From contig OZ287708.1 of assembly GCA_965649825.1 (NCBI GenBank), forward strand, positions 670,780 through 734,779: a stretch of 64,000 bases of DNA. The letters are read 5' to 3'. Within the stretch, counting starts at the first letter, position 1, and each line of letters opens with the position of its first letter. The notes beneath the pieces are model-generated. The model did no database searches. It saw nothing but the letters and a program-made list of their open reading frames with translations, and was not told where the DNA came from. This DNA is from Penicillus capitatus (Eukaryota > Plantae > Chlorophyta). Positions 1 through 64,000 of the stretch are shown piece by piece. Position numbers and translations under genes: made by a program.

Positions 1-1223
1 TGTTCGCACTTTGTTTGGCAGAGCGAGTGGATAGTTGCGATCTGTCTGGACAATGGTTCTCAGGGGATTGATTCTTTCCACGATGCCGTTGTAGATGAGG
101 GATCCATTGTTGCTGAAGATCTGAACACGATCGCCAGCAACAAACGGTCGAGATAGAAACTATAGAGAGAACATGTGAGATCATCACGTCTACGATGTAT
201 GAATCGGCGGCTTTACGAGATTGATCCCTGCAATCATGTTGGCGAGGACAGATTGTGCACTGAGTCCGACAACGATGCCACTGACCCCTCCAAATGTCAA
301 AAGCGGTCGAATGTCAAATCCTGCCAGTCCAGCAGCGGAGACCACACCCAATCCGACAATTGCCCAGGAGAGGATATCATTCAAAGGAATCACGATACGC
401 TTGTAATCTTGCAACAGAGCTGGAGATCTCTTGGCCCATTGTTCGAGCAGCCACGTGACATACTGGTTCTTAAATGTCACCAGGAACCATATTCTGTCAA
501 GAACATTGAGAGAAATGGCGATCGATCAGGACCTACCCTGCCAGGAGGAACACTTGTTTCAGTACGATGCCGACGAAGTCATCGATCGGTTGCAGAACTT
601 GCAGAGCGAGATCCAGAAACATTTCCAATCGGCGTCCAAGTGTATTGCGTGTGCATGTTGTGCAGAGACGCATGGTCTCATTCAATCGACAAGTGAGGAC
701 GCGAACGCAGTGGAAGATCGCAGAGAGGGGCAAGAAGAATGCCAGAGGTGCCGACAATGCACGCAAGACAGCGCCTGCCACCGTTTTGCTTCGCTTGACG
801 CGACTGTCCGGGGCCAATTCAGACGTCCATGTTGCCTAAAGCATGCCTCTGTGTATGAATTCGAGGAAGAAAGGTCGAGACTTCGGTGTGTTTTCGGGTG
901 AAGACGTGCAGCAATCGGATAGCCACGTACGTCGCGATCGCCGTCGTCACAATTTCGGCTGCTGCCGCTGTGAGAGGTGACCAGACTGGCGTGGACACTT
1001 CGAAGACGAGAGGGATTTGCGCATACTGATCTTCCAAAGCGACGCGCACAAGTGGTCGAACGGCAGGTCGATGGGAAAGAGAAGGACGCCATGAACAGAG
1101 CCGTGCAAAAACAGGCGACCCCTCAATACAACGCTTCTCTGGCCTGCGCTGCCATTCATGCGCGTTTGGGCGTTGCACTGAAGGCAGTCTTTGGAGAGAG
1201 AGCTGCAGGCGCACGAAACGCAT
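1..1223 (-). CDS. MscS-like (MSL) mechanosensitive channel, organelle-targeted, 3'-partial, multi-exon
   Basis: Spliced exons give GGVSGIVVGLSAQSVLANMIAGINL | FLSRPFVAGDRVQI...GIVERINPLRTIVQTD...LALPNK, the MscS TM3/beta-domain signature. GT-AG intron 160-216. R/S/P-rich N-terminus from ATG 1223. Confidence 0.85.
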
Positions 1224-1268
1224 TATGTTAAAATGGCTGAAGGCGACGACTTTGATCAACACGAACCA

Positions 1269-1938
1269 CTACGACGGGATCTCACTGGTTGGCCACTGCT
1301 GAATGCAGGCACGACGTGGATAGATACAGACAGACCTGCGGGATATGGACCACACACACGAGTGCCACTTCGTCCATCTGTCCTCTGCCCGTCTCGCCAT
1401 GACCACCATCTGCACCTCAGAGTCGAGAACATGAAGCGACGAGCGACAGTTTCGGTGCCTTTGTCTCTGAGACAGACGAATGGCGAGATCTTCTCTTGGT
1501 TGCTTTCCTAGACTGATGGTATGTATTCGCGCACCGTTGACGTACGCGCTGACCGAAATCTCGTCACCGCGTGTCCAGTAGCATTCATCCGAGTGCGCAG
1601 GCAAGGTCAGCATCATCTGCCTGTCATGCATCACGACGTCTTCGGACAACCGAATCCTCTGCCTCTTTCTTCGCACATTTGTCTGTCATGAACGCGTTGG
1701 TGTTGCCAAAATAAGAAAGAATGAACAATAGCATCGTAACTACATGCTATAAACTTGAATCTCTTCATTACGGTATGTTGTTCTTTGATCTCTGCCCAAG
1801 GGAGAACAATATCTCTTTCCTGCAGAACATGTCACATCTGATAGAATTAACGGCAGCACAGATAACAGAGCATCGAACACTCGAAGACGTGGTCTAAACG
1901 AGCGACAGCGGCGAGTCAAGAGCGGTGCAAACAGCCAT
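1269..1938 (-). CDS. hypothetical spliced protein
   Basis: ATG 1938 and two GT-AG introns join in frame to the 135-codon open frame 1269-1676. No family recognised. Confidence 0.35.
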
Positions 1939-1974
1939 TGCTCTGGGTAGCTAACCTTGCTGAACGAATGAACG

Positions 1975-2458
1975 ATGCACCCGAGGTCTCATTTCAGATC
2001 ACCGAAGAATAAAATCCGGTCTCTTCGAGTCGACTTCCGTAAGGCCTCTTATCGCGCAACTGACATACTTAAAACAAAAAATGCCCACGATACCCATTTA
2101 TTGCACCGAAGTCGTTGTGTTTCAGCGATAGTGTTTGTAGAAGCGAGAAACCCCAAAGGTCCTCTAACGAACAATAAGGAAAGGAACCAATCAACCGATG
2201 GTGGAGGTGAACTCCAACATATGACAGTCCACGTATGCTAACAGAACGTATTCCTCTTTGACAGACGACAGCGACCCACAAGATGACAATGTTATACAAA
2301 AAATAAAACAAAACTGCCCGTCCAGATTGATCTTTGATCCAGATACAAAGACACATCGTAAACTAAGAGAAGTCATGCGTGGTTTTCGTAGTAGCCTCAA
2401 GAGAAAGCGAAACTACATGGTTTCGTTGAATGAAATTGGATTTGGTGTCAACGGATAA
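1975..2458 (+). CDS. hypothetical protein (at least 2 exons)
   Basis: ORFs 1975-2241 and 2258-2458 join in frame through a 58-nt GT-AG intron (2207-2264). No family recognised. Confidence 0.35.
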
Positions 2459-2489
2459 CCACTTAGAATCGTCAATGGTCACTGGCTCA

Positions 2490-3383
2490 TCAAGCAAATC
2501 CTGCAAAGAAGAATGTCATGTTAGCCTGAGGTGCAAGGGGAGAGGAGGAGGCAACCTGTGAGAACCATTTTGACAGGACAGCGCTTTCTGTCCTCCAAGG
2601 CGGAAGGCTTTCCTGTTCCTGTTGGAAAGCTTCTTCCATCTGAGCAGCTATTAGAACAATTAACTCCCTAAATGTACTGGCTTCGGCGACAAATGATTCT
2701 GGCAGATGCTCTGCAAAAGCTGCACACTGAGGCTGATCACATCCTGTAATGAATTGATCTCTGAAATGCGTTTGAATAATGATTTCCTCCTGTTCCCCGT
2801 CCCATACACTCGCCAACTCCTTCGGACGAAGGACGACAAGAAACACATGATGGAGTCTGTGCACAGAACGCTCCAAATTGTTATTCACCGTTCTCTTTAT
2901 GACATTAAAGTTATTCTTTAACATCTCTTTGGCTATATCATCCACAGATTTCCCACTCAAGCAATCCGTCAATCTCCTCAACTGTATACACAGACGTCAG
3001 CTGGAAGAAGAGGACGGCAAGGAGTCGTTCGTCACTTCGAGAAGGTATGGATCCGAAGTGCCAAGGAGAGTTTGAATGCTCTGTATATGCGTGATGTCTA
3101 GCTCAACTTCCTCCCTCTGCTGTTCGGTGTTTATTTCGAGGTCGAAAATGAGCTCGTCACCAAGCGCGGCGGAATTCGTTAAAAGAATATCTGAGCTTTC
3201 TGATTCGAAGAGCTCGACATCTTTACCTCTGCCGTCATATCGCGGCTTATGGTACTCTGTCTTAAGTTCTTCAGTTGTTCGGCCACATTTTGTCCACGGA
3301 AACAAAACGAAACGCAATATCTGAAGCATTCGCAAGAACTTCAACAACGACGATGATGACAGCACTGGGTCGATTTGGAGCAT
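2490..3383 (-). CDS. DUF506 (PDDEXK-like) family protein
   Basis: C-terminal exon IIIQTHFRDQF...LPESFVAE...LPPWRTESAVLSKWF matches the DUF506 FR.EF...LP..FVG...PPWR...M.AKW pattern. 54-nt GT-AG intron. Start approximate. Confidence 0.7.
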
Positions 3384-3463
3384 GGAACGAAAAGACGTGA
3401 TGCGACGGCGTCTGTGTAACAGTCGAATCGTACGTGTCTTCTACAGAGGGTCCTCATCCAATC

Positions 3464-3916
3464 ATGGCCCGACGCCCTGTCGAACAGCCCTGGCAACATT
3501 CCGGCACAGCGATGGATCTATCCCTCTATTCCAAGATCGATGACGCTCTCGCAGGAATGGACACTGCGTTTCAGAGCCTTCTGAGTGCGGGACTTGCGCG
3601 TGACGAGGAGGATGAACAGAGTCAGCCTGCTGAGAGCGTCGGTGCTCCCGTTTTTGCGCGAGAAATCGGAACCCACGCCTCGAATGCACTGCAAGCGATT
3701 CACCGTTTAAAACAGACGTCCATTCACAGCGACTGGAAAACAAACAGCGAGAACAAGGAACACATTCGCATTCGGTTGGAATTGGAGCACAAAAGAATGA
3801 GCAATAAGCTGAATCAGATGAGGGACGAATTGAGGGGGTTGGTCTTGGCGACGGAATCGAATCTCGAGGCATGGAGTGTTGAATCGTCAGACGTGAAGGA
3901 TGTGATGAATGCTTGA
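3464..3916 (+). CDS. MED22: Mediator subunit 22-like
   Basis: Single exon. LYSKIDDALAGMDTAFQSLL...ASNALQAIHRLKQTSIHSDW followed by a coiled coil resembles Med22/Surf5. Confidence 0.6.
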   Translation: MARRPVEQPWQHSGTAMDLSLYSKIDDALAGMDTAFQSLLSAGLARDEEDEQSQPAESVGAPVFAREIGTHASNALQAIHRLKQTSIHSDWKTNSENKEHIRIRLELEHKRMSNKLNQMRDELRGLVLATESNLEAWSVESSDVKDVMNA

Positions 3917-3923
3917 TGCGGTC

Positions 3924-6900
3924 ATGTGGCTCGATGGCGCGCACACACTCGCGTCCTACGCTCGACCATGTATCGTCCCGATAGTGCGACCACGACGGGT
4001 TGTGGGACTGAGAAGACCGCGTTCGATGGCCGTTCGTCACAGAGGCGACAGAATTCGGCAGGTGGACGGAGTAGAAGCGTGCTCGCTTTTGAAGGCGCAG
4101 TAGGTATGGATCCCGTTTGCGAGTGGAGAAGGGGTAGAGATGGACGAGGAAGCGTTAGCTATTCGACGGAAAGAAACGTCGTCGTCGTCAGCAAATGCAG
4201 CCGGGCCGAGATTGGGATTTCGTCGATGGGTGAATCGCATTCTCGGCGAGCCGTTGTCGTCTGCCTTCGATGTGCCCGATCATTGGAAAGCACAAATGTC
4301 CAAAGGAGATCTGTCCCGACTCGAAAAGTGCGCGCCAGTCATGACAAAGACAACGTGTCGTCGACGGAATTGGAGGAGCCAGGTACTATGATCGCGTTGC
4401 AAAGATCAATTCTCTGGAATCCGATTACCAAAAGATGACCGACACTGAGCTCCAGTCCATGACAGGTGCAGAGCTATATTGACTTCATCGTTTGTGTATG
4501 CACACACGCGTGGTGTTAAGCAGATCAATTTCGGAAACGGTTGGAAGAGGGAGAATCGATGGAATCTGTGATGATCGAAGCCTTCGCCGTCGTACGAGAA
4601 GTGGCAGACCGTGTTCTGAACATGCGGCATTACGATTGTCAATTGGTCTCTACTCCACACAAAGTTTGATGCAAGGGTGACCCGGGTCGCCTCAATTAGG
4701 TGGGCGGCATGATTTTGCATGAGGGGCTGATTGCAGAGATGGCGACAGGAGAGGGTAAGACACTTGTTGCCACACTGCCCGTATATCTGAACGCCTGCGC
4801 TGGGAAGACCGTGCACATCATCACCGTCAATGAGTACCTTGCAGAAAGAGATGCCAAATGGTCTGTCTGTTTGTCTGTCCTACCAAAGTCGGTTCGGTCG
4901 AAGAGAGAGGTTTAGGATGGGCCGCATTTATGGATTTCTCGGAATGACCACCACTTCTATCAAGACTTCAATGTCCGTACGCGAACTGCAAGATGCTTAC
5001 AAGCATCAAATCATCTATGTAACGGCTCAGAAACTCTGCTTCGACTACTTGCATGACTGGAGTGCCATGTCCACGAATGAAATGGTCTCGAAGAATGCTA
5101 TCAACAGAGGCGTCCATTCTCCTGACTCTTGTATTTCGGCGTAGGTGTTAAGCCCTCTGGACTACGGCATTGTGGATGAAGTGGATTCCATTTTGATCGA
5201 TGAATCGCGGACGCCAATGATTCTCAGTTCTCCAGGGTACCAAGACACCCACAGGATCAAGACGAGTGCACAGGTATGTCATCTGCCAAACAGATACGAT
5301 ACGCATGACAAAGCCACGAACTCTGTGTTACTGTTTAGGTGTTCTATAACTTGATGGAGGTCGAGAGATATGAATTGCTCAATCGCTTTGCAAATCAAGT
5401 GGAGTCGCTGGAGTTGCTGTCCAAACGGATACCCAAGAAGATTCCGATAGCAGATATCGACACTGTCCGTAGCGCCATCGTTCTGTTGATGCGCATCATG
5501 GATGAAACAGAGTGAGAAGCTTGTATGGAAGAGGAGATGAGGGCATGTGTGTTTCAGATTTCTGCAGGAGAGATGGGCGACAGTCTACTTTCGTGAGGAT
5601 CTAGAGTATCTCAGTGATGTGCGGATTCTGCGAACTGCCGATAACTACAGAAGCGCGCTGTATCATCTGGCGTCGGTCTTTTCGTGGGCCAAAACTCGCC
5701 TGCTCTATACCATCGACGCTCGGGGACAACGCGTGACGGTGTCGGCATTTGGAGCAAATCTCTTCAAAGATCGACTCGGTAGAGAGAACTCTTGTCTTCT
5801 TCGTTGCTCAAATCGTTGACAGAGGCGCTCGGCGAAAAAGTCGAGGGATCGAGTGGCGTTGCGTTGTGGGAAGTTCAATCCGAAGAGGATCCTTGGGGTC
5901 CATACCTTGTGAATGCCATCAAAGTGAGCAAGGAATGCTACCGAATGAACATTCTATGTGCGAGTCTGTTCTCGAAGGCGAACGAGTTCTTCACACTGGG
6001 CAAGAATTATATCGTGGTAGATGGGAAGGTGACGATCATCGATGAGTCGACAGGAAGAATGCGACTGAATTCTCGATGGCAAAACGGTCTGCACGAGGCC
6101 GTCGAAGCCAAAGAACGTATTTATCAAGAGAACAAGAAACAGAGAGAAGGCGTCGATTTGGAGACACTCATCAAAATAAGCGAACAGGACAGATTATTGG
6201 CCAGCATTACTTTCCAAGTCTTCTTCAAATACTATGCGAAACTTGCAGGAATGTCGGTCAGTGAACAGCACTTGACAGACAGAAGTCATCATGACAGATG
6301 GTTCTGCAGGGAACGGCATTGAGTGAAGAGGCTGAGTTCTATGAGACATATGGGCTATCGGTAGACACAACACTGCCTTCATCTCTGGGGTTTATAAGTG
6401 GTTGTGGTGTCTAGGTCGTGCAGATACCGACCCATCGGCCTTCACAGAGAAAAGATCGCCCTTCTATACTTTTTCAGCAATCAAATGACAAACTCAACTA
6501 TCTACTCGCTGCTCTTGCGAAGTGCGGTGGTGTCCGGTAAACAGTGCGCACAGCTCTGGTGACGTCTGAGTGTGTTTGTGCGTTCAGTCCTGTCTTGATC
6601 GGAACGAATTCTGTTGAAGAATCGGAGGCCTTGATGTCGTCACTCAAGATGAACTGGGTGAATTATGAAAATGAAATCATTTGGGATGGAGAAAACCGAT
6701 TTCATCAAGGGTAGAGATCACGGCGTCCTGTGAATGACATGCCATTAAAGAGCAGCTTGTAGGAAGCTGCTCATGTTGAATGCTCGACCAGAGGTGGTGA
6801 AAAACGAGAGTCGCGTCATTGCCCAAGCTGGCTTGCCAGGAATGGTGACAGTCGCCACTCGTATGGCCGGAAGAGGAACAGACATATTACTAGGAGGCAA

Positions 6901-9396
6901 TCCCAGAGGTCTCGTTGAGAATGCCCTGTTCAAAGGCGTTTTGGATCACTTACTGCCAGATTCGAACCAAACTACCACCAAACTGGCCATTCGTGAACTC
7001 GATTTGCATGCCGAAGATTCGGCCATTGCGTCGCCCACAATCAAAGGACTCATGACGGCAGCCTTGAGCAGAGGACAGGCATCAGAGGAATTGCTCGAAA
7101 CGGCAGAAGATGCAGAGAAGCTCATGAACCATGTGATGACCGTGACAGAGAGCCTGAAGAGAGATGTTCACGACAGAGTGCAGGAGTGGGTGCGTTTTCT
7201 CACAAGATCATTTGTGGAGGTGATATTCACAGGACAACTGAGCCGACAACAGACACAGCGCACATCGTCCAACCAGATTTTGAAACGACAGTTCGAAGGC
7301 ACATCGTCGAGGTTCTGTGCGACAGAGAAGACGAACTGGAGAAGGTATGTGTTCGACGATCACCTACCTGCCAAAACCTGAGAGACATCAGCAGGAATCC
7401 CCGTTTGCTCAATCGCTCATCAAGTGTGCTCTCTACGTATGGCTCTGGTTCGAACAGCGATGTCAGATCTATGCCGGACAAGTAAGAACAATTGCTTTGT
7501 CGTCTTTGCGGACGGATGGGTGTTTGTGTGAAGGTTCGTGCATCTGGTGGTCTATTCGTCATCGGCATGTCTGTGGCGGAATCTAGACGCATCGAAAATC
7601 AACTACGTGTACAATGCATCCTGTTTCTGCTGAAGGACTTGCATCTGTGGTTTAGGGAAGAGCAGGTCGTCAAGGAGATCCAGGAGAGAGTCTCATGCTG
7701 GCGGATGTTTCGGATAATATGTTCCGAACATGGAACCTTGGACGTGCGCCATTTACCTCTTCTGGATTTGAATCGACACGTTTTGCTTTTAGCGATTCGT
7801 CTCGTACTGGATGACGCATCAAACAGCAATTTCGTGAAGATTGAAGGCGGCATTGCACAGATCGTCATCAACAACACACGCAATCAACTGGAAGATGTTT
7901 ACCGAAACGGCCGTCGATCGGTATGTCTATGGCGTGGATGACAATCGAGTCACTTGTTTGGCAAAAAGGTGGCAGACTATGATGAGGTCATGGAAGGAAT
8001 CCGCAAACAATTCCGTTTTCTAAAGCAGATCATCAGCGGAGGAACGAATGAGGAGAGAACGCAACTGATTTACGCATGGATCCAGGTGGGCCACTCTTCG
8101 GTCCTTTGCTCTTAATGGGAGATTCGTGGAGCCCAGGAGATTGCCAATGACCTTGTCCTAAAGTATACAGATGGCGGCGACAAGCACCCTAAGACATGGA
8201 ATCTGTGGCAGTCTGATGACGGCGGCGCATCTGAGAGTGCTGAGACAGAAATGGGCAACTCATTGGAAGAGGTCATCGATAAACTGTATAATCCAAAAGA
8301 CCGAACATCCCTCTTTCCTTTCCAAAACGTCCGAAAACAACAATACCCATCTCTTGCAGAGGTCACATCACATAATGCAGATGGCTTGATAATAATATGG
8401 ACGGTGCAATCAGGTGGCAAAGGAAGGCCTGAAAGGCGAGAAGGAGCTTCGGAAAACGCTGAATACCATCTGCAGATTGCCATTTGTGCGCGTGGTGCCA
8501 TTCACATCTGTCATGAAGCACGATATTTCGACAGCACTGCAATCATGTATCGGATTCCGTGATCATCCATCGGAAGCTTTTTGTGTGTCCTCTTTAGTGT
8601 CAAAGCCAAAGGCAAGTGCAGCACAACACTTCTTGATGGGACGCCTTAAAATGACGCTCGAGATTCGTCACGGTTTGGCACTTCGCAAGAGACTCATTCA
8701 GTCGGACAATTCATCGACGGAGGACAAAACTTATGGCAAATATACGCGTCAGGTGAAACCCTCTACCTATGGACACCTTCCCAAATAATCTCCCTACTGT
8801 TCCAGGTCCAGATGCTGCAAGAGTACGTCGGCGAGTTGATGATCATGCTGTACGAAGAGCGGAAGTTCCAGCTCATCACAGACTTCGCCAGAGAGGATGG
8901 CTTCAGCAGACAAAGTGCCGTGAATCGACTCCAGTCCATTCAACGCATCACCATGCTACTTCAATTGAACAATCTCTGGACCAATTTCCTGCAGGTACAC
9001 ATAACAGTCCAGATGTGAAGACGCCCTGTCCTTCTACCGTCTCTGTCTTAGTTTTCTGACAAGCTGAAAACGACAACGCCTTTGACGTCTGTGCGAAGCT
9101 CGCCTCTCGAAGAGTTTGCTGTCGAGGCGCGTAAAGAATTTACATCACAGTTGATGCACTATCGGCGTGCAGTTGTGATTGCTATGGTGACACCGTCGAT
9201 CGATATCACCTCGGATAAAGATCTGAATCTCTGGATCGATCTAATGCAGTCCGTGGAGCAGCAGCTCATTGAATCGGCTGCCCCAGATTCGCCTGAGCCC
9301 GTTTTGAATGACATACGCAATCTTCTTTTGAATGATGCATCGACAGAGCAGATGGAATCTGAACATCCACCCCACGAAACACCATCCGGATATTGA
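3924..9396 (+). CDS. SECA2: plastid preprotein translocase SecA (SECA2-like), about 25 exons
   Basis: MATGEGKT Walker [59 protein letters not shown] and [10 protein letters not shown] are all recovered through GT-AG introns. Transit-like N-terminus. SECA2 versus SECA1 and the start codon are less certain. Confidence 0.9.
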
Positions 9397-9420
9397 TTTT
9401 GAATAATATCAAACGTCGTG

Positions 9421-11496
<2,076 letters not shown>

Positions 11497-11573
11497 CCAT
11501 CGTTGTTTGGCACAATTGCTTTGTTAAGAACCTACCAAGCGTCTGTTTGTTCGCCATCCTAACAGCATAGCAT

Positions 11574-14240
11574 TCAATGTTGAACATTTGGCGTCCTTGG
11601 CAGCTGTCTCCTTGCAGAAAAGGCCTGGAGGTAGTCATCATGCATCTCTGTTTGACGCCCTGAAAAGCATCGTCTTTGTGATGAAGCAGCATTGGTGCCT
11701 TTTTTGGAAAAGTCTATCGGAATCTTGTACTTCCTAGAGCAGCTGCGGATCCGCATGCCAGAATTTAAGCTGCAGACAGAATGACCTTCTCGCAGGATAG
11801 TTAGCAGAGTAACTTCGTTGTTGCATCGGCCGATAGGCACAGGATTTTGAATCTTTCCGTTTCTGACAAGACCCTGAACTCGAACTCACGTCCATCATCC
11901 GCTCGGCGTTCTGAAGCTTGCTGTCCACAGGACTTCGTGCATTTTGGGAGGTCTGCCTTCTGAAGTCACCCATTAAATGCGAACCAGCTGTCTGTCCGTA
12001 TCCCTTCTCCGATACTGTTTCTTGCCTATTTTCATGGCTATTCTGCCGGATTTTCTTATCCCCTGCATGCTCAGGGAAGCACCGCGTTGAATCCTCAAGA
12101 AAAACGGCATTCTATCAGTGGAAGACCGTAGGATGGTCTTTGTTTACTGTGGACGATTCTCGGTAAGCGTCAGTCTGAGGACTTTTGTCGCCGTCGTCAC
12201 CCACAGAGCAGCATAGTAATCTCTCACACGCACCATTCTTTACAAAGAAAGGCACATGCATCAGCGCTTCCACCAGCTCTTCTGCCTGCTTCTGAACCTA
12301 TTATCATGCATACATCCTTTCAAATTCTTGAAGCCAGTGCGCAAAGAGTAGAGGTTTGTACTTCGAGCCTCTTATCTGCGAAGAGTGTCTCGCAATGCTG
12401 CAGAAGGGAAGCCGAATGTTCTTCCCATACAGGGTCCTCTTCGAAGTGTAGGGAAAAGGCATTCAGTAGGGCAATGCCTTCCTGTTGTCTTTGTATGGAC
12501 GGCAAGGCATCCAGGAGCCATGCCAATATTCCAATTCGCTGCATCGATGCAGCACAGGAGGTGTTCTGAATCAAGTTGGCAAGGCAGATCATGGTCATCC
12601 GTTGGATCCTATCTCTGATCTCACTGTCCTCAGGAGTGGACTCCGAAGAGCGACAGTCAAAAGCCGTCGTCAGCGCCGCAAACAGTATTTCAGTAACATT
12701 CTGGCAACCTGCAAGATACTGGCAGCCATTCTGTTCTGAAGACAAAACCTGAAGAAATTCAAACAGCTCCAGCGTTACAGGAATAGCGCTTCTTGAGAGC
12801 AAAGCCTGTAGCAGACATATGCCACACGTATCACAATGGCAAGAGGTATCACCTCGACAAGAGTCGGATCCTGTTGAACATCGAGCAGATCGCCGTAGAC
12901 AAAGGACTGGATGTGATTCGATCTCATCTCTGATCCTTGCGCCGTTGCGATTTGATCGCGCAACTGACGAAGCAATTGACAGACACTATCGTCTTTGTCC
13001 TTCTGCATGAATGCTGTTGGACGTCAGCGCTTCCTATTGAGCGATCATCGACCTTCAGCGATTCTTGGATCGCAGCGATGTCGTCCTTTCCGGATGGAGA
13101 TGCTGAGAGAACCTCTGGGTTGTGGTTGTTCCAGTCGATGTTGTCTTCAATCATCATGACATCTGAACACCCAAGGCTTTCGGGCACATCTTTTAGCTCT
13201 CCTTCCTGATGCATAACACAGCCCGCATGCTGGTGGTAAAAATCACGGAGACCCATCCTGTGCAGGAAAACGGAGAAGAGTATACCAACCACATCGTGAT
13301 TATGTATATACCTATTCTGATGCACCTCGGGAATATCGATGGCTTTTTGGTCTTCACTGCATGACCCACTTTTAAGCTGTTCGGCAGAAGCAGTCAAGCA
13401 AGTGGAAGTATGGTGATCTGGCTGCTCTTCGTTAGAGAGGCTTTTGTGCTGTGGCGCTTCTTCGTCGGATCTTCCGCACTGCGCTCGGTATAGAGTACAA
13501 AGTGTTGGACAAGTTTCTTCTGTTGGAAGCTTTTCCAAGAAGCTTTCGAGGCGATCCATCAATTGATCCCTCCACTCTTCAGTAAACAGATGGCGAAAAG
13601 TTGGATGTTTCTTCAGATCTGAGACATAGGGCAAGGCAAAGTAAGGCAGCAAGTCGGGCTGCTCCGTAAGCTTCGCTGCCTGATCTCCCATCCACTTTCT
13701 TAGGTCACGCATCATAGACTGCCGTTTCGTTTCCTGCAACGCGCCACGATCCACTGCCCAATATACCCGCAGCCAAAACTCCATCTACCACCACACACAT
13801 CACCTCTTTGTTCGCGATCTCTGTGCGGCCTTACTTTTAGTCCCTCCCCATCTCTCCTCTGAAACAGAGGGATGTGTTTTCGCCACATCTTCCAAAACGC
13901 CTCTGGCTCGCCATCCACAACGAAAGAAACCTATGTGTCGTCGTGTCAGTGATATGCATGTCGTGGACGTATCCCATTCACCAAGAGTTCTTTGATGAGA
14001 TTCTTGTCGTCGCTCGAATCGATGGGCTGACGACATGGCAGTTCTGTTTGCGACCGTTCGAGCCGCTCCGATGCGAAAATCTGTCACGGGCGTTGTCACG
14101 CCACCGTCAACGTCATGCATCATCGCGATGGCATGGACGGCAACCTTTGACGTTTCGTCAAATCCATAGAAATCGAAGAACTCCGCGATCCACGTAGATA
14201 CCCCGTCGACTGTCGCGTTCCACGATTCTTGGCCCTCCAT
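11574..14240 (-). CDS. ARMC9: LisH/armadillo ciliary protein ARMC9-like
   Basis: IAEFFDFYGFDET (LisH), AFWKMWRKHIP..MEFWLRVYWAV, LLPYFALPYV.D.KKHPTFRHLFTEEW, and C-terminal QAFSARRQLPRTP. Confidence 0.8.
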
Positions 14241-14527
14241 TCGCCTACGATGGCGCTTTAATGATAGAGAATGAAACACATGGACGACATATCACAGAAC
14301 CACCATCAGCATTCGTTTCACATGCACTTCACTATGAACTGAGGTCGTAACAATATAGTTGATACGCACAAACGCACACGTCCTCTTCATCACCATCATC
14401 TCCTCAACGATACTGACTCTCTCGTCCTGAAGAGACATAGAGAAGAGGGTGAGACTGGGTACCAGGTTTTCTGTGTGAATGGCACGATCATGAACAAATG
14501 GATCAGAAAGCGGAGGACGTATCGGGT

Positions 14528-15183
14528 TTAGCGTATGTGTTTATTACTGTTCTCGCCATTTCTGAGTGTATCTCTGGCTTGGGTAATAAGGGATTCGACA
14601 CGGATCGTCATTGGCACAAACTCTAGTACAACACACCTGTCACATCAAAAAGCAAGGTCATGCCTCGCTCACCGTGCAGAAACTCGAGTCTCGTTTGCGA
14701 ATGAATACTCTTTGCTGCAGACACAACACATTTCTCTACACATCTGTTATGTAAAATGGAGAATCTTGCCGAGTTGATGATAGCCCATGGTGTTCGGTTC
14801 TTCAAAAGGTCCATTCTCGCAAGCCAGTTGCGTCAATTTCCCGACAAAGAGCTCCTGTTCGAGCCATATCTTCAAGAAAGAGACAACGGGGTCGGACGGC
14901 ATACCGTTGCGACGGTCATAAGAGTGACGGCCTCTTCGGCAAAACGTCCATCGCGATGTTCTTTCATGATCTTTCGCACTCGGGCTATCGGAAGGGGCTG
15001 TTCAACAGAGATGTTAGCATTCGACAACGGTGGCTTTGATGGGGAGACGCGTTTGGGTGTCGGTGGCTCAGCTGGTTCCGCCTCGGTCGTCGGTGGAGAG
15101 TGGGGAGCGTAAACAACGTCGACTGATGTCGTCCCTTCCGCAGATTCCCGGTTCTCCGGCATCTCGCTTGGTGGACGTTCCAT
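14528..15183 (-). CDS. histone-fold protein (NF-YC/DPB3-POLE4/CHRAC-like)
   Basis: LPIARVRKIMK...FAEEAVTLMTVAT|ELFVGKL histone-fold helices across a GT-AG intron. Confidence 0.75.
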
Positions 15184-15450
15184 TCTGATGCATTTAGGAA
15201 GTGATCATGCACAGCGCAGTTAAGACGCGGAATATTACGGCGCTGTTTAGAGGGTGGCGTTCTTTGTTGAAACGACGCGCCGCTGTGGAATTGGTGGAGG
15301 TGCATCCAACCGCGGCGTCAGATCTTGTGCAGTTTCGCCTTCTATCGCGAGTACGCGAGTAGCGCAGTCACGGTGTAACGTGATCGCGTGCGAACGACGT
15401 GTCTTTCCAGACAGGTCGTCTGCCATGCACGACATAGCTGGAAGAATGGG

Positions 15451-17122
15451 ATGCCTGGGTCTGCACGTACACACTTTGGACAACGCGGGTTCGGCACTTT
15501 TCGGTACCCAGTCTGGATGAGTCAGAACTCAGACGGCAGTGGAGGAGACGTTTCAGACACAGGCATGCAGGGAATGCAGATCTAGGATATCCATAAATGT
15601 TTGTTTGTTCAGATGATGAAGATGATACCGGATCAGCAGAGGTGAAGAAACTCGATGAAGACAAGGATCTGCAAGAGAACGTCGACGAAGAGGAAGAAGG
15701 AAGAGCCATTGCCGAAGATACCGTCCGTGCCATGACAGAAGAGATGTCATCGGACGACGACGCCGACAGAGAGACAGAGGAGGATGACGGCGATGAAGAC
15801 AAGGATGTGCAAGAGAACGCCAATGGAGAGGAACAAGGAAAAAGCATTTCCGAAGATACCACCGTCCCTGCTATCACGGAAAAAATGTCATCCGATGGCG
15901 ATGCCGACAAAGAGGCCAAGGAGGACGATAAGGATGAAGATATGAGTGTGAGTGTTATGCATCAGGCGAGTTGATCGCAGTTTTCGATTTCGTGTTTTTG
16001 GAATGACGTGAAGCAAGCAGGTTGTCGACGTCGATAGCTTTTTGCAGAGCGAGAGATTTCATGGAGAGACAGTTGCTTATCAACGACGACCGAGTCTGTC
16101 GCAGCCACCCGAGGAAGAGACTGACGAGCCCGTTTCTTTGCCACAGCTCGCTTCAGAGCAACGACGAAAACTCTTCTGGGAATATATGGAGAGTCCGAAC
16201 AAAAAGAGGTCATGCCTGTCGTGAACTTGGTTCCTGAATGTATAGGGTGGTTTCGTTTAGACACCTGCTCAATCAGATTCTGCTGCCCAAGAGCTTGGAC
16301 GAAGGGGAGGAATGTGGTGTGGACAAAAGTGATATGATCCGTAAAGATGATTTTGCAGATTTCTTAGTCGATGTCCGCTCATCGCATAAGGCTGTCAAAT
16401 CTGGTACCATTCAACGGTACCGAGCCATGATCGTCGTCGGCAATTTCCAGGCAGGCTCTGATGGATGAATGCATGAAGATGAATACTCAACGGGAATGTG
16501 TGCAGGGTATCGTAGGGTTTGGCCTGGGCAAATCGGCCACGGTTCAGGGAGCCATCGGCAAAGCAACACACATCGCTTTTAAGAATCTTGTTGCCATTCC
16601 TCTCTACCGTCAGCACACCATTTACGAAGCCGCCAGTGCCAAAGTCACAGCCACCAAAGTTCACACGATTCCGCTCCTTTTCTCTCGTCCTTTGCTTCAT
16701 CCTGCATAATACAGGTGTTGATGTGGCCAAGATCTCGTGGTTTTGGCATAGTGGCAAACCCTATCCTCTACGGTTGCTGTGATTTGATTGGCATCCGGGA
16801 CATTAGCATCAAAGTGATCGGATCGCGTAATCGGTTCAACATGATCAAAGGCTTCTTCGCTGCTCTGGAGAGTGTCCGTTCCGCGATCGAAATCGCCGAA
16901 GAGAAAGGCGTTTACATGCGCGAAGTATGTCTCTTCCCTCCCCCGCGGACGCTCGACATGACGTGACGTTTCTATTCTGACGGTTAGAGCAATCTATATA
17001 AAATGTTGGGCAGGGCCACTTCAACTCGTCTAATCTCTGAATCCACGCTGACGTACGTTCCAGTGAACGTGTTTATTGTAAACAAGCTTCGCAGTTCTAC
17101 AGCCCCAGAAGTTTTGCCCTAA
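15451..17122 (+). CDS. MRPS5: mitochondrial ribosomal protein uS5m with acidic N-terminal extension
   Basis: YRAMIVVGNFQ|GIVGFGLGKSATVQGAIGKA...LVAIPLYRQHTI and GIRDISIKVIGSRNRFNMIKGFFAAL. Two GC-AG introns. Start and end approximate. Confidence 0.82.
15654..15941 (+). repeat. coding tandem repeat (138/141-bp units, D/E-rich) in uS5m
   Basis: GATGAAGA(C/T) unit starts at 15654, 15792 and 15933. Peptides DEDKDLQEN...MSSDDDAD and DEDKDVQEN...MSSDGDAD. Confidence 0.85.
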
Positions 17123-17162
17123 ATCTATCAGTGCCCTTTCCCGTTCCTCAACGTCGCGGTCG

Positions 17163-18111
17163 ATGTCGACTTTCTCTCCCAAACGCCCTGACAGCCGTGC
17201 GAAAGTAGTCGACGTTTTGTTCGCGCAGCAAGTGAACCCTCTGCGCGTCTGTTCACAGGATAGATACTCCCCGTCCGGGCCAAACGTAACGTTTACGCGT
17301 AACGCAGGTCCAAAGGAGCTACCAGGTATCCGGCACGTTTCCTTCGTCCGGTGACTCTTTGAATGACCTCTTCGTTTGTCATACCCTGCAGGAACTGCTG
17401 TGTATGGCCTTCAGGAAATTCCTGTCAAACGACCGCAAAAGTCTCGATACTCTCTGCAGCCATCCATGCATGCATCAAAGTGCTCTACTGTTGCAGAGAC
17501 AAGTTTGAAAAGTCAAAGGCTGAATTAAATGTCAAGCAGAGTAAGATTCGGCCCAGTATCAACACCAAAATGCGCAAAGTCATGGAGTCGAACCGAAGGA
17601 ACCCCATTGCCATGAATCCCATCGTGTGTCTCGATTTGGCCTGTTGGCCAGCCACGCATTCTTGCTGACGTGTATGGTTGTGCTGTGTAGATTCCGTCTG
17701 GTAGCAAGAGAGATACCCCAACGTTCCGGTCGTCTCCTGGCAATCCCCTAAATCATCATCAAGGCGAAAAGGGCGTCAATGGTGTAAGTGCCTCGTCTGA
17801 TGGCAGCGATGAACATAAGTAACTGAACACTGTTGTGTTTGTCTGTTGTTCAGAATGCGCTTCGTTCTTCGTCGCGATATGCAGCACGATTGAAATTCGA
17901 GGCCGCTCACTCGAATTCCCCAGCATCTGACGAAAACAAATATGCAAGTCAGTGGGAAGCATGTCGCAACGTAAAAGAAGCAAAAACCAAAGAGACTTCC
18001 ATTCTTCGAACACATCCTCATGGTGCCACTCAAGGACTTATTTATCACACCCGGCCGGATGGCCTGTCTCTTCCAGGACTTGGCTATGGCACCCCTTCTT
18101 GTCAGTCATAA
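17163..18111 (+). CDS. hypothetical multi-exon protein
   Basis: Five consecutive GT-AG introns keep one frame from ATG 17163 to TAA 18111. No family recognised. Confidence 0.55.
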
Positions 18112-18795
18112 TGCAATTTACATTCCTCATATACACAAGCGTCCTCTTACGTCAGTGTGTGTTATGTGAGTGAGGGAAGGTCGAATAAGATTTCCGAGTC
18201 AACTACCACTATATCCTTTCTAAATCATTCTATCCTTGAAGATAATGGCACAGCAATTGTGCATGACTTCAATTCTTTATGTTGCTCGACGTTTGTGCAT
18301 GCATCACAACGACTGACTGTCTTGCGATTTTATTCGATCATCTGCCGGAAGAAATCTTATGCTGTGGGCCTCGGTTTCGATCAAGAATGCAGCTTTGCTG
18401 CGGGCACTCTTGACAATCAATCACAACGTGTTGGCTGGTTGGCTGGCACGCAAGCATCTGCAATCCATTCCTAAATCAGAACGTTGTCGTTGTCGACAGT
18501 GATGTCCTCCTCTTTGTCGTTTCCACGTCAATGCTAATGCTGCTACTGTTGTTGTTGTTGCTGTCATGAACGACTTCCGACATAGCATTCGCTCATAAGC
18601 GTGACTGTTCTTCGTGTGCCTGCTTGCCTGCCGTATTATTGTGTAACAAGCACTTAGATTTCTCTCGATAGTTGTCCTACTTTCTGAGTGAGGATCGATA
18701 TTTCGCCAGACTGTTGTCGAAAATTCTTAGTCCATTCACTTATGAAACAAAGAAACAACCCAGAATCACAGTATGAAAGTGTGGGACCAGGATGA

Positions 18796-21700
18796 ATGAA
18801 GACTTGGGAAATGACAGATAAACGTGGAGAGAAGGGTTGCTTCGATTGGATGCCATATCCGATCGAACGCATTCCTCTGACAATTCGCCTTCATTGTTTG
18901 CTCTCATTTTGCAAGCGGTGCATTTCTGGTCGCTCTTGTGTCATCAAGCTATGCCGGAATCTGGCAATAAAGGAATTACAACTCTTGCGCATATCTGACG
19001 GGCTTTATGCGTCATGTCTAATGCTGACCGAGAGACATCAAGAAGCCGTGTTTCTGTTCAAACTAGCAGAGATCGGCAATCGTTTGCTGTTTGTTGTGAA
19101 AAGTTTTGTCATGGTCTGGGAACGCGATGTGACAGCTCAGCGTGTAGATGTCTGCCAGTCAGTCAGGCACAACAACATGAACTCCTGCCTGCACACTCAT
19201 CTCTTCAATGCTCAACGTTTCGAGGGCGCACATCGAAGACGTCATTGCGCAGCTGGCGTCCCAGACGCTGTTAGATGTTGGTCGACCCGTCGATCTCACT
19301 CGGACCGATGGCGCCATCGATTATCTCTTGCTTACCGCGCCGAGTGGCAAAGCTGTCGTCTACGAAGTGGCAACCCCAAGGGATCTGCATCGGCTTTCTC
19401 TTGTTGAATTGGCGCTGACGACACGGTGAGGTTAGATGTTATGGTGGAGGTAGCAAAGAGACAGGATGTAGGGAAGCGGAGCGGGTTTATGTATTGCCAA
19501 AGGGGCTGCAAATCTATGATGCGCTGTTTGGACTCGATTTCCAGACGCTCGCCGATCTTTCGTGCGAATCGCTTGAGACTCTCAAAGAAGACGCCCAACA
19601 GCAACGGACGTGCGAGGTGCACAATAATCTCATCGTATGGCTGGAAAACAGTCAGATCGTGGTGGTGCACATTACGGGAACCTACTGTGCCCGATAACAT
19701 CGATCACTCTCACACATTGTAACGACTGTCGATGTGTGTGCAGTTGAGAAGGTATGCTGTTCCGTCATATCGAATTTTACAGAAACAGAAACGGTGAGAA
19801 AGTGTGACCAGGGAGATTGAAGCACCACATGTTCTGCTGTTATCTAGATGCGCGTTACAACGCTGTCCACAGTGGACGTGGATGTGGGTCCTCTGTGTCA
19901 ATTGGTACTCAGTGGGCAAAACCTAGGCGTCGTACTTAAGAGTCACTGCCGTATGGTGGCTGCACGGTCTTCTCACACGATTCAGATATTTAAACTCGAA
20001 AACTCGCAACTAACACATATTGGCTATGTTCGACATCCTGGTGTTCGATTAACGGATATGCAGTTCTGCCCTTACTCTTACCCAGAGCTGACCTATTGTT
20101 GCTCCGATGGATCGATCCATGCTGTCCGACTAGACAAGACGTTTGAAAATCTGCCAATGCCACTCCACTCGACGGAATGGGCAGCACGTAGTGATCTGCT
20201 GGAGGACGAAGAGACAACAAAGTGTCTGTGCTGTTACGGGATGCATCCAAGACAAGTGCTGTTTTCCCTGAAGAACAGTCTTTCTTCTGTGCACGGAGGA
20301 TCGGGTGCGTTGTTTCGCAGAGAGGGATATCCATCGTGACGTTGAGTGTATACACAGGCACTTCCATCGTGAGTGAGGTCTTGTTGGAGTATGATGAGAG
20401 TGAGAGTATTCAGAGTTTGCAGACAACACAGTCGGCTGTGGATGGATCTACCATGCACGATCCATTTCTTCTGGCCGTCATGACGAACAAACGCATCAGA
20501 TTACACGACCTGCGCACACTTCCGGACATTCTGCTGTCCTGGGAACTCGTTTTTGATTGTCGACTACCGGACATCATGCATTTTACGCTCGAACCAGATA
20601 TCTTTTCAGGCGGGAACGAAGAAGGAACGGAGATGCAGACCGGTCTCACGCATGTGCGTGTGGGTCGCATTGTTTATGGGAGCAGAACATCGGGGGACAT
20701 GTATCAGACGTTCTTTCGAATTGGCGATCCTCAGATGGCGGTGCACATAACGCCCACCAAGACATCGCGCCGGCGATACCGAATTTCGTTTGAGAATCTG
20801 GACAAGGCAAAACGACAGTTACCTGTTGTCCACACACGTTTTCGCCAGTATCTGGATATTCCCTATCTTCTCTGCAGCAGCCTTGCTGAACACGATGACG
20901 ATATTCACAGCAGAGCTGTCCATCTCGCCAGAATTGCACGGCGGCGGCATGCATTGGATCCTCAACAGAAAAGACTGTTGCCTCTTGAAGAAATGCGCCA
21001 ATGGAGAGAACTGTTGCAACATTCCGAAGACATCTGTGGATCTGGATGGATCTCACTGCCACACATCGATGGTTATATTCGCGGAGTGCTCATCCGGATG
21101 AACGCTGTCGGCGATCTCATTATTCAACCGATGACAACGTGGTCACGCGAACGTCCTAGGAATGTTCGCCGCCACTCTGTTTCGCAATGGAAGGTGCTGC
21201 AAGAAGAGGATCTGGATTTGAGTGATGCATGTGACTGGAGAGGAGCCGATCGGCGAATTGACCTCTCCAAGTTCGATTTAGGCATCCACATTCCATCAAG
21301 GCGATGGGATGCCGTTGATCGGGAAGACGTCACAGAAGCAGCAAAGTTTCGATGTGGAATTCCTTCATATCTGCTCAGCAGTCACATCAAGCATTCTATT
21401 GAATTATCGCATCCAGATGTTGTACCGAGACGGAAGCAAAGTCTGCAGAGAATGGCAAGAGGGTCGCAGAAAAAGACGCCCTGTTTGCCAATGAATCTTC
21501 ACCGAAAGCATTTGCAGAAATACGATTCCGCAAAACCGTTTCCGGTCTCAGACAGCAGCAAAGTGTTTTGGGCAGAAGCAGATCTTGCTGCCGTACTTGG
21601 CGGCGACACAGGGACAACGCTGTGGAGCTGTGTAGAGGATCTCAAGTGGAAAATCATGTCCAAGATGCAAGGAGGCGACACACGATCTCCCAAGAATCCC

Positions 21701-22258
21701 GAATCCAAAGGCGATTCAGAACGAGAAACAGAAATACAGGCAATTGCCATTAAACCGTGGAAATCCGATGCCAAAACCTTTCGACTTATTCAAAGAAAGT
21801 GCTGCAAGATGCCGGAGAAAAGAGTACGGGCTTTAGCATCTCTGATCAGCTCAAATCATCCTGTGTTTTCACCGTCAGACGAGCAGATGATGAAAGAGGT
21901 TCTTCAACAGCACGCAGCAACATCTGCTGGAATTCGACAGACCCTTGTTAAATCAAGACCACCTTCGTACATCCCGATGGACAATCTGTGTGATGCGGAG
22001 AAGAAGGACAAGTGGGAATATGGAAGTGACGCATCCAATGGCGCAGATGTTGTTTTTCTCCCAGTGTGGACAGCGGAGAGGGGTGGAGTGGAGGCCAGAA
22101 TCACATTTGAAGCTCCTTGCTACCAACCATTCATGGAATTCCCTCAGACAGAAGAGGGAGAGGCAGGCATCCAAGAGATGCTGAATCTGTGGCGAAACGA
22201 ATGGCAAGAAGGGCACCAGGGAACGATGCACGAGCACATCGAATCTGATGCATCATAA
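18796..22258 (+). CDS. RNA polymerase I SL1/core factor subunit TAF1C (Rrn6)-like beta-propeller protein
   Basis: MQFCPYSYPELTYCCSDGSIH, YGMHPRQVLFSL and FLLAVMTNKRIRLHDLRTLPDILLSWE resemble plant TAF1C motifs. Long last exon. Start approximate. Confidence 0.55.
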
Positions 22259-22759
22259 TCTTTAATAAAAGACACCGATATACCGTTCAAGGATTCATGA
22301 CCGCACACAGAAGTGTCAAGCGAGCATTATTTTCCCATGTGTGCCGTGCAGACAAAGCAGGCAGATTTTTCCTGTGCCGTTGGATGTGACATCACAGATG
22401 AAGGTGACTTGATGTGACTGCAGAGGCCGTGGACCAGACATCTCTTCCGTCAGCATGCCAATTACAGATTAAGTGTGTCAAACAAATCAATGGTCAAACG
22501 CTTTTGTGGAGCTGTGCTCTTTTCAGCGGAACGATGCGATTTCTCGCGAACATCTCTCAGTTTTTGTTCAGCATGCGAATGATCTACACACATCGCTCTT
22601 TTCTCAGAGAACCGCCGATACGTTGGCAACCTACTGCTTCATTCGGAAAGATGCCAATGTTATCTAGTCCCTTTTGAAAGGTCTAAAACACACAACGCAT
22701 CTCGTTTCTGTGACAGCGGCCTTAAGGCGTGTTTCAGCAAATGGATGGCGTCACGATCA

Positions 22760-23106
22760 TCACAGCGTCATCAGTCCGAACGCAAAGTCCGTCATCACGA
22801 ACAGCACTGCCTCGTTGTCGCTTACTTTGCGAACAATGTGGTTGTAGTGCCTCTCTGCTGTCTGAGTTTCGGTTTGAGGATCGAGGTAGCCACTCGAACG
22901 GCGCGTCTTGGTGCACCTAGTTACGCAGAAATGGTATTTTTGGACGAGGCGCCGACGCGGAGAGGACATTACATGAGGTCGGGGTCGGACACGAGGAGTC
23001 GTGATATGAATCCCGTAAAGCCAAGTGCCGCCGCAGAGGTAAAGAATAGAATAGGGTATGCCTCGGGAACGAGAAATCGTCTCAAGTTTGTCGTCACCGC
23101 GGCCAT
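22760..23106 (-). CDS. B12D/NDUFA4 (MLRQ) family small mitochondrial membrane protein
   Basis: MAAVTTNLRRFLVPEAYPILF...SDPDL|..TKTRRSSGYLD...ERHYNHIVRK. One GT-AG intron. Confidence 0.78.
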
Positions 23107-23303
23107 TTCTGTAGGATCGAGCGTCGAACCGAAAGAATAAGCGAATTGGCGAAGAATGAAAGCACGCACGTAGATCTCGAATTTATACAACGACGGAGAG
23201 GCAAATGATGAAGATCATGAAAGCGACGTCGCCGAGGGAAATAATGACAGAGATGGTTTTGACGAATTTTCTCGTTTCGCGGAAAGTGTCACCCTTTGTG
23301 ACG

Positions 23304-24307
23304 ATGTCGAGCGCGATGATCGATTCTGTCAAGTGGCTGAATGGCTGGATTCAATTGTTGACCAGCGACCCCTATCGGTTTTCAGCGGTAGTGGTTGTGA
23401 TATCACTCCTTTTCTGGACGGTCCAGCAACTCTACGATCGTTGCGTTGCCTCCTGTGTCGTCCTCGCCCGTTCACTTGTCGTATATGTTGCAGTGGGGTA
23501 CGAGTGGTGGAATCGAAAAACAATTCTGATCGTTGGCCCTTCACGCTCCGGAAAGACCACACTGTTCTGCAAGGTCAACTATCGCAGACTCCTGTGCGCT
23601 CGCTCTACACATGACAACATCTATAGTTAACGGGGAGAGATGTTGGCAACTTGACGCCGACACACGACCCACGGAAGGCACTTCGAAAAGTGAGATTGGC
23701 ACCACATGTCGTCGCAGATGTGTGACGAGATGCTGTAGGTCGGCAAGGGATGGATGTCTTATGTGACATTGGTAGATCTGCCTGGGAGTTCTTCTCTGTC
23801 GCGCCATACGGATATATGGATAAGGAAAGCCGATGCTGTGATCTTCGTCATCGACGGCGCTGCTTATCGAGAGACTGTCCATGATGCAGCAAAGTCTCTG
23901 GTCCTCTCTGTCGCTCTCTTGCTAAGCGCGTTTTGCAGGAAGCTGCACAAGATCACAGAGGATCCTGTTCTGCAGAGAACAAAACGTGCCCCGACACTCA
24001 TTGCTGTCAATAAGAGTGACTTGGGCGCCAGAGTACACACAACGCGGTTCATCAAACACAACCTGCAGTGCGAGATGTGGGTCTCTCTGGTCGAGTCTTT
24101 GATGTTTGAATGTCTATCGAGACTGTGTGTAGTGATGACATTCGGATGCAGGAGAAACGCAATGGGTCAGGAGAGGGCTTTTCTTTTGATAAGGTCCCCG
24201 GTACGCTGGTTTTTGCATCCATGTCTTCTAAGCTTAATGCCTACAACCCCGTCATACAGTTTCTGGAAAAAGTGCACGAGGGACACCCGGCTGTGTGGAG
24301 GAGATGA
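23304..24307 (+). CDS. SRPRB: signal recognition particle receptor beta subunit
   Basis: N-terminal TM segment, GPSRSGKT P-loop, LVDLPG, VIFVIDG, AVNKSD, and C-terminal GEGFSF...VIQFLEK. Confidence 0.78.
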
Positions 24308-24374
24308 ACTGAACGAGTCATATAGGTGTTAGAATCGCATTACAGACAGAGATGATTGTGCCTGTGGATGTCTA

Positions 24375-26398
24375 TTATGTGAACGAATCTTGCTTGAGTG
24401 ATTGCGTGTGTCTTGAATGTGTGACCCATTCCGTCACACTTCTTCCATCACACTTTTGCCATGGGACACTCAAGAATCCTGGCTGATCTGTAAAAACTCT
24501 CTGTGCTTTGGAAACCTCTGTCTGTAGCGAATGCAATGCTTCATGTCCCTTGGATATAAATGCATCAATCTTATCCATAGCCTCCTGTGTCTCTTTCGTG
24601 TGATTCTCGTCCTTTTCTGCCAGTCTTAGAGTATGAGATACGAGAGAATGTATATCAGCGGATATTTCAGACTGCCGATGTAGGAGCAGCTCGCGAAGAG
24701 ATGCATGAAAGAGCGTCGATTGGAGAGCTGCTGAAACGTGAGCGAAAAGCGCATCTGGAGCTTCGATCTTGAGCAGTGGAGCTGCTTGCTTCAACTCCGT
24801 CACCACCTGAAGCAGCATCACTTACAGATCTCGACTACCTTGACTCGAATACACACTTCTTTGAGAGAGGCCGTCGAATAGGGGATACTCTCTGTACTTC
24901 CCATCTCTGTCAAGACATTATCCCATCGCTGCAGAAGCGGAAGGTCTGGCGTATCGTGTGTGACATCCTGTTTGCGGAGACTGGCTTCCTTTCGTCTGCC
25001 GACGAGATCGACTTGTCGATACTTCTCGAGTTCTTTGCCCACTTCTTGTTGCAATTCCTTGAGGCTCTCCAGACATGTGGATACAACCGAAGGCAATGAC
25101 TTCTCGAGTTTCGTTTTCACCACTTCGGCCGTTGCTTCGAAATCTTTCTGGAGCTGATGCAGCTGATCTCTGCCGTGTAGCAAAAGAAGATCCATTTGAT
25201 GAGATTGTTCCACTTGATCCTGCACCTGTCGATAGAGACCTTTCGCCTGTTTCTGTGCCTCTTCGCCTGACGAATATCCCTTTGCCATTTGCTCGATCTC
25301 TTTTTTGAGCACTTCGATCTCACTCTCGAGGCAGAGACCATCGAGTTGACTGTTGAAGCTCTCGCGGCATTCAGTCGCTTCTACAGCTGCTAGAAATTTC
25401 TGAACAGTTGACGATTGTTTCAAAGCTGCCAGTCGTCTCTCATTGGCATCTTCTATTCGATGCCGTTCTGCAAAGGACTTGAAACCGGCCATCAGCATTT
25501 CCTCGATCGCTTTTGTCTGAGGAGCATAGACTGCTACACCCGTGTCTTCTGTCGTACAGCTAGCGCACTTTGCCTCGAATTGCGATGCTCCAAATAGGGC
25601 CTCCTCACCAGCGATTTTGAAGAATTGTGTTAGACGACGGCTGTGATGAGCATAGAGACAACCCATATCTGTCATGAGTTGACTGATGACAGGGTCCTTG
25701 ACTTCTGGACAAGCTTCGATTCTGGGAAACACCTCCTGTGCTGTCAGCATTACACCCATCGGACGCTTCCTCAGTTTTTGGCTCAGACCATCGCTCATGA
25801 AATCATACATTGTATACAGCACAGATTCAAAATCTGCCATCCCGATCTCTTCCTCCTCCTGCATAGCTTTCCGCACCGATCCATTGTGCTTCGACAGAAA
25901 ATGCATCTCCTTATCCATCGACTTGATCGCTTCTTCTGTTCGGCCAGTTACCGCGGCGAGAACTTTCGATCGTTGCACTCGACTCTCCATAACGGCTCTC
26001 TGTCTCGCAGTCTCGCTCTCCACTTTGCCCAAGTCATTAGCGAGTTGCGACACGTGTGATTTGAGTCTATCGATCTCGATCCCGTATTGCTCGGCCCTTT
26101 GTCTGAGCTTCTGAATGCGTTTGATCTGATTGCGGCGTTTCTCCATGTCCTCTTGCGTTCTTTGGCGCATCTCCAGCGTCGCCTGTCTTTGGAGTTTGAT
26201 CTCGACTTTGTGTTTCATTTCTTTGACGACATCTGGTGGACGGCACGCAACAAAAAGGGCATTCCACACGTCCATCATCTCGCCTCGGCACAGAGGCATG
26301 AGGCTCTCTTTCTTGAGGCCCTGACCTCGATATCCCATTTCTTTGAGCCAACGCGAAACATCTCTTTCCGTTCCACTGCTCGTAAACGCACGATACAT
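24375..26398 (-). CDS. HAUS5: augmin subunit HAUS5/AUG5
   Basis: N-terminal RWLKEMGY...LCRGEMMDVWNAL motif followed by long coiled coils. Two exons. Confidence 0.8.
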
Positions 26399-26461
26399 TG
26401 GCGGACGTCACGATCGAACGAACAAACGAACGCATTCTTGCGACAGACACCTAGAGATCGT

Positions 26462-27928
26462 TCAGTCCCCCAAGACGACAGGTGTTTCCTCGAAAAGCCG
26501 GACGCCAATTCGAACGTGTCGTGCATTTGCTTCGCTGTACTTGGCGGCAACGTCTTCATTCGGCATGAGAATATCGTCAGCGATTGGCACTCCTTGCTCC
26601 TGAACGTATGAGGCCACAGACTGATCTCCTGAGACGGCACCGGCTTGAAGAGCAGCACCCAGAGCAGCAGATTCGGGTTCCAAAGGAAACCGTAGAGGTA
26701 CTTGGAAAGCATCGGCAATGATGCGTCTCCATAAACGATTTTTGGATCCTCCTCCCACAACTCTGAGCTCCTTGATCGTCATACCCAGCGCTTCCATCCT
26801 CTTAGACCCGTTCAATACCGTGAATGTTGCCCCCTCTAGAGCAGCGCGATAGATCAATCCCGGACGCATTGTGCCAGGAGTGAGGCCGTATAGGACGCCT
26901 CTTGCATGCGGCCAATTTGGTGTCCTTTCTCCAGTGAGGTATGGCAGAAAGCTCACTCCTTGACACCCGATCGGTTCTTTTTCGGCGAGGGCAGTCAACT
27001 CCTCGTGGCTGAGGCTGAATCCTCGCTTCACCTCTTCCACCACTCCAGTACAGCTGATAGTGCAGACCAGTGGCATCCATCGATCCGTGGCATCACAGAA
27101 TTCACACACAACACCCGTCTTATCAAGAATGGGTTTCGCCGAGCAGCCAAACAGACAAGCAGAAGTGCCCAGAGAGAGAACGACAGTCCCATCTGTGACC
27201 GCACCGGCACCCAGGGCACTCATCATGTTATCTCCTGAACCGGGCGAGACGATGACATCTGTCGACAGACCGAATGCCTCTGCCGCTGCAGGTGTCAACC
27301 TACCGATCACTGCATTTGAGTCGACAAGGGGAGGAATCTTGTCAGCCAAAGAGGGATCGACCAGATCGAGCACCTCCCGATCAAAACACTTTTTCAAAAT
27401 GTCCAGACCTCCAACTCCACTGGCATCTCCACACTCCATGCACATTCTCCCTGTGAGCCTGTAGTTGATATAATCATGTGGCAGTAACACATGTTTCAGT
27501 CGGGCGTAGTTCTCAGGCTCATTGTTCTTCATCCACAGAATCTTCGTCAGTGTAATGGAAGGGACCATGACATGGCCGAGTTTCTCTGAGAGTTCTGCCG
27601 CTTCTTTGCTGCTCTCCACATCGCACCATAGTTTTGCAGGTCGAATGATTTCGTTTTCCTCATCGAGAGCCACGAGGCCATGCTGCTGTCCACTCACTCC
27701 AATGCCCCGAATGGCACTCCGATCTTCAATTTTCTCAAGAATACAATGCACTGTCTCCTGACATGCAGCAAACCATGTCTCCGGGTGTTGTTCTGCCCGT
27801 CCCGGGACATCGGTAGAGAGCAATCCGTAGCTAACAGAGGCACGTGCCACTACCACTCTGTTTTCGTCGTCATAGAGGATCGCTTTAGTGCCTTGTGTTC
27901 CAACATCTAACCCGATCAAGAGTGGCAT
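26462..27928 (-). CDS. xylB: xylulokinase, bacterial XylB type (FGGY family), intronless
   Basis: IGLDVGTQGTKA, GIGVSGQQHGLV, RPAKLWCD, LLPHDYINY, GDNMMSALG, PYLTGERTP, VVGGGSKN..WRRIIAD. An alternative upstream ATG lies at 27982. Confidence 0.92.
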   Translation of the reverse strand: MPLLIGLDVGTQGTKAILYDDENRVVVARASVSYGLLSTDVPGRAEQHPETWFAACQETVHCILEKIEDRSAIRGIGVSGQQHGLVALDEENEIIRPAKLWCDVESSKEAAELSEKLGHVMVPSITLTKILWMKNNEPENYARLKHVLLPHDYINYRLTGRMCMECGDASGVGGLDILKKCFDREVLDLVDPSLADKIPPLVDSNAVIGRLTPAAAEAFGLSTDVIVSPGSGDNMMSALGAGAVTDGTVVLSLGTSACLFGCSAKPILDKTGVVCEFCDATDRWMPLVCTISCTGVVEEVKRGFSLSHEELTALAEKEPIGCQGVSFLPYLTGERTPNWPHARGVLYGLTPGTMRPGLIYRAALEGATFTVLNGSKRMEALGMTIKELRVVGGGSKNRLWRRIIADAFQVPLRFPLEPESAALGAALQAGAVSGDQSVASYVQEQGVPIADDILMPNEDVAAKYSEANARHVRIGVRLFEETPVVLGD

Positions 27929-28044
27929 GATTTCAGGTCGTGCTTCGACGACGGTTGTTCGAAGAGGTTGATGCACGTCCATTTCGCGGTGGACTTCGCA
28001 TTTTGGCGGTCATCTTGCTAGGCGGGTTCGAAGAGTGACAGAGG

Positions 28045-28875
28045 ATGGAGACAGCAGTAGCTAAGGCTCCATGGGACATCCTTGCGCTCGATATCATGAC
28101 ATCCATGCCCAAATCAGAGAATGGATATCGAGCAGTGCTCGTGGTCGTGGACACGGCGTCCCGTTGGTTGGAGTTGTTGCCCTTGCGTTCTGATGACCCT
28201 CTTGAAGCCGCCTTTGTTTTGGAACAAAGCGTGTTTCTGACATTTGGCCCATCCACGTCCGTTCTCTTGCCAAGCGAGAAGGCCGAATTCGAGAATCCTT
28301 TTCCAAAAATTCTGAAGAAATACGATGTGAAGCCAGGCAACCTCGACCACGCTAACCCTCAAGTGCGAACGATGGTGAGCCGTTGCCTCAAAGAAGCAAA
28401 GCGAGACCTAATTCTGATGAAACGTGAATATCCGACTGTTCCGTGGGATCATTTGCTGAAACATGTGTCTTACAAACACCGCACACGTCGTCATGTCAGT
28501 ATGACATCCACCCCTCAGAAACTTGTCTTGCCATTTACGCCTATCGAGAACACAGAGACGACGGTGGATGAAGTCATGGCCGATGACGAAGATTGTGTCG
28601 ATCCGTCGGCATCCGTCTCTATTCGAGCACAACGGGATCATCGATTGGCTTTAGAGCAGGAACGCCATTGGTTTAAGTCGAAGCTGGAGAGCTTTGGGGG
28701 ATTGTCTTTGACACTGAAAGCAGAGGCCATGAAGTCCAAGATGCTGCTGGATCATTCCGCATCGGTGACGCTCGATGGGAAGTCTCTTACATCTCCATCA
28801 AAGGCAAAAGCCATGAGAAAGAAGACCAAACACTGCTGGAGAATTGCTTCCCTGGGCGGACGACCTGTTATGTGA
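28045..28875 (+). CDS. stand-alone Ty3/gypsy-derived integrase core (rve) protein with degenerate DDE triad
   Basis: PWDILALDIM..MPKSENGYRAVLVVVDTASRWLELLPL...VFLTFGP...W..LLKHVSYKHRTRRH...TPQKL follows the gypsy integrase core. No gag, RT, RNaseH or LTR nearby. Confidence 0.75.
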   Translation: METAVAKAPWDILALDIMTSMPKSENGYRAVLVVVDTASRWLELLPLRSDDPLEAAFVLEQSVFLTFGPSTSVLLPSEKAEFENPFPKILKKYDVKPGNLDHANPQVRTMVSRCLKEAKRDLILMKREYPTVPWDHLLKHVSYKHRTRRHVSMTSTPQKLVLPFTPIENTETTVDEVMADDEDCVDPSASVSIRAQRDHRLALEQERHWFKSKLESFGGLSLTLKAEAMKSKMLLDHSASVTLDGKSLTSPSKAKAMRKKTKHCWRIASLGGRPVM

Positions 28876-29171
28876 ATAAAGAGATCAGCCAGTCGTATGA
28901 ACTCGAGAGTCTTTGGATCTTTATGCATTGTGTTTCTGAGCAGCAGAAGTAGTCGCAGTAATAGTAGCCCCTTCTATTCGTGTGTTCATTTTTTGCTTGC
29001 CGTCGTCAGAATCTTCAGCCTTTCCTAACCTACCGCTATTCATTCTTTCATCGGGAAAACAACAAGAAAAAATCAAGTCGAGAAGGGAGAGCCCTCAACC
29101 GAGCGGCTTCGTTTTCTATCGCTTATTCATAAAACACTCTGAGAGCGAAAACGGCAGAAATTGACGTATTG

Positions 29172-29872
29172 CTAGCTCTTCACTACTTTGCAGTTGTAGT
29201 AGCACCACCACCAAGGGACTGGCAGATAATAGGTCTTGTATCCAGACATTGGACATGCGTCCGAGTAACGCATGTAACAACTGCAATCGTATAGCGGACA
29301 CGCAGGCCCATCTGGAATGCCTTCTCGAGCCGCATCTGTTGGTGATCCGTCTGCAGACGTCACCCGAAGTTTCTCTACGACGAACATCCCTTACGATTCT
29401 ATCTTGTTATTTCGGGTCTATCTACCTTGCCAATTGGAATGCGCACAGATCCGATGTGGCGTCAAGTCTGGTTTCGTCGCATTGAGTTTGTAGAGAAAGG
29501 GTTCAAAGACGCTGCCGAGAATACGAATGGCGTCCGTTTCGTTGATGACGAATCCCGTCGGCGGCTCTGTGATAAACCGATAGCCAAAGCTGTGTTTCGG
29601 AACACCATATGCCTCCGCCTTCATGTGTCTCTTTTCAAACTCGGCGATATCCCACCCTAAAACGACAGCAATAAGCGCAGAGGTGATCGAAGACAAGAGA
29701 GTATCACCTGAACTCTCCTTAAGGTCAGATGGACATGCACCCTCGACTGCATTCACCCTGTGTTCGGAACACGCGGAATGGCGAGATACATCAGATGCTG
29801 ACGTTGAGCGAGAGAGGCCGTTGCCGAGAAAGCGAAGAGCAGAAAGGCGACAAATGTGATGCCACGCGCCAT
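29172..29872 (-). CDS. orphan secreted cysteine-rich protein (4 exons)
   Basis: Signal peptide MARGITFVAFLLFAFSATASLA. Three GT-AG introns join in frame to a terminal exon with C-x4-C-x-C-x7-C...C-x3-C. Confidence 0.62.
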
Positions 29873-30282
29873 TCTGACGTTGTCGACGACGCCAGAAAGG
29901 ATCGTCAAACTTTGGAATCGAAGAGGTCAATGACTGCGATCTTGTCTCATGCGAAGTACATGCCACGTTGGCGTGTCTTCCACATGGCCATGACTTTCAA
30001 GACGCCATGTCAGTGACGATCATTAGCAGAACCACGTATACCGCACCACTGTTTTTATACGAGTCGTATCGGGGAAAAGCGTTGAACGCAAATCGTCCTT
30101 TTTGGAAGCAAAGGTCGACGCTTGTGTATTTTAAAGAATCCTATAAGAAATGAAAGGACGAGTGTTGTCTCGGATGTATAGTCGAATCGCTTAGCAGAAT
30201 GGTAGCAAGCGGGCGAAACCCGCTTCCGTTAGATCCTCCGTTCACAAAGGCAACACATTTCATCTGAATTCCGTCGCAGAGA

Positions 30283-31551
30283 TTAAATACATCGACTCTC
30301 GAAGAAACAATGCCTTCGCTGCGAAAGAGGGTTTTCGCTTTCCATTTCGTCAGATGGTGTTTTCAAACTGAGCTTAAGTTTCGCACACTGACCGGCGTCG
30401 GATCCAAGGGGATAGATATGCTCACCAAAACAGTCACACTTAATCTTGGCAACATCCGAGACGCGCATCATGCAACACGGTATTCGCCGTCGAATATCTC
30501 GCTGATAGGTCGTTCCTTTTGGCAAGTAAACAAACGACGCATCTCTTTGGTTGCACTACCGACTGGACAATGTCTCCAGATGATTAGTATTTCTCCATGG
30601 TGAAGATGACGCATGCTTCACATTCACAAAGGCTAGTAGCTTGCGCGATGTTGAAGCGTCTTGCGCGAAAACTTGATAATACGCACAAGAATGCTATTCG
30701 GTTGAAGAGAAACTTTTGCAGGTCCATTCGTAATGGCAGTTGGTGCTGACAACACGTTATCAGTCATCATCCTTAAACCCCATCCATGCGTTGAACAACG
30801 AGACGCGGCACCCGTTTCTATTCGCGTCTCGCTCAGACGGATACCGCTAAAAAATACTCTGGCATCACTTGTGCTGTGCGCCATTCGATCCCCGAGGCAG
30901 CATCGTCTCAGCGTCCATTCGGACCTGACCAACCAACCAACCATAACTACGCAGCACGGTGGATATCTAGGCAGCAACAAGACATTCCGTCCGTTCTCCG
31001 GATTTCTCAGCGCATTGCTGGACGTGTGCCTCTCGATGGATGGATGGATATTATCCGTGGTCCACAGAACAGCAAACGTGTCCCGTGCCGAAGACGACGA
31101 TTCACGCTGCTTATCCCTTTAGCGAATTCACACTGCGTTATCCACTCTGCATTGTAACCTGCTGACGGATTCCATTCCTCCCGGTTCCAAGAGAAACGGG
31201 TCCTTAGCAGTCGATGACGAGCGTACGTTGCCGTCATCATTACCTAATGCACTCAGGCAGATAAGCATGAGTGATCTCCTACTGGTCTGTGGAGGCACAT
31301 CTCCACAGTTTATCTGCCGTTCACGCCGTATCCGATGACGTTAGGCCATATACTTGTGGCTGGCAGAGCTCCAGCGGGTTTTCTTCATGCAATCGATGAT
31401 GCTTTTTATGACGCAGCCAGGTAGCACTTGGATTATTTGCCTTCCCGTCCATCCAAACATAGCAGTCGTTGGTCAGATAGCGTATCGCCGTTTGTCGACC
31501 GACTTCCGAAGGAGTCGTGTTCGGAGCATTAGTTTCTCGTTTCTGCCACAT
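30283..31551 (-). CDS. possible multi-exon hypothetical protein
   Basis: ATG 31551 and several open frames (31321-31551, ~30633-31110, 30283-30550) can be chained with GT-AG sites. The model is weakly constrained. Confidence 0.25.
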
Positions 31552-31571
31552 CGATGCCGACGGACTCTCCA

Positions 31572-32081
31572 ATGGCTTTTTACGGATGCAGTGGTCTAAC
31601 AGCAGATGCAGACAACGTGCTCGTCTACCCAGCCAATACGCACGTTCGCATTATTGGAAACAAAAGAACGCAGGCGTCGCTTACTGGCCAAGAGGGTATT
31701 GTGATTAAGACGGTCGGTCTGGGCGGATGGCACTGGTTGGAGCTGAAGAACGGCACAACTGTCAAAGTGCAACGCAATGCGCTCTGTCTGGTGGATGACG
31801 CTGCATCGGATAGCTGCTTTGAAGGAGCCTCGACTCCGTCTGAGAGATCCAGCACTCGTGGATGCTCAGAGTTCCATTCATTAATGGCACGTACCGCTGG
31901 CGGTGTCAACCTGCAGAAACTCAGCACGATGGCCTTGATGAGATACGCCCACCTCTATGGACTCCGCATCGGACCGCGCGTCAGTCGTGATGTCTTAATC
32001 AAACATGTACTGTGGCATTTCGAGTCGTTGTCGACCGACGAATCGTCGATTCTGACGTCTTTGTGCCAGCGAGGCCGTTAG
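31572..32081 (+). CDS. plant-type SAP30-related histone deacetylase complex subunit (AFR1/AFR2-like)
   Basis: HVRIIGNKRTQASLTGQEGIVIKTVGLGGWHWLELKNG..VKVQRNAL plus a Sin3-binding VNLQKL...L.RY...HF C-terminal domain. Confidence 0.85.
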   Translation: MAFYGCSGLTADADNVLVYPANTHVRIIGNKRTQASLTGQEGIVIKTVGLGGWHWLELKNGTTVKVQRNALCLVDDAASDSCFEGASTPSERSSTRGCSEFHSLMARTAGGVNLQKLSTMALMRYAHLYGLRIGPRVSRDVLIKHVLWHFESLSTDESSILTSLCQRGR

Positions 32082-32556
32082 GTTCTAGGAAATGATCATA
32101 CAGGAAGCAGATCGCACGTGTTCTCTGACTCAACATCTGAAGATCATTGAGAGATCAAATGCTTCCGTGTACGTACAAAGAATCTTAGGTGGTAGATTTG
32201 ACGATCTACATCAATGACATGTGTTTGTCCTTTCGGAAATGTCATCTCAGGCGGAGAGGTCTATTCTTAACACGTTTCTCTTGAACCTTATCATGTCTTG
32301 TTAGCATTTTTTGGAAACTGTACGAACACCCTGCCAGTTACCTACTTTGTTTGTTTGTTCGTTCGATCGTTACAGAATCGATTTGTTGAGTGTCTCGATG
32401 GACAGACAGAAAGATACACAACATCCTTCTTTTCATTTTTGCCGTTGCGTCTCTTTTATAAATTCTTTGTGGGGTCAGGATGATTTGGCCTTTGTGTCTC
32501 AAATCGAACGTCGTCGATTCGGACAACTACTCGAGCGGCGTGGATGGCGGCAATAC

Positions 32557-32984
32557 TCAGTCCTTCGTTATTTTCTCCATGCGACTTAACATCTCTTTCA
32601 TTTGCGCATCCGTCGCGCGTTCGATCGTGTAGTTGCCGGTTGGCAATTCCTCGCTCACCAGTTCGCCGAAATCTGTGATGTAACAGAAAGCAACGCCCTG
32701 ATCTGTTGTCATTTGACCCTCCTAAAACGCATGTTTTCCAAAAGACGGCGTCGAGATCGGCATGGTCTGACCTTTGTTGACGAAACGCCCTTAACGACAT
32801 AGTCTCCTGGATCGAGTCGATCACAGACGAGGTGCCCCTCTTCATTGACATAGCAATGAACCTCTTCTCCCTTCATCGCACGAACGGCGATGACGCGTGC
32901 ATTGAGCCGACGCGAGGGGAGGATCCTGTGACGAGGCAACGATGTCCTCGTGCCGATGACGGAAGAGGCGATGGTCAACTTCAT
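32557..32984 (-). CDS. small plastid-targeted protein with a duplicated ~25-aa motif
   Basis: Transit-like N-terminus. GT-AG intron 32722-32771 joins HCYVNEEGHLVCDRLDPGDY to FCYITDFGELVSEELPTGNY. Confidence 0.68.
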
Positions 32985-33030
32985 GATACGCACGTGTCAT
33001 CATTGACGGATTCTCAGATCGCTAATTGTG

Positions 33031-34726
33031 ATGGCGTTCGTCTGTCAACCGCCTTCACGTTTTGCATCGGCTAAAACATCGGTGGTATCTCGCCAGTTAA
33101 CCCGTCCAACGCGTCGGACTGTCGTCGCTGGCAGTCGTCCTCTTTCGACATGCGCCAAACGAACAGTCACCATCAAGCCACTGACGAGATGCAAGAGAGC
33201 ATTGTCTTTCTGCAACGCAGCCGAGAATCAAATTGGTGCGTTTCTATCGACAATGCCAAGAGAGTGTGGATCTCCTCCTCTCATGCCTTGATGGCAGAAT
33301 CGGTCGGAAGCGAAAGCAGCGAAGAGGGTTGGAAACGAACCCTATTGCTAGGCAGTCTCTTTGCTGGCTGGTATATAGCAAACGTCCTTTTCAACATGCA
33401 AGTGCCGTTCTCATCTCGCCAACTGCTTTCATACGCATTGTCTCGTCACACAGTTATAACAAGGGCGTCTTGTCAGAGTACCCATGTCCGATCACGTGCA
33501 CCTGCATTCAAGTAGAGGAATCCAGATAGAGAAAGAGATAAGATACATGGCTATGAATGCTGCAGTTCGGTGTGGGTTCGATCTTGGTCTTGTTGGCATG
33601 GATCACCCGACGCATCAAGATGCCTCGAATAAACAAAGACACCGTAGGCGCATACCTTCCACAATACGCGAGCCTCCATGTTCGGTTTGTGTGATTGCGA
33701 TGCTTAGTTGTTGGCTATTCTGCCATTGGCAGTGGTACACACCCTTGGAAACTCCTTCACGAATATCAGTCTTGGACAAGTTGCCGTTTCCTTCACGCAC
33801 ACCATCAAAGTTAAGCGCTCGTGAAGAAAGGTGATGTGATGGAGAGTGCATTGTAGGCAATGGAGCCTTTCTTTTCCGTCGTGCTGTCGGCGATTTTTCT
33901 GAACGAGAATCCAACACTGCCCGTTGTTCTCTGTCTCCTGCCGATCGTGGGTGGGGTTGCAGTGGCGTCCGTAACCGAGGTCATGCGCCTTTCCCCTCTC
34001 AGCGATCCATTCTCATTGACGTGACAGGCGACTTTTACGTGGACTGGATTTCTATCGGCCATGGGATCGAATCTGACATTTCAATCACGGAATGTCTTGA
34101 GCAAGAAGACCATGGGAAGCAACAAAGTGCGATGGCTGAGCTGCTACTGATCATAACTGACCTCTTGTGTCGGATGCAGTTGGATCTGGACAACATCAGT
34201 CTCTTCTCACTCATCACAATCGCATCATTCTTTCTTCTACTGCCATTTGCTTTTGCCCTCGAAGGAGACATGTACTCCATGACCGCCATGCAAATCTTGG
34301 TCTGTATGCTCTCTTTACCAAATCGGAAGTGAGATGTGTGGTGTTTGGAGGATATTAAGAATCCGGGGCAAACGATGGTCTCGGCTGCGATGGCTGGGCT
34401 CTTTTTTCACCTTTACCAACAGGTGTGTCCGTCTCGATGCATGCCGTTCATACTTCAGGTGACTGTTTGCAGATCTCCTATATGATTCTGCAAAGGGTGT
34501 CACCAGTAACGCACTCTATTGGAAATTGCATCAAAAGGGTGATCATTATTGTTGCCACCGTCATATTCTTTAAGAATCCAATGCCATTGCAAAATCAAAT
34601 AGGTGATCCTGTCCTCTTACAGAATGGGATGTGGACACTTTGTGTCCGATAGGGACGGGTGTGGCTCTGCTAGGGGTGTTCCTCTACTCGCAAGCAAAGC
34701 GTATGGGAAAGAAAAAGGTTACATAA
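33031..34726 (+). CDS. PPT: plastid phosphoenolpyruvate/phosphate translocator (TPT family)
   Basis: [10 protein letters not shown]|[36 protein letters not shown]|[39 protein letters not shown]. Confidence 0.9.
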
Positions 34727-34750
34727 GGGATGTCTTGCAGACGCAACTTT

Positions 34751-36568
34751 TTATCGAAATCGGGGATCTCCGAACGGCAAATACCAGTTTAGCAATTCCT
34801 GTCTCTCCATTTCTTTGATCCTCTCCATCTTCTGCATCTTCATAGCGCGCTTCTCCGCCCGTTTTCTCTTCTTGACGAGCTCTTCGTGTTTCGCTCTCAG
34901 CTTGGCATAGCGTATGGGATCGACCTCTTGAATCATGGGGTCAATCTTCAGTGGACCGTAGGGTCGATCCAACTTGATCCCTGTAACGGTCCATGAACAA
35001 GAGATGCCTTTATTCGAAGCAGCCTCTACCCAATCCTTTGAGAAGCTTCACTTTGTGTGGACTGAGTTTTTGTTTGAAATAGAGCTTGTGTTGTCGCACA
35101 AGCCACCGTGCGGCGATCGTCCAGTTGGGTTCTCTGACATTATGGTAGTCTTCCGGAATGTCAGGCGTGCCAAATTTCTCCTTGTAGCGACGAACGTGGT
35201 GAAACAGACTGTACCAGCGAGCGTCCAACTGTTACCGCCAGTATACATAGCAGGCAGAAGTGGAGATGGATGGCAACAAACCTGATGGACTTTCCATTCA
35301 AAATCGAGTTCATTGAGGCGCTCTACCATCCACTCTTCAATAATCTTGCGCTTGTGCTTTCTGCGAACACGATGCACCCACTCTCCCAAGACATGGGCAT
35401 CAAATACATTCCTAGATCACTGCTGCTGCATAGAAGTGGGTAAGTTTCTGCGGCGACCTTGGGACATGACAGGTGTAGTACTTAAGGCGCCATTCCTCTA
35501 GTTGTCTGAACATGGTCTCGAAATCCATCAGGGGTTTGTTTCCGTATTCCTCCACGGACTGCGAAAAGATTTCGGCATAGGTCTCATCATCCACGCGGCT
35601 TTCGGGCACGACCTTGCCCAAATCATAACCCAAACTTCTCAGTTTCAACACCTAAAATGCAGACTTTCGCCGCCACTGCCCCATCCAATACAGATAAAAC
35701 CTTATCAGGGGAGAGACGTCTTTCTTGATACAGGACTTTCTGTTCGCGAAACCATCGCGGAAAAGCATTTGGCCAATCATCCGTTTTCCATCTGTTTGGC
35801 ACATTCAGATTTCCATAGACAGCTTTGAATCTCCGCAGTTCATGAAACATCGTGTGCCACACGGCATCTTCCTAACAGACAGCACCGGCTCATGGAATCA
35901 CACATCCTCTATTCAATGAGAGCCGATCGAACAATGTCACGTGACCAGATGAATCCAGTCTCTTGGAGCAGATCCCGTTCTTGCACGGTCATCCATCTCA
36001 GATTGTAACGTGTTTTCTGTTCGGATACCCATTTCCCCAGCTCTTGATTATCCCATAGGGTCTTTGGCACTTGGAGATCGTGGTAGAGCTTCTTGAACAC
36101 CTTCAGCTCCTTTATTTTCACGAGGAAATCTTCTGACGGCTCTCCAGATGGGAAACTGTTGGACGAGTGCGGCCTCTGGAACGGTCGCTTTCTCCAACGC
36201 TGCTGCGCTTTCAGTTTCTTCAAACTCGTCACCGCATTGTCCGTCATTTCGGGATCTGGTAACTGGATCACACGTGAACGTGGACGCTGTTCACCCAGAA
36301 TCAATGCATCATCTTTATGATCCGCCACACTCTAGCCCCCACTCCACACAGGAACCGCCTTCTCAGAAGACATCACCTGTGGTACGGGTGCCCATTCGCG
36401 CGGAACCGTTCGTCGAGGGGGTGGTGCGCGTCGAGGGGTATTGGGTAGATTTCTTAAGCGAAAAGGCTTAGCTGGATGTGTCTCGCTCGAGAAATGGTGC
36501 ACGATAGGGACAATATACCGATGGGCTGTAAGCATCGCCTTTCTCAGCATGACCGCGTTAGGTCGCAT
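34751..36568 (-). CDS. helicase-associated (HA) domain repeat protein, probably mitochondrial
   Basis: Four W/F..MF..L..F...YG...VP.....LG.WV..Q.......L......L..LGF.W repeats. Basic presequence-like N-terminus. No helicase motifs. Confidence 0.8.
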
Positions 36569-36730
36569 CCAATGCTCTGCATTTCATCCATTTCGAGCGT
36601 CGTACGTTTGGCGTCGGTTCTTTTGCGTCGTCGTCAGCGCCATCATACATTCCCTCTTGAGCTCTTACCTCTTTCGCTAAGTAGTGGTCGGTGAACGCGT
36701 TTGTGCCTCGGGTGCGGACTTCTATCTAAG

Positions 36731-39700
36731 ATGGCGCCTTCTGGTTGGCTGAAAGGAACCGTCAAGAGTGTCACCAGTGGCGACACGTTAATTATTATGG
36801 GCGTTGCGCGTGGTGCTGCCCCGCCCGAAAAACAAATCACACTGTCTTCTCTCAAAGCCCCACGGCTCGTAAGAACGCCGCATGAGCGAGGCGAACGCAC
36901 GAACGAACATACCGTCATACGGCGGCGCTCCCCTAACAGAGAAGGCCCATACGTGTGGCGCAGGGACGACGGGATGGCGCCAGCAAAGACGAGCCTTTTG
37001 CATGGCAATCGAAAGAGTTTCTGCGAAAGAAAGCGATTGGACAGGTCAATCAATCACGATGACATGACCACAGCCATACCTCTGCCCTTGTAGAGTTGCG
37101 TTTTCCGAACGGACTACAATATCGAAGCGGCGAATCGAGACTTTGGCACTGTCTATCTCGGCTCTGAAAACTTGGCACTGAATGTGGTGGAGAACGGATG
37201 GGCCAAAGTGGGAGGAATTCTCTCCAGTACTTAAGCTCTCGGTGTGATGGCAGTGGCTGGCGTAGGTGAACCGTCAAGGACAGGAAAGGAGTGAGAATTT
37301 TGCCGAACTGGATCGAGCAGAGGCAATTGCCCAGACGAAGGGGTTGGGAATTTGGTGCAAAGATGAGGAGATTGTCAACCAAGCTGTCCGCGAAATGCCA
37401 GGCGAATGTATGTTCTCTCGTATCCTTGCTGACGCTCCCATTCCAAGCCACCTGTGCTGTACAGTGAGTGCAGCTGACTTTTTCCATGAAATGGGAAAAG
37501 GGGAGGTCGTATCCGGCATTGTGGATCAAGTACTGAACGGCAGTCTATTGCGCGTCATTCTGCTGCCGAAGTTTTACAGTGTCCTCATTTCTGTTGCCGG
37601 AGTTCAGGCACCGTCTCTGAACAAGAGGGGTCCAGATGGAGAACAGGGGCCAGAACCATACGCTCCACAGGCAAAACACTTTACGGAGTGCCGAGTGCTG
37701 AACAGAGATGTCCGTCTGGTACTGCAAGGACTGGACCGTTATGAAAATCTGTTTGCCCAAGTTCTGTGGCAGCTGGATGGACACGAGTGCGATCTTGGCA
37801 AAGAACTGCTGAGATCTTCTTTTGCCAAAACAGCTGAATGGAGCCTGACCATGATGGCCGGCAATGCACAGGAGATGCATGCGCTGGAGAGAGAGGCAAA
37901 GGAAGCAAAGAAGAACATCTGGACAAACTATGTTGCACAGGCGAGCAATTCAGACAAGTTAACAGAGAAGTTTAGCGGCACCATTGTGGAAGTAACCAGC
38001 GGCGATTGTCTTACCGTCCTCGATGCGAATGCCAATGTCGAACGCCGTATCCAGCTGTCCAGGTAAGAGATGGGATACCTGCCTGCTTGTATGCATGGAG
38101 TGATCTGTGCAGTGTTCGTGCTCCACGTACGGGAACAAGGAGTCGTGATCCGGCAAAAGGCCCTTGGGACCGTGAGCCTGAAAAGTGGGCAATGGAAGCC
38201 AAAGATTTTCTGAGGCGATTGCTTATTGGGAAGACAGTGGAGGTCCAAATGGAGTATAACCGTAAAATCCAATCGCAATCAAGTTGTGGCGGCTATTTGT
38301 GTGCATCATGGACTAGTGGTCGCTTGCTCTGTAGGCTCCGGTTCTAATTTGGTGTTAATGTTTGGCAATGTGACGTGCAAAAATCCCCAAGGCGACGAAA
38401 TCAATGTTGCTGAGACCGTTGTCGAAAACGGCTTCGCGAGTGTAGCAAGACACCGAACAGATGAGGAAAGAAGTTGCATTTACGATCGGTTACTGCATGC
38501 CGAAGAGAGAGCCAAAAATGAGAGACTCAATATCCACGGCAACAAAGAACCGCCGGTGTACAGAGTGAACGATCTCTCACTGCCGAACAGCTCCAAAAGG
38601 GCAAAGGAGCATGTGTCATTCCTGGAGAGAAATGGAAAGATGCGCGGCATTGTGGAGTTCGTCATGAGTGGCCATCGATTCAAAATCTTGATTCCTAAGG
38701 AACACATTCTCATTGCATTTGCCCTCGCCGGAGTGAAGGCGCCTATGCGATCCCAACCGGCGAGAGAAGGGCAGAAAGAGCTGAAAGTGTGCTATTGTCT
38801 TTGAGATGGAGCATCTCTGTAAGGAAGGATGTGTGTGGCAGGGCGAGCCTTGTGGCGAGGAAGCCATGCGCTTCACCCGACTGCATTTGCTGCAGAGGGA
38901 AGTCATGATTCAAGTGGAGACATGCGACAAGGGAGGGACATTTCTGGGGACACTGTTGATACCAGGACCTCGTCCCTTCGATCTGGGACTGGCCTTGCTG
39001 GAGAAGGGTCTGGCCAGTCTGCACTTCACCTTTGACGAATCTCGACCGGGAGCGAGAGCCCTTATCGCCGCAGAACAGCAAGCAAAGGATGCAAAGCTCG
39101 GCATTTGGGAGAATTTCAACCCAAAGGCAGAAGAGGCAGAGGAAGAAAACGGAACCAGTTCGAAAGGGAGAAGGGATACTGGACCGCTAAAGGTCGCCGT
39201 GACACACATTGTTGATGGATCGCGCTTCTTCATTCAGAAAATTCATGATCCTAATAGAACAGCTGTTTCTGATCAACTCGCTGCCTTATCTTTGTCAGAA
39301 CCATCTTCAGCCGTACGCTGTCTTAATCTATGTCCGCCTATGACATGTGTGATATAGATTGTTCCTTCCAAAGGCAGTCATTGTTTGGCAAAATTCACGG
39401 TAGATGATCAATGGTACAGAGGACACGTCACATCATCGAAACCGAGTGGCTGTGAGATATATTTCATCGATTTTGGCAATTCTGAAACGTTGCCCACTTC
39501 TCGCCTCATGCCTATTGATCCAAGTCTTGCCTCGATTCCGCCTCAAGCTCAGGAATGCCAGTTGGCCTATATCAAAGTTCCGGGAGTCGATCAGGACTAT
39601 GGGTACGATGCCGCTTCTCTGCTCGATTCTTTGGTCGGCGAAGGCCGCGAATGCGAGGCCGTCGTCACTGGCCGTGTTCAAGGACAAGTTTGGGGCAGCA

Positions 39701-39969
39701 ACAAAGATCCCAAGGCAGCAAATCCGACGCTTTCTGTCATTCTGACTCCCGTGGGCGAAACAAAGAGCGTTAATGCTGCTCTGTTAGAAGCAGGTTTTGC
39801 CAAACTGCCAAATCTGGACAACGTTCGCAACCGAGGACTGAGAGAAGGCATCGAGAGTTTGCAACAGCACCAAGATGTTGCGAGGAAAAATCACAGAGGA
39901 CTGTTTGAATATGGCGATCCAGGTGACTCAGATGAAGAAGACTTGCCTCCCATCACCATCAAGAAGTAG
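36731..39969 (+). CDS. TSN: Tudor staphylococcal nuclease
   Basis: GWLKGTVKSVTSGDTL, DEPFAWQSKEFLRKKAIG, repeated SNase folds, Tudor AKFTVDDQWYRG...YFIDFGN, C-terminal GLFEYGD. Confidence 0.95.
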
Positions 39970-40062
39970 TCCTGCGCCATCCATCCCCCAGTCTCTCGAA
40001 ATTGTTATCGTATACTGTTATCGGGTTTTAGTAGCAAATGCCAATGCACGAGCCTCTGAGTT

Positions 40063-41523
40063 CTACTTTGAGGTTTTTTGAAACACTCTGAGTTTTGCGC
40101 TTCTGCTTCGTGCATTGTCTTCTGTTTCTTTTTTCTTAGGCATTATTGGCTTCTTTGTCAGTATCTGTCCCAGAGTAGTGGGCTCTGGAAGACCATGATG
40201 ATGATCTGTCTTCTTCCAAAGATTGCTGTTGTTGTTGACGTGAGATATCTCTATCGAATCGTTTCTAATTCGACCGGCTGCACGAAGGAACGCACGTTTG
40301 ACAATGCGATCCTCCAAACTGTGAAAGCTGATCACACAGAGACGACCGTTTTCACGCAAACTGCTGAACAAGACAGGCAACGCTGACTGCAAACTGCGCA
40401 ATTCATCATTCACGGCAATCCGCAATGCCTCAAAGAATGATGCCCCTGTGGCCCAACAGCAGACAGTCCAACAGTCACGCACCTGAAAGATCTTGGTGGC
40501 TGGATGAATGGGCTTCTTTGGAGAACGACGCCCTCTCGTGAATCTATGCCCACCGATGATCTGAACAAGCTGCTGAGTTGTGTAGATGGGTTCCTTTTCC
40601 CGTGCTTCACAGATTCTGGACAGATTCCAAGCACACCATTCACAGAGTGTTCACATCGATGCTGTTGTCAAACCCACCTCTGAGCAACGGACTTCCATCT
40701 ATTCTCCTCTCCATACTCTCGGAAAAGATCGCCGAGTTCAAAGGCAGACCAGGTATTGATGATCTAGAGTGTCGCATGATCGGTCGGCAACGGCGAAGAG
40801 TGAATACTTCTGCGGCCGTCGTTGATGTCTGTGTGCCCATTCGCATGTCCAATGGACCGTCCTTCATGAAACTGAATCCCCTCTCTGCATCGTCCAACTG
40901 TGATGTATGGAAGCTTCGGTGCATGGTCAAAGGATGCAGTGCGGTAAATGTACTTGGAGAGAGGACATTCCCAGGTCCATCAGAATTCCGTCAATGCCAG
41001 CATTGAGATGGTGGCCCATATCATGATGGGTCATCAGTTTCGCCATATCTCTTCCCTCAGTGAAAATCGGTTTGTGTTCAGGGTCGCTCGGACATTTTCT
41101 TGCCTGAAATTTCCCTCTAGCAGTTGTACGGAGAGCGACGATCGTTCTCTGGCTGCGGATTTCAGAGTGCGTTCAGCTGACTGAATAGCAGAGCCATCAA
41201 CATCCACTCCAATCACATGCTGAAGCTCCTGTAGGTGACAGACAGATAAAGATAGAACGTGAGTAAACAGATCCAACGGCGTGCGATTGAATGAGAGCAG
41301 AAGTGTGTCCTGCCGCTCCCAAGGTGCAGTCCAACAGGACTCTGAGATCACGGCCCTCAAAGAAACCCATCACTTCCTCGAGCAATACAGGTGTATGCTC
41401 AAGTGGACGTTTCTGCGAACAGCACGTTCTTAGAAGGTGGTAACGCGCAGAGGTCCTTCGCGTTTTCTTCGCTGGTAACCATGACCCCAAACGATATCCA
41501 GTTACCCGATGGGCCAAAACCAT
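40063..41523 (-). CDS. rsmH: organellar 16S rRNA m4C methyltransferase RsmH/MraW (METTL15 family)
   Basis: [68 protein letters not shown]. Alternative ATG at 41535. Confidence 0.92.
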
Positions 41524-41551
41524 GGCGCATACCATGTACGACAGGTGACGG

Positions 41552-43471
41552 TTACATCGAGATCTGTTCCGCAACCCATTGAACGAATTTCATCAACTGA
41601 AGCGACGTCAGAGCATCTTCTGGAGGATAGACCTTTCCTGCAACGCGAATTCTTTCGCCATGAAGACGGTGGAATCTTTGTGACAGTCTTTCGAGATGCC
41701 GAGTCACGATGATGATGCCCAAGCATATCTCTTTTGCTGCGGATATGGGATGTCGTGGATGCGCCCTCCGCGTCTCAATACACTGCAAAGATGTAGTGGC
41801 CATTGTACTGAGACAGACAATGCTTTATCTACCGTTCGCAAATGGAAGAGATCCTGCAGCAGGCGTTCTCGATGTAGCACAGCAGCTGCGATGTATTCCC
41901 AGTCGCTGATCAGATGGTCGAGATTGGCATCATGCTCCGTATGCGTGAGAAGGGTCTTGGCTTTCTCATCCATGGTCGTCTGCATGATATACCAAAGACG
42001 TTCGAGTCTTGCCTAATCGTCCATGTCCACCAGAGATGAACATCTGGTGCATCGAAGCCGGGTTTACCGCTGTATATTCGATCCGGGACGAACTTTCGTC
42101 ATCGGAACCCTCTCGAATGCAGAGATCCGGCAGAACAGGAATCATGCGTCCGATGCGCTCTGAGATCGAGACAGTTTGTCAAGTGTGTCCCCAACTCGTC
42201 AGACAGTACCAGCAAGTGTGGACTCCAGGAGATCCTGCAGTTGTTCTCTCAACTGTGACGCGTCAAACTCAAGCACGTCTGCTGGATTCGCACTCTCCTC
42301 TGATTTCTCCTCTGTTTTGCAGGTTAACAATGATGGGTGCTCAGAGATTTCGTCGCGATGTACAGAAGTGAAAGACTGGTCTGTTGAATGTAACCTGTCC
42401 GCTGAGGATGGAACATCTGGTATGCCAGCAACTTCTTGCTCGAGCAACGAGGTCAGTTGTGCATTCGCATGTCGTAAGCCATCTCGGGCAGATGAAATGA
42501 GATCCTGTGTCCTGCAGTACTCTGGGCCTTCATCCACATCATTGACTGAAATTGTAAGATTCGGTACATCTTCGCTCATCCTGGCATTAAGACTACGAAG
42601 AACGTTCAGAAAAGCATGTCATGCAGGAATCCCACGTTTTTTCTTTTGCTGTCGCTTCTGGTGCATTCGTTTCCTGGAGGAAAAAATGAAAATGATGTGA
42701 CACCGACAGTATCCGAGTTGACCTCTCTGAACACCTGTGCTCTTCTCTGTTCTATCATTCCGTGCTGGTGGATATCCCGACGGCAATCTTGCTTCTTGAT
42801 ACCGTGCCGAGGTCTAGGAATGACATCCTGTAGGCTCAATCTGCCGTCATGTCACTCTGTGACGTCATTGACAGGCAGGACCTGCGACGATCTCAGTGGA
42901 TTCTCTCGTGCTTTTGTGCGCAGACGCATGTTTTTTTCTTTCTGAAGCTGTTCATGTGCTTGCTTTTGAGCGATCGTTGGATCTCTGTTCTCCAAGACAT
43001 CACAGAACATCTGTTCGATGCGACCAGTGATGCCACTCAGATCAACGGCACGCTTTTCCTACACCATCGTCTGTGCAATTAATTCTCTCGTTGGCAGCAT
43101 CTCGTGCCTCAGAATGCTGACAGAGTTGCTTCTGCATGACTGGATTTCGCACATGTCTTTCCAGTTCCAGCAGATACACATTGTGACAGCGAATCCTGTT
43201 TTGCTCCGATGCAAAGACCCCTACCTCCATTCTATTCGACGGATCACATCATAGCGGCATATTGACCTGCAGCATCCATCCGTTTCTTCTCCCGCATGCA
43301 ACGCACTCTCAACGATTCCCTCAACATCTCCATGCCGCTGAATGTCTTACGAGGCGCTATCTTTGGCAGACATCACTTATGCTTTGCCCGACAGGAAGAG
43401 CGTTTACTAGCTTCGCTGCAGTTTCGCATGATGTCCAACGGCTGATATCCGTACCGCATGCCGATACTCAT
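41552..43471 (-). CDS. coiled-coil protein, CCDC87/MAP65-like C-terminal domain, multi-exon
   Basis: About nine GT-AG (possibly one GC-AG) introns link ATG ~43471/43429 through MSEDVP... to ARLERLWYIMQ...WEYIAAAVLHRERLLQDL, which resembles the CCDC87 C-terminus. TAA at 41552. Confidence 0.5.
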
Positions 43472-44051
43472 TGCGCATCATGCAGCACCTCCATCCATCT
43501 TCCGACCTCACCGCTTCCCGCATTCCAAAGCCTCCAATGAGTCGTCGCGAGCTACTCATGTCGCGTTTCCTGACTCCGATCGATATCCAGGACGAACGTA
43601 CGCACTCGACCGACACGACCACAATGCCAACGACGATGCGATTTCTTTCTCTCTAGAACTTCACTACCGTAAGAGAACATTCATTCCGGACTCTTCCAGA
43701 GCCTCTCCTGTGAGCCCCGAACCGAATGATGCTCAATGGCACCAGAAGAGCTGCGAATTACAAATGACTGAGCTTCGGAATGAACTCTCCAACTATCGTG
43801 GGATGATACTGGGATGGAAACAGCGCTGTGACGTGGCCGAGAATGCGTTGCAAAAACGCAGAGAGGAACAATCAACGCTGGTATACGATGTTCACACGCT
43901 GGAACGTCGATTGGATAGCATCCAGGAGTTGTTGCATAAACAGAGTGCCCAGCTCCGTGTGCGTGAAGACCGGTTCGAGTGGATGTCTTCGTTGGCACTC
44001 GTTATCTCTTTTCTTTCGATTGGACTTATCCTCGCCAGAGGCAATAATTGA
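43458..44051 (+). CDS. tail-anchored coiled-coil protein with transit-peptide-like N-terminus
   Basis: 197-aa ORF: P/S/R/H-rich start, coiled coil, and a C-terminal hydrophobic helix WMSSLALVISFLSIGLILA. Confidence 0.55.
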   Translation: MPILIAHHAAPPSIFRPHRFPHSKASNESSRATHVAFPDSDRYPGRTYALDRHDHNANDDAISFSLELHYRKRTFIPDSSRASPVSPEPNDAQWHQKSCELQMTELRNELSNYRGMILGWKQRCDVAENALQKRREEQSTLVYDVHTLERRLDSIQELLHKQSAQLRVREDRFEWMSSLALVISFLSIGLILARGNN

Positions 44052-44490
44052 TCCAGCAACATCGAAAAATCATATCTCAGGCAGGGCATCGTGAAGGATC
44101 GTCGCTATTCTATCTGCCTGTGCTAATGCACCTAGCACATTGTTGGCTCAGTGGGCGGCTGTTCATAGCAAGTACTAGGTCTTATCCTCAGTATCATGCT
44201 CTTGTGCGTTTTCATGGCCTCTTCCTCGTCCAGGGAAGTTCCCATTTCGTTTTATTTTTTGACCGATTTTCCGACATTTTATCTCATCTCCAGCGAACGC
44301 ATGGATCTGGGAAATGCTGGAACAATCAGCATCAACGTGCGTGGGCACTGTATTGCTGTCGTATTGTATCTTTGAGGTAGACAGACGTATTGATTAGTGG
44401 ATCACGCGGAGTGTAGTCAGTGATTGATTGATTGATTCAACAATGTGAATGGCTCACAATGAATGAGAGCATCGTGGTGTGTCGCTGTCG

Positions 44491-47148
44491 ATGTTGCCGA
44501 CGCATGATGCCTCGAATGACGCGGTGTCTTACACGTTGCTGCGTCAAGTTGCGGGACGACGCGTCGTTGAACGCACCTCCAGAGCCGAAGAAGGAGTTGC
44601 GCGTATCCAACAGTACATGAACGATATCTTTCATGAGGAAGACGACAGAGGCATCACCTGTCACATCATATGCGTCATCACATGTGACAAACAGGTACAG
44701 ATGATGAAAAGCTGGCTTTCGGAATCTTCTGCCAGAGCTTCATTGTGACGCTTTCGATGGAACTGCGGCACATGTTGTGGAAGGAGATCATGATGATCTG
44801 TACAGCATCCGGCAGACGGTGTGTAGGGGCCCCTCGGGGCCTCACCCATATCAATACTGTCAACGAATTTACACATTCAGCACAGCGTGTTTGCAGATCA
44901 TGATAGCCCTGCGCAAGTACGGAACGCATGTGAGGAGATTGATGTCATCCTGAAACTCTGTTACGATCGCTGGGCGTTCTGGAGGAGTCTATTGCACACC
45001 TTGGACAAAGTGCTAGGTGTCAATCCCAGCCTCAACTCAGATAGAGTGGACGCTGAGTATTGTAGAGTCTCTTCCGTTGATGGTCGTGGAAGAGCATTGC
45101 GATCCACAAGTGATCCGAGACGTTCATCGTGCGAGTCGTCTACTCGTCAGCGCACAGAAGGAATTGATGGCGCAGCTCTCTGTTCGACTGTGTCGATGGA
45201 TCACAGATGCATGTTCCACGCTAGACATCAGCGAATCTGACAGAGAAGCTTGTCTTTCTCGCCTTGAGCAGTTTCTGACACTTCAGTCTACAATGAAGGT
45301 GTGTCGATGCTGTGCTGTCAGATGATGATCATTGGCCGAGGGTTTTGCTCCAGCTCATGTGGGAAGGTTCAATTCCGTCGACGTCTTTGCAAATTCGACT
45401 GAGATTGCCTCCGAAGCTCAAGACAGCGATTTGGACAGTGAGGAGTGCAGAGAGGCTCGGTTGGATATGGAATCGGAATTCTGATCGGGGACGTGGGGTC
45501 AGAAAGCTGGACGTTGAACAGACGCCGAGTCACAATGCCCTTCATATATTTATGCATGACTACTGTAATGCACGCGGAGAATGCATTCTCCACGCCTGCA
45601 GCGAAACGAGCAGCGAGTACCGCTCATTGAGAGACACGTGCCTCAAAGATCTATCTGCAACCGTCAAAAGTCTTCATGGACATCTGGGAGAGAGGGAATG
45701 GACAGAGGATACTGCCCGATGGTCTTCTTGCAGCTTCGACGTGACTTCCGATCATGATCCATCGACGATTCCTAGAAAAGACATAGCCGTGTTTGCCCTT
45801 AACTGGATGGTTTACACGATTCAGAACGCATTGTTTCAGTCGAATGCACCGTTTGAAATCTTCTTGATGTCAGAAACCAAGGATAAACAGGCCACTTACC
45901 TGGAGATATGCCGAGACGACGGCGAGATGTGTCAAGATCCCCGGCTGCCCAAAGAGCTTCAGATCAAAATTTTGATGACCAAACCGAGCGCCCAGTTGTC
46001 ACGAAGCACGACAGCGACAAAGCAAGAGGCAGTTGCTAAGAACAGACGAAATGATGCACACAGGATTGCCGAGGAGAGAATTCTGTACCGGAAGAAAACG
46101 CGTGTCAGAGTTGGAGATATCGATCGCCTTTCGAGCAATCCGCTGTCTCGAGTCTCTCAGCGAAGCGACAGCAAGAACGCTTTCAGCAGGGCCGTCGATT
46201 CGAACTGGACCCTCTGGCTGAAGACAGACTACTGTCGCAGTGACTCTTTCTTGAATACGATGAAAGCAGCCGTTCGACTTCGAGACTCGGCAGAAGAGAG
46301 CAGTGATTGTTCCAATACTCTAAGACAGAGCAGTGCGAGCAGTCATTGGAATGGCAATCCCATCGTCGCTATCGTGGCAGTGGAGCTCTGCCTCATCGAT
46401 GTCTTGTCGGTATTCCAAACAGAAAGGAACGGCCGTTGCGTCTTTCCGAAAGTATCTCAGTTCATTCGGCGAATTCGTTGTCTTCTGAAGGACGTCGTTC
46501 GTCAAGAATCGTCAACCGCATCTTGTTTTGCGTGGGAAACATTGCAAGTGCGCTCGATGTCCTACACATTGGAAGTCATGCAGGTAACCAGATCTCCAAA
46601 GCTCCGTTGGACGTCTCCTGTGGCAGACAATGTGCAACTGGCTTATGTCGAATCCATTACCAGCGATACAGAAATGCGATGTACAATGCCATGCATTACT
46701 GGAAGAACACGCCAATGTCACTGTCGAACTGCGACATCTCCTGACAGACTGTCTGCCGAGGAAAAAACATCTCTGGTGTAATCGTGGAGGACTGACATCG
46801 ATCTGTGATAGGACAGAGAATGAAGACAGGGAAGGATCTTGGCAGGGAACTTCATGGACGCAGAACCAAGGCGAAGATCCCACATTTAAGCAGAACTCCT
46901 CGTCAATTCAGGCGACCTTTCTTTCAGAGGACGCGACATTTGACGAAGACAGTTCTCCACATACCGAGCCATGTCAAGAGGAAGAGATGTGCAAGAACTC
47001 AATGGACAGTCGCTCCCGGCTCTTAGACGGGTGCTTTCTCCTTAAAGACTCGAGACTCGCTGAAAAATGGCTAGACACGCTAACAGAGATACACAATTGG
47101 TTAACGATGGCAGGAGATGGCCTCCATGTGTATCAGTGCCATTTGTAA
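44491..47148 (+). CDS. large helical hypothetical protein, multi-exon
   Basis: Consecutive ORFs (44479, 44887, 45017, 45312, 46630) can be linked by GT-AG introns. No family recognised. Confidence 0.5.
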
Positions 47149-47396
47149 TCTCGAAAAGAACCTCGGCACGACAACTCAGTAACCGTTGCAAGAGTGTCTC
47201 CAGAGAACCACGAGATTCCGTGTGGCTCAGGGTTCCTGGCAGTCGCTCTTTTCTGCAAGCATACAACGAGCTTGTGCATCAATGAAGACATATGCCGCAG
47301 CATCTCAGTTACACGAGCGCAACACATAACCCTGCCAAAATCTCCTTGAACCTGTCGTTTCTTACACCGTTGTCTACGAAATGTCATTCGCACGGA

Positions 47397-47939
47397 TCAA
47401 ACTGTTGTTCCATTGGGTTCCGCTTCTTTCTGCGCATCGTCCGGTTTCGGCTGCGATGCCGATGCTCCGGCAGCCGTTTCCTCTTCGTCGTCCTCTTCGT
47501 CATCTTCATCCTCCTCATCTTCACTATTGAACTGGTCCATTCCCCCCAGTCCCATATTGCTCATATCGAACTCGGGTGCATCCTCTCCTTCGTCCTCATC
47601 GACCCATTTACTCCAGTCGACAGAGACGAATCGCGGCTGCTTGTCTTTTGTCAGTCGTGGCCAGAAGTCTTCTGTCTTCTTCGGGATCACGACCAACACA
47701 TGGCGTCCCGTCACACTGACCTTCGTTTCTTGCGTATCGATATCGCCGTAGAGGACGAGATGCACATCGACGGACGTGCCGTCCGCCAAAGCGCCCGTGA
47801 ACTTGAGCGCCTTCTTTTCTTTGTCCTCGTCGCTGGCGTCGAATTTTAGTTTGGGATTCGCACAGTCTTGAACATCAATCGTGAGGAAGAGCTTGTCTCT
47901 GCGCTGTGCCCAAAGCACGGGAGGATGAGAAACCGACAT
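47397..47939 (-). CDS. P23: HSP90 co-chaperone p23 (CS domain)
   Basis: HPPVLWAQRRDKLFLTIDVQD, FWPRLTKDK...FVSVDWSKWVDEDE, acidic tail. Single exon. Confidence 0.92.
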   Translation of the reverse strand: MSVSHPPVLWAQRRDKLFLTIDVQDCANPKLKFDASDEDKEKKALKFTGALADGTSVDVHLVLYGDIDTQETKVSVTGRHVLVVIPKKTEDFWPRLTKDKQPRFVSVDWSKWVDEDEGEDAPEFDMSNMGLGGMDQFNSEDEEDEDDEEDDEEETAAGASASQPKPDDAQKEAEPNGTTV

Positions 47940-47998
47940 CGCACAATAAAATTCCTCGGCTCGCGCTTAGCGGACAATCAATTCATCACTCCTCATTA

Positions 47999-49902
47999 TC
48001 ACGCGTTATCGACATCTCTCTTATCGATCAGCGATTCCAAAGCGATATCGATCTCCTCATCGTCTTCATCGGAATCCACTTCCATTTCCACATCTTCCGA
48101 TCGATGCCTGTCGTTAGGATGGTGGTAAAGGGGAATCTGCGACTGCAGTTCTTTGTCTTCCTCGATGTCCTGTCGTGCAAGATGGGGTCAGAGATAAGGA
48201 ATTGGACGGAAGGACTTGGTAGAAGAGTTCCCGGTCCTTATCGTCGCGGATGTTCTCTTTGCTTCGTCCAGCTTCATCAATTTCCATATCCAGTTCCGCC
48301 ACTTTCCAGCTGCGGACAAAGCCTTTGCTTTGACGTTTCTTCCGGGCATGCTCGTATGATTTTTTGACGAGGATGACATCGGGGACTGTGTATCCACGAT
48401 TGGTATATGTTTCCAGATCAGGATCGACGAGATTGGCATTGATCAAGTCGTACCCCAATGCTGTGTCACCTGCCCATTACCACACGTCTTTAGATCTCTG
48501 TCTGGAGGATGCGATCGAAGTCTGCCTGGTTTGAGGATGTGACCAAGAGTGGTTCGAATGAAGTATGTTTGATCAGATGTTCCGAAATCGGATTCTCTGG
48601 CCACCGTTGCGTCAGCCAGACAGAAACGACCAGGAGTGTCCGTTATCGGCTCGATGTCCAAGACAATAAACGACACAAGCTGCCGGCTCGACCGCACATT
48701 TTTGAATCCATACCTCCAGTAAGTTGGTGCCTGCAACGGTCGGATTATTCTCACTGTGTAAGCCGAAGGGAAGCATACGTCCATATAGAAGCTCTTCATG
48801 GTAACAGGATCCACAAACTGCAGAGAGTTTGTGACGCGACTGCACAAGACGAGCGGTCCAATGGCACCGTAATGGTGACTGGCTTTGGGCGGAAGGCAAA
48901 CTAAGTCATCCTTGAGCACACAGCAATGGGCAGAAGCAGAAAACTGACAAGTCTCTACCTTGCATATGGGAACGATTTCCACCGAGAAGGAGTACTTGTA
49001 GTTGAAGGTGTTGGATTTTGTGTCGTGCGAGACAAGAGACCGATCGTGACGCGATTTCACAGGAACGGTAGACTGAAGAAAATCCACAAACTTCTGTGCA
49101 CCTGCTCTCGTTGCAAAATAGAAATCGATTCCCTGTCAGGCAACGCATGTGTGGCATCGCCATCTCCCATCCCCACAATCCCCTCACTTCATGCATCGAC
49201 TTGACATTTGTCGTGTTCTCATGCGCTTTGTGCTTCAGGATTAACTGCTCTAAGTAAAAGAACGTACGTTTGTGTGGCACATGTTGTCGCACCTGGTCGA
49301 CATGGAGGTGCTTTGGGTGTGTATGTATGTCCACCATATGCTTACCTGGACGCAGGCTGTCCAGATATCGCTATTCGATCGTCGTCGATTGCAATCTGAA
49401 CACATGTTGTTCTGCACGACGTAGAGCACGACGCATGATCCCTGAACGATGGCCCCACTGAATTCTTTCTGCACCGTCACCTTGACTTTGATACGCTTGG
49501 AATGCGGTTCCGTCCACAGGAACTCCGCATCCACAAGTTTGACCTGGCGTCGTCTCACTCTTTCTTCCACGAATGCATTGTGTGGCATACTTTGGAGAGG
49601 CCTTTGATTTTCTTGAGGCAGAAAGTAAGAAGTTCGCGCGATTCTAACGACGCTTTGAGCCATTGTTTAGGTGGATGGAAGTAACTGTCGCAGCTCTGGC
49701 AGCGCAGAATCGTGATTTCTTTCTGGATGTCTTCGGTAACATCGATCTGCGTCGAAATGCAGCTCACACACATATTCGACGGATTTGGCGACATCAGTAC
49801 GCCACACAGACAACACCGTCTACACAGATAGGAAACCACGTCGTGCTTTCATCCCCTGCCGACCGTGGCTTACACTTTTCCGGGCGTACCCATGAAATCC
49901 AT
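47999..49902 (-). CDS. NMD3: 60S export adaptor NMD3
   Basis: CCLCGVLMSPNPSNMCVSC, ESRELLTFCLKK, AEFLWTEPHSKRIKVKVTVQKE, YKYSFSVEIVPICK, RTTLGHILKPG, GYDLINAN...PDVILVKKSY. Confidence 0.95.
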
Positions 49903-49922
49903 TTCGCAAAATGGACCACGAG

Positions 49923-51430
49923 ATGAATGCCCGGGTATACCTGAATTCGGTCGCCGTCGCTATTGACCAGCGCAACTGTAAGGCCTTTGCACAAAAACAA
50001 AGGACGAGATCACGTGTCAGGCGAGAAGTTGAAAACGGCGCTGGATTTGAAACCGTTTCTTCTCCGAGCAGGCCAATCTTTGGAAGTCCGTGCGTCATAG
50101 ACTCAAGGACGCGAATCTAACAGTTTCTGTTCAGAAACAGAAGCATCCTGTTGGATTGCTGTCTTCCGTGGAGGCCTATTTGAAGAGATCGAATCTGGAG
50201 AACGAAGCGTTCCCTTCTTGGAAGCAGTTTGTCTTCTGCTGTTACAGTTCCAAAGTCTGCATTCTGAATGGAGACTGTGAAGAGGGCTACGAATGGCTCG
50301 CCAAGGCAGCGGCACATTGGCTGACCATCTGCGAAGGACAGAACAGTGCATGGCTGATTCCGGCTATGAAAACCATGGCGCTGAATCTTGTGGATCTTGC
50401 CTTTCTGGCAGACAAGCAAGCAGAAGTCACAGATTCGCACCTGTCATCTCACAAACACGTAACAAACATGGAATCTTCACAAGCAGCTGTGGCAATAGAA
50501 GTGATAGTGCTCAGGAGTGAGAGAGATCTTGGAGAATGCATTCGTGTCCATCTGCCGTAGCGGAAAGAGAGCAAGCGCCTTGGCCATATCCAATGCGCTC
50601 TGCAAGCTTTACTTTAAGCTGGACGAATTTCAGATGGCCGTTGCTTTTCAGTCTCGAGTGAACAGTCAGCTGACGCTTTCTTTCGATGAATTTCCACAAG
50701 AAGACCGGGTGACATGGAAGTACTATAATGGTCTTATTGCGATGGAGAGGCTCAAGTTCAGAGAAGCGGAAGAGAGTCTGAGCTATGCCTTGGAACAATC
50801 GAACTTCAGGACGAAGAACGTCCAAAAGATCCTACTCCTTCTCATCCCGGTCCAGCCAACCTTCCCGATCGTGTGATCGACCAAACGGCTTGTTCTGTAG
50901 CTACGGTTGCTGTATAACGAGTATCCAAAAGAGGAGACCGTACGCGAGTATGGCCTCGGACGACTGCTGCCACTGATACGAGCACTAAAGCAGGCAGATC
51001 TCTTGCACTTTGATCAGTACCTTGATGAAAACGCTGACTATCTCACTCGCATGCGCATCTGGCCACTCACTCAGAAGCTCGTCAACGTCATTCATCGCAA
51101 TGTCCAGTCCCTCTGTCTTCTGCAGAAATGACGCTTTGTGTTCGGCAGATTCTTTTCAAGTGTCATCGGTTTCATTTGGAGCATTTCCCAGAGAAGAAAC
51201 CACAAGTCATGGATCTGAAGCTGATCGTCGCAGGACTGCGTGTGTCTGGAATGGAATCCGCCAATGAGACAGATGCATTGAATAGTGTTCGAGCCGCGAT
51301 TCAGAAAGATATGGTCTGTGGATATATCGCTGTTCAGCGTAAGTTACTCGTTTTGGCCAAAAACAATCCCTTCCCCAAACTGAGGAACATTAACTTGGAA
51401 GCGGGCGAGATCTTTGTCGAAGCTGAGTGA
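49923..51430 (+). CDS. PCID2: PCI-domain protein PCID2/THP1 (TREX-2)
   Basis: LAISNALCKLYFKL, RVTWKYYNGLIAM...AEESLSYAL, KILLLLIPV, and C-terminal GYIAVQRKLLVLAKNNPFP. An upstream in-frame ATG lies at 49911. Confidence 0.8.
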
Positions 51431-51436
51431 GCAGCT

Positions 51437-51739
51437 TCAGTCGCCATGACTTGGCGGCATTGCCGTGAAGATCAGTTTAAGCGATGTCTTCGTTACAGCG
51501 ACATCACTGGACGCTGTGTCATCTTTCCCGAAAATTAATGCCGTTCCCAATAGCTCCTCGTATCGACCTTCGTAAATATGACCGTCGAGCTCCAGTCGCG
51601 GCTTCTCTGTATCCAGTCCCTGTTTTGTGGGACGTCTGTAAAGGCATGCGAGATCTCGATGTACCGTGAGTCGATAGGGGATTCCTGGCGCAAGGCTTTC
51701 GACGGGAAGGTCGCATGGAAGCTCGAGCAGCACGTCCAT
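51437..51739 (-). CDS. TFIIIC subunit 6 (GTF3C6/tau55 histidine-phosphatase-lacking domain)-like
   Basis: VLLEL...|GLDTEKPRLELDGHIYEGRYEELLGTALIF matches the TFIIIC_sub6 pattern. 45-nt intron. Confidence 0.6.
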   Translation of the reverse strand: MDVLLELPCDLPVESLAPGIPYRLTVHRDLACLYRRPTKQGLDTEKPRLELDGHIYEGRYEELLGTALIFGKDDTASSDVAVTKTSLKLIFTAMPPSHGD

Positions 51740-51819
51740 GTCGATGATGTGACAGCTGCCGGACGAAAACGACCTTCTAACCACGACAGTCTTGCACTCC
51801 CTGCATCCACCGTCACAAC

Positions 51820-53881
51820 ATGGACATTTGCGAAGCGTGTGGTTCGGCGGGGACATTTGTCTGGCATGAAAGCGGGATGGTCTGCTCGGCATGTGGCATT
51901 GCAGCCGCGATGCCTTCATTTGAAGCAGACGCCTTTGGCGACCGTCGACCTCGGGCTCAAAAAGTAGATTCCATGAGCACGTACCCTCCGGTTCTCACTC
52001 TCCTCACTCCAGATGAGTAAACAGCAACGGTCTGCGACGACGGCACAGCGAGCGAGCAAAGATCGCATCATGCAGGTGTATGTCTATACTCTTCAACGTT
52101 GTCTGATGGCACACATCCGTGTCTTAATCGAGAAAGGCGTCGATCGACTCGTGGAATCCGCCGCGCGGCAGATCTGGTTGCGGACACTTGATGTGACACG
52201 TTGTCTGGAACCGGGTGTCTTGCATCGTGCCTCGCAACTGTACAGTCCCCTGACGAGTCATGCTTCGACTTTTGGGTCCATAGAGACACGAGAACGCGAA
52301 TTGATGTCAGAGGACAAGATCAGCGATCATCCTGGAGCGTTCACTTCGTGTCTTTATCGATTTCTGGACGTCGATGTTATCGTATGGATCATCTACGCCG
52401 CTCTTGTCTGGATGCAGGAGTCGATCACACCGTTAGACCTCGCTCTGTGGATCGAACGTGGCGAACTGCCCTTTTTCAAACTCTCTCAGTTTCAAGAAGC
52501 AGCCGAATCGCGTTTTCGTGTGTACCTTCCGCCATTCGTCTTTGATTTGAAGAAGCTACCCCGTCCTCTGGGTATCGAAGTCGGTGCCGCGCAGTTGGCT
52601 TGTGATATAGGACTGAGCTTACCACCTGTCAATATTCCGTTGCATATTCGGAGACTATCACGCGTATTAGATCTGTCAGACGATCTGAGTCGACAGGCCA
52701 CTGCTCTGTATGCGTATTACTGGAGAGGATCTGGTCTCGACCAAGAGAAGTCTGCACAGCACTGCTATCCACAGATGATCCCTTTGTCTTGTATTCTGGC
52801 AGCTATGAAGCTTACGTACGGATTGGACGATGGGCAGCGAGAAATCGAAGGAAATCGAGATTGGGTCGAATGGTCTCAGCATAAATGGAAGGAATGCGTG
52901 GAGCCATTTCAGAAGTATAGCCTTGTGGCGAAGAGACTGCTAGAGATGCCTCCATCCGACTGTTTGGATGCCATGCAACGCGCCGATGCCTTCTTGCACG
53001 AAGGTCACATCATACGAAAGAGCCACACAGGTGTCCTGAAGGATCTGCAGGGACTCGTTCAGAAGTGGGACTTTGAGCCACACGAGCCGCCACTTGATCC
53101 GAAACGCCCGCGAGCAGTAGGCGTTGAGTTTGGTATGCAGAGGGAGGTGACGTACGTCCCTCCACAGTACATGAATCCTTGTCCCATGTATTGGTTCAAT
53201 CATTTCAATGGGTATGCTGGAACCGATGCGCATTACCCTCTGGACTACACGGCAGTTATGGCTGTGCTATGTGGAATTGCAAACGTGCAGCCTGGACACG
53301 TCAATGCATGTCTTGCAACCCTTGAGGAACAGATGAAGTCTATCGAGACTGTCTGCATCCGACTCACTTCATCAAAATCTGCAAAGCCCAGAAAACAGAT
53401 CTCTCCGGCTTTTGAGAGGAAAGCACTTGCGCTTGCCCTTGCGGAGCTAAACTACGAAGAAGATGATATCGAAGAAATCATTGGAAGAGAGGTGCAGCAG
53501 AGGAGATGCATTCAGAGACTGGACAGGAATCGTGTCGATCGAAAGAACCAGCCAGACGATGATCTTGTCGCAAACGCCGTAAAGTTTTACCAAAAGCATA
53601 ATGCGAAGAAATCACTCTTTCACACGAGCGAGCAGATTCCGTTTGTTGGATTGAGTTCAATAGAGCGTTCAGCGGAACTAGATCAGTGGACAGTCAATCC
53701 AGCAGAGCTTCTGAGACAAGCGCGATTGGCACAGAGAATTGGACAACCTATTGTTTCACTGGGAACAAAACGAAAACTGTACTACAATCTTTGCATTTCA
53801 CACGCGAGAGAGACCGACAATTCCAGATCGAGAGATACTTTTCTGTCAGATGTAGAGCCTGTGGATGACGATGACGACTAG
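51820..53881 (+). CDS. TAF1B: RNA polymerase I TFIIB-like factor TAF1B/Rrn7
   Basis: N-terminal zinc ribbon CEAC-x16-CSAC, then YTLQRCLMAHIRVLI...ARQIW, ITPLDLALWIERGELPF cyclin-like folds. GT-AG intron 51964-52012. Confidence 0.7.
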
Positions 53882-55600
53882 GCGATGCCATCTTTCCACA
53901 TGTCATCAAATGTCGACTGGCCGTCTGAACACAGTCTGTACATTTAGAGAGAAATACATTGAGGATATCGCGGTTACCATCGTCCAAGAGACCCAGTCTC
54001 TTAAGTCGTCTCTCTGCGTAGTAGTCGAGTTCTGAAAGCTGATTCTTTCGTTTCAGAAACCAGGACTGAATCCATTCAAGAGTATCCTGCTCGCCTTGGC
54101 AGACCTAAAGCAGAACGAATGCGGTGGGCAATATGGTCTCCCCATCCTCTCAGAGCACTTGCTTGTATCATCAAAGACTGTCTCGGAGTTAGGCGATCGG
54201 TGTTCTTCAGCCGTCGATAAGCTTCGAGAGCCTGTTCGCATCCAGCGATCATCGACTCGCAGAGATTTTCTTCGTTTTCTGGCGAGATGGGATAATTCAA
54301 ATGATCTTCAATTTCGTTCCTGAATAACGCCTCCAAGTGGAATGCATCTGGTCCGGACATATTCAGGAGACGGAGAAACGAAAGGAGATTCTGGGGAGGG
54401 TCGACATAAGGTTGGAACTCGAATGTGAGAGGCTCCTTCATTCCACAGATATCCATGACATCTAATTTGTCATCGTAGTAGGTATCAGATTTGGGCAGCT
54501 GTAGAGACAATTCATAGCTTCCCTAGACGGTTTGACCACTTAACCGTCGTAAACAGAACAGAGGCATGCTCAAAAGAATACTTACCTGTAGGTTTTTGAG
54601 ATCCACCACACCGTGGTCCAATGCAACCCGACTGTCAGTCTTTTCTGCTCCATAGTTGAGCGTCAATGGTTCCTGAGGCCGGATATCTTGAATGGCTTCG
54701 AGAGTGAGGGTCTGGGTTCGATTCAAGAGATTTCCAGAATTCAGCATCAGTTTTACATTGCCGTCCCGCGAATGACCCATCTACAGAACGCCTGTTTGCA
54801 TAGACTGTGGCAAGAACAGAGCTCATGAGACAAGCGAGATGAATGGCACTAGGGCTGGACGTTCTGCATTCAAAGGCGGATGCAGTTGAGAACGGACGAT
54901 CCCCACCGCCCAGCAAAACGAAGCATCGTCAAAGCGATCACTGGCAAAGAGGTCTGGATACTGTTTGAACATTCCCGACTCCAATTCTCTGTGTTTCTGT
55001 CGAAAGAACTCTCTGCACGAACAGTTTCATACCAGCCGCCAAACGAAAGAGCCATCACCTGTATCCCAGTGCCGTTTCGTGAAGCTGCGTTCCTTCGATG
55101 GCAACGAGCTCGTCATCTGACCAGAACGCAGGAGATGCCAGCTCTGTTGGAAGGCCATCGATGAAAGGCTTCCACTCAGACTGGGCGTCCGATTTTTCTG
55201 AAAGCAGGAATAGAGCGAGCTGTAGCCAAGGATCTAAGTCTTTTACGGCACTGCCTATGCGCGATAGCAACACGGTCTCTAACGAAATCCACTTGTCTTG
55301 AGTGAGCGTGACAATTTTCTCTCCTTCTTTGAGTGGCTCATTGGCCACCAGACATGGAATCGCACGTTCTTCAATGCTGAGTTTCTTAAAGGATTCGTGT
55401 GTTGGGTCCAGCCAGTTCTGAAACTGCGATGTCGCCATGTGGGAGTGGGTAATCTGTGAAGCGAATGTCGAGCCTTTTCGGACGTCTCCCCGGAAAAGAG
55501 GACGCTCGAGGAATGGCGTCTTTAAATGACAGACTGAAGATCCACGCATCTGCGCATCAGTGCCTGCGATCCTCAGCAACGAACGCTTTACTGACAGCAT
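53878..55600 (-). CDS. LSMT: Rubisco LSMT / FBA lysine methyltransferase (SET domain), plastid
   Basis: WLQLALFLLSEK..AQSEWKPFIDGLP, LNYG.EKTDSRVALDHGVVD, LLSFLRLLNMSGPDAFHLEALFRN, DYYAERRLKRLGLLD|DGQSTFDDMWKDGIA. Confidence 0.9.
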
Positions 55601-55723
55601 CGTCTACGCGACAACGATCTGCGCAGATCGTATTCGTCACGAGCGTATCAACGAACCGTATGTGACGACACGACGGAGAGTCGGCGAAAAGTCTTCTCGT
55701 TGAAGAGTCAGAGGCGACCACAC

Positions 55724-58700
55724 ATGGACATCTATGTACCGAATCTCGAGTATTTTGCAAGAAAGGGATGCGGAGGACGATTGAGGAAGTTAACAGAGGC
55801 AATGCCGGCTTCATATCGGCTTAGAGAGCTCGTGGCTTTCTGGAGAGCGTTCAGCTTCATTCTCGACAGAAACTGGAAGGAGGCGGGCAGACGTTCCGTC
55901 ATTTTGGCGATATCCGAAGGTGTTTGTGATACACCAGGCTTATCTGGCTTTTGAAGATCTACCGACCACAGCCGAAACGCGGTCTGCAACAGTAGCGGCA
56001 ATGTTGCTGTGTGGCGGAAAGGCAGAAAGGGCGGATGACGAAACTGCTCGAGATCTCGCTCATCGCTTGCATGTCTCGCCCTCGTTTCTCTAAGTGTTAG
56101 ACGAAAGCGGGTTTCTCTTTTAGTTGGAGCGAGACGCATTGAGTGTACCGGGAAGAATTCTCTTAGCGAAATTCTATTGGTTCTCTGGACAGCACGACAA
56201 TGCTCGTGTCGTTGTAGGCGACGCAGCCGAAGAAGACAGCAGTTATCTTTCGCTGAAGGGTACGCGTCTGCTCGTGCGGCACGTTTGAATTATCGCCGTG
56301 CTCGAAGGATCGATTCTTCTGTGGGAATTAGAGGAAGCGTGTGGGGATCGTCGAGCATTGGAAAAGGCAAGACAGGCAATCGCTGCATTCGACACCGCAT
56401 TCCATAGAGATCCTTCAGATCCTGAGGTCTGCATGCAACAACGCCCTTTTTAGGTTCACTCTCCTGCAGGTACTACTAGGCAGAAGCAAGGCACATAGGT
56501 ACGGGCAAAACTTGAATATATCTTTGGAACTGAATGAAGAGGTATTAGAGCGCACAGGATTTCTGGTAGATAACCCCCTCACCGAAACGTGGTCATGGTG
56601 CAGATATGCTCACGTTTCAGTGATCTCTATGAAGCCAGGATCGAGTACATGTGGTGTCTCATAGCCCTTCGTCGTTGGAAAGATGTCATCGATTATATCA
56701 CACACTTCTTCCTTGAAGATGAAGAGGGACCGCTCTACATCGAGGGCCTCATTGTCAAAGGTGAGTCGACTTTGAGATACTGAGACGTGATGCTGGAATG
56801 AATAATATCTTTTCAGGTCTGTACGAAGTAATCTTCTGTGCAAACAATCAGGCTGCTTGCCAAACCATCCAATCTCTTGTGGCGGTTTTAACACGCCAAG
56901 AACCGAATTGCGCATCCCTCTGGAGAAGAATCGTGCGGCCGTTCATTTCAGGAATGCCTTTAAGGAACGCTGGTGTTGTTAGACACGTGTCTTCTGCAGT
57001 GTGTCAGGAAATAGCGAAGAACTGATGCATGCTCTTATACATGTCAGCAATGCAGCTCTCAGGCTCGTTCCAGAAGAAGATAGAATCTTGAATGCATGAT
57101 TCTGTACAGATGATCGGTCCATTGTGCGAAGCTCATGTTCTGTAGGAAATAGAATTGGCAAAACTGCTTCTCTATGTCGGGCGTTCCAAAGAGGCAATCA
57201 GTGTCCTGCAGAAGATTCCCGATAACAATCTCCCGGATCATGTTGAGACGGAACGATTGTGTGTCCTTATCGAACTTCATGCGATCATTGGAAACCGTGA
57301 GGAAGCTGAGCTGCACACGGATGTCTTGACAGAAAAGACCAGCAACAATAGCTTCGATTTGAACCTTCTTCCGCACCTCAAAGCACTCCTCGATGTGAGC
57401 ACAGAGCAAGATCCAGCGCAAGTGACAAAGGAACTTTCTATGAGCGAGCACCGTTAGCTGTGGTGTCTACAGATGACGAGAAGTTTGGAAAATGCGTTTC
57501 GGACAACAACGCAGTGTCTGACCGGAGCCGTCGTTCACGAGACTTGCTTAATGGAGGCAAACATGACACGACTCTTGATGTTGATTCGGGCAGTTCTTGA
57601 AAGAGTGATCGGCGTTGAACCTCATAGTATCCTGGATCCGCCATCTCCGCTCCTCGAAAAAACTGTACGGTGCGATTAAATCCGGCAAAAATGCGTTCTA
57701 GATTAGGGAGCTCCATTGGCAGGGCCTTGCAAAATTGTCTTTGTGTTTTTCCGGGGCACTTCGAGCTGCAATACACACTTGCAGTGGCATATTTCATCGG
57801 CAGAGATTTCGAGATGGCCTTGGATACCCTCCTGGATATCGATTATCTACATCACACAGTCCCCTGGACGCATTTTTTTAGAGCAGCGATTTACTACGAG
57901 ATGCACAAGTCAAACAATTCTCCACAGGACAGGGCATCTTTCTTCAACAAGATGAAGGGAGCGATGGGATCGGCAGTTGCCATGGACTGCGGTATTCAAA
58001 ACTCCCTTCCATTTCTTGTCTTCGAGGCGAAATGTCGTATCCTGGAAAACGACTTTTTAGCGGCTGAAGAGGTACATCAACTGCGAAATTCGGTGCACAT
58101 GCATGTGAAGATGCCCCGTGGTTCTGGAACTAGATTCTTGAGTCACTGGTCCGGCAAGAGCCAGGAAGCAGCAAAGTGCAAAAATTACCTGCCATAGTGC
58201 TTTACAACAAGCTCGACGCACACCTGCTTCTCATAGATGTACTCTCAAGGCTCGACAAGCGAGACAGTCTGCTCGAAGTAAGCGAGTGATCTTTCTGTAT
58301 CCTCTTCTGATATGTGGCCGAGAAGACGCTGAGACTGGCACGTCAGCAGATACTATATCTATCGGACCGTGTGAAAGTACGTATAGTAGAAATAGAGCTG
58401 GAAAAGACTGTAGGACACAAAATGCCGAGAGAGGAGAACAGTGATATCGATTCGATTGTGATCCGAGCGAGAGTTGCTCTGGCACTGTATATCCGGGAAG
58501 GGAACACACGTGCACTGGTCGAATCCATTTCGGAGATTGCAGTGAGCAGGCACCGCGATCGGAGACTCCGTCATGCATTGCGCTTTAGGCACACCATCCC
58601 TGTTACGAAACGCAGTCTATCCTCGGAAATTGCCTGGAAATGCTGTTCGACTTTGAAGGCGCCATCGAGGCAGTTCGAAGAGGATTGGAGTTTAAACCAA

Positions 58701-60731
58701 AGGACATTCGGCTGCTGAAGAAAATGGCAGAGTTACATGCCACTGTTCACCAGTTCGAAGTCTGTCTTCATCTGCCTTGTAGCCGGCCCATCTATCATAA
58801 GGTCTGCAGGATGTGGTTGGATTCTGCAACAAACTGTGTAAGTATGCCTCGGAGAATACTCGACTGCACGTGGAACTGGGTGCACTCTGTCTTCGTAACG
58901 GACAGTTTCGGCAGGCTATCGATATTCTGAATCGGACGAAGATCAAGGCTGCACTGCCGAGTCAAAGATCTTTAAACATCGACAGGCTCGTTCGTTCACG
59001 TGTGCCACTGATTTTCAAACACTTCTTTCCGTCCAGATTGGTATTCCTCTCTGAAGCTTACGGCGAATCCGGGGACCACGATGGAGGACTGACAGCAATG
59101 GAAGACGGCATCCGACTGCAGGAAGAGCTGCTGACGGACATCTGTAGCCGCCTCATCGCCATCCCTGAAATCGTTACCCAGCAGAGGATGAAGACGGCCC
59201 AATTGCTGACGAGTTTTGGGCACCGTTGTAGGAAAAACCGAAGATTGGAAGAGGTAACAGATGAGAGCTGCTTGAGGCATTCAATGACGTTCCACAAAAG
59301 GCGAAAGGCCTTTACAGGCGAGCCGTAGCGAGCTGTGAGATGAGTATACAAGCACGAGAATGTTTGGTCGATATGCTCCTTCTCGATGGAAACATCAAAG
59401 AAGCGGAGCAACAGGTCGAGAGTATACCCAAGTTGCAATTCGAAAGCAAAGAGGCCTGTTTTCTGAATGCTTACATCTTGTTACACAAAGTACTTCAAGC
59501 CATCCTGAGTAGTTGAAGCGATTTAGAAGCTAGGGTCGATATCCGGATGCCATCGATGCTTTAAAGGTGTTACTGAAGAAATTCCCTCGGTGTCCAGATG
59601 CCATCGAGCTGATGATTCGTGTTCTTCGCCTCTCTGGCCGTTCTGGAGAAATGGAGCCGTATGCGGATACGTTACTGCGTGATTCGCCTGAATGGGCCTT
59701 TTGCTCTGGTCTCCGTGAGAGATACAAGGGCAACAAGTTGTCAGCACTTCGTCTCTTTGCGCGAGCAAAGGAAGATGAGAAGCTGCGCGAATCCGCCATT
59801 TTTGAAATGGTCGAGCTGGTATTGGATATGGACTGTCTGTGGCGTCTCTGGAAGAATTGTGCTGGCGATCGCGATGAAGAGAGAAGGCAGAAAGCGGCTC
59901 GTGTGCTTCTCGATCAAGTAAAATCGACAAAACTCCGTCCGCTGCTAGCATTGCCAATCAGATCGTCCATACAGAGGACTCTAGCATTCGCTATATCGTT
60001 CTCAGTAGCTACACACAGATGCTGACGCCTTCTGAAGCACAGAACGCCACATCAACGCTATCGAGCCTGTCGAAGGACAAAGATGTACCCAAGGCTCCAG
60101 TTCTTCTGGCTCTAGCTATTGGCTACCAGCGGATGGGAGACGCGCACAGGGCCAAACACGAGCTGAGAAAACTGCAGGTGAAGATCGGCCTGATCGGCAA
60201 GTATCGCACCGGACTATCTTTAGAGACTGCGATTCAACTACGCCTATCGCAGCGATTTTGAGAGAGCATCTGTGCTCCTTGCTCTGCATGGAGTGAGAGA
60301 AGGTGACGCCTGGAGAAGTGCGATCCTACTGAATAACAGCTTCGACGCTGCGGACAGGAAAACTCGAACAAGCTCGAAGCCTGTGCGAAAAAGCTCTTCA
60401 ATTAAACAGCTCATGCGCACCGGCATTTGAGACATTGGGAAGGATAGCAGAGAATCAGAGATCCTTTGGCGAGGCAGCAGATCGTTACTCGACAGCCTGG
60501 AGGTGTGTCGTCTGGGTCCACAGGATGAAGGTCAAAAGTGACAGCGGTGTGTTTGGTAGACTGTCTGGCAACGACACCCCTGCATACGGCCACAATCTCG
60601 TGCACTGCCTCATTCAGGCAGGGGAGTGTGCGAGTGCTATCGATGTCTGCTCACGTCTTACGCACGGCACTGAACACTATGCACTTTTGAGAGACATGAT
60701 GATTAAAGCGACCGACGGCCTTAGGGGTTGA
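55724..60731 (+). CDS. IFT139: TPR protein IFT139/TTC21B-like (IFT-A), many exons
   Basis: About 5 kb of TPR-like exons. N-terminal YFARKG...LVAFWRAF, C-terminal WEFMGRIAENQRSFGEAADRYSTAW...PAYGHNLVHCLIQAG...AIDVC. Confidence 0.72.
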
Positions 60732-61096
60732 GAGAAGAAAATCAAAGGACAAAGTGGTGTTCAAGTAGAGATAGAAACTTTGCCTTTGACTCTAACGATC
60801 GTATCGGACTCTGGGATCTGTCCATCACATCACTACTTTGAAAGAGCATACTGATTTTAATCGCAAGGCTTTTTGAATTGCGGACTCATTCTGCTTATCC
60901 CGAGGATCGTAGAGAAGATTAGGTATCTTCACGTTCTGTGCAGATAAACAATCGGTTGCTCAGTGAGAATAATTCCCGTACACGAAGCTCTTCATCTCTT
61001 GCAAGCACGATGACCGATCCTTCCTCAGAAAGTTGCCTGCACTGGCTGGATCACAATACAATTAAAGAAGACGACAGGGCTTACTGTGATGGTTCA

Positions 61097-64000
61097 TGAC
61101 TGCGGCCTCTTACCAGCAAAACGACAGGTAAGAAGACAGCCGCCTCGCATCCATAGCAAGACGGCAGGTAAAACGACTGCAGCGTCCAGGCAGTAGGGCA
61201 GCAGGTAAGGCGAGCGCCGCCACGCATCCACGGCGAGGCAGCAGTCAAGACGACTTCGCCAGGCTTAGAAGTCGCAGGTAATGCGACAGCCGCCTCGCAT
61301 CCACGGCGAGGCGGCAGGTATGACGGGTTCGGCCTCAGATCAACTCCAACCCGACAGATAAGGCGACTTCGTCTTCCGGGCTTAGAAGTCGCAGGTAATG
61401 CGACAGCCGCCTCGCATCCACGACGAGGCAGCAGGTAAGACGACTTCGTCTTCCGGGCTTAGAAGTCGCAGGTAATGCGACAGCCGCCTCGCATCCACGA
61501 CGAGGCAGCAGGTAAGACGACTTCGCCAGGCTTAGAAGTCGCAGGTAATGCGACAGCCGCCTCGCATACACGACGAGGCAGCAGGTAAGACGACTTCGCT
61601 AGGCTTCAAGGTCGCAGATGGTGCGACAGCCGCCTCGCATACACGACGAGGCAGCAGGTAAGACGACTTCGCTAGGCTTCAAGGTCGCAGATGGTGCGAC
61701 AGCCGCCTCGCATCTGCGGCGAGGCGGCAGGTAGGTCGACTTCGGCCTCCGGCATCCAAGTCGCAGGAAGGCGACAGCCGCCTCGCATCCACGACGAGGC
61801 GGCAGGTGGATCGGCTTCGGGCAGCAGGTCGCAGGAAGGCGACAGCCGCCTCGCATCCACGACGAGGCAGCAGGTAAGACGACTTCGCCAGGCTTAGAAG
61901 TCGCAGGTAATGCGACAGCCGCCTCGCATCCACGGCGAGGCGGCGGGTAAGACGACTTCGCCAGGCTTCAAGGTCGCAGATAGTGCGACAGCCGCCTCGC
62001 ATCCACGGCGAGGCGGCAGGTAAGACGACTTCGGCATCCAGCTCGCAGGTAAGAAGAGAGCCGCCTCGCATCCACAACGAGGCAGCAGGTAGATCGGCTT
62101 CATCCTCTGGGCGGCAGACGGCAGGTAGGTAGGCAGGTAGGTAGGTAGACAGCCGCCTCGCATCTACGACAAGGCGGCAAGTAGGACGACTGCGGCATCT
62201 AGACGTAAAGGTCGCAGGTGTATCGATAGCCGCCTTGCATCCAGGGCGAGACAGCAGGTATGACGACTGCAACCCCGATCGGCGAGGCCGCAGTTTTAGC
62301 GACAGTCGCCTCGCATCATCCTTTGTAAGGCGGCAGGTAGGTCGATAGACGCCTCCGATGATCGTCAAAGCGGCAAGTTTGCCGACAGCCGCCTCGTATC
62401 CACGGGGAGGCGGCAAGTAGGTTGACAGCTGCCTCACATTCACGACGAGGCAGCAGGTAAGACGACTTCGGCCTCTGGGCATCCAGGTCGCAGGTGGTGC
62501 GACAGCCGCCTCGCATCCGCGGCAAGGCGGCAGGTAGAGCGACTGCGGCCTCCGGGCTTCGACGTCGCAGGAAGTGCGACAGCCGCCTCGCATCCGCGGC
62601 AAGGCGGCAGGTAGATCGACATAGGCCTCCGGGCTTAAAGATCGCACGCAGGCAGTGCGACAGCCGCCTTGCATCCACGGCAAGGCGGCGAGTAAGATGA
62701 CTGCAGCGTTCAGGCAGCAAGCAGAGCAGCAGGTTAGGCGGCGGCTGCCTTGCATTCACAGCAAGGCAGCAAGTAGGTCCACTGCGGCCTTCGGGCTTCC
62801 CAGGTCGCAGGTAGGTCGACCGCCGCTTTACATTCGCAGCAAGGCGGCCAGTAGACGACAGGCTCCTCGTATTCTCGACGAGGCGGCAGGTAAGTCAGTT
62901 GCAGCGTCCAGGCAGTAGGGCGACAGGTAAGGCGACCTCCGCCTCGCATCCAGGGCGAGGCGGCAGGTAGATCGACTTCGGCATCCAGGTCGCAGTCAGC
63001 GCGACAGCCGCCTCGCATATCCGGCGAGGCGGGGCGTAAGACGACTGCTGCATCCAGGCAGTAGAGCAGCAGGTAAGGCGACCGCCGCCTCACATTCACG
63101 GCGTGGCGGCAAGTAGGACGACTGCGGCATCTAGACGTAAAGGTCGCAGGTGGATCGATAGCCGCCTTGCATCCAGGGCGAGACAGCAGGTATGACGACT
63201 GCGACCCCGATCAGCGAGGCCGCAGTTTTAGCGACAGCAGCCTTGCATCCACGGCGAGGCGGCAAGAGAGTCTTCGTCCTCCAGGCGGCAGATATGTAGA
63301 CAGCCTCCTCGCATCCACGGCAAGGCGATAGGTAGACAGACTTCGGCCTCCAGGCAGCACGGCAGAGGGAAAAATGACTGCGGTCTTCTGGTGACAAAAC
63401 GGCAGGTAGATCGGCAGTCGCCCCGCATACACGGGCGAGGCAGCAGATATGACGACTACGGCCTCAGATCAACTCCAAGTCGGCGGGTAGATTGACTTCG
63501 GGATCCGGGCATCCAGGTCGCAGGTAGTGCGACAGCCGCCTTGCATCCACGACGAGGCGGCGAGTCAGACGACTCCGACCTTCGGCCATCCAGGTCGCAG
63601 ACTGTTCGACAGCCGCCTCGCATCCACGGCAAGGCGGCAAGTAGACGACTGCCGCCTCGTATCCTCGACGAGGCGGCAGGTAGGTCGACAGAGTCCTCCG
63701 GTCTTCAATGTCGCAGGTAGAGCATCCGCCGCCTCGCATACACGGCGAGGCAGCAGGTAAGTCGATAGACGCCTCCAGTAATCTCCAAGAAGTCGGCAGG
63801 TGGAAAGAGCTGCAGCTTCCAGTCAGTACGGCAGCATGTAGAGAGACTCTGCAGCTTTCGATGAGCAGACGGCATGTTAGGATACTCCAGTCTTGAGGCG
63901 GTAAGACAAGCAGGTAGGACACGACAGCTCCGCACAGGAAGATCGACAGGTGGCATCCTCTGGACAGCAGAAAGCAGGTAAGACACGGCAGCCTCCGTGC
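61097..64000. repeat. GC-rich tandem satellite, unit 68-77 bp (mode 73), palindromic, continues off window
   Basis: GCGACAGCCGCCTCG unit starts at 61400, 61477, 61550, 61623, 61696, 61771, 61839, 61912 and 61985. Units become more diverged toward the right. Confidence 0.95.

What the first reader, a model, noticed from the sequence alone, without database searches (positions are those of the whole stretch)
28045..28875. Domesticated, catalytically dead Ty3/gypsy integrase as a stand-alone host-like gene
Seen: an intact ATG-to-stop ORF that is only the rve core. The first catalytic Asp is kept (LALD16), the second Asp site (canonical I.SD.G..F) reads VLLPSEKAEF, and the Glu site (canonical PQ.NG..ER) reads PQVRTMVSR. 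There is no HHCC finger and no gag, RT, RNaseH or LTR, and only 62-116 bp separate it from the xylB start, so no element body lies upstream. Established: integrase-derived host genes (GIN1, NYNRIN, SCAND3) are known in animals. Inference: an independent algal domestication acting as a DNA-binding or anti-retroelement factor.
Basis: partly seen in the sequence, partly recalled or inferred. Interest (0 to 1): 0.75.

Follow-up and report, generated by a model that had tools for sequence, protein, structure and literature searches.

The report
Domesticated dead integrase gene in algae
A green-alga-like genome carries a single-copy gene made from the core of a retrotransposon integrase that has lost its catalytic residues. 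Selection has kept it at the same chromosomal spot in at least five related lineages, making it a new, still uncharacterised example of a mobile-element protein turned into a host gene.

Summary
Window 28045-28875 (+) is an intact 276-aa ORF whose first ~165 residues are a retroviral/Ty3-gypsy-type integrase catalytic core. Evidence for the core:
- Pfam rve scores only 18 bits, below threshold.
- A family profile against Ty3/gypsy integrases gives 99.9 % probability.
- The AF2 model matches solved integrase cores at about 3 A.

The first catalytic Asp is kept. The second is replaced (invariant Pro76/Ser77 region) and the Glu is Ser/Gly/Asn. There is no zinc finger, RT, RNase H, gag or LTR anywhere in the 64 kb.

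- The protein collections searched hold only five proteins (six loci) of this family, each 255-276 aa.
- Synteny holds: xylulokinase lies 111-116 bp upstream in three lineages, and the same convergent gene lies downstream in all.
- dN/dS is 0.07-0.23 in three independent pairs.

Three ~1.1-kb contigs look like mRNAs, but expression is not proven. The C-terminal ~90 residues are conserved and have no detectable relatives.

The flanking kinase is closest to Bryopsidales green algae. Function is inferred only; the best guess is a non-catalytic, basic nucleic-acid-binding or scaffold protein. This is a new variant of a known kind (GIN1, NYNRIN, Imagin). Interest is moderate.

The parts
28045..28875 (+). 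Complete intronless CDS of the integrase-derived gene (276 aa including start; stop TGA at 28873-28875)
   Evidence: ORF list and sequence. Orthologues of 255-276 aa share the same start and end.
28072..28539 (+). Integrase catalytic-core-like (RNase H-fold) domain, residues ~10-165
   Evidence: Pfam rve residues 10-100. PDB profile hit over 6-166. hhalign columns 8-178, probability 99.9 %. AF2 pLDDT 70-87 with b1-b2-b3-a1-b4-a-b5-a4-a5 topology, and Foldseek hits to integrase cores.
28090..28092 (+). Codon of D16, the retained first catalytic Asp (Glu in the most distant orthologue P0005)
   Evidence: Alignments with Ty3, PFV and Ty3/gypsy integrases.
28270..28278 (+). P76-S77-E78, the site of the lost second catalytic Asp. 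P76 is invariant in the family. Residue 78 is E/E/D/D/N, so it is not a conserved acid.
   Evidence: HMMER and MAFFT place the Asp on P76. hhalign places it on S77. Family alignment.
28378..28380 (+). Codon of S112, which replaces the catalytic Glu (S/S/G/N/S in the family). The following R113 and the K119-R120 pair in helix a4 are invariant.
28612..28764 (+). Family-specific conserved C-terminal region (residues ~190-240, IRAQRD..ALEQER.WF.S.LE.F..L.L.LKAEA..SKML.D). It is predicted as two helices at low confidence.
   Evidence: 29 invariant columns in alignments A1/A5. dN/dS of the C-terminal half is 0.12-0.36. It does not align to Ty3/gypsy integrases. No Pfam or PDB match. AF2 helices 189-214 and 222-235 have pLDDT below 55.
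27929..28044 (.). Short divergent intergenic region shared with xylulokinase; putative bidirectional promoter and 5' UTR. It holds the conserved motifs TGGACTTC and GGGTG..TTTG.AG.
   Evidence: 91 % identical to L001. The motifs are conserved in L006 and L004. The 1.1-kb contigs L003 and L005 begin next to TTGGACTTC.
26462..27982 (-). Upstream divergent neighbour: FGGY-family xylulokinase (conserved start at 27928)
   Evidence: Pfam FGGY_N and FGGY_C. The same arrangement is found in L001 and L006.
28876..29262 (+). Putative 3' UTR. It runs ~90 nt into the 3' end of the convergent neighbour's CDS (an inference from where the contigs end).
   Evidence: Alignment of downstream regions. L003, L004 and L005 end within ~20 nt of each other.
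29172..29387 (-). Last coding part of the convergent downstream neighbour (ends ...GYKTYYLPVPWWWCYYNCKVVKS*). This is the 3' synteny anchor, present in every locus.
   Evidence: No Pfam family.

Best explanation
This is a host gene, not a transposon remnant. An ancestor of a small clade of green-alga-like organisms retained only the catalytic-core module of a Ty3/gypsy-type integrase as a single-copy, intronless gene. The flanking genes are closest to siphonous Bryopsidales.

The gene lost the N-terminal HHCC zinc finger, the C-terminal SH3/chromo module and two of the three metal-binding carboxylates. Canonical two-metal DNA cleavage and strand transfer are therefore impossible. Selection has kept the RNase H-like fold, very strongly conserved helices a1 and a5-a6, an invariant Lys-Arg pair on helix a4, and a new ~90-residue helical C-terminal extension.

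The most likely mode of action is inferred, not shown. The protein would be a basic (pI 9.1-9.9), non-catalytic nucleic-acid- or chromatin-binding protein, or an oligomeric scaffold, using the old DNA-binding groove and dimer surface of the integrase core. It would be expressed from a ~115-bp bidirectional promoter shared with xylulokinase.

Shown: fold, loss of the triad, single copy, synteny, purifying selection. Inferred: expression, dimerisation, nucleic-acid binding, nuclear role.
For: - Fold and ancestry: hhalign probability 99.9 %, E = 2.9e-32, against Ty3/gypsy integrase cores. The AF2 core matches solved integrase cores at rmsd 2.3-3.2 A. The best outside relatives are RVT_1/RT_RNaseH/Integrase_H2C2/rve polyproteins.
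- Dead site: D16 is kept (Glu in one orthologue). The second Asp is replaced by Pro/Ser, and the Glu by Ser/Gly/Asn, in all five proteins.
- Not an element: no RT, RNase H, gag or protease similarity in 64 kb, no LTR-like repeats, one copy, and neighbours 62-116 bp upstream and ~300 bp downstream.
- Host-gene behaviour: five proteins of equal length at 56-86 % identity. Collinearity with L001 over 11.9 kb and with L002 over ~13 kb downstream. The xylB-gene-convergent-gene arrangement recurs in L006.
- Selection: dN/dS is 0.23 (P = 2e-10), 0.15 (P = 4e-26) and 0.07 (P = 5e-12), in both halves of the protein. The neighbours score 0.10-0.13 by the same method.
- Rate: the gene diverges only a little faster than the kinase (62 % against 72 % identity, window against L006).
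- Charge: the core is basic, pI 9.1-9.9.
- Transcript-like contigs with shared ends and conserved upstream motifs.
- Precedent: Imagin and GIN2 are integrase-derived genes that lack the DDE triad and are under purifying selection.
Against: - No experiment or RNA-seq mapping was available. The 1.1-kb contigs could be genomic fragments.
- The C-terminal half is modelled at low confidence, so no structural function can be read from it.
- No orthologue appears in the predicted proteomes of Caulerpa or Bryopsis. The gene is therefore young or lineage-restricted, or annotation pipelines removed it as TE-like (describes such filtering for Ostreobium).
- The alignment register at the second Asp is ambiguous by one or two residues. 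Four of five orthologues have an acid at position 78.
- Organism identity rests on one flanking gene plus a plant-type domain nearby.
Confidence: 0.78

Rival explanations
1. Anti-retroelement factor. The dead core keeps the integrase dimer or tetramer interface and poisons the intasomes of incoming or resident Ty3/gypsy elements. It would be a dominant-negative restriction gene analogous to the gag- or env-derived Fv1 and Fv4.
For: Helices a1 and a5-a6 form the core dimer interface in retroviral integrases (established structural knowledge). They are the most conserved parts of the family. The catalytic residues are lost while the fold is kept. An anti-retroviral role has been proposed for the integrase-derived CGIN1.
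Against: Identity to any transposon integrase is only 22-33 %, so present-day heteromerisation is doubtful. The gene evolves under steady purifying selection, with no sign of an arms race in three pairs. No closely related element is seen in the window or among 1.84 billion representatives.
Confidence: 0.13
2. Decaying fragment of a retrotransposon whose ORF survives by chance.
For: It scores below the Pfam rve threshold, has lost catalytic residues, is intronless and has no annotated function.
Against: The same-length ORF is intact in six loci at down to 56 % identity. dN/dS is 0.07-0.23. Flanks are conserved on both sides. There is no element body or LTR, and only one copy.
Confidence: 0.02
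3. Still an enzyme. A nuclease or transferase with a rebuilt, non-canonical active site that uses D16 with the nearby acid at position 78 or other invariant acids (D11, D36, E81, E83).
For: D/E16 is kept in all five orthologues. Four of five have Glu or Asp one to two residues after the canonical second Asp. The register there is ambiguous.
Against: Position 78 is Asn in P0005. The Glu position is Ser/Gly/Asn in all. Pro76 is invariant at the position of the Asp. D11 and D36 are conserved structural residues in active integrases too.
Confidence: 0.04
4. One exon of a larger spliced gene, or a mis-assembled or contaminant piece.
For: Neighbouring genes have many ~50-nt introns, so single-ORF reading could mislead.
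Against: The start codon, the upstream stop and the stop codon agree across orthologues. The upstream neighbour is on the other strand 62-116 bp away, and the downstream one is convergent. Independent assemblies from ENA, JGI and Logan give the same structure.
Confidence: 0.03

Closest known systems
Imagin (integrase-like gene of malacostracan crustaceans; PMC12863088)
   Same: A single-copy, syntenic host gene derived from an rve-type integrase. It is under purifying selection, the RNase H-like core is preserved, and the catalytic DDE residues are lost. A nucleic-acid-binding or scaffold role has been proposed.
   Different: [quoted passage not shown] The algal gene is intronless, has no zinc finger, starts at the core and carries an unrelated conserved C-terminal extension. 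The lineages are unrelated, so the events are independent.
GIN1 / GIN2 (vertebrate Gypsy-integrase genes; PMC3424704)
   Same: Host genes with an integrase core related to LTR-retrotransposon integrases. Their function is unknown. GIN2 has no clear DDE triad.
   Different: Both keep the HHCC finger, and GIN1 keeps the residues needed for activity. Both derive from GIN/Ginger DNA transposons and have introns. The algal protein is core-only, and its best relatives are mostly RT-linked. Sequence relatedness to GIN1/2 was not tested directly.
NYNRIN/CGIN1, KRBA2, SCAND3 (mammalian 'cellular integrases'; PMC3424704, PMC3575427)
   Same: An integrase domain recruited into a host gene.
   Different: In those proteins the domain is fused to cellular modules (NYN, KRAB, SCAN). 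Here the protein is stand-alone, with only a short lineage-specific tail.
Ty3/gypsy (Metaviridae) integrase, e.g. Ty3 in PDB 7q5b, and the PFV integrase core
   Same: The same catalytic-core fold and the same conserved framework motifs: PWD...D, VVD..S.W, FG.P and P.Q...R.
   Different: There is no zinc finger and no SH3/chromo C-terminal domain. Two of three catalytic carboxylates are gone. It is not part of a pol polyprotein, has no LTRs and is single-copy.

Membership tests
Retroviral/retrotransposon integrase catalytic-core superfamily (Pfam rve, PF00665; RNase H-like fold) | Significant sequence-profile similarity to the rve core | tested here: met
   A single sequence fails the Pfam cut-off (18 bits against 32.6). 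The family profile passes clearly: PDB PFV integrase E = 6.5e-4, 127 hits below 1e-10 in the representative library, and hhalign probability 99.9 %, E = 2.9e-32.
Retroviral/retrotransposon integrase catalytic-core superfamily (Pfam rve, PF00665; RNase H-like fold) | Five-stranded mixed sheet with flanking helices (b1-b2-b3-a1-b4-a-b5-a4...) | tested here: met
   AF2 model residues 11-150 at pLDDT 70-87. Foldseek top 50 are all integrase structures (catalytic cores or intasome chains); over the core alignments TM (target) is 0.55-0.75 and rmsd 2.3-3.8 A. The model rests on a five-sequence alignment.
Retroviral/retrotransposon integrase catalytic-core superfamily (Pfam rve, PF00665; RNase H-like fold) | D,D(35)E catalytic triad | tested here: not met
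   D16 is present (Glu in P0005). The second Asp is replaced by P76/S77. The Glu is replaced by S/G/N112 in all five proteins. It is a structural member and a pseudo-enzyme.
Ty3/gypsy LTR retrotransposon (as a mobile element) | gag, protease, RT and RNase H coding capacity next to the integrase | tested here: not met
   tblastn of ten full polyproteins hits only 28042-28908, essentially the integrase core. Host genes lie 62-116 bp upstream and ~300 bp downstream.
Ty3/gypsy LTR retrotransposon (as a mobile element) | Flanking long terminal repeats; multiple dispersed copies | tested here: not met
   No direct repeat of 40 bp or more in 18-40 kb. One copy in the window. Each cluster sits on one or two contigs. 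Whole-genome copy number was not testable.
Ty3/gypsy-type integrase lineage (ancestry only) | Nearest relatives are integrases linked to RVT_1 + RT_RNaseH + Integrase_H2C2 (not copia RVT_2) | tested here: met
   Of the 32 best long hits: rve 32, H2C2 28, RT_RNaseH 21, RVT_1 16, RVT_2 0. No formal phylogeny was built, so a Ginger-type intermediate is not excluded.
Domesticated (exapted) transposable-element gene | Orthologues at a conserved chromosomal position in several lineages | tested here: met
   L001 is collinear over 11.9 kb. L002 is collinear downstream over ~13 kb. L006 has both neighbours. L003 and L004 have the downstream neighbour.
Domesticated (exapted) transposable-element gene | Purifying selection on the coding sequence | tested here: met
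   dN/dS is 0.23, 0.15 and 0.07, with Fisher P from 2e-10 to 4e-26. Both protein halves are below 1.
Domesticated (exapted) transposable-element gene | Loss of the features needed for mobility | tested here: met
   No LTRs, no RT or gag, and a broken triad.
Domesticated (exapted) transposable-element gene | Expression as an mRNA or protein | tested here: inconclusive
   Three ~1.1-kb contigs from three samples start 75-113 nt before the ATG and end within ~20 nt of each other. One has an adapter stub at its 5' end. The sample types could not be looked up.
GIN1/GIN2/Imagin/NYNRIN families (orthology) | HHCC/H2C2 zinc finger N-terminal to the core; metazoan distribution; introns or fusion partners | tested here: not met
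   The protein begins 9 residues before the core, with an upstream stop. It is intronless and sits in an alga-like genome. Direct sequence comparison with these proteins was not run.

The most novel reading that the evidence does not exclude
The gene is the first integrase-derived restriction factor. A catalytically dead, core-only integrase would co-assemble with the integrases of Ty3/gypsy elements, or occupy their DNA ends, and so block integration in the multinucleate cells of siphonous green algae. The family-specific C-terminal helices would supply the inhibitory or targeting function.
Probability: 0.1. Interest if true: 0.8.

Novelty: new variant of a known kind. Interest (0 to 1): 0.45.

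Why it matters
Integrase-derived host genes have been described almost only in animals (GIN1/2, NYNRIN, KRBA2, SCAND3, Imagin). For nearly all of them the function is still unknown. My literature searches found no algal or green-lineage example.

This family is the smallest such protein seen here: just the core plus a short new tail. It is intronless, single-copy and clearly constrained. That makes it a compact system for asking what a dead integrase core is good for, whether DNA or RNA binding, dimer scaffolding or transposon control.

It also illustrates a practical problem. All five proteins carry no precomputed Pfam domain. Pipelines that discard TE-like proteins would remove the gene, so such genes are probably under-counted in algal genomes.

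Tried and rejected
- Diatom or chlorarachniophyte origin. I first suspected a diatom (GC ~49 %, HA and LHC domains in L002) and then a chlorarachniophyte (its plastid is related to Bryopsidales). The kinase's best named hits are green algae: Caulerpa 64 %, Bryopsis and Symbiochloris 59 %. No named chlorarachniophyte or diatom entry appears among the top 120. Published chlorarachniophyte genomes have 27 % and 45 % GC and do not fit. Ostreobium (GC 52.4 %, coral metatranscriptomes) is a plausible relative but is unproven.
- Non-coding RNA downstream. A conserved block ~300 bp past the stop looked like a non-coding RNA. Rfam found nothing. The block is the C-terminal coding end of a convergent gene.
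- C-terminal half as the integrase linker helix. hhalign aligned only columns 8-178, so this was rejected.
- Search with the C-terminal alignment alone. It returned nothing, not even the family itself, so it is uninformative. The PDB search gave only noise.
- JGI metagenome DNA scan. It only re-found the known contig.
- Accession look-ups in the literature for the source samples. These found nothing.
- Actin in L001 as a taxonomic marker. It turned out to be an actin-related protein and was not useful.
- Donor element. The closest integrases come from arthropods and unnamed environmental eukaryotes, so no donor lineage can be named.

Full report
**1. The observation**

Window 28045..28875 (+) is an intact ATG-to-TGA ORF of 276 codons. 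An in-frame stop lies two codons upstream of the ATG.
- ILALD16IM.
- VLLPSEKAEF (residues 73-82).
- PQVRTMVSR (residues 105-113).

The nearest upstream ORF is an FGGY-family xylulokinase on the opposite strand (Pfam FGGY_N 1.7e-56, FGGY_C 1.4e-29). Its longest-ORF ATG is 62 bp away. The Met conserved in relatives (M19, position 27928) is 116 bp away.

**2. Is it an integrase core?**

On its own the protein is a marginal match:
- Pfam rve E = 0.0035 at 18 bits, below the 32.6-bit gathering score.
- Ty3 integrase in PDB 7q5b, E = 0.11.

This explains why all family members carry no precomputed Pfam domain. Evidence from the family as a whole is decisive:
- A five-sequence profile hits the prototype foamy virus integrase core at E = 6.5e-4.
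- In a library of 1.84 billion representatives it finds 127 proteins below 1e-10. Essentially all match only profile positions ~5-165.
- Profile-profile comparison with 16 of those integrases gives probability 99.9 %, E = 2.9e-32, over columns 8-178.
- The AlphaFold2 model has pLDDT 70-87 for residues 11-150, with the b1-b2-b3-a1-b4-a-b5-a4-a5 order of an RNase H-like integrase core.
- Its 50 best PDB matches are all integrase structures (PFV, HIV-1, MMTV, HTLV/STLV, ASV/RSV, Ty3), most of them catalytic cores. The core alignments have rmsd 2.3-3.8 A over ~135 residues.

The best outside relatives have the Ty3/gypsy order of domains (RVT_1, RT_RNaseH, Integrase_H2C2, rve, often SH3_Tf2-1). Among the 32 best long hits:
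- 28 carry the H2C2 finger.
- 21 carry RT_RNaseH.
- 16 carry RVT_1.
- None carries copia-type RVT_2.

These hits come from arthropods and unnamed environmental eukaryotes, so no donor lineage can be named. A Ginger-like DNA-transposon intermediate is not excluded.

**3. Is it catalytically dead?**

In alignments with Ty3, PFV and seven Ty3/gypsy integrases:
- The first Asp aligns with D16, which is Glu in the most distant orthologue.
- The second Asp aligns with Pro76, invariant in the family. hhalign places it on Ser77 instead.
- The Glu aligns with Ser112, which is Ser, Ser, Gly, Asn, Ser across the family.

An acid one or two residues further on (position 78) is E/E/D/D/N, so it is not conserved. 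Canonical two-metal chemistry needs all three carboxylates (established integrase enzymology). The protein is therefore a pseudo-enzyme.

The N-terminal zinc finger is absent, because the protein starts nine residues before the core. The SH3/chromo C-terminal domain is also absent.

**4. Transposon fragment or host gene?**

*No element body.* Ten complete Ty3/gypsy polyproteins match the 64-kb window only at 28042-28908, essentially the integrase core; one alignment runs on to the end of the ORF. There are no direct repeats of 40 bp or more in 18-40 kb. There is no second copy in the window.

*A very small family.* Among 5.8 billion proteins the family has five members: the window's own protein, then 86, 61, 58 and 56 % identity, at 255-276 aa. 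A 97 % variant of one member was also found. In the 50 %-identity library only one representative scores below 1e-30. The next hit drops from 495 to 78 bits.

*Conserved gene order.*
- L001 (2.2-Mb contig) is collinear with window 18044-29934 at 86.8 % nucleotide identity. It shows the order HAUS5, xylulokinase, this gene.
- L006 (2.6 kb) shows xylulokinase, 111 bp, this gene, then the convergent neighbour.
- L002 (81 kb, 56 % orthologue) is collinear with the window for ~13 kb downstream but not upstream.
- All loci end in the same convergent gene, whose product ends ...YLPVPWWWCYYNCK.

*Selection.* Nei-Gojobori dN/dS values:

| Pair | dN/dS | Fisher P |
|---|---|---|
| window vs L001 | 0.23 | 2e-10 |
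| L003 vs L004 | 0.15 | 4e-26 |
| L003 vs L006 | 0.07 | 5e-12 |

Both the core and the C-terminal half are below 1 in every pair. The neighbours xylulokinase and HAUS5 score 0.10 and 0.13 by the same method. Between the window and L006 lineages the gene is 62 % identical and xylulokinase is 72 %. It evolves like an ordinary, moderately constrained host gene.

**5. Expression**

There is no direct evidence. Three ~1.1-kb contigs from three samples (L003, L004, L005) begin 75-113 nt upstream of the ATG, inside the short intergenic region. They end within ~20 nt of each other, ~250 nt past the stop. One carries an Illumina adapter stub at its 5' end.

That pattern fits mRNA-derived assemblies with a transcription start near a conserved TTGGACTTC motif. 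I could not look up what kind of samples they are.

**6. The C-terminal half**

Residues ~190-240 are strongly conserved, with 29 invariant columns, and under purifying selection. They do not align with the post-core region of Ty3/gypsy integrases. They have no Pfam or PDB match.

AF2 predicts two helices at low confidence. A database search with this region alone returned nothing, not even the family. I treat that search as uninformative.

**7. Organism**

- The flanking kinase is closest to Caulerpa lentillifera (64 %), then Bryopsis and Symbiochloris (59 %), then other Chlorophyta.
- A nearby ORF has a plant-type PUB62-63_C domain.
- L002 encodes a chlorophyll a/b-binding protein.
- Neighbouring genes have ~50-nt GT..AG introns.

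This points to a green alga near the siphonous Bryopsidales. Ostreobium, which is genetically diverse in coral skeletons, is a plausible relative but is unproven. No orthologue appears in the annotated proteomes of Caulerpa or Bryopsis. That is weak evidence, because pipelines often discard TE-like proteins.

**8. How it probably works (inference)**

- The fold is preserved and the chemistry is gone.
- The core is basic, pI 9.1-9.9.
- Helix a4 carries an invariant K119-R120 pair. From my own knowledge of HIV-1 integrase, K119 falls at the spacing of the DNA-contacting Lys159 relative to the lost Glu.
- The most conserved blocks are a1 and a5-a6. These form the core dimer interface in retroviral integrases.

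The most economical reading is a dimeric, non-catalytic nucleic-acid- or chromatin-binding or scaffold protein. The same reading is proposed for Imagin.

A dominant-negative anti-retroelement role is possible. It is less likely given 22-33 % identity to any transposon integrase and steady purifying selection.

**9. Comparison with known systems, and novelty**

Integrase-derived host genes are known in animals:
- GIN1 and GIN2 keep the HHCC finger, and GIN1 also keeps the catalytic residues. Both derive from GIN/Ginger DNA transposons.
- CGIN1/NYNRIN is a fusion with a cellular gene.
- SCAND3 and KRBA2 derive from the GINGER2 clade.
- Imagin has lost the DDE triad, keeps the H2C2 finger, is multi-exon, and derives from Ginger1.

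The present family works like these but is not a member of any of them. It is core-only, intronless, carries a new C-terminal module, and sits in a green-alga-like lineage. Literature searches for an algal or diatom precedent found none.

I rate it a new variant of a known kind, of moderate interest. The domestication is solidly supported, and the function is open.

Noticed in passing
window 61125-63691: GC-rich minisatellite with a 73-77-bp period, roughly 30 repeat units in all, ~75-85 % matches. It explains the GC rise to 0.55-0.62 and the AT skew at the window end. The 358-aa ORF at 61679-62755 (-) is just the repeat read through.
   Followed up: partly
window 27929-28044; L006 1176-1286; L004 1-112: Non-coding motifs are conserved upstream of the gene in lineages whose proteins are only ~60 % identical: TTGGACTTC (~60 nt before the ATG) and GGGTG[CG][AG]TTTG[CA]AG (~25 nt before). 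The short contigs L003 and L005 start next to the first motif, which may mark the transcription start of a bidirectional promoter shared with xylulokinase.
   Followed up: partly
window 29172-29966 (-): Convergent neighbour gene with a Cys/Trp-rich C-terminus (...CPMSGYKTYYLPVPWWWCYYNCK*). It is conserved in all related loci, has no Pfam family, and its 3' end appears to overlap the 3' UTR of the integrase-derived gene.
   Followed up: partly
window 33300-36400 (-), e.g. introns around 35230-35281 and around 34980-35029: Neighbouring genes are split into ~100-200-nt exons by very short (~50 nt) GT..AG introns. These show as regularly spaced conserved blocks against L002. The integrase-derived gene, xylulokinase and HAUS5 are intronless.
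   Followed up: partly
window 27929-27982 (-): The xylulokinase ORF has 18 extra N-terminal codons in the window that are absent from the L001 and L006 orthologues. The real start is probably Met19 at 27928.
   Followed up: yes
window 29934 / L001 11881: The 86.8 %-identical collinear block between the window and L001 stops abruptly here, inside or just after the convergent neighbour. L002 stays collinear further downstream apart from a ~3-kb gap (window ~29.75-32.5 kb). This suggests a rearrangement or insertion in L001.
   Followed up: no
window 31554-32081 (+): Small ORF combining a SAP30 Sin3-binding region with a plant-type PUB62/63 C-terminal domain. It is a hint of green-lineage affinity.
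   Followed up: no
alignment A5 (C-terminal ~90 residues of the family): The large protein search with this alignment returned no hit at all, not even the five family members found with the full-length query. This is a tool or filter effect I could not explain.
   Followed up: no

Follow-up and report, generated by a model that had tools for sequence, protein, structure and literature searches.

Genomic setting of the array

The window analysed here, a stretch of 64,000 nucleotides, ends inside a GC-rich tandem repeat that TRF confirmed to be real and to fill positions 61,097–64,000. The array runs on beyond the window: in window-equivalent coordinates, hairpin-bearing units continue to ~64,100 and are followed by a related 59-bp repeat (~64,218–64,446) and then by degenerate TTTACCTGCTGCC...GGAGG modules, which extend to ~64,600 and reach the 3′UTR of a gene on the − strand. 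This gene, hereafter the owner gene, is a proline-rich orphan whose stop codon lies at ~64,845 and is directly followed by the array. On the other side, a TTC21/IFT139-like gene (Table 1), with introns inferred at 59,918–59,961 and elsewhere, is convergent with the owner gene and has its stop codon ~370 bp ahead of the array edge. The nearest genes are found ~400 bp off one side of the array and ~850 bp off the other. Some ~14 kb further along the contig is a second, identically oriented array, and we refer to the array in the window and to this second one, each with its gene, as copies A and B; copy A is flanked by convergent genes and copy B by tandem genes. A genuine LTR retrotransposon adjoins the gene–array locus, and a tRNA scan returned no match.

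The best named matches are to green algae, at 55–64% identity, and the host is therefore considered to be a chlorophyte. Its genome is compact, with introns of ~44–48 nt (inferred by hand) that use GTAAGT, GTGAG, and GTAAAA donors. The window and the public record differ by a few bases, solely inside the array, and the distal neighbours of the array differ among loci, hence the region is structurally polymorphic.

The first-pass annotation had proposed that the array marks a subtelomeric or centromeric boundary at which a dense gene block ends abruptly, and that it may form cruciforms or a structured RNA there. Some centromeric satellites do consist of monomers whose short inverted repeats can adopt hairpin or cruciform structures, and the GC-rich composition, tandem organization, and dyad symmetry of the present array, together with the window ending inside it, are in line with that proposal. 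Its position, size, copy number, and surrounding gene density are however all wrong for a centromeric satellite, for which a single dominant array or cluster in a gene-poor region would be expected: instead, the array is contig-internal (~259–262 kb within an 894,450-bp contig), genes resume immediately past it and are found within 0.4–0.9 kb, and at least two arrays of 2–3.6 kb lie ~14 kb apart, with others on further contigs, every one of them tied to one gene family. No chromosome end adjoins the array, and no telomeric runs (TTAGGG, TTTAGGG, or TTTTAGGG) were detected anywhere in the 64 kb of the window or over the next 25 kb. We consequently regard a centromeric or subtelomeric origin as scarcely credible; finding a GC-rich, dyad-symmetric satellite where a window ends does not point to a chromosome end or a centromere.

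Table 1. Coordinates of the array sub-blocks, repeated elements, and neighbouring gene within the window
Feature	Position	Strand	Basis
TTC21/IFT139-like TPR gene, multi-exon, non-repeat neighbour	56300..60731	+	ORFs; Pfam ARM_TT21_5th; inferred introns
Distal degenerate edge (farthest from owner gene): diverged half-units and one 117-bp unit with unrelated insert	61097..61378	−	TRF, 62–75% matches
Hairpin-A palindrome GCCGCCTCG(C)-loop-(G)CGAGGCRGC, ~31 copies	61139..63754		Motif search, 211-unit alignment, pair counts, RNAalifold
Linker GCAGGTANNNCGAC, 37 copies, about two per unit, single orientation	61164..63766	+	Motif search, per-column conservation
Homogeneous core: ~9.8 units of 73 bp (68–77 bp), 289-bp higher-order repeat	61379..62091	−	TRF, unit list
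12-bp microsatellite (GGCAGGTAGGTA) x2.2, inside array, linker-derived	62120..62145		TRF, 100% matches
Block of 77-bp units (modal unit of the family)	62424..62859	−	TRF period 77, 5.6 copies
Proximal, more diverged array part, 77-bp and 39-bp periods	62860..64000	−	TRF, junction sequence, composition profile

An orphan gene family consistently followed by the array

The owner gene displays the features of an ordinary gene, including a TATA-like box (~66.2 kb, window-equivalent), a coding region running from ~65.8 to 64.85 kb with introns of ~48 nt, and a terminal intron (GTAAGT...TGTAG) preceding the stop codon. Its T-rich 3′UTR passes without a break into the repeat modules. The corresponding gene family comprises 15 members, in which 27 columns are invariant. 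A conserved N-terminus is shared by 8 copies, a paralogue retains the C-terminal motifs and the stop, and substitutions are distributed 27/16/42 across codon positions, against flat controls. The proline-rich owner gene is thus real and under purifying selection. Pfam searches of the array ORFs, the tail ORFs, and the 15-member gene family, along with a PDB profile search, yielded no match.

In each of at least 10 gene copies, paralogues included, a family gene is directly followed by an array, always in one orientation. The pairing of gene tail and array was found in copies A and B and, at homologous loci of co-occurring genomes, in L003 (twice), L005, L006 (twice), and L007, and seven arrays of the family each span 2.0–3.6 kb. 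More divergent members are likewise associated with arrays: at L008, two paralogues are each followed by arrays with units of 42/84, 50, and 147 bp, while the L009 paralogue is followed by 35/71-bp and 98-bp arrays, and the distant member L010, from another sample, by just 3.6 copies of TTGCTGTTTTACTGCGGAGGCTG... In the paralogues on other contigs, which have diverged to ~55% protein identity, the repeat units differ, yet the same grammar and strict orientation are retained, namely a TACCTG on the gene-sense strand together with a 9-bp GC palindrome. TACCTG was always found on the gene-sense strand, with counts of 21/0, 6/0, and 24/0 in further arrays. The palindrome itself can have an entirely different sequence within the same architecture, as in the L008 stem CTGACGGCC/GGCCGTCAG.

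Because copies A and B share 94% identity over 1.2 kb, promoter included, the gene and its array could be viewed as a multi-copy mobile cassette, or the array as an internal or terminal repeat of a transposon, an idea to which the structurally polymorphic neighbourhood and the adjacent retrotransposon lend some appeal. However, the cassette encodes no transposase, reverse transcriptase, integrase, or other Pfam domain, its bounds carry no inverted repeats of at least 60 nt and no LTRs (the only LTR pair being that of the neighbouring retrotransposon), and the flank past the cassette is collinear with homologous loci at 86–90% identity. Since the gene is also under purifying selection and has introns and an unremarkable TATA promoter, we consider a mobile element to be highly improbable.

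Architecture of the repeat unit

Within the window, TRF reported periods of 73 and 77 bp with half-periods of 37 and 40 bp, and the first match to the unit HMM begins at 61,126. The ~73-bp unit put forward by the first-pass annotation describes the window core well (6 spacings; TRF period 73 at 85% matches and period 289 at 84% matches), but does not extend to the family as a whole, where units of 77 bp are the most frequent (49 spacings in seven arrays). Variation in unit length falls mostly in the B segment, as had been noted from the sequence. The suggested origin from a duplicated half-unit of ~36–40 bp also stood, with 23 neighbouring A hairpins spaced 39–40 bp apart and a B segment, TGCGGCCTCC, that resembles a decayed A arm, AGCCGCCTCG. 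These observations support the view of the unit as a dimer of a ~38–40 bp half-unit.

Two elements dominate the unit. The linker described as constant is indeed so: GCAGGTANNNCGAC was matched 37 times with at most one mismatch, against 0.6 expected, and always on the + strand, so that it reads GTCGNNNTACCTGC on the gene-sense (−) strand. On the + strand, the array contains 38 of the 48 CAGGTA found across the whole window and 0 TACCTG. The second element is hairpin A, for which the search pattern GCCGCCTCG-N9-CGAGGCRGC (at most two mismatches) was found at ~31 sites against 0 expected, the hairpin-A search giving 58 strand-matches in total, again against 0 expected. Its arms, GCCGCCTCG and CGAGGCGGC, form a stem of 9–10 bp around a loop of 7–9 nt, in which CAT is nearly invariant and one T is unchanged in 210 of 211 aligned units.

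Hairpin B and the alternative helix, presented in the first-pass annotation as a second hairpin and a structural switch, fared less well. The 7-bp hairpin B (CGACTTC/GAAGTCG) is regular in core units but not conserved in the family, the best stem of the B region in 134 full units being mostly 4–6 bp and often made of other bases. Similarly, the switch helix (GTCGC-7 nt-GCGAC) is regularly intact in the core, but in just 44 of the 134 units overall, and RNAalifold, applied to 26 window units on both strands, predicted neither hairpin B nor the alternative helix. The model of two hairpins plus a switch is therefore not supported as a conserved property of the family.

As RNA, the gene-sense motif UACCUGC is identical to the end of U1 snRNA that recognises 5′ splice sites, and a link between UACCUGC arrays and splicing factors is conceivable.

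Coding potential, turnover, and constraint

The array is non-coding. Substitutions are spread over the three mod-3 classes (28/21/20) without any 3-periodicity, 1-, 2-, and 4-nt indels are present, and units range from 68 to 84 bp with spacings distributed 75/60/56 over mod-3 classes. A protein-coding repeat on the − strand, as a 358-aa ORF (392–501 aa in relatives) might have suggested, was rejected based on this lack of periodicity, the frame-breaking indels, and unit lengths that are not multiples of 3; such long − strand ORFs arise because that strand contains just 15% A. An 848-aa ORF over the 147-bp array of L008 was discarded as well; it amounts to an R/S-rich translation of units that are 99% identical, and only a single frame is open.

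Turnover of the array is rapid. Between co-occurring related genomes, the order of units is largely reshuffled and collinearity is only partial, the best collinear block (positions 62,500–62,988 against the homologous array of L005) showing 91.5% identity against 90% for the flank, i.e. a similar overall divergence. Minisatellites are here understood as head-to-tail repeats of ~10–100 bp units forming non-coding arrays of 0.5–30 kb, in or beside genes and with rapid turnover, and the array corresponds to this description in unit size, length, non-coding nature, gene adjacency, and turnover alike. We conclude that it is very probably a gene-linked 3′-flank minisatellite, as opposed to a satellite of centromeres or telomeres.

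Within this turnover, not all parts of the unit change at the same pace. In collinear homologous blocks, the substitution rate is 0.045 for the stem and 0.117 for the loop, or 0.051 for stem and linker against 0.105 for loop and B segment (Fisher p=0.004), with the flank at ~0.10. The CpG observed/expected ratio of the array is 1.06, and stems remain more conserved than loops once CpG sites are set aside, with non-consensus fractions of 0.077 at non-CpG stem sites and 0.166 at non-CpG loop and linker sites; the outcome that would have spoken against the first-pass proposal, stems no better kept than loops after allowing for CpG mutability, was thus not observed. Ongoing CpG decay was also considered as the source of stem variation, given that the two most variable sites are of CpG type, and was rejected; the symmetric CpGs in the other arm do not vary, and the variants therefore represent old ones that were amplified.

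The array could alternatively be neutral, self-propagating DNA, in which a palindrome prone to slippage and unequal exchange expanded without function and units are returned to the consensus by hairpin-templated repair or by conversion, either GC-biased or simply among units. Such conversion among units, instead of selection, might account for the slower pace of stem and linker, and the reshuffling of arrays between related genomes, the structural polymorphism of the region, including the difference from the public record just inside the array, and a distant relative that manages with 3–4 copies are all readily understood on these terms. Green algae are moreover rich in gene-associated satellites without known function, for which de novo dissemination is possible (PMC9940879). 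Unconstrained DNA would however not be expected to keep its grammar and orientation in paralogues that are ~55% identical and have different stems. Neutrality also sits poorly with a substitution rate in stem and linker that is half of that in loop, B segment, and flank. Nor does it readily account for the near-invariant loop T, or for the persistence of multi-kb arrays in a compact genome with ~45-nt introns. Overall, we view neutrality as a serious minority possibility, on which the folding evidence below also bears.

Strand asymmetry and RNA folding

The consensus structure predicted by RNAalifold from 26 window units is strongly strand-dependent: the − strand reaches −19.0 kcal/mol with its 10-bp helix intact, the + strand −3.9 kcal/mol. 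A structured repeat RNA is possible, although the prediction places it on the strand opposite to that considered in the first-pass annotation. Likewise, G.U pairs are more frequent on the sense strand than on the other (190 vs 59, 18 vs 5, and 30 vs 2), but this excess is mostly gone when three variable sites are left out (50 vs 41). Unpaired columns, too, show G>A in excess of C>T, at ~1.8:1, so that a strand-asymmetric mutation bias could yield the same G.U pattern and could mimic the asymmetry in folding between strands.

Pairing in hairpin A is well maintained, with 87.8% of alignment cells paired against 28–63% when the partner is slid. Double changes affect 38 cells against 12.6 expected, but are confined to 4 of 10 pairs, a number of pairs that shuffles reach in 412 of 500 cases; the other 6 of 10 stem pairs vary one-sidedly, and paired columns are no more strongly associated than unpaired loop columns. 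Single-sequence minimum free energies in this array family are ~2 SD better than those of dinucleotide shuffles, equally so on both strands. Covariation no greater than linkage and modest fold z-scores that do not differ between strands are in line with neutral DNA. Searches with Rfam covariance models at the gathering score gave 0 matches in the window and in L002–L004. TGTAA, considered as a poly(A) landmark, is uninformative here, since, of 8 control genes, 5 have a TGTAA no more than 1 kb away, with a background of 0.54 per kb. We consider a function for sense-strand RNA hairpins to be a doubtful proposition.

Possible recognition of the motif as DNA or as splice sites

Conservation of the stems goes beyond mere pairing and extends to their sequence, and the best-kept non-palindromic element is a fixed-orientation motif of ~14 bp that occurs twice per unit. 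Both features would also suit an array recognized as duplex DNA, in which oriented GCAGGTA-NNN-CGAC, with or without the palindrome, acts as a polar road-block terminator, an insulator, or a fork barrier, or in which cruciforms are extruded, and the location of the arrays between convergent (copy A) or tandem (copy B) genes is compatible with such roles. Arrays of oriented motifs are found behind rRNA genes, such as the Sal box/TTF-I and Reb1 arrays, in Pol I or yeast Pol II systems. The algal array resembles these terminators in its repeated, oriented short motifs downstream of a transcription unit, and the linker is reminiscent of what we take to be a GGTAA-containing core of Reb1-type sites, but the algal palindrome has no counterpart there. 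The palindrome sequence further changes between paralogous arrays, which argues against one sequence-specific palindrome binder, and an asymmetry of pairing between strands would be meaningless for the recognition of duplex DNA. We deem a DNA-level array of sites for a still hypothetical binding protein distinctly unlikely.

On the + strand, each half-unit also presents a CAG/GTAAG (the slash marking the potential splice junction), i.e. a consensus donor that is at the same time a juxtaposed acceptor and donor (GCAG/GT). Read-through from the IFT139-like gene might then load U1 snRNP onto an antisense transcript that is retained, recursively spliced, or degraded. The concentration of window CAGGTA motifs in the array, all in this orientation, their retention in all arrays of the host's genus, and host donors and introns (~44–48 nt) close to the 33–40-bp half-units would fit such a scheme. 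On the other hand, the G at −1 is just 61% conserved and +4 is variable, the complement CAGTAAAA of the element found in the distant relative (TTTTACTG) has no GT, and copy B lacks a convergent neighbour from which + strand transcripts could enter the array. GTAAG is also not enriched among the genome's own sequences, although this k-mer enrichment, computed outside the array, is uninformative on the donor consensus. Recursive splice sites and introner-like elements, with their juxtaposed acceptor and donor, are comparable in that CAG/GTAAG recurs at intervals near the host intron length; they are however expected on the sense strand, whereas the motif is antisense to the gene reading into the array, lies in no known transcript, is not dispersed in genes, and is not conserved in the distant relative. 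An array of antisense splice sites thus appears very unlikely.

A probable expanded module in the 3′ flank of a gene family

An expanded 3′UTR or 3′-flank module, evolving by unequal exchange, represents the most likely explanation for this array. We would read the repeat in the window as the distal 2.9 kb of a ~3.5-kb non-coding minisatellite that forms the 3′ flank of the owner gene. Its module of ~38–40 bp reads, on the gene-sense strand, GTCG-NNN-TACCTGC and then a GC-rich palindrome of 9–10 bp, and a pair of such modules, one with a decayed palindrome, gives the unit of 77 bp, or of 73 bp in the core of this array. A short 3′UTR module, of which the distant relative retains 3–4 copies, was presumably amplified in tandem to give the array, and unequal exchange and gene conversion would have both kept and reshuffled it. 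Transcription from the promoter of the owner gene would probably include the array as a long 3′UTR or as read-through, in which case the − strand RNA would bear ~40 stable stem-loops per array. Between genes packed this tightly, the stem-loops could have a cis-acting role in termination, in forming the 3′ end, or in transcript stability. We assign a probability of roughly 60% to this explanation as a whole, i.e. a gene-linked 3′-flank minisatellite that is transcribed with sense-strand stem-loops. A stronger version, in which the arrays are functional multi-hairpin 3′UTRs whose ~40 stem-loops, each after a UACCUGC, serve as a multivalent platform for RNA-binding proteins or as a termination or stability device, seems to us rather unlikely; under such a scenario, the grammar of oriented motif and 9–10 bp GC helix, and not the sequence, would be what is preserved across paralogues.

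Satellites and minisatellites of chlorophytes are GC-rich, with monomers of at least 10 bp and kb-sized arrays located in or beside genes and not at centromeres, and gene-associated satellites are common in Chlamydomonas, evolve rapidly, and vary structurally between strains (PMC9940879, PMC3887541). The array resembles these gene-associated satellites, for instance the MSAT families of the Chlamydomonas reinhardtii v6 genome, in being GC-rich, gene-adjacent, kb-sized, and subject to fast turnover. Unlike the mainly intronic Chlamydomonas satellites, it is fixed 3′ of one orphan gene family in a strict orientation, and retains its palindrome-plus-TACCTG grammar across paralogues with different units. 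An exact 32-mer spanning hairpin A and linker had 0 matches in JGI metagenomes, IMG/VR, and GTDB genomes, and we found no paper describing such a repeat.

In terms of mechanism only, an analogy may be drawn with the bacterial REP/BIME elements, which are imperfect palindromes of ~35–40 bp with short constant linkers, cluster just past stop codons, and form the 3′ end of the transcribed mRNAs. Successive REPs alternate in orientation and occur in few copies, and are bound by IHF, gyrase, and Pol I. The algal array shares with them the combination of palindromes and constant linkers just downstream of a stop codon, but differs in its ~80 modules, its single orientation, and the lack of any homology, and its transcription is no more than presumed.

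Overall, as algal repeats go, the array is fairly ordinary apart from a few intriguing regularities, and adds a documented case of a gene-family-specific 3′-flank minisatellite in a green alga. If these regularities, namely the strict orientation, the motif-plus-palindrome grammar with varied stems, the slower change of stems and linker, and the sense-strand-specific pairing, were functional, it would represent a rare eukaryotic array in which architecture, and not sequence, is conserved behind a gene family, and a natural counterpart to engineered multi-hairpin tags and bacterial REP clusters.

Genomic setting of the array

The window corresponds to ~198-262 kb of an 894,450-bp contig (ctg340467_45x_l) in the ENA metagenome assembly ERZ25074695, where it was placed via an intact single-exon kinase gene, and 25 kb past the window end were assembled from gene calls on the same contig. 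Since the best named relatives of this kinase are all green algae (55-64% identity, including Symbiochloris, Bryopsis, Chromochloris, Pyramimonas, and Coccomyxa), the host is a chlorophyte; its genes include flagellar ones (HAUS5, Armc9, IFT139/TTC21, Rrn7). Host introns are tiny (44-48 nt, with donors GTAAAA, GTGAAG, GTGAGA, and GTAAGT), a length unusual in a chlorophyte that could help to pin down the lineage. The FGGY/xylulokinase-type gene, a single-exon one, is 50-54% identical to Planctomycetota MAG proteins and 55-64% identical to green-algal ones, and could be an old bacterium-to-alga transfer common to chlorophytes.

The first-pass annotation had placed the array at a centromeric or subtelomeric boundary. 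This interpretation is very probably wrong: the array lies inside the contig, genes and a second array continue beyond it, and telomeric repeats were found nowhere along the stretch examined, so that it does not mark a boundary where genes stop. The LTR retrotransposon between the two arrays is Ty3-like, with RT and integrase ORFs between 239-nt, 100% identical LTRs. Neither L003 nor L005, both of them homologous loci, carries it, which indicates an insertion polymorphism among co-occurring genomes.

Features of the array neighborhood and of the loci compared (window numbering, continued past 64,000, unless a locus is named; L004 is the sequence beyond the window end)
Feature	Position	Remarks
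FGGY/xylulokinase-type gene	26,462-27,982	- strand
TTC21/IFT139-like gene	56,300-60,731	45x contig
Short introns	59,918-59,961; 60,178-60,345; L004 9,481-9,528
Hairpin array	61.1 to ~64.1 kb
12-bp microsatellite (GGCAGGTAGGTA) x2.2	62,120-62,145	nested in array, linker-derived
59-bp repeat x3.9	64,218-64,446	100% identical
Degenerate related modules	up to ~64.6 kb
T-rich 3'UTR, then owner gene stop codon	~64,845	- strand
Young LTR retrotransposon	~69.6-74.3 kb (~69,562-74,311; L004 89-4838)	identical LTRs
Tmemb_14 gene	74.9-76.3 kb
Second array	78.25-81.8 kb	orientation as first
Second owner gene copy, then DUF3419 and BT1 genes	past 81.8 kb	owner gene on - strand
COG4 region	L005 (reverse complement) 1-5,550; L003 (reverse complement) 14,000-19,458
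Stop-to-array gap repeats	L004 9,954-10,182; L008 11,381-11,814; L009 11,324-11,634	59, 50, and 35/71 bp
147-bp unit x14.8	L008 12,019-14,193	99% identity
Copies A and B	this contig	repeats after stop
L003 (x2), L005, L006 (x2), L007	homologous loci, co-occurring genomes	7-16x coverage; repeats after stop
L008, two paralogues	572-kb contig	42/84-bp, 50-bp, and 147-bp units
L009, one paralogue	845-kb contig	35/71-bp and 98-bp units

Repeat layout and unit anatomy

Tandem Repeats Finder showed that the array fills 61,097-64,000 with periods of 73 and 77 bp, each also detected at half length (37 and 40 bp). Units are most alike in 61,379-62,091 (9.8 copies, 85% matches, 289-bp higher-order repeat). 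Its + strand is poor in T (A 23%, C 30%, G 32%, T 15%). The constant linker initially described was borne out, as GCAGGTANNNCGAC (≤1 mismatch) occurs 37 times, on the + strand only and confined to 61,164-63,766, against 0.6 expected from dinucleotide-preserving shuffles; the palindrome GCCGCCTCG-N9-CGAGGCRGC (≤2 mismatches) has ~31 sites against 0 expected. No Rfam match was obtained for the array, and exact searches of JGI metagenomes, IMG/VR, and GTDB genomes with its most conserved 32-mer gave no hit. Compared with the public ENA record, the window differs inside the array only: A and G are exchanged at six positions (61,035; 61,200; 61,500; 61,507; 61,759; 61,945), and 61,269 has an indel of 2 bp, all sequence upstream being identical, which suggests polishing or haplotype heterogeneity within the repeat.

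With an HMM built on sequence only, 211 half-units containing hairpin A were collected from seven arrays, each 2.0-3.6 kb long, and the full-unit consensus is CGACAGCCGCCTCGCATCCACGGCGAGGCGGCAGGTAGGACGACTGCGGCCTCCAGGCTTCAAGGTCGCAGGTAGGG (121 distinct units). The three conserved elements are the linker GCAGGTA-NNN-CGAC, of which each unit has two, the stem of hairpin A in both arms (81-97% per column in the 211 half-units), and a CAT in its loop, where one T is the same in all half-units but one (210 of 211). Units are most often 77 bp long (49 spacings), 73 bp occurring only in the window core (6 spacings). The proposed origin from a duplicated half-unit is supported by 23 A hairpins spaced 39-40 bp apart and by the B segment, TGCGGCCTCC, which looks like a decayed A arm. 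The 7-bp hairpin B holds in the core and fails elsewhere, where B-region stems reach 4-6 bp at best; the alternative GTCGC/GCGAC helix, suggested as a structural switch, is intact in 44 of 134 units, and RNAalifold predicted neither on either strand across 26 window units. The original description is largely right for core units.

Association with an orphan gene family

Both arrays are followed by collinear non-satellite sequence (64,694-65,277 versus 82,339-82,921, 82%; 65,600-66,788 versus 83,049-84,243, 94%; self-comparison) containing the owner gene, an orphan just beyond the window. This - strand ORF carries a clear coding signature across eight copies, with 27/16/42 variable columns by codon position and flat upstream control windows. 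It is otherwise built like an ordinary gene: a conserved CTATAAAGG box lies ~415 nt upstream, the 5' part carries a GTGAGT intron, and the last intron is 48 nt long (GTAAGT...TGTAG). The protein (~320-390 aa) is proline-rich, HRGP-like, and without a Pfam or PDB relative; past the last intron it ends ...SGECVRIEDWSA*, with C-terminal motifs kept in paralogues. The 15 family members found all come from ENA metagenome assemblies.

In every copy examined, tandem repeats lie directly 3' of the stop codon in a single orientation. Paralogous arrays on contig L008 share the same architecture, in which TACCTG precedes a GC helix of 9 bp closed by a loop of 6 nt, yet their stem is another one (CTGACGGCC/GGCCGTCAG). 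In no array does TACCTG leave the gene-sense strand (21/0, 6/0, and 24/0). In a distant member from another sample (L010), a unit of 35-38 bp, TTGCTGTTTTACTGCGGAGGCTG..., is repeated just 3.6 times, next to a short A-rich hairpin repeat; we read this as a 3'UTR module that expanded to multi-kb arrays in one lineage. The stop-to-array gap holds copy-specific short repeats, which are less prone to fold than their dinucleotide shuffles (z +2 to +3.8) and look like sequence selected or built for lack of structure. The 147-bp L008 array, behind an owner-gene paralogue, is a very recent expansion, and the 848-aa R/S-rich ORF running through it as a single open frame is probably spurious.

Long - strand ORFs also cross the array, reaching 358 aa here and as much as 501 aa in relatives, because that strand has 15% A. 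A coding repeat was ruled out, as substitutions in a collinear homologous block are flat over the three phases (28/21/20), indels are of 1, 2, and 4 nt, and unit spacings fall in all mod-3 classes (75/60/56).

The + strand motif CAG|GTAAG is a consensus donor, and half-units approach host intron length, as would befit an antisense array of 5' splice sites. We consider this reading of low probability: relative to the adjacent gene the motif runs antisense, G at position -1 reaches only 61%, GTAAG is not enriched in the rest of the window, and L010 carries TTTTACTG, whose complement lacks GT.

Possible hairpin constraint and strand

At non-CpG sites, variation is 0.077 in the stem versus 0.166 in loop and linker, i.e., the stem is twice as conserved, and the array is not CpG-depleted (o/e 1.06). 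In collinear homologous blocks, stem and linker substitute at 0.045 and 0.056, loop and B segment at 0.117 and 0.102, against ~0.10 in unique flank (stem plus linker versus loop plus B, Fisher p=0.004). Together with the L008 architecture built on a different stem and with TACCTG on one strand throughout, these contrasts point to constraint, although conversion among units could be behind both the stem conservation and the slower stem and linker substitution. Pair counting over 150 distinct units gave 87.8% paired cells versus 85.5% when shuffled and 28-63% with the partner slid. Double-change cells number 38 versus 12.6 expected and are located in 3-4 inner pairs, six pairs varying one-sidedly. 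As shuffles give at least as many doubly changed pairs, and paired-column association is not above that among unpaired loop columns, within-family covariation is modest.

Mismatches on the + strand are mainly C.A, equivalent to G.U on the - strand (190 versus 59 in the window array family, 18 versus 5 in L008, 30 versus 2 in L009). For 26 window units, RNAalifold yielded a complete 10-bp - strand consensus helix (-19.0 kcal/mol), with three variable pairs staying C-G, U.G, or U-A, versus a fragmented + strand helix (-3.9 kcal/mol). Single-sequence MFE z-scores are ~-2 on both strands alike. A strand-asymmetric mutation bias may also have produced the G.U excess, which disappears once three sites are dropped (50 versus 41); unpaired columns, too, show more G>A than C>T, at ~1.8:1.

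Turnover and interpretation

Unique flank is 86-90% identical between co-occurring genomes, and the arrays are only partly collinear (best block 62,500-62,988, 91.5%). Distally, the array of the 45x contig adjoins the TTC21/IFT139-like gene, and those of L003, L005, and L006 (contigs at 7-9x) adjoin a COG4 region, so that the array edge coincides with a rearrangement breakpoint. Taken together with the absence of the LTR element from the homologous loci, this places the cassettes, which show no transposon hallmarks, in a structurally polymorphic, segmentally duplicated neighborhood.

Satellite DNA makes up ~5% of Chlamydomonas genomes, and genes have more than their share of the tandem repeats (PMC9940879, PMC3887541). 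GC-rich minisatellites associated with genes are thus already known from green algae, and the array is a new family of minisatellite, unusual in its fixed 3' place behind one gene family, its strict orientation, and a grammar kept while sequence varies. Bacterial REP/BIME clusters likewise combine palindromes and linkers just past stop codons; they are the closest resemblance in mechanism, as an analogy only.

Overall, the best-supported reading is that the array is a non-coding minisatellite that expanded in the 3' flank of an orphan proline-rich gene and evolves by unequal exchange. Sense-strand RNA of the array, i.e., that of the gene reading into it, would form hairpins, and the array may serve as a sense-strand RNA hairpin array.
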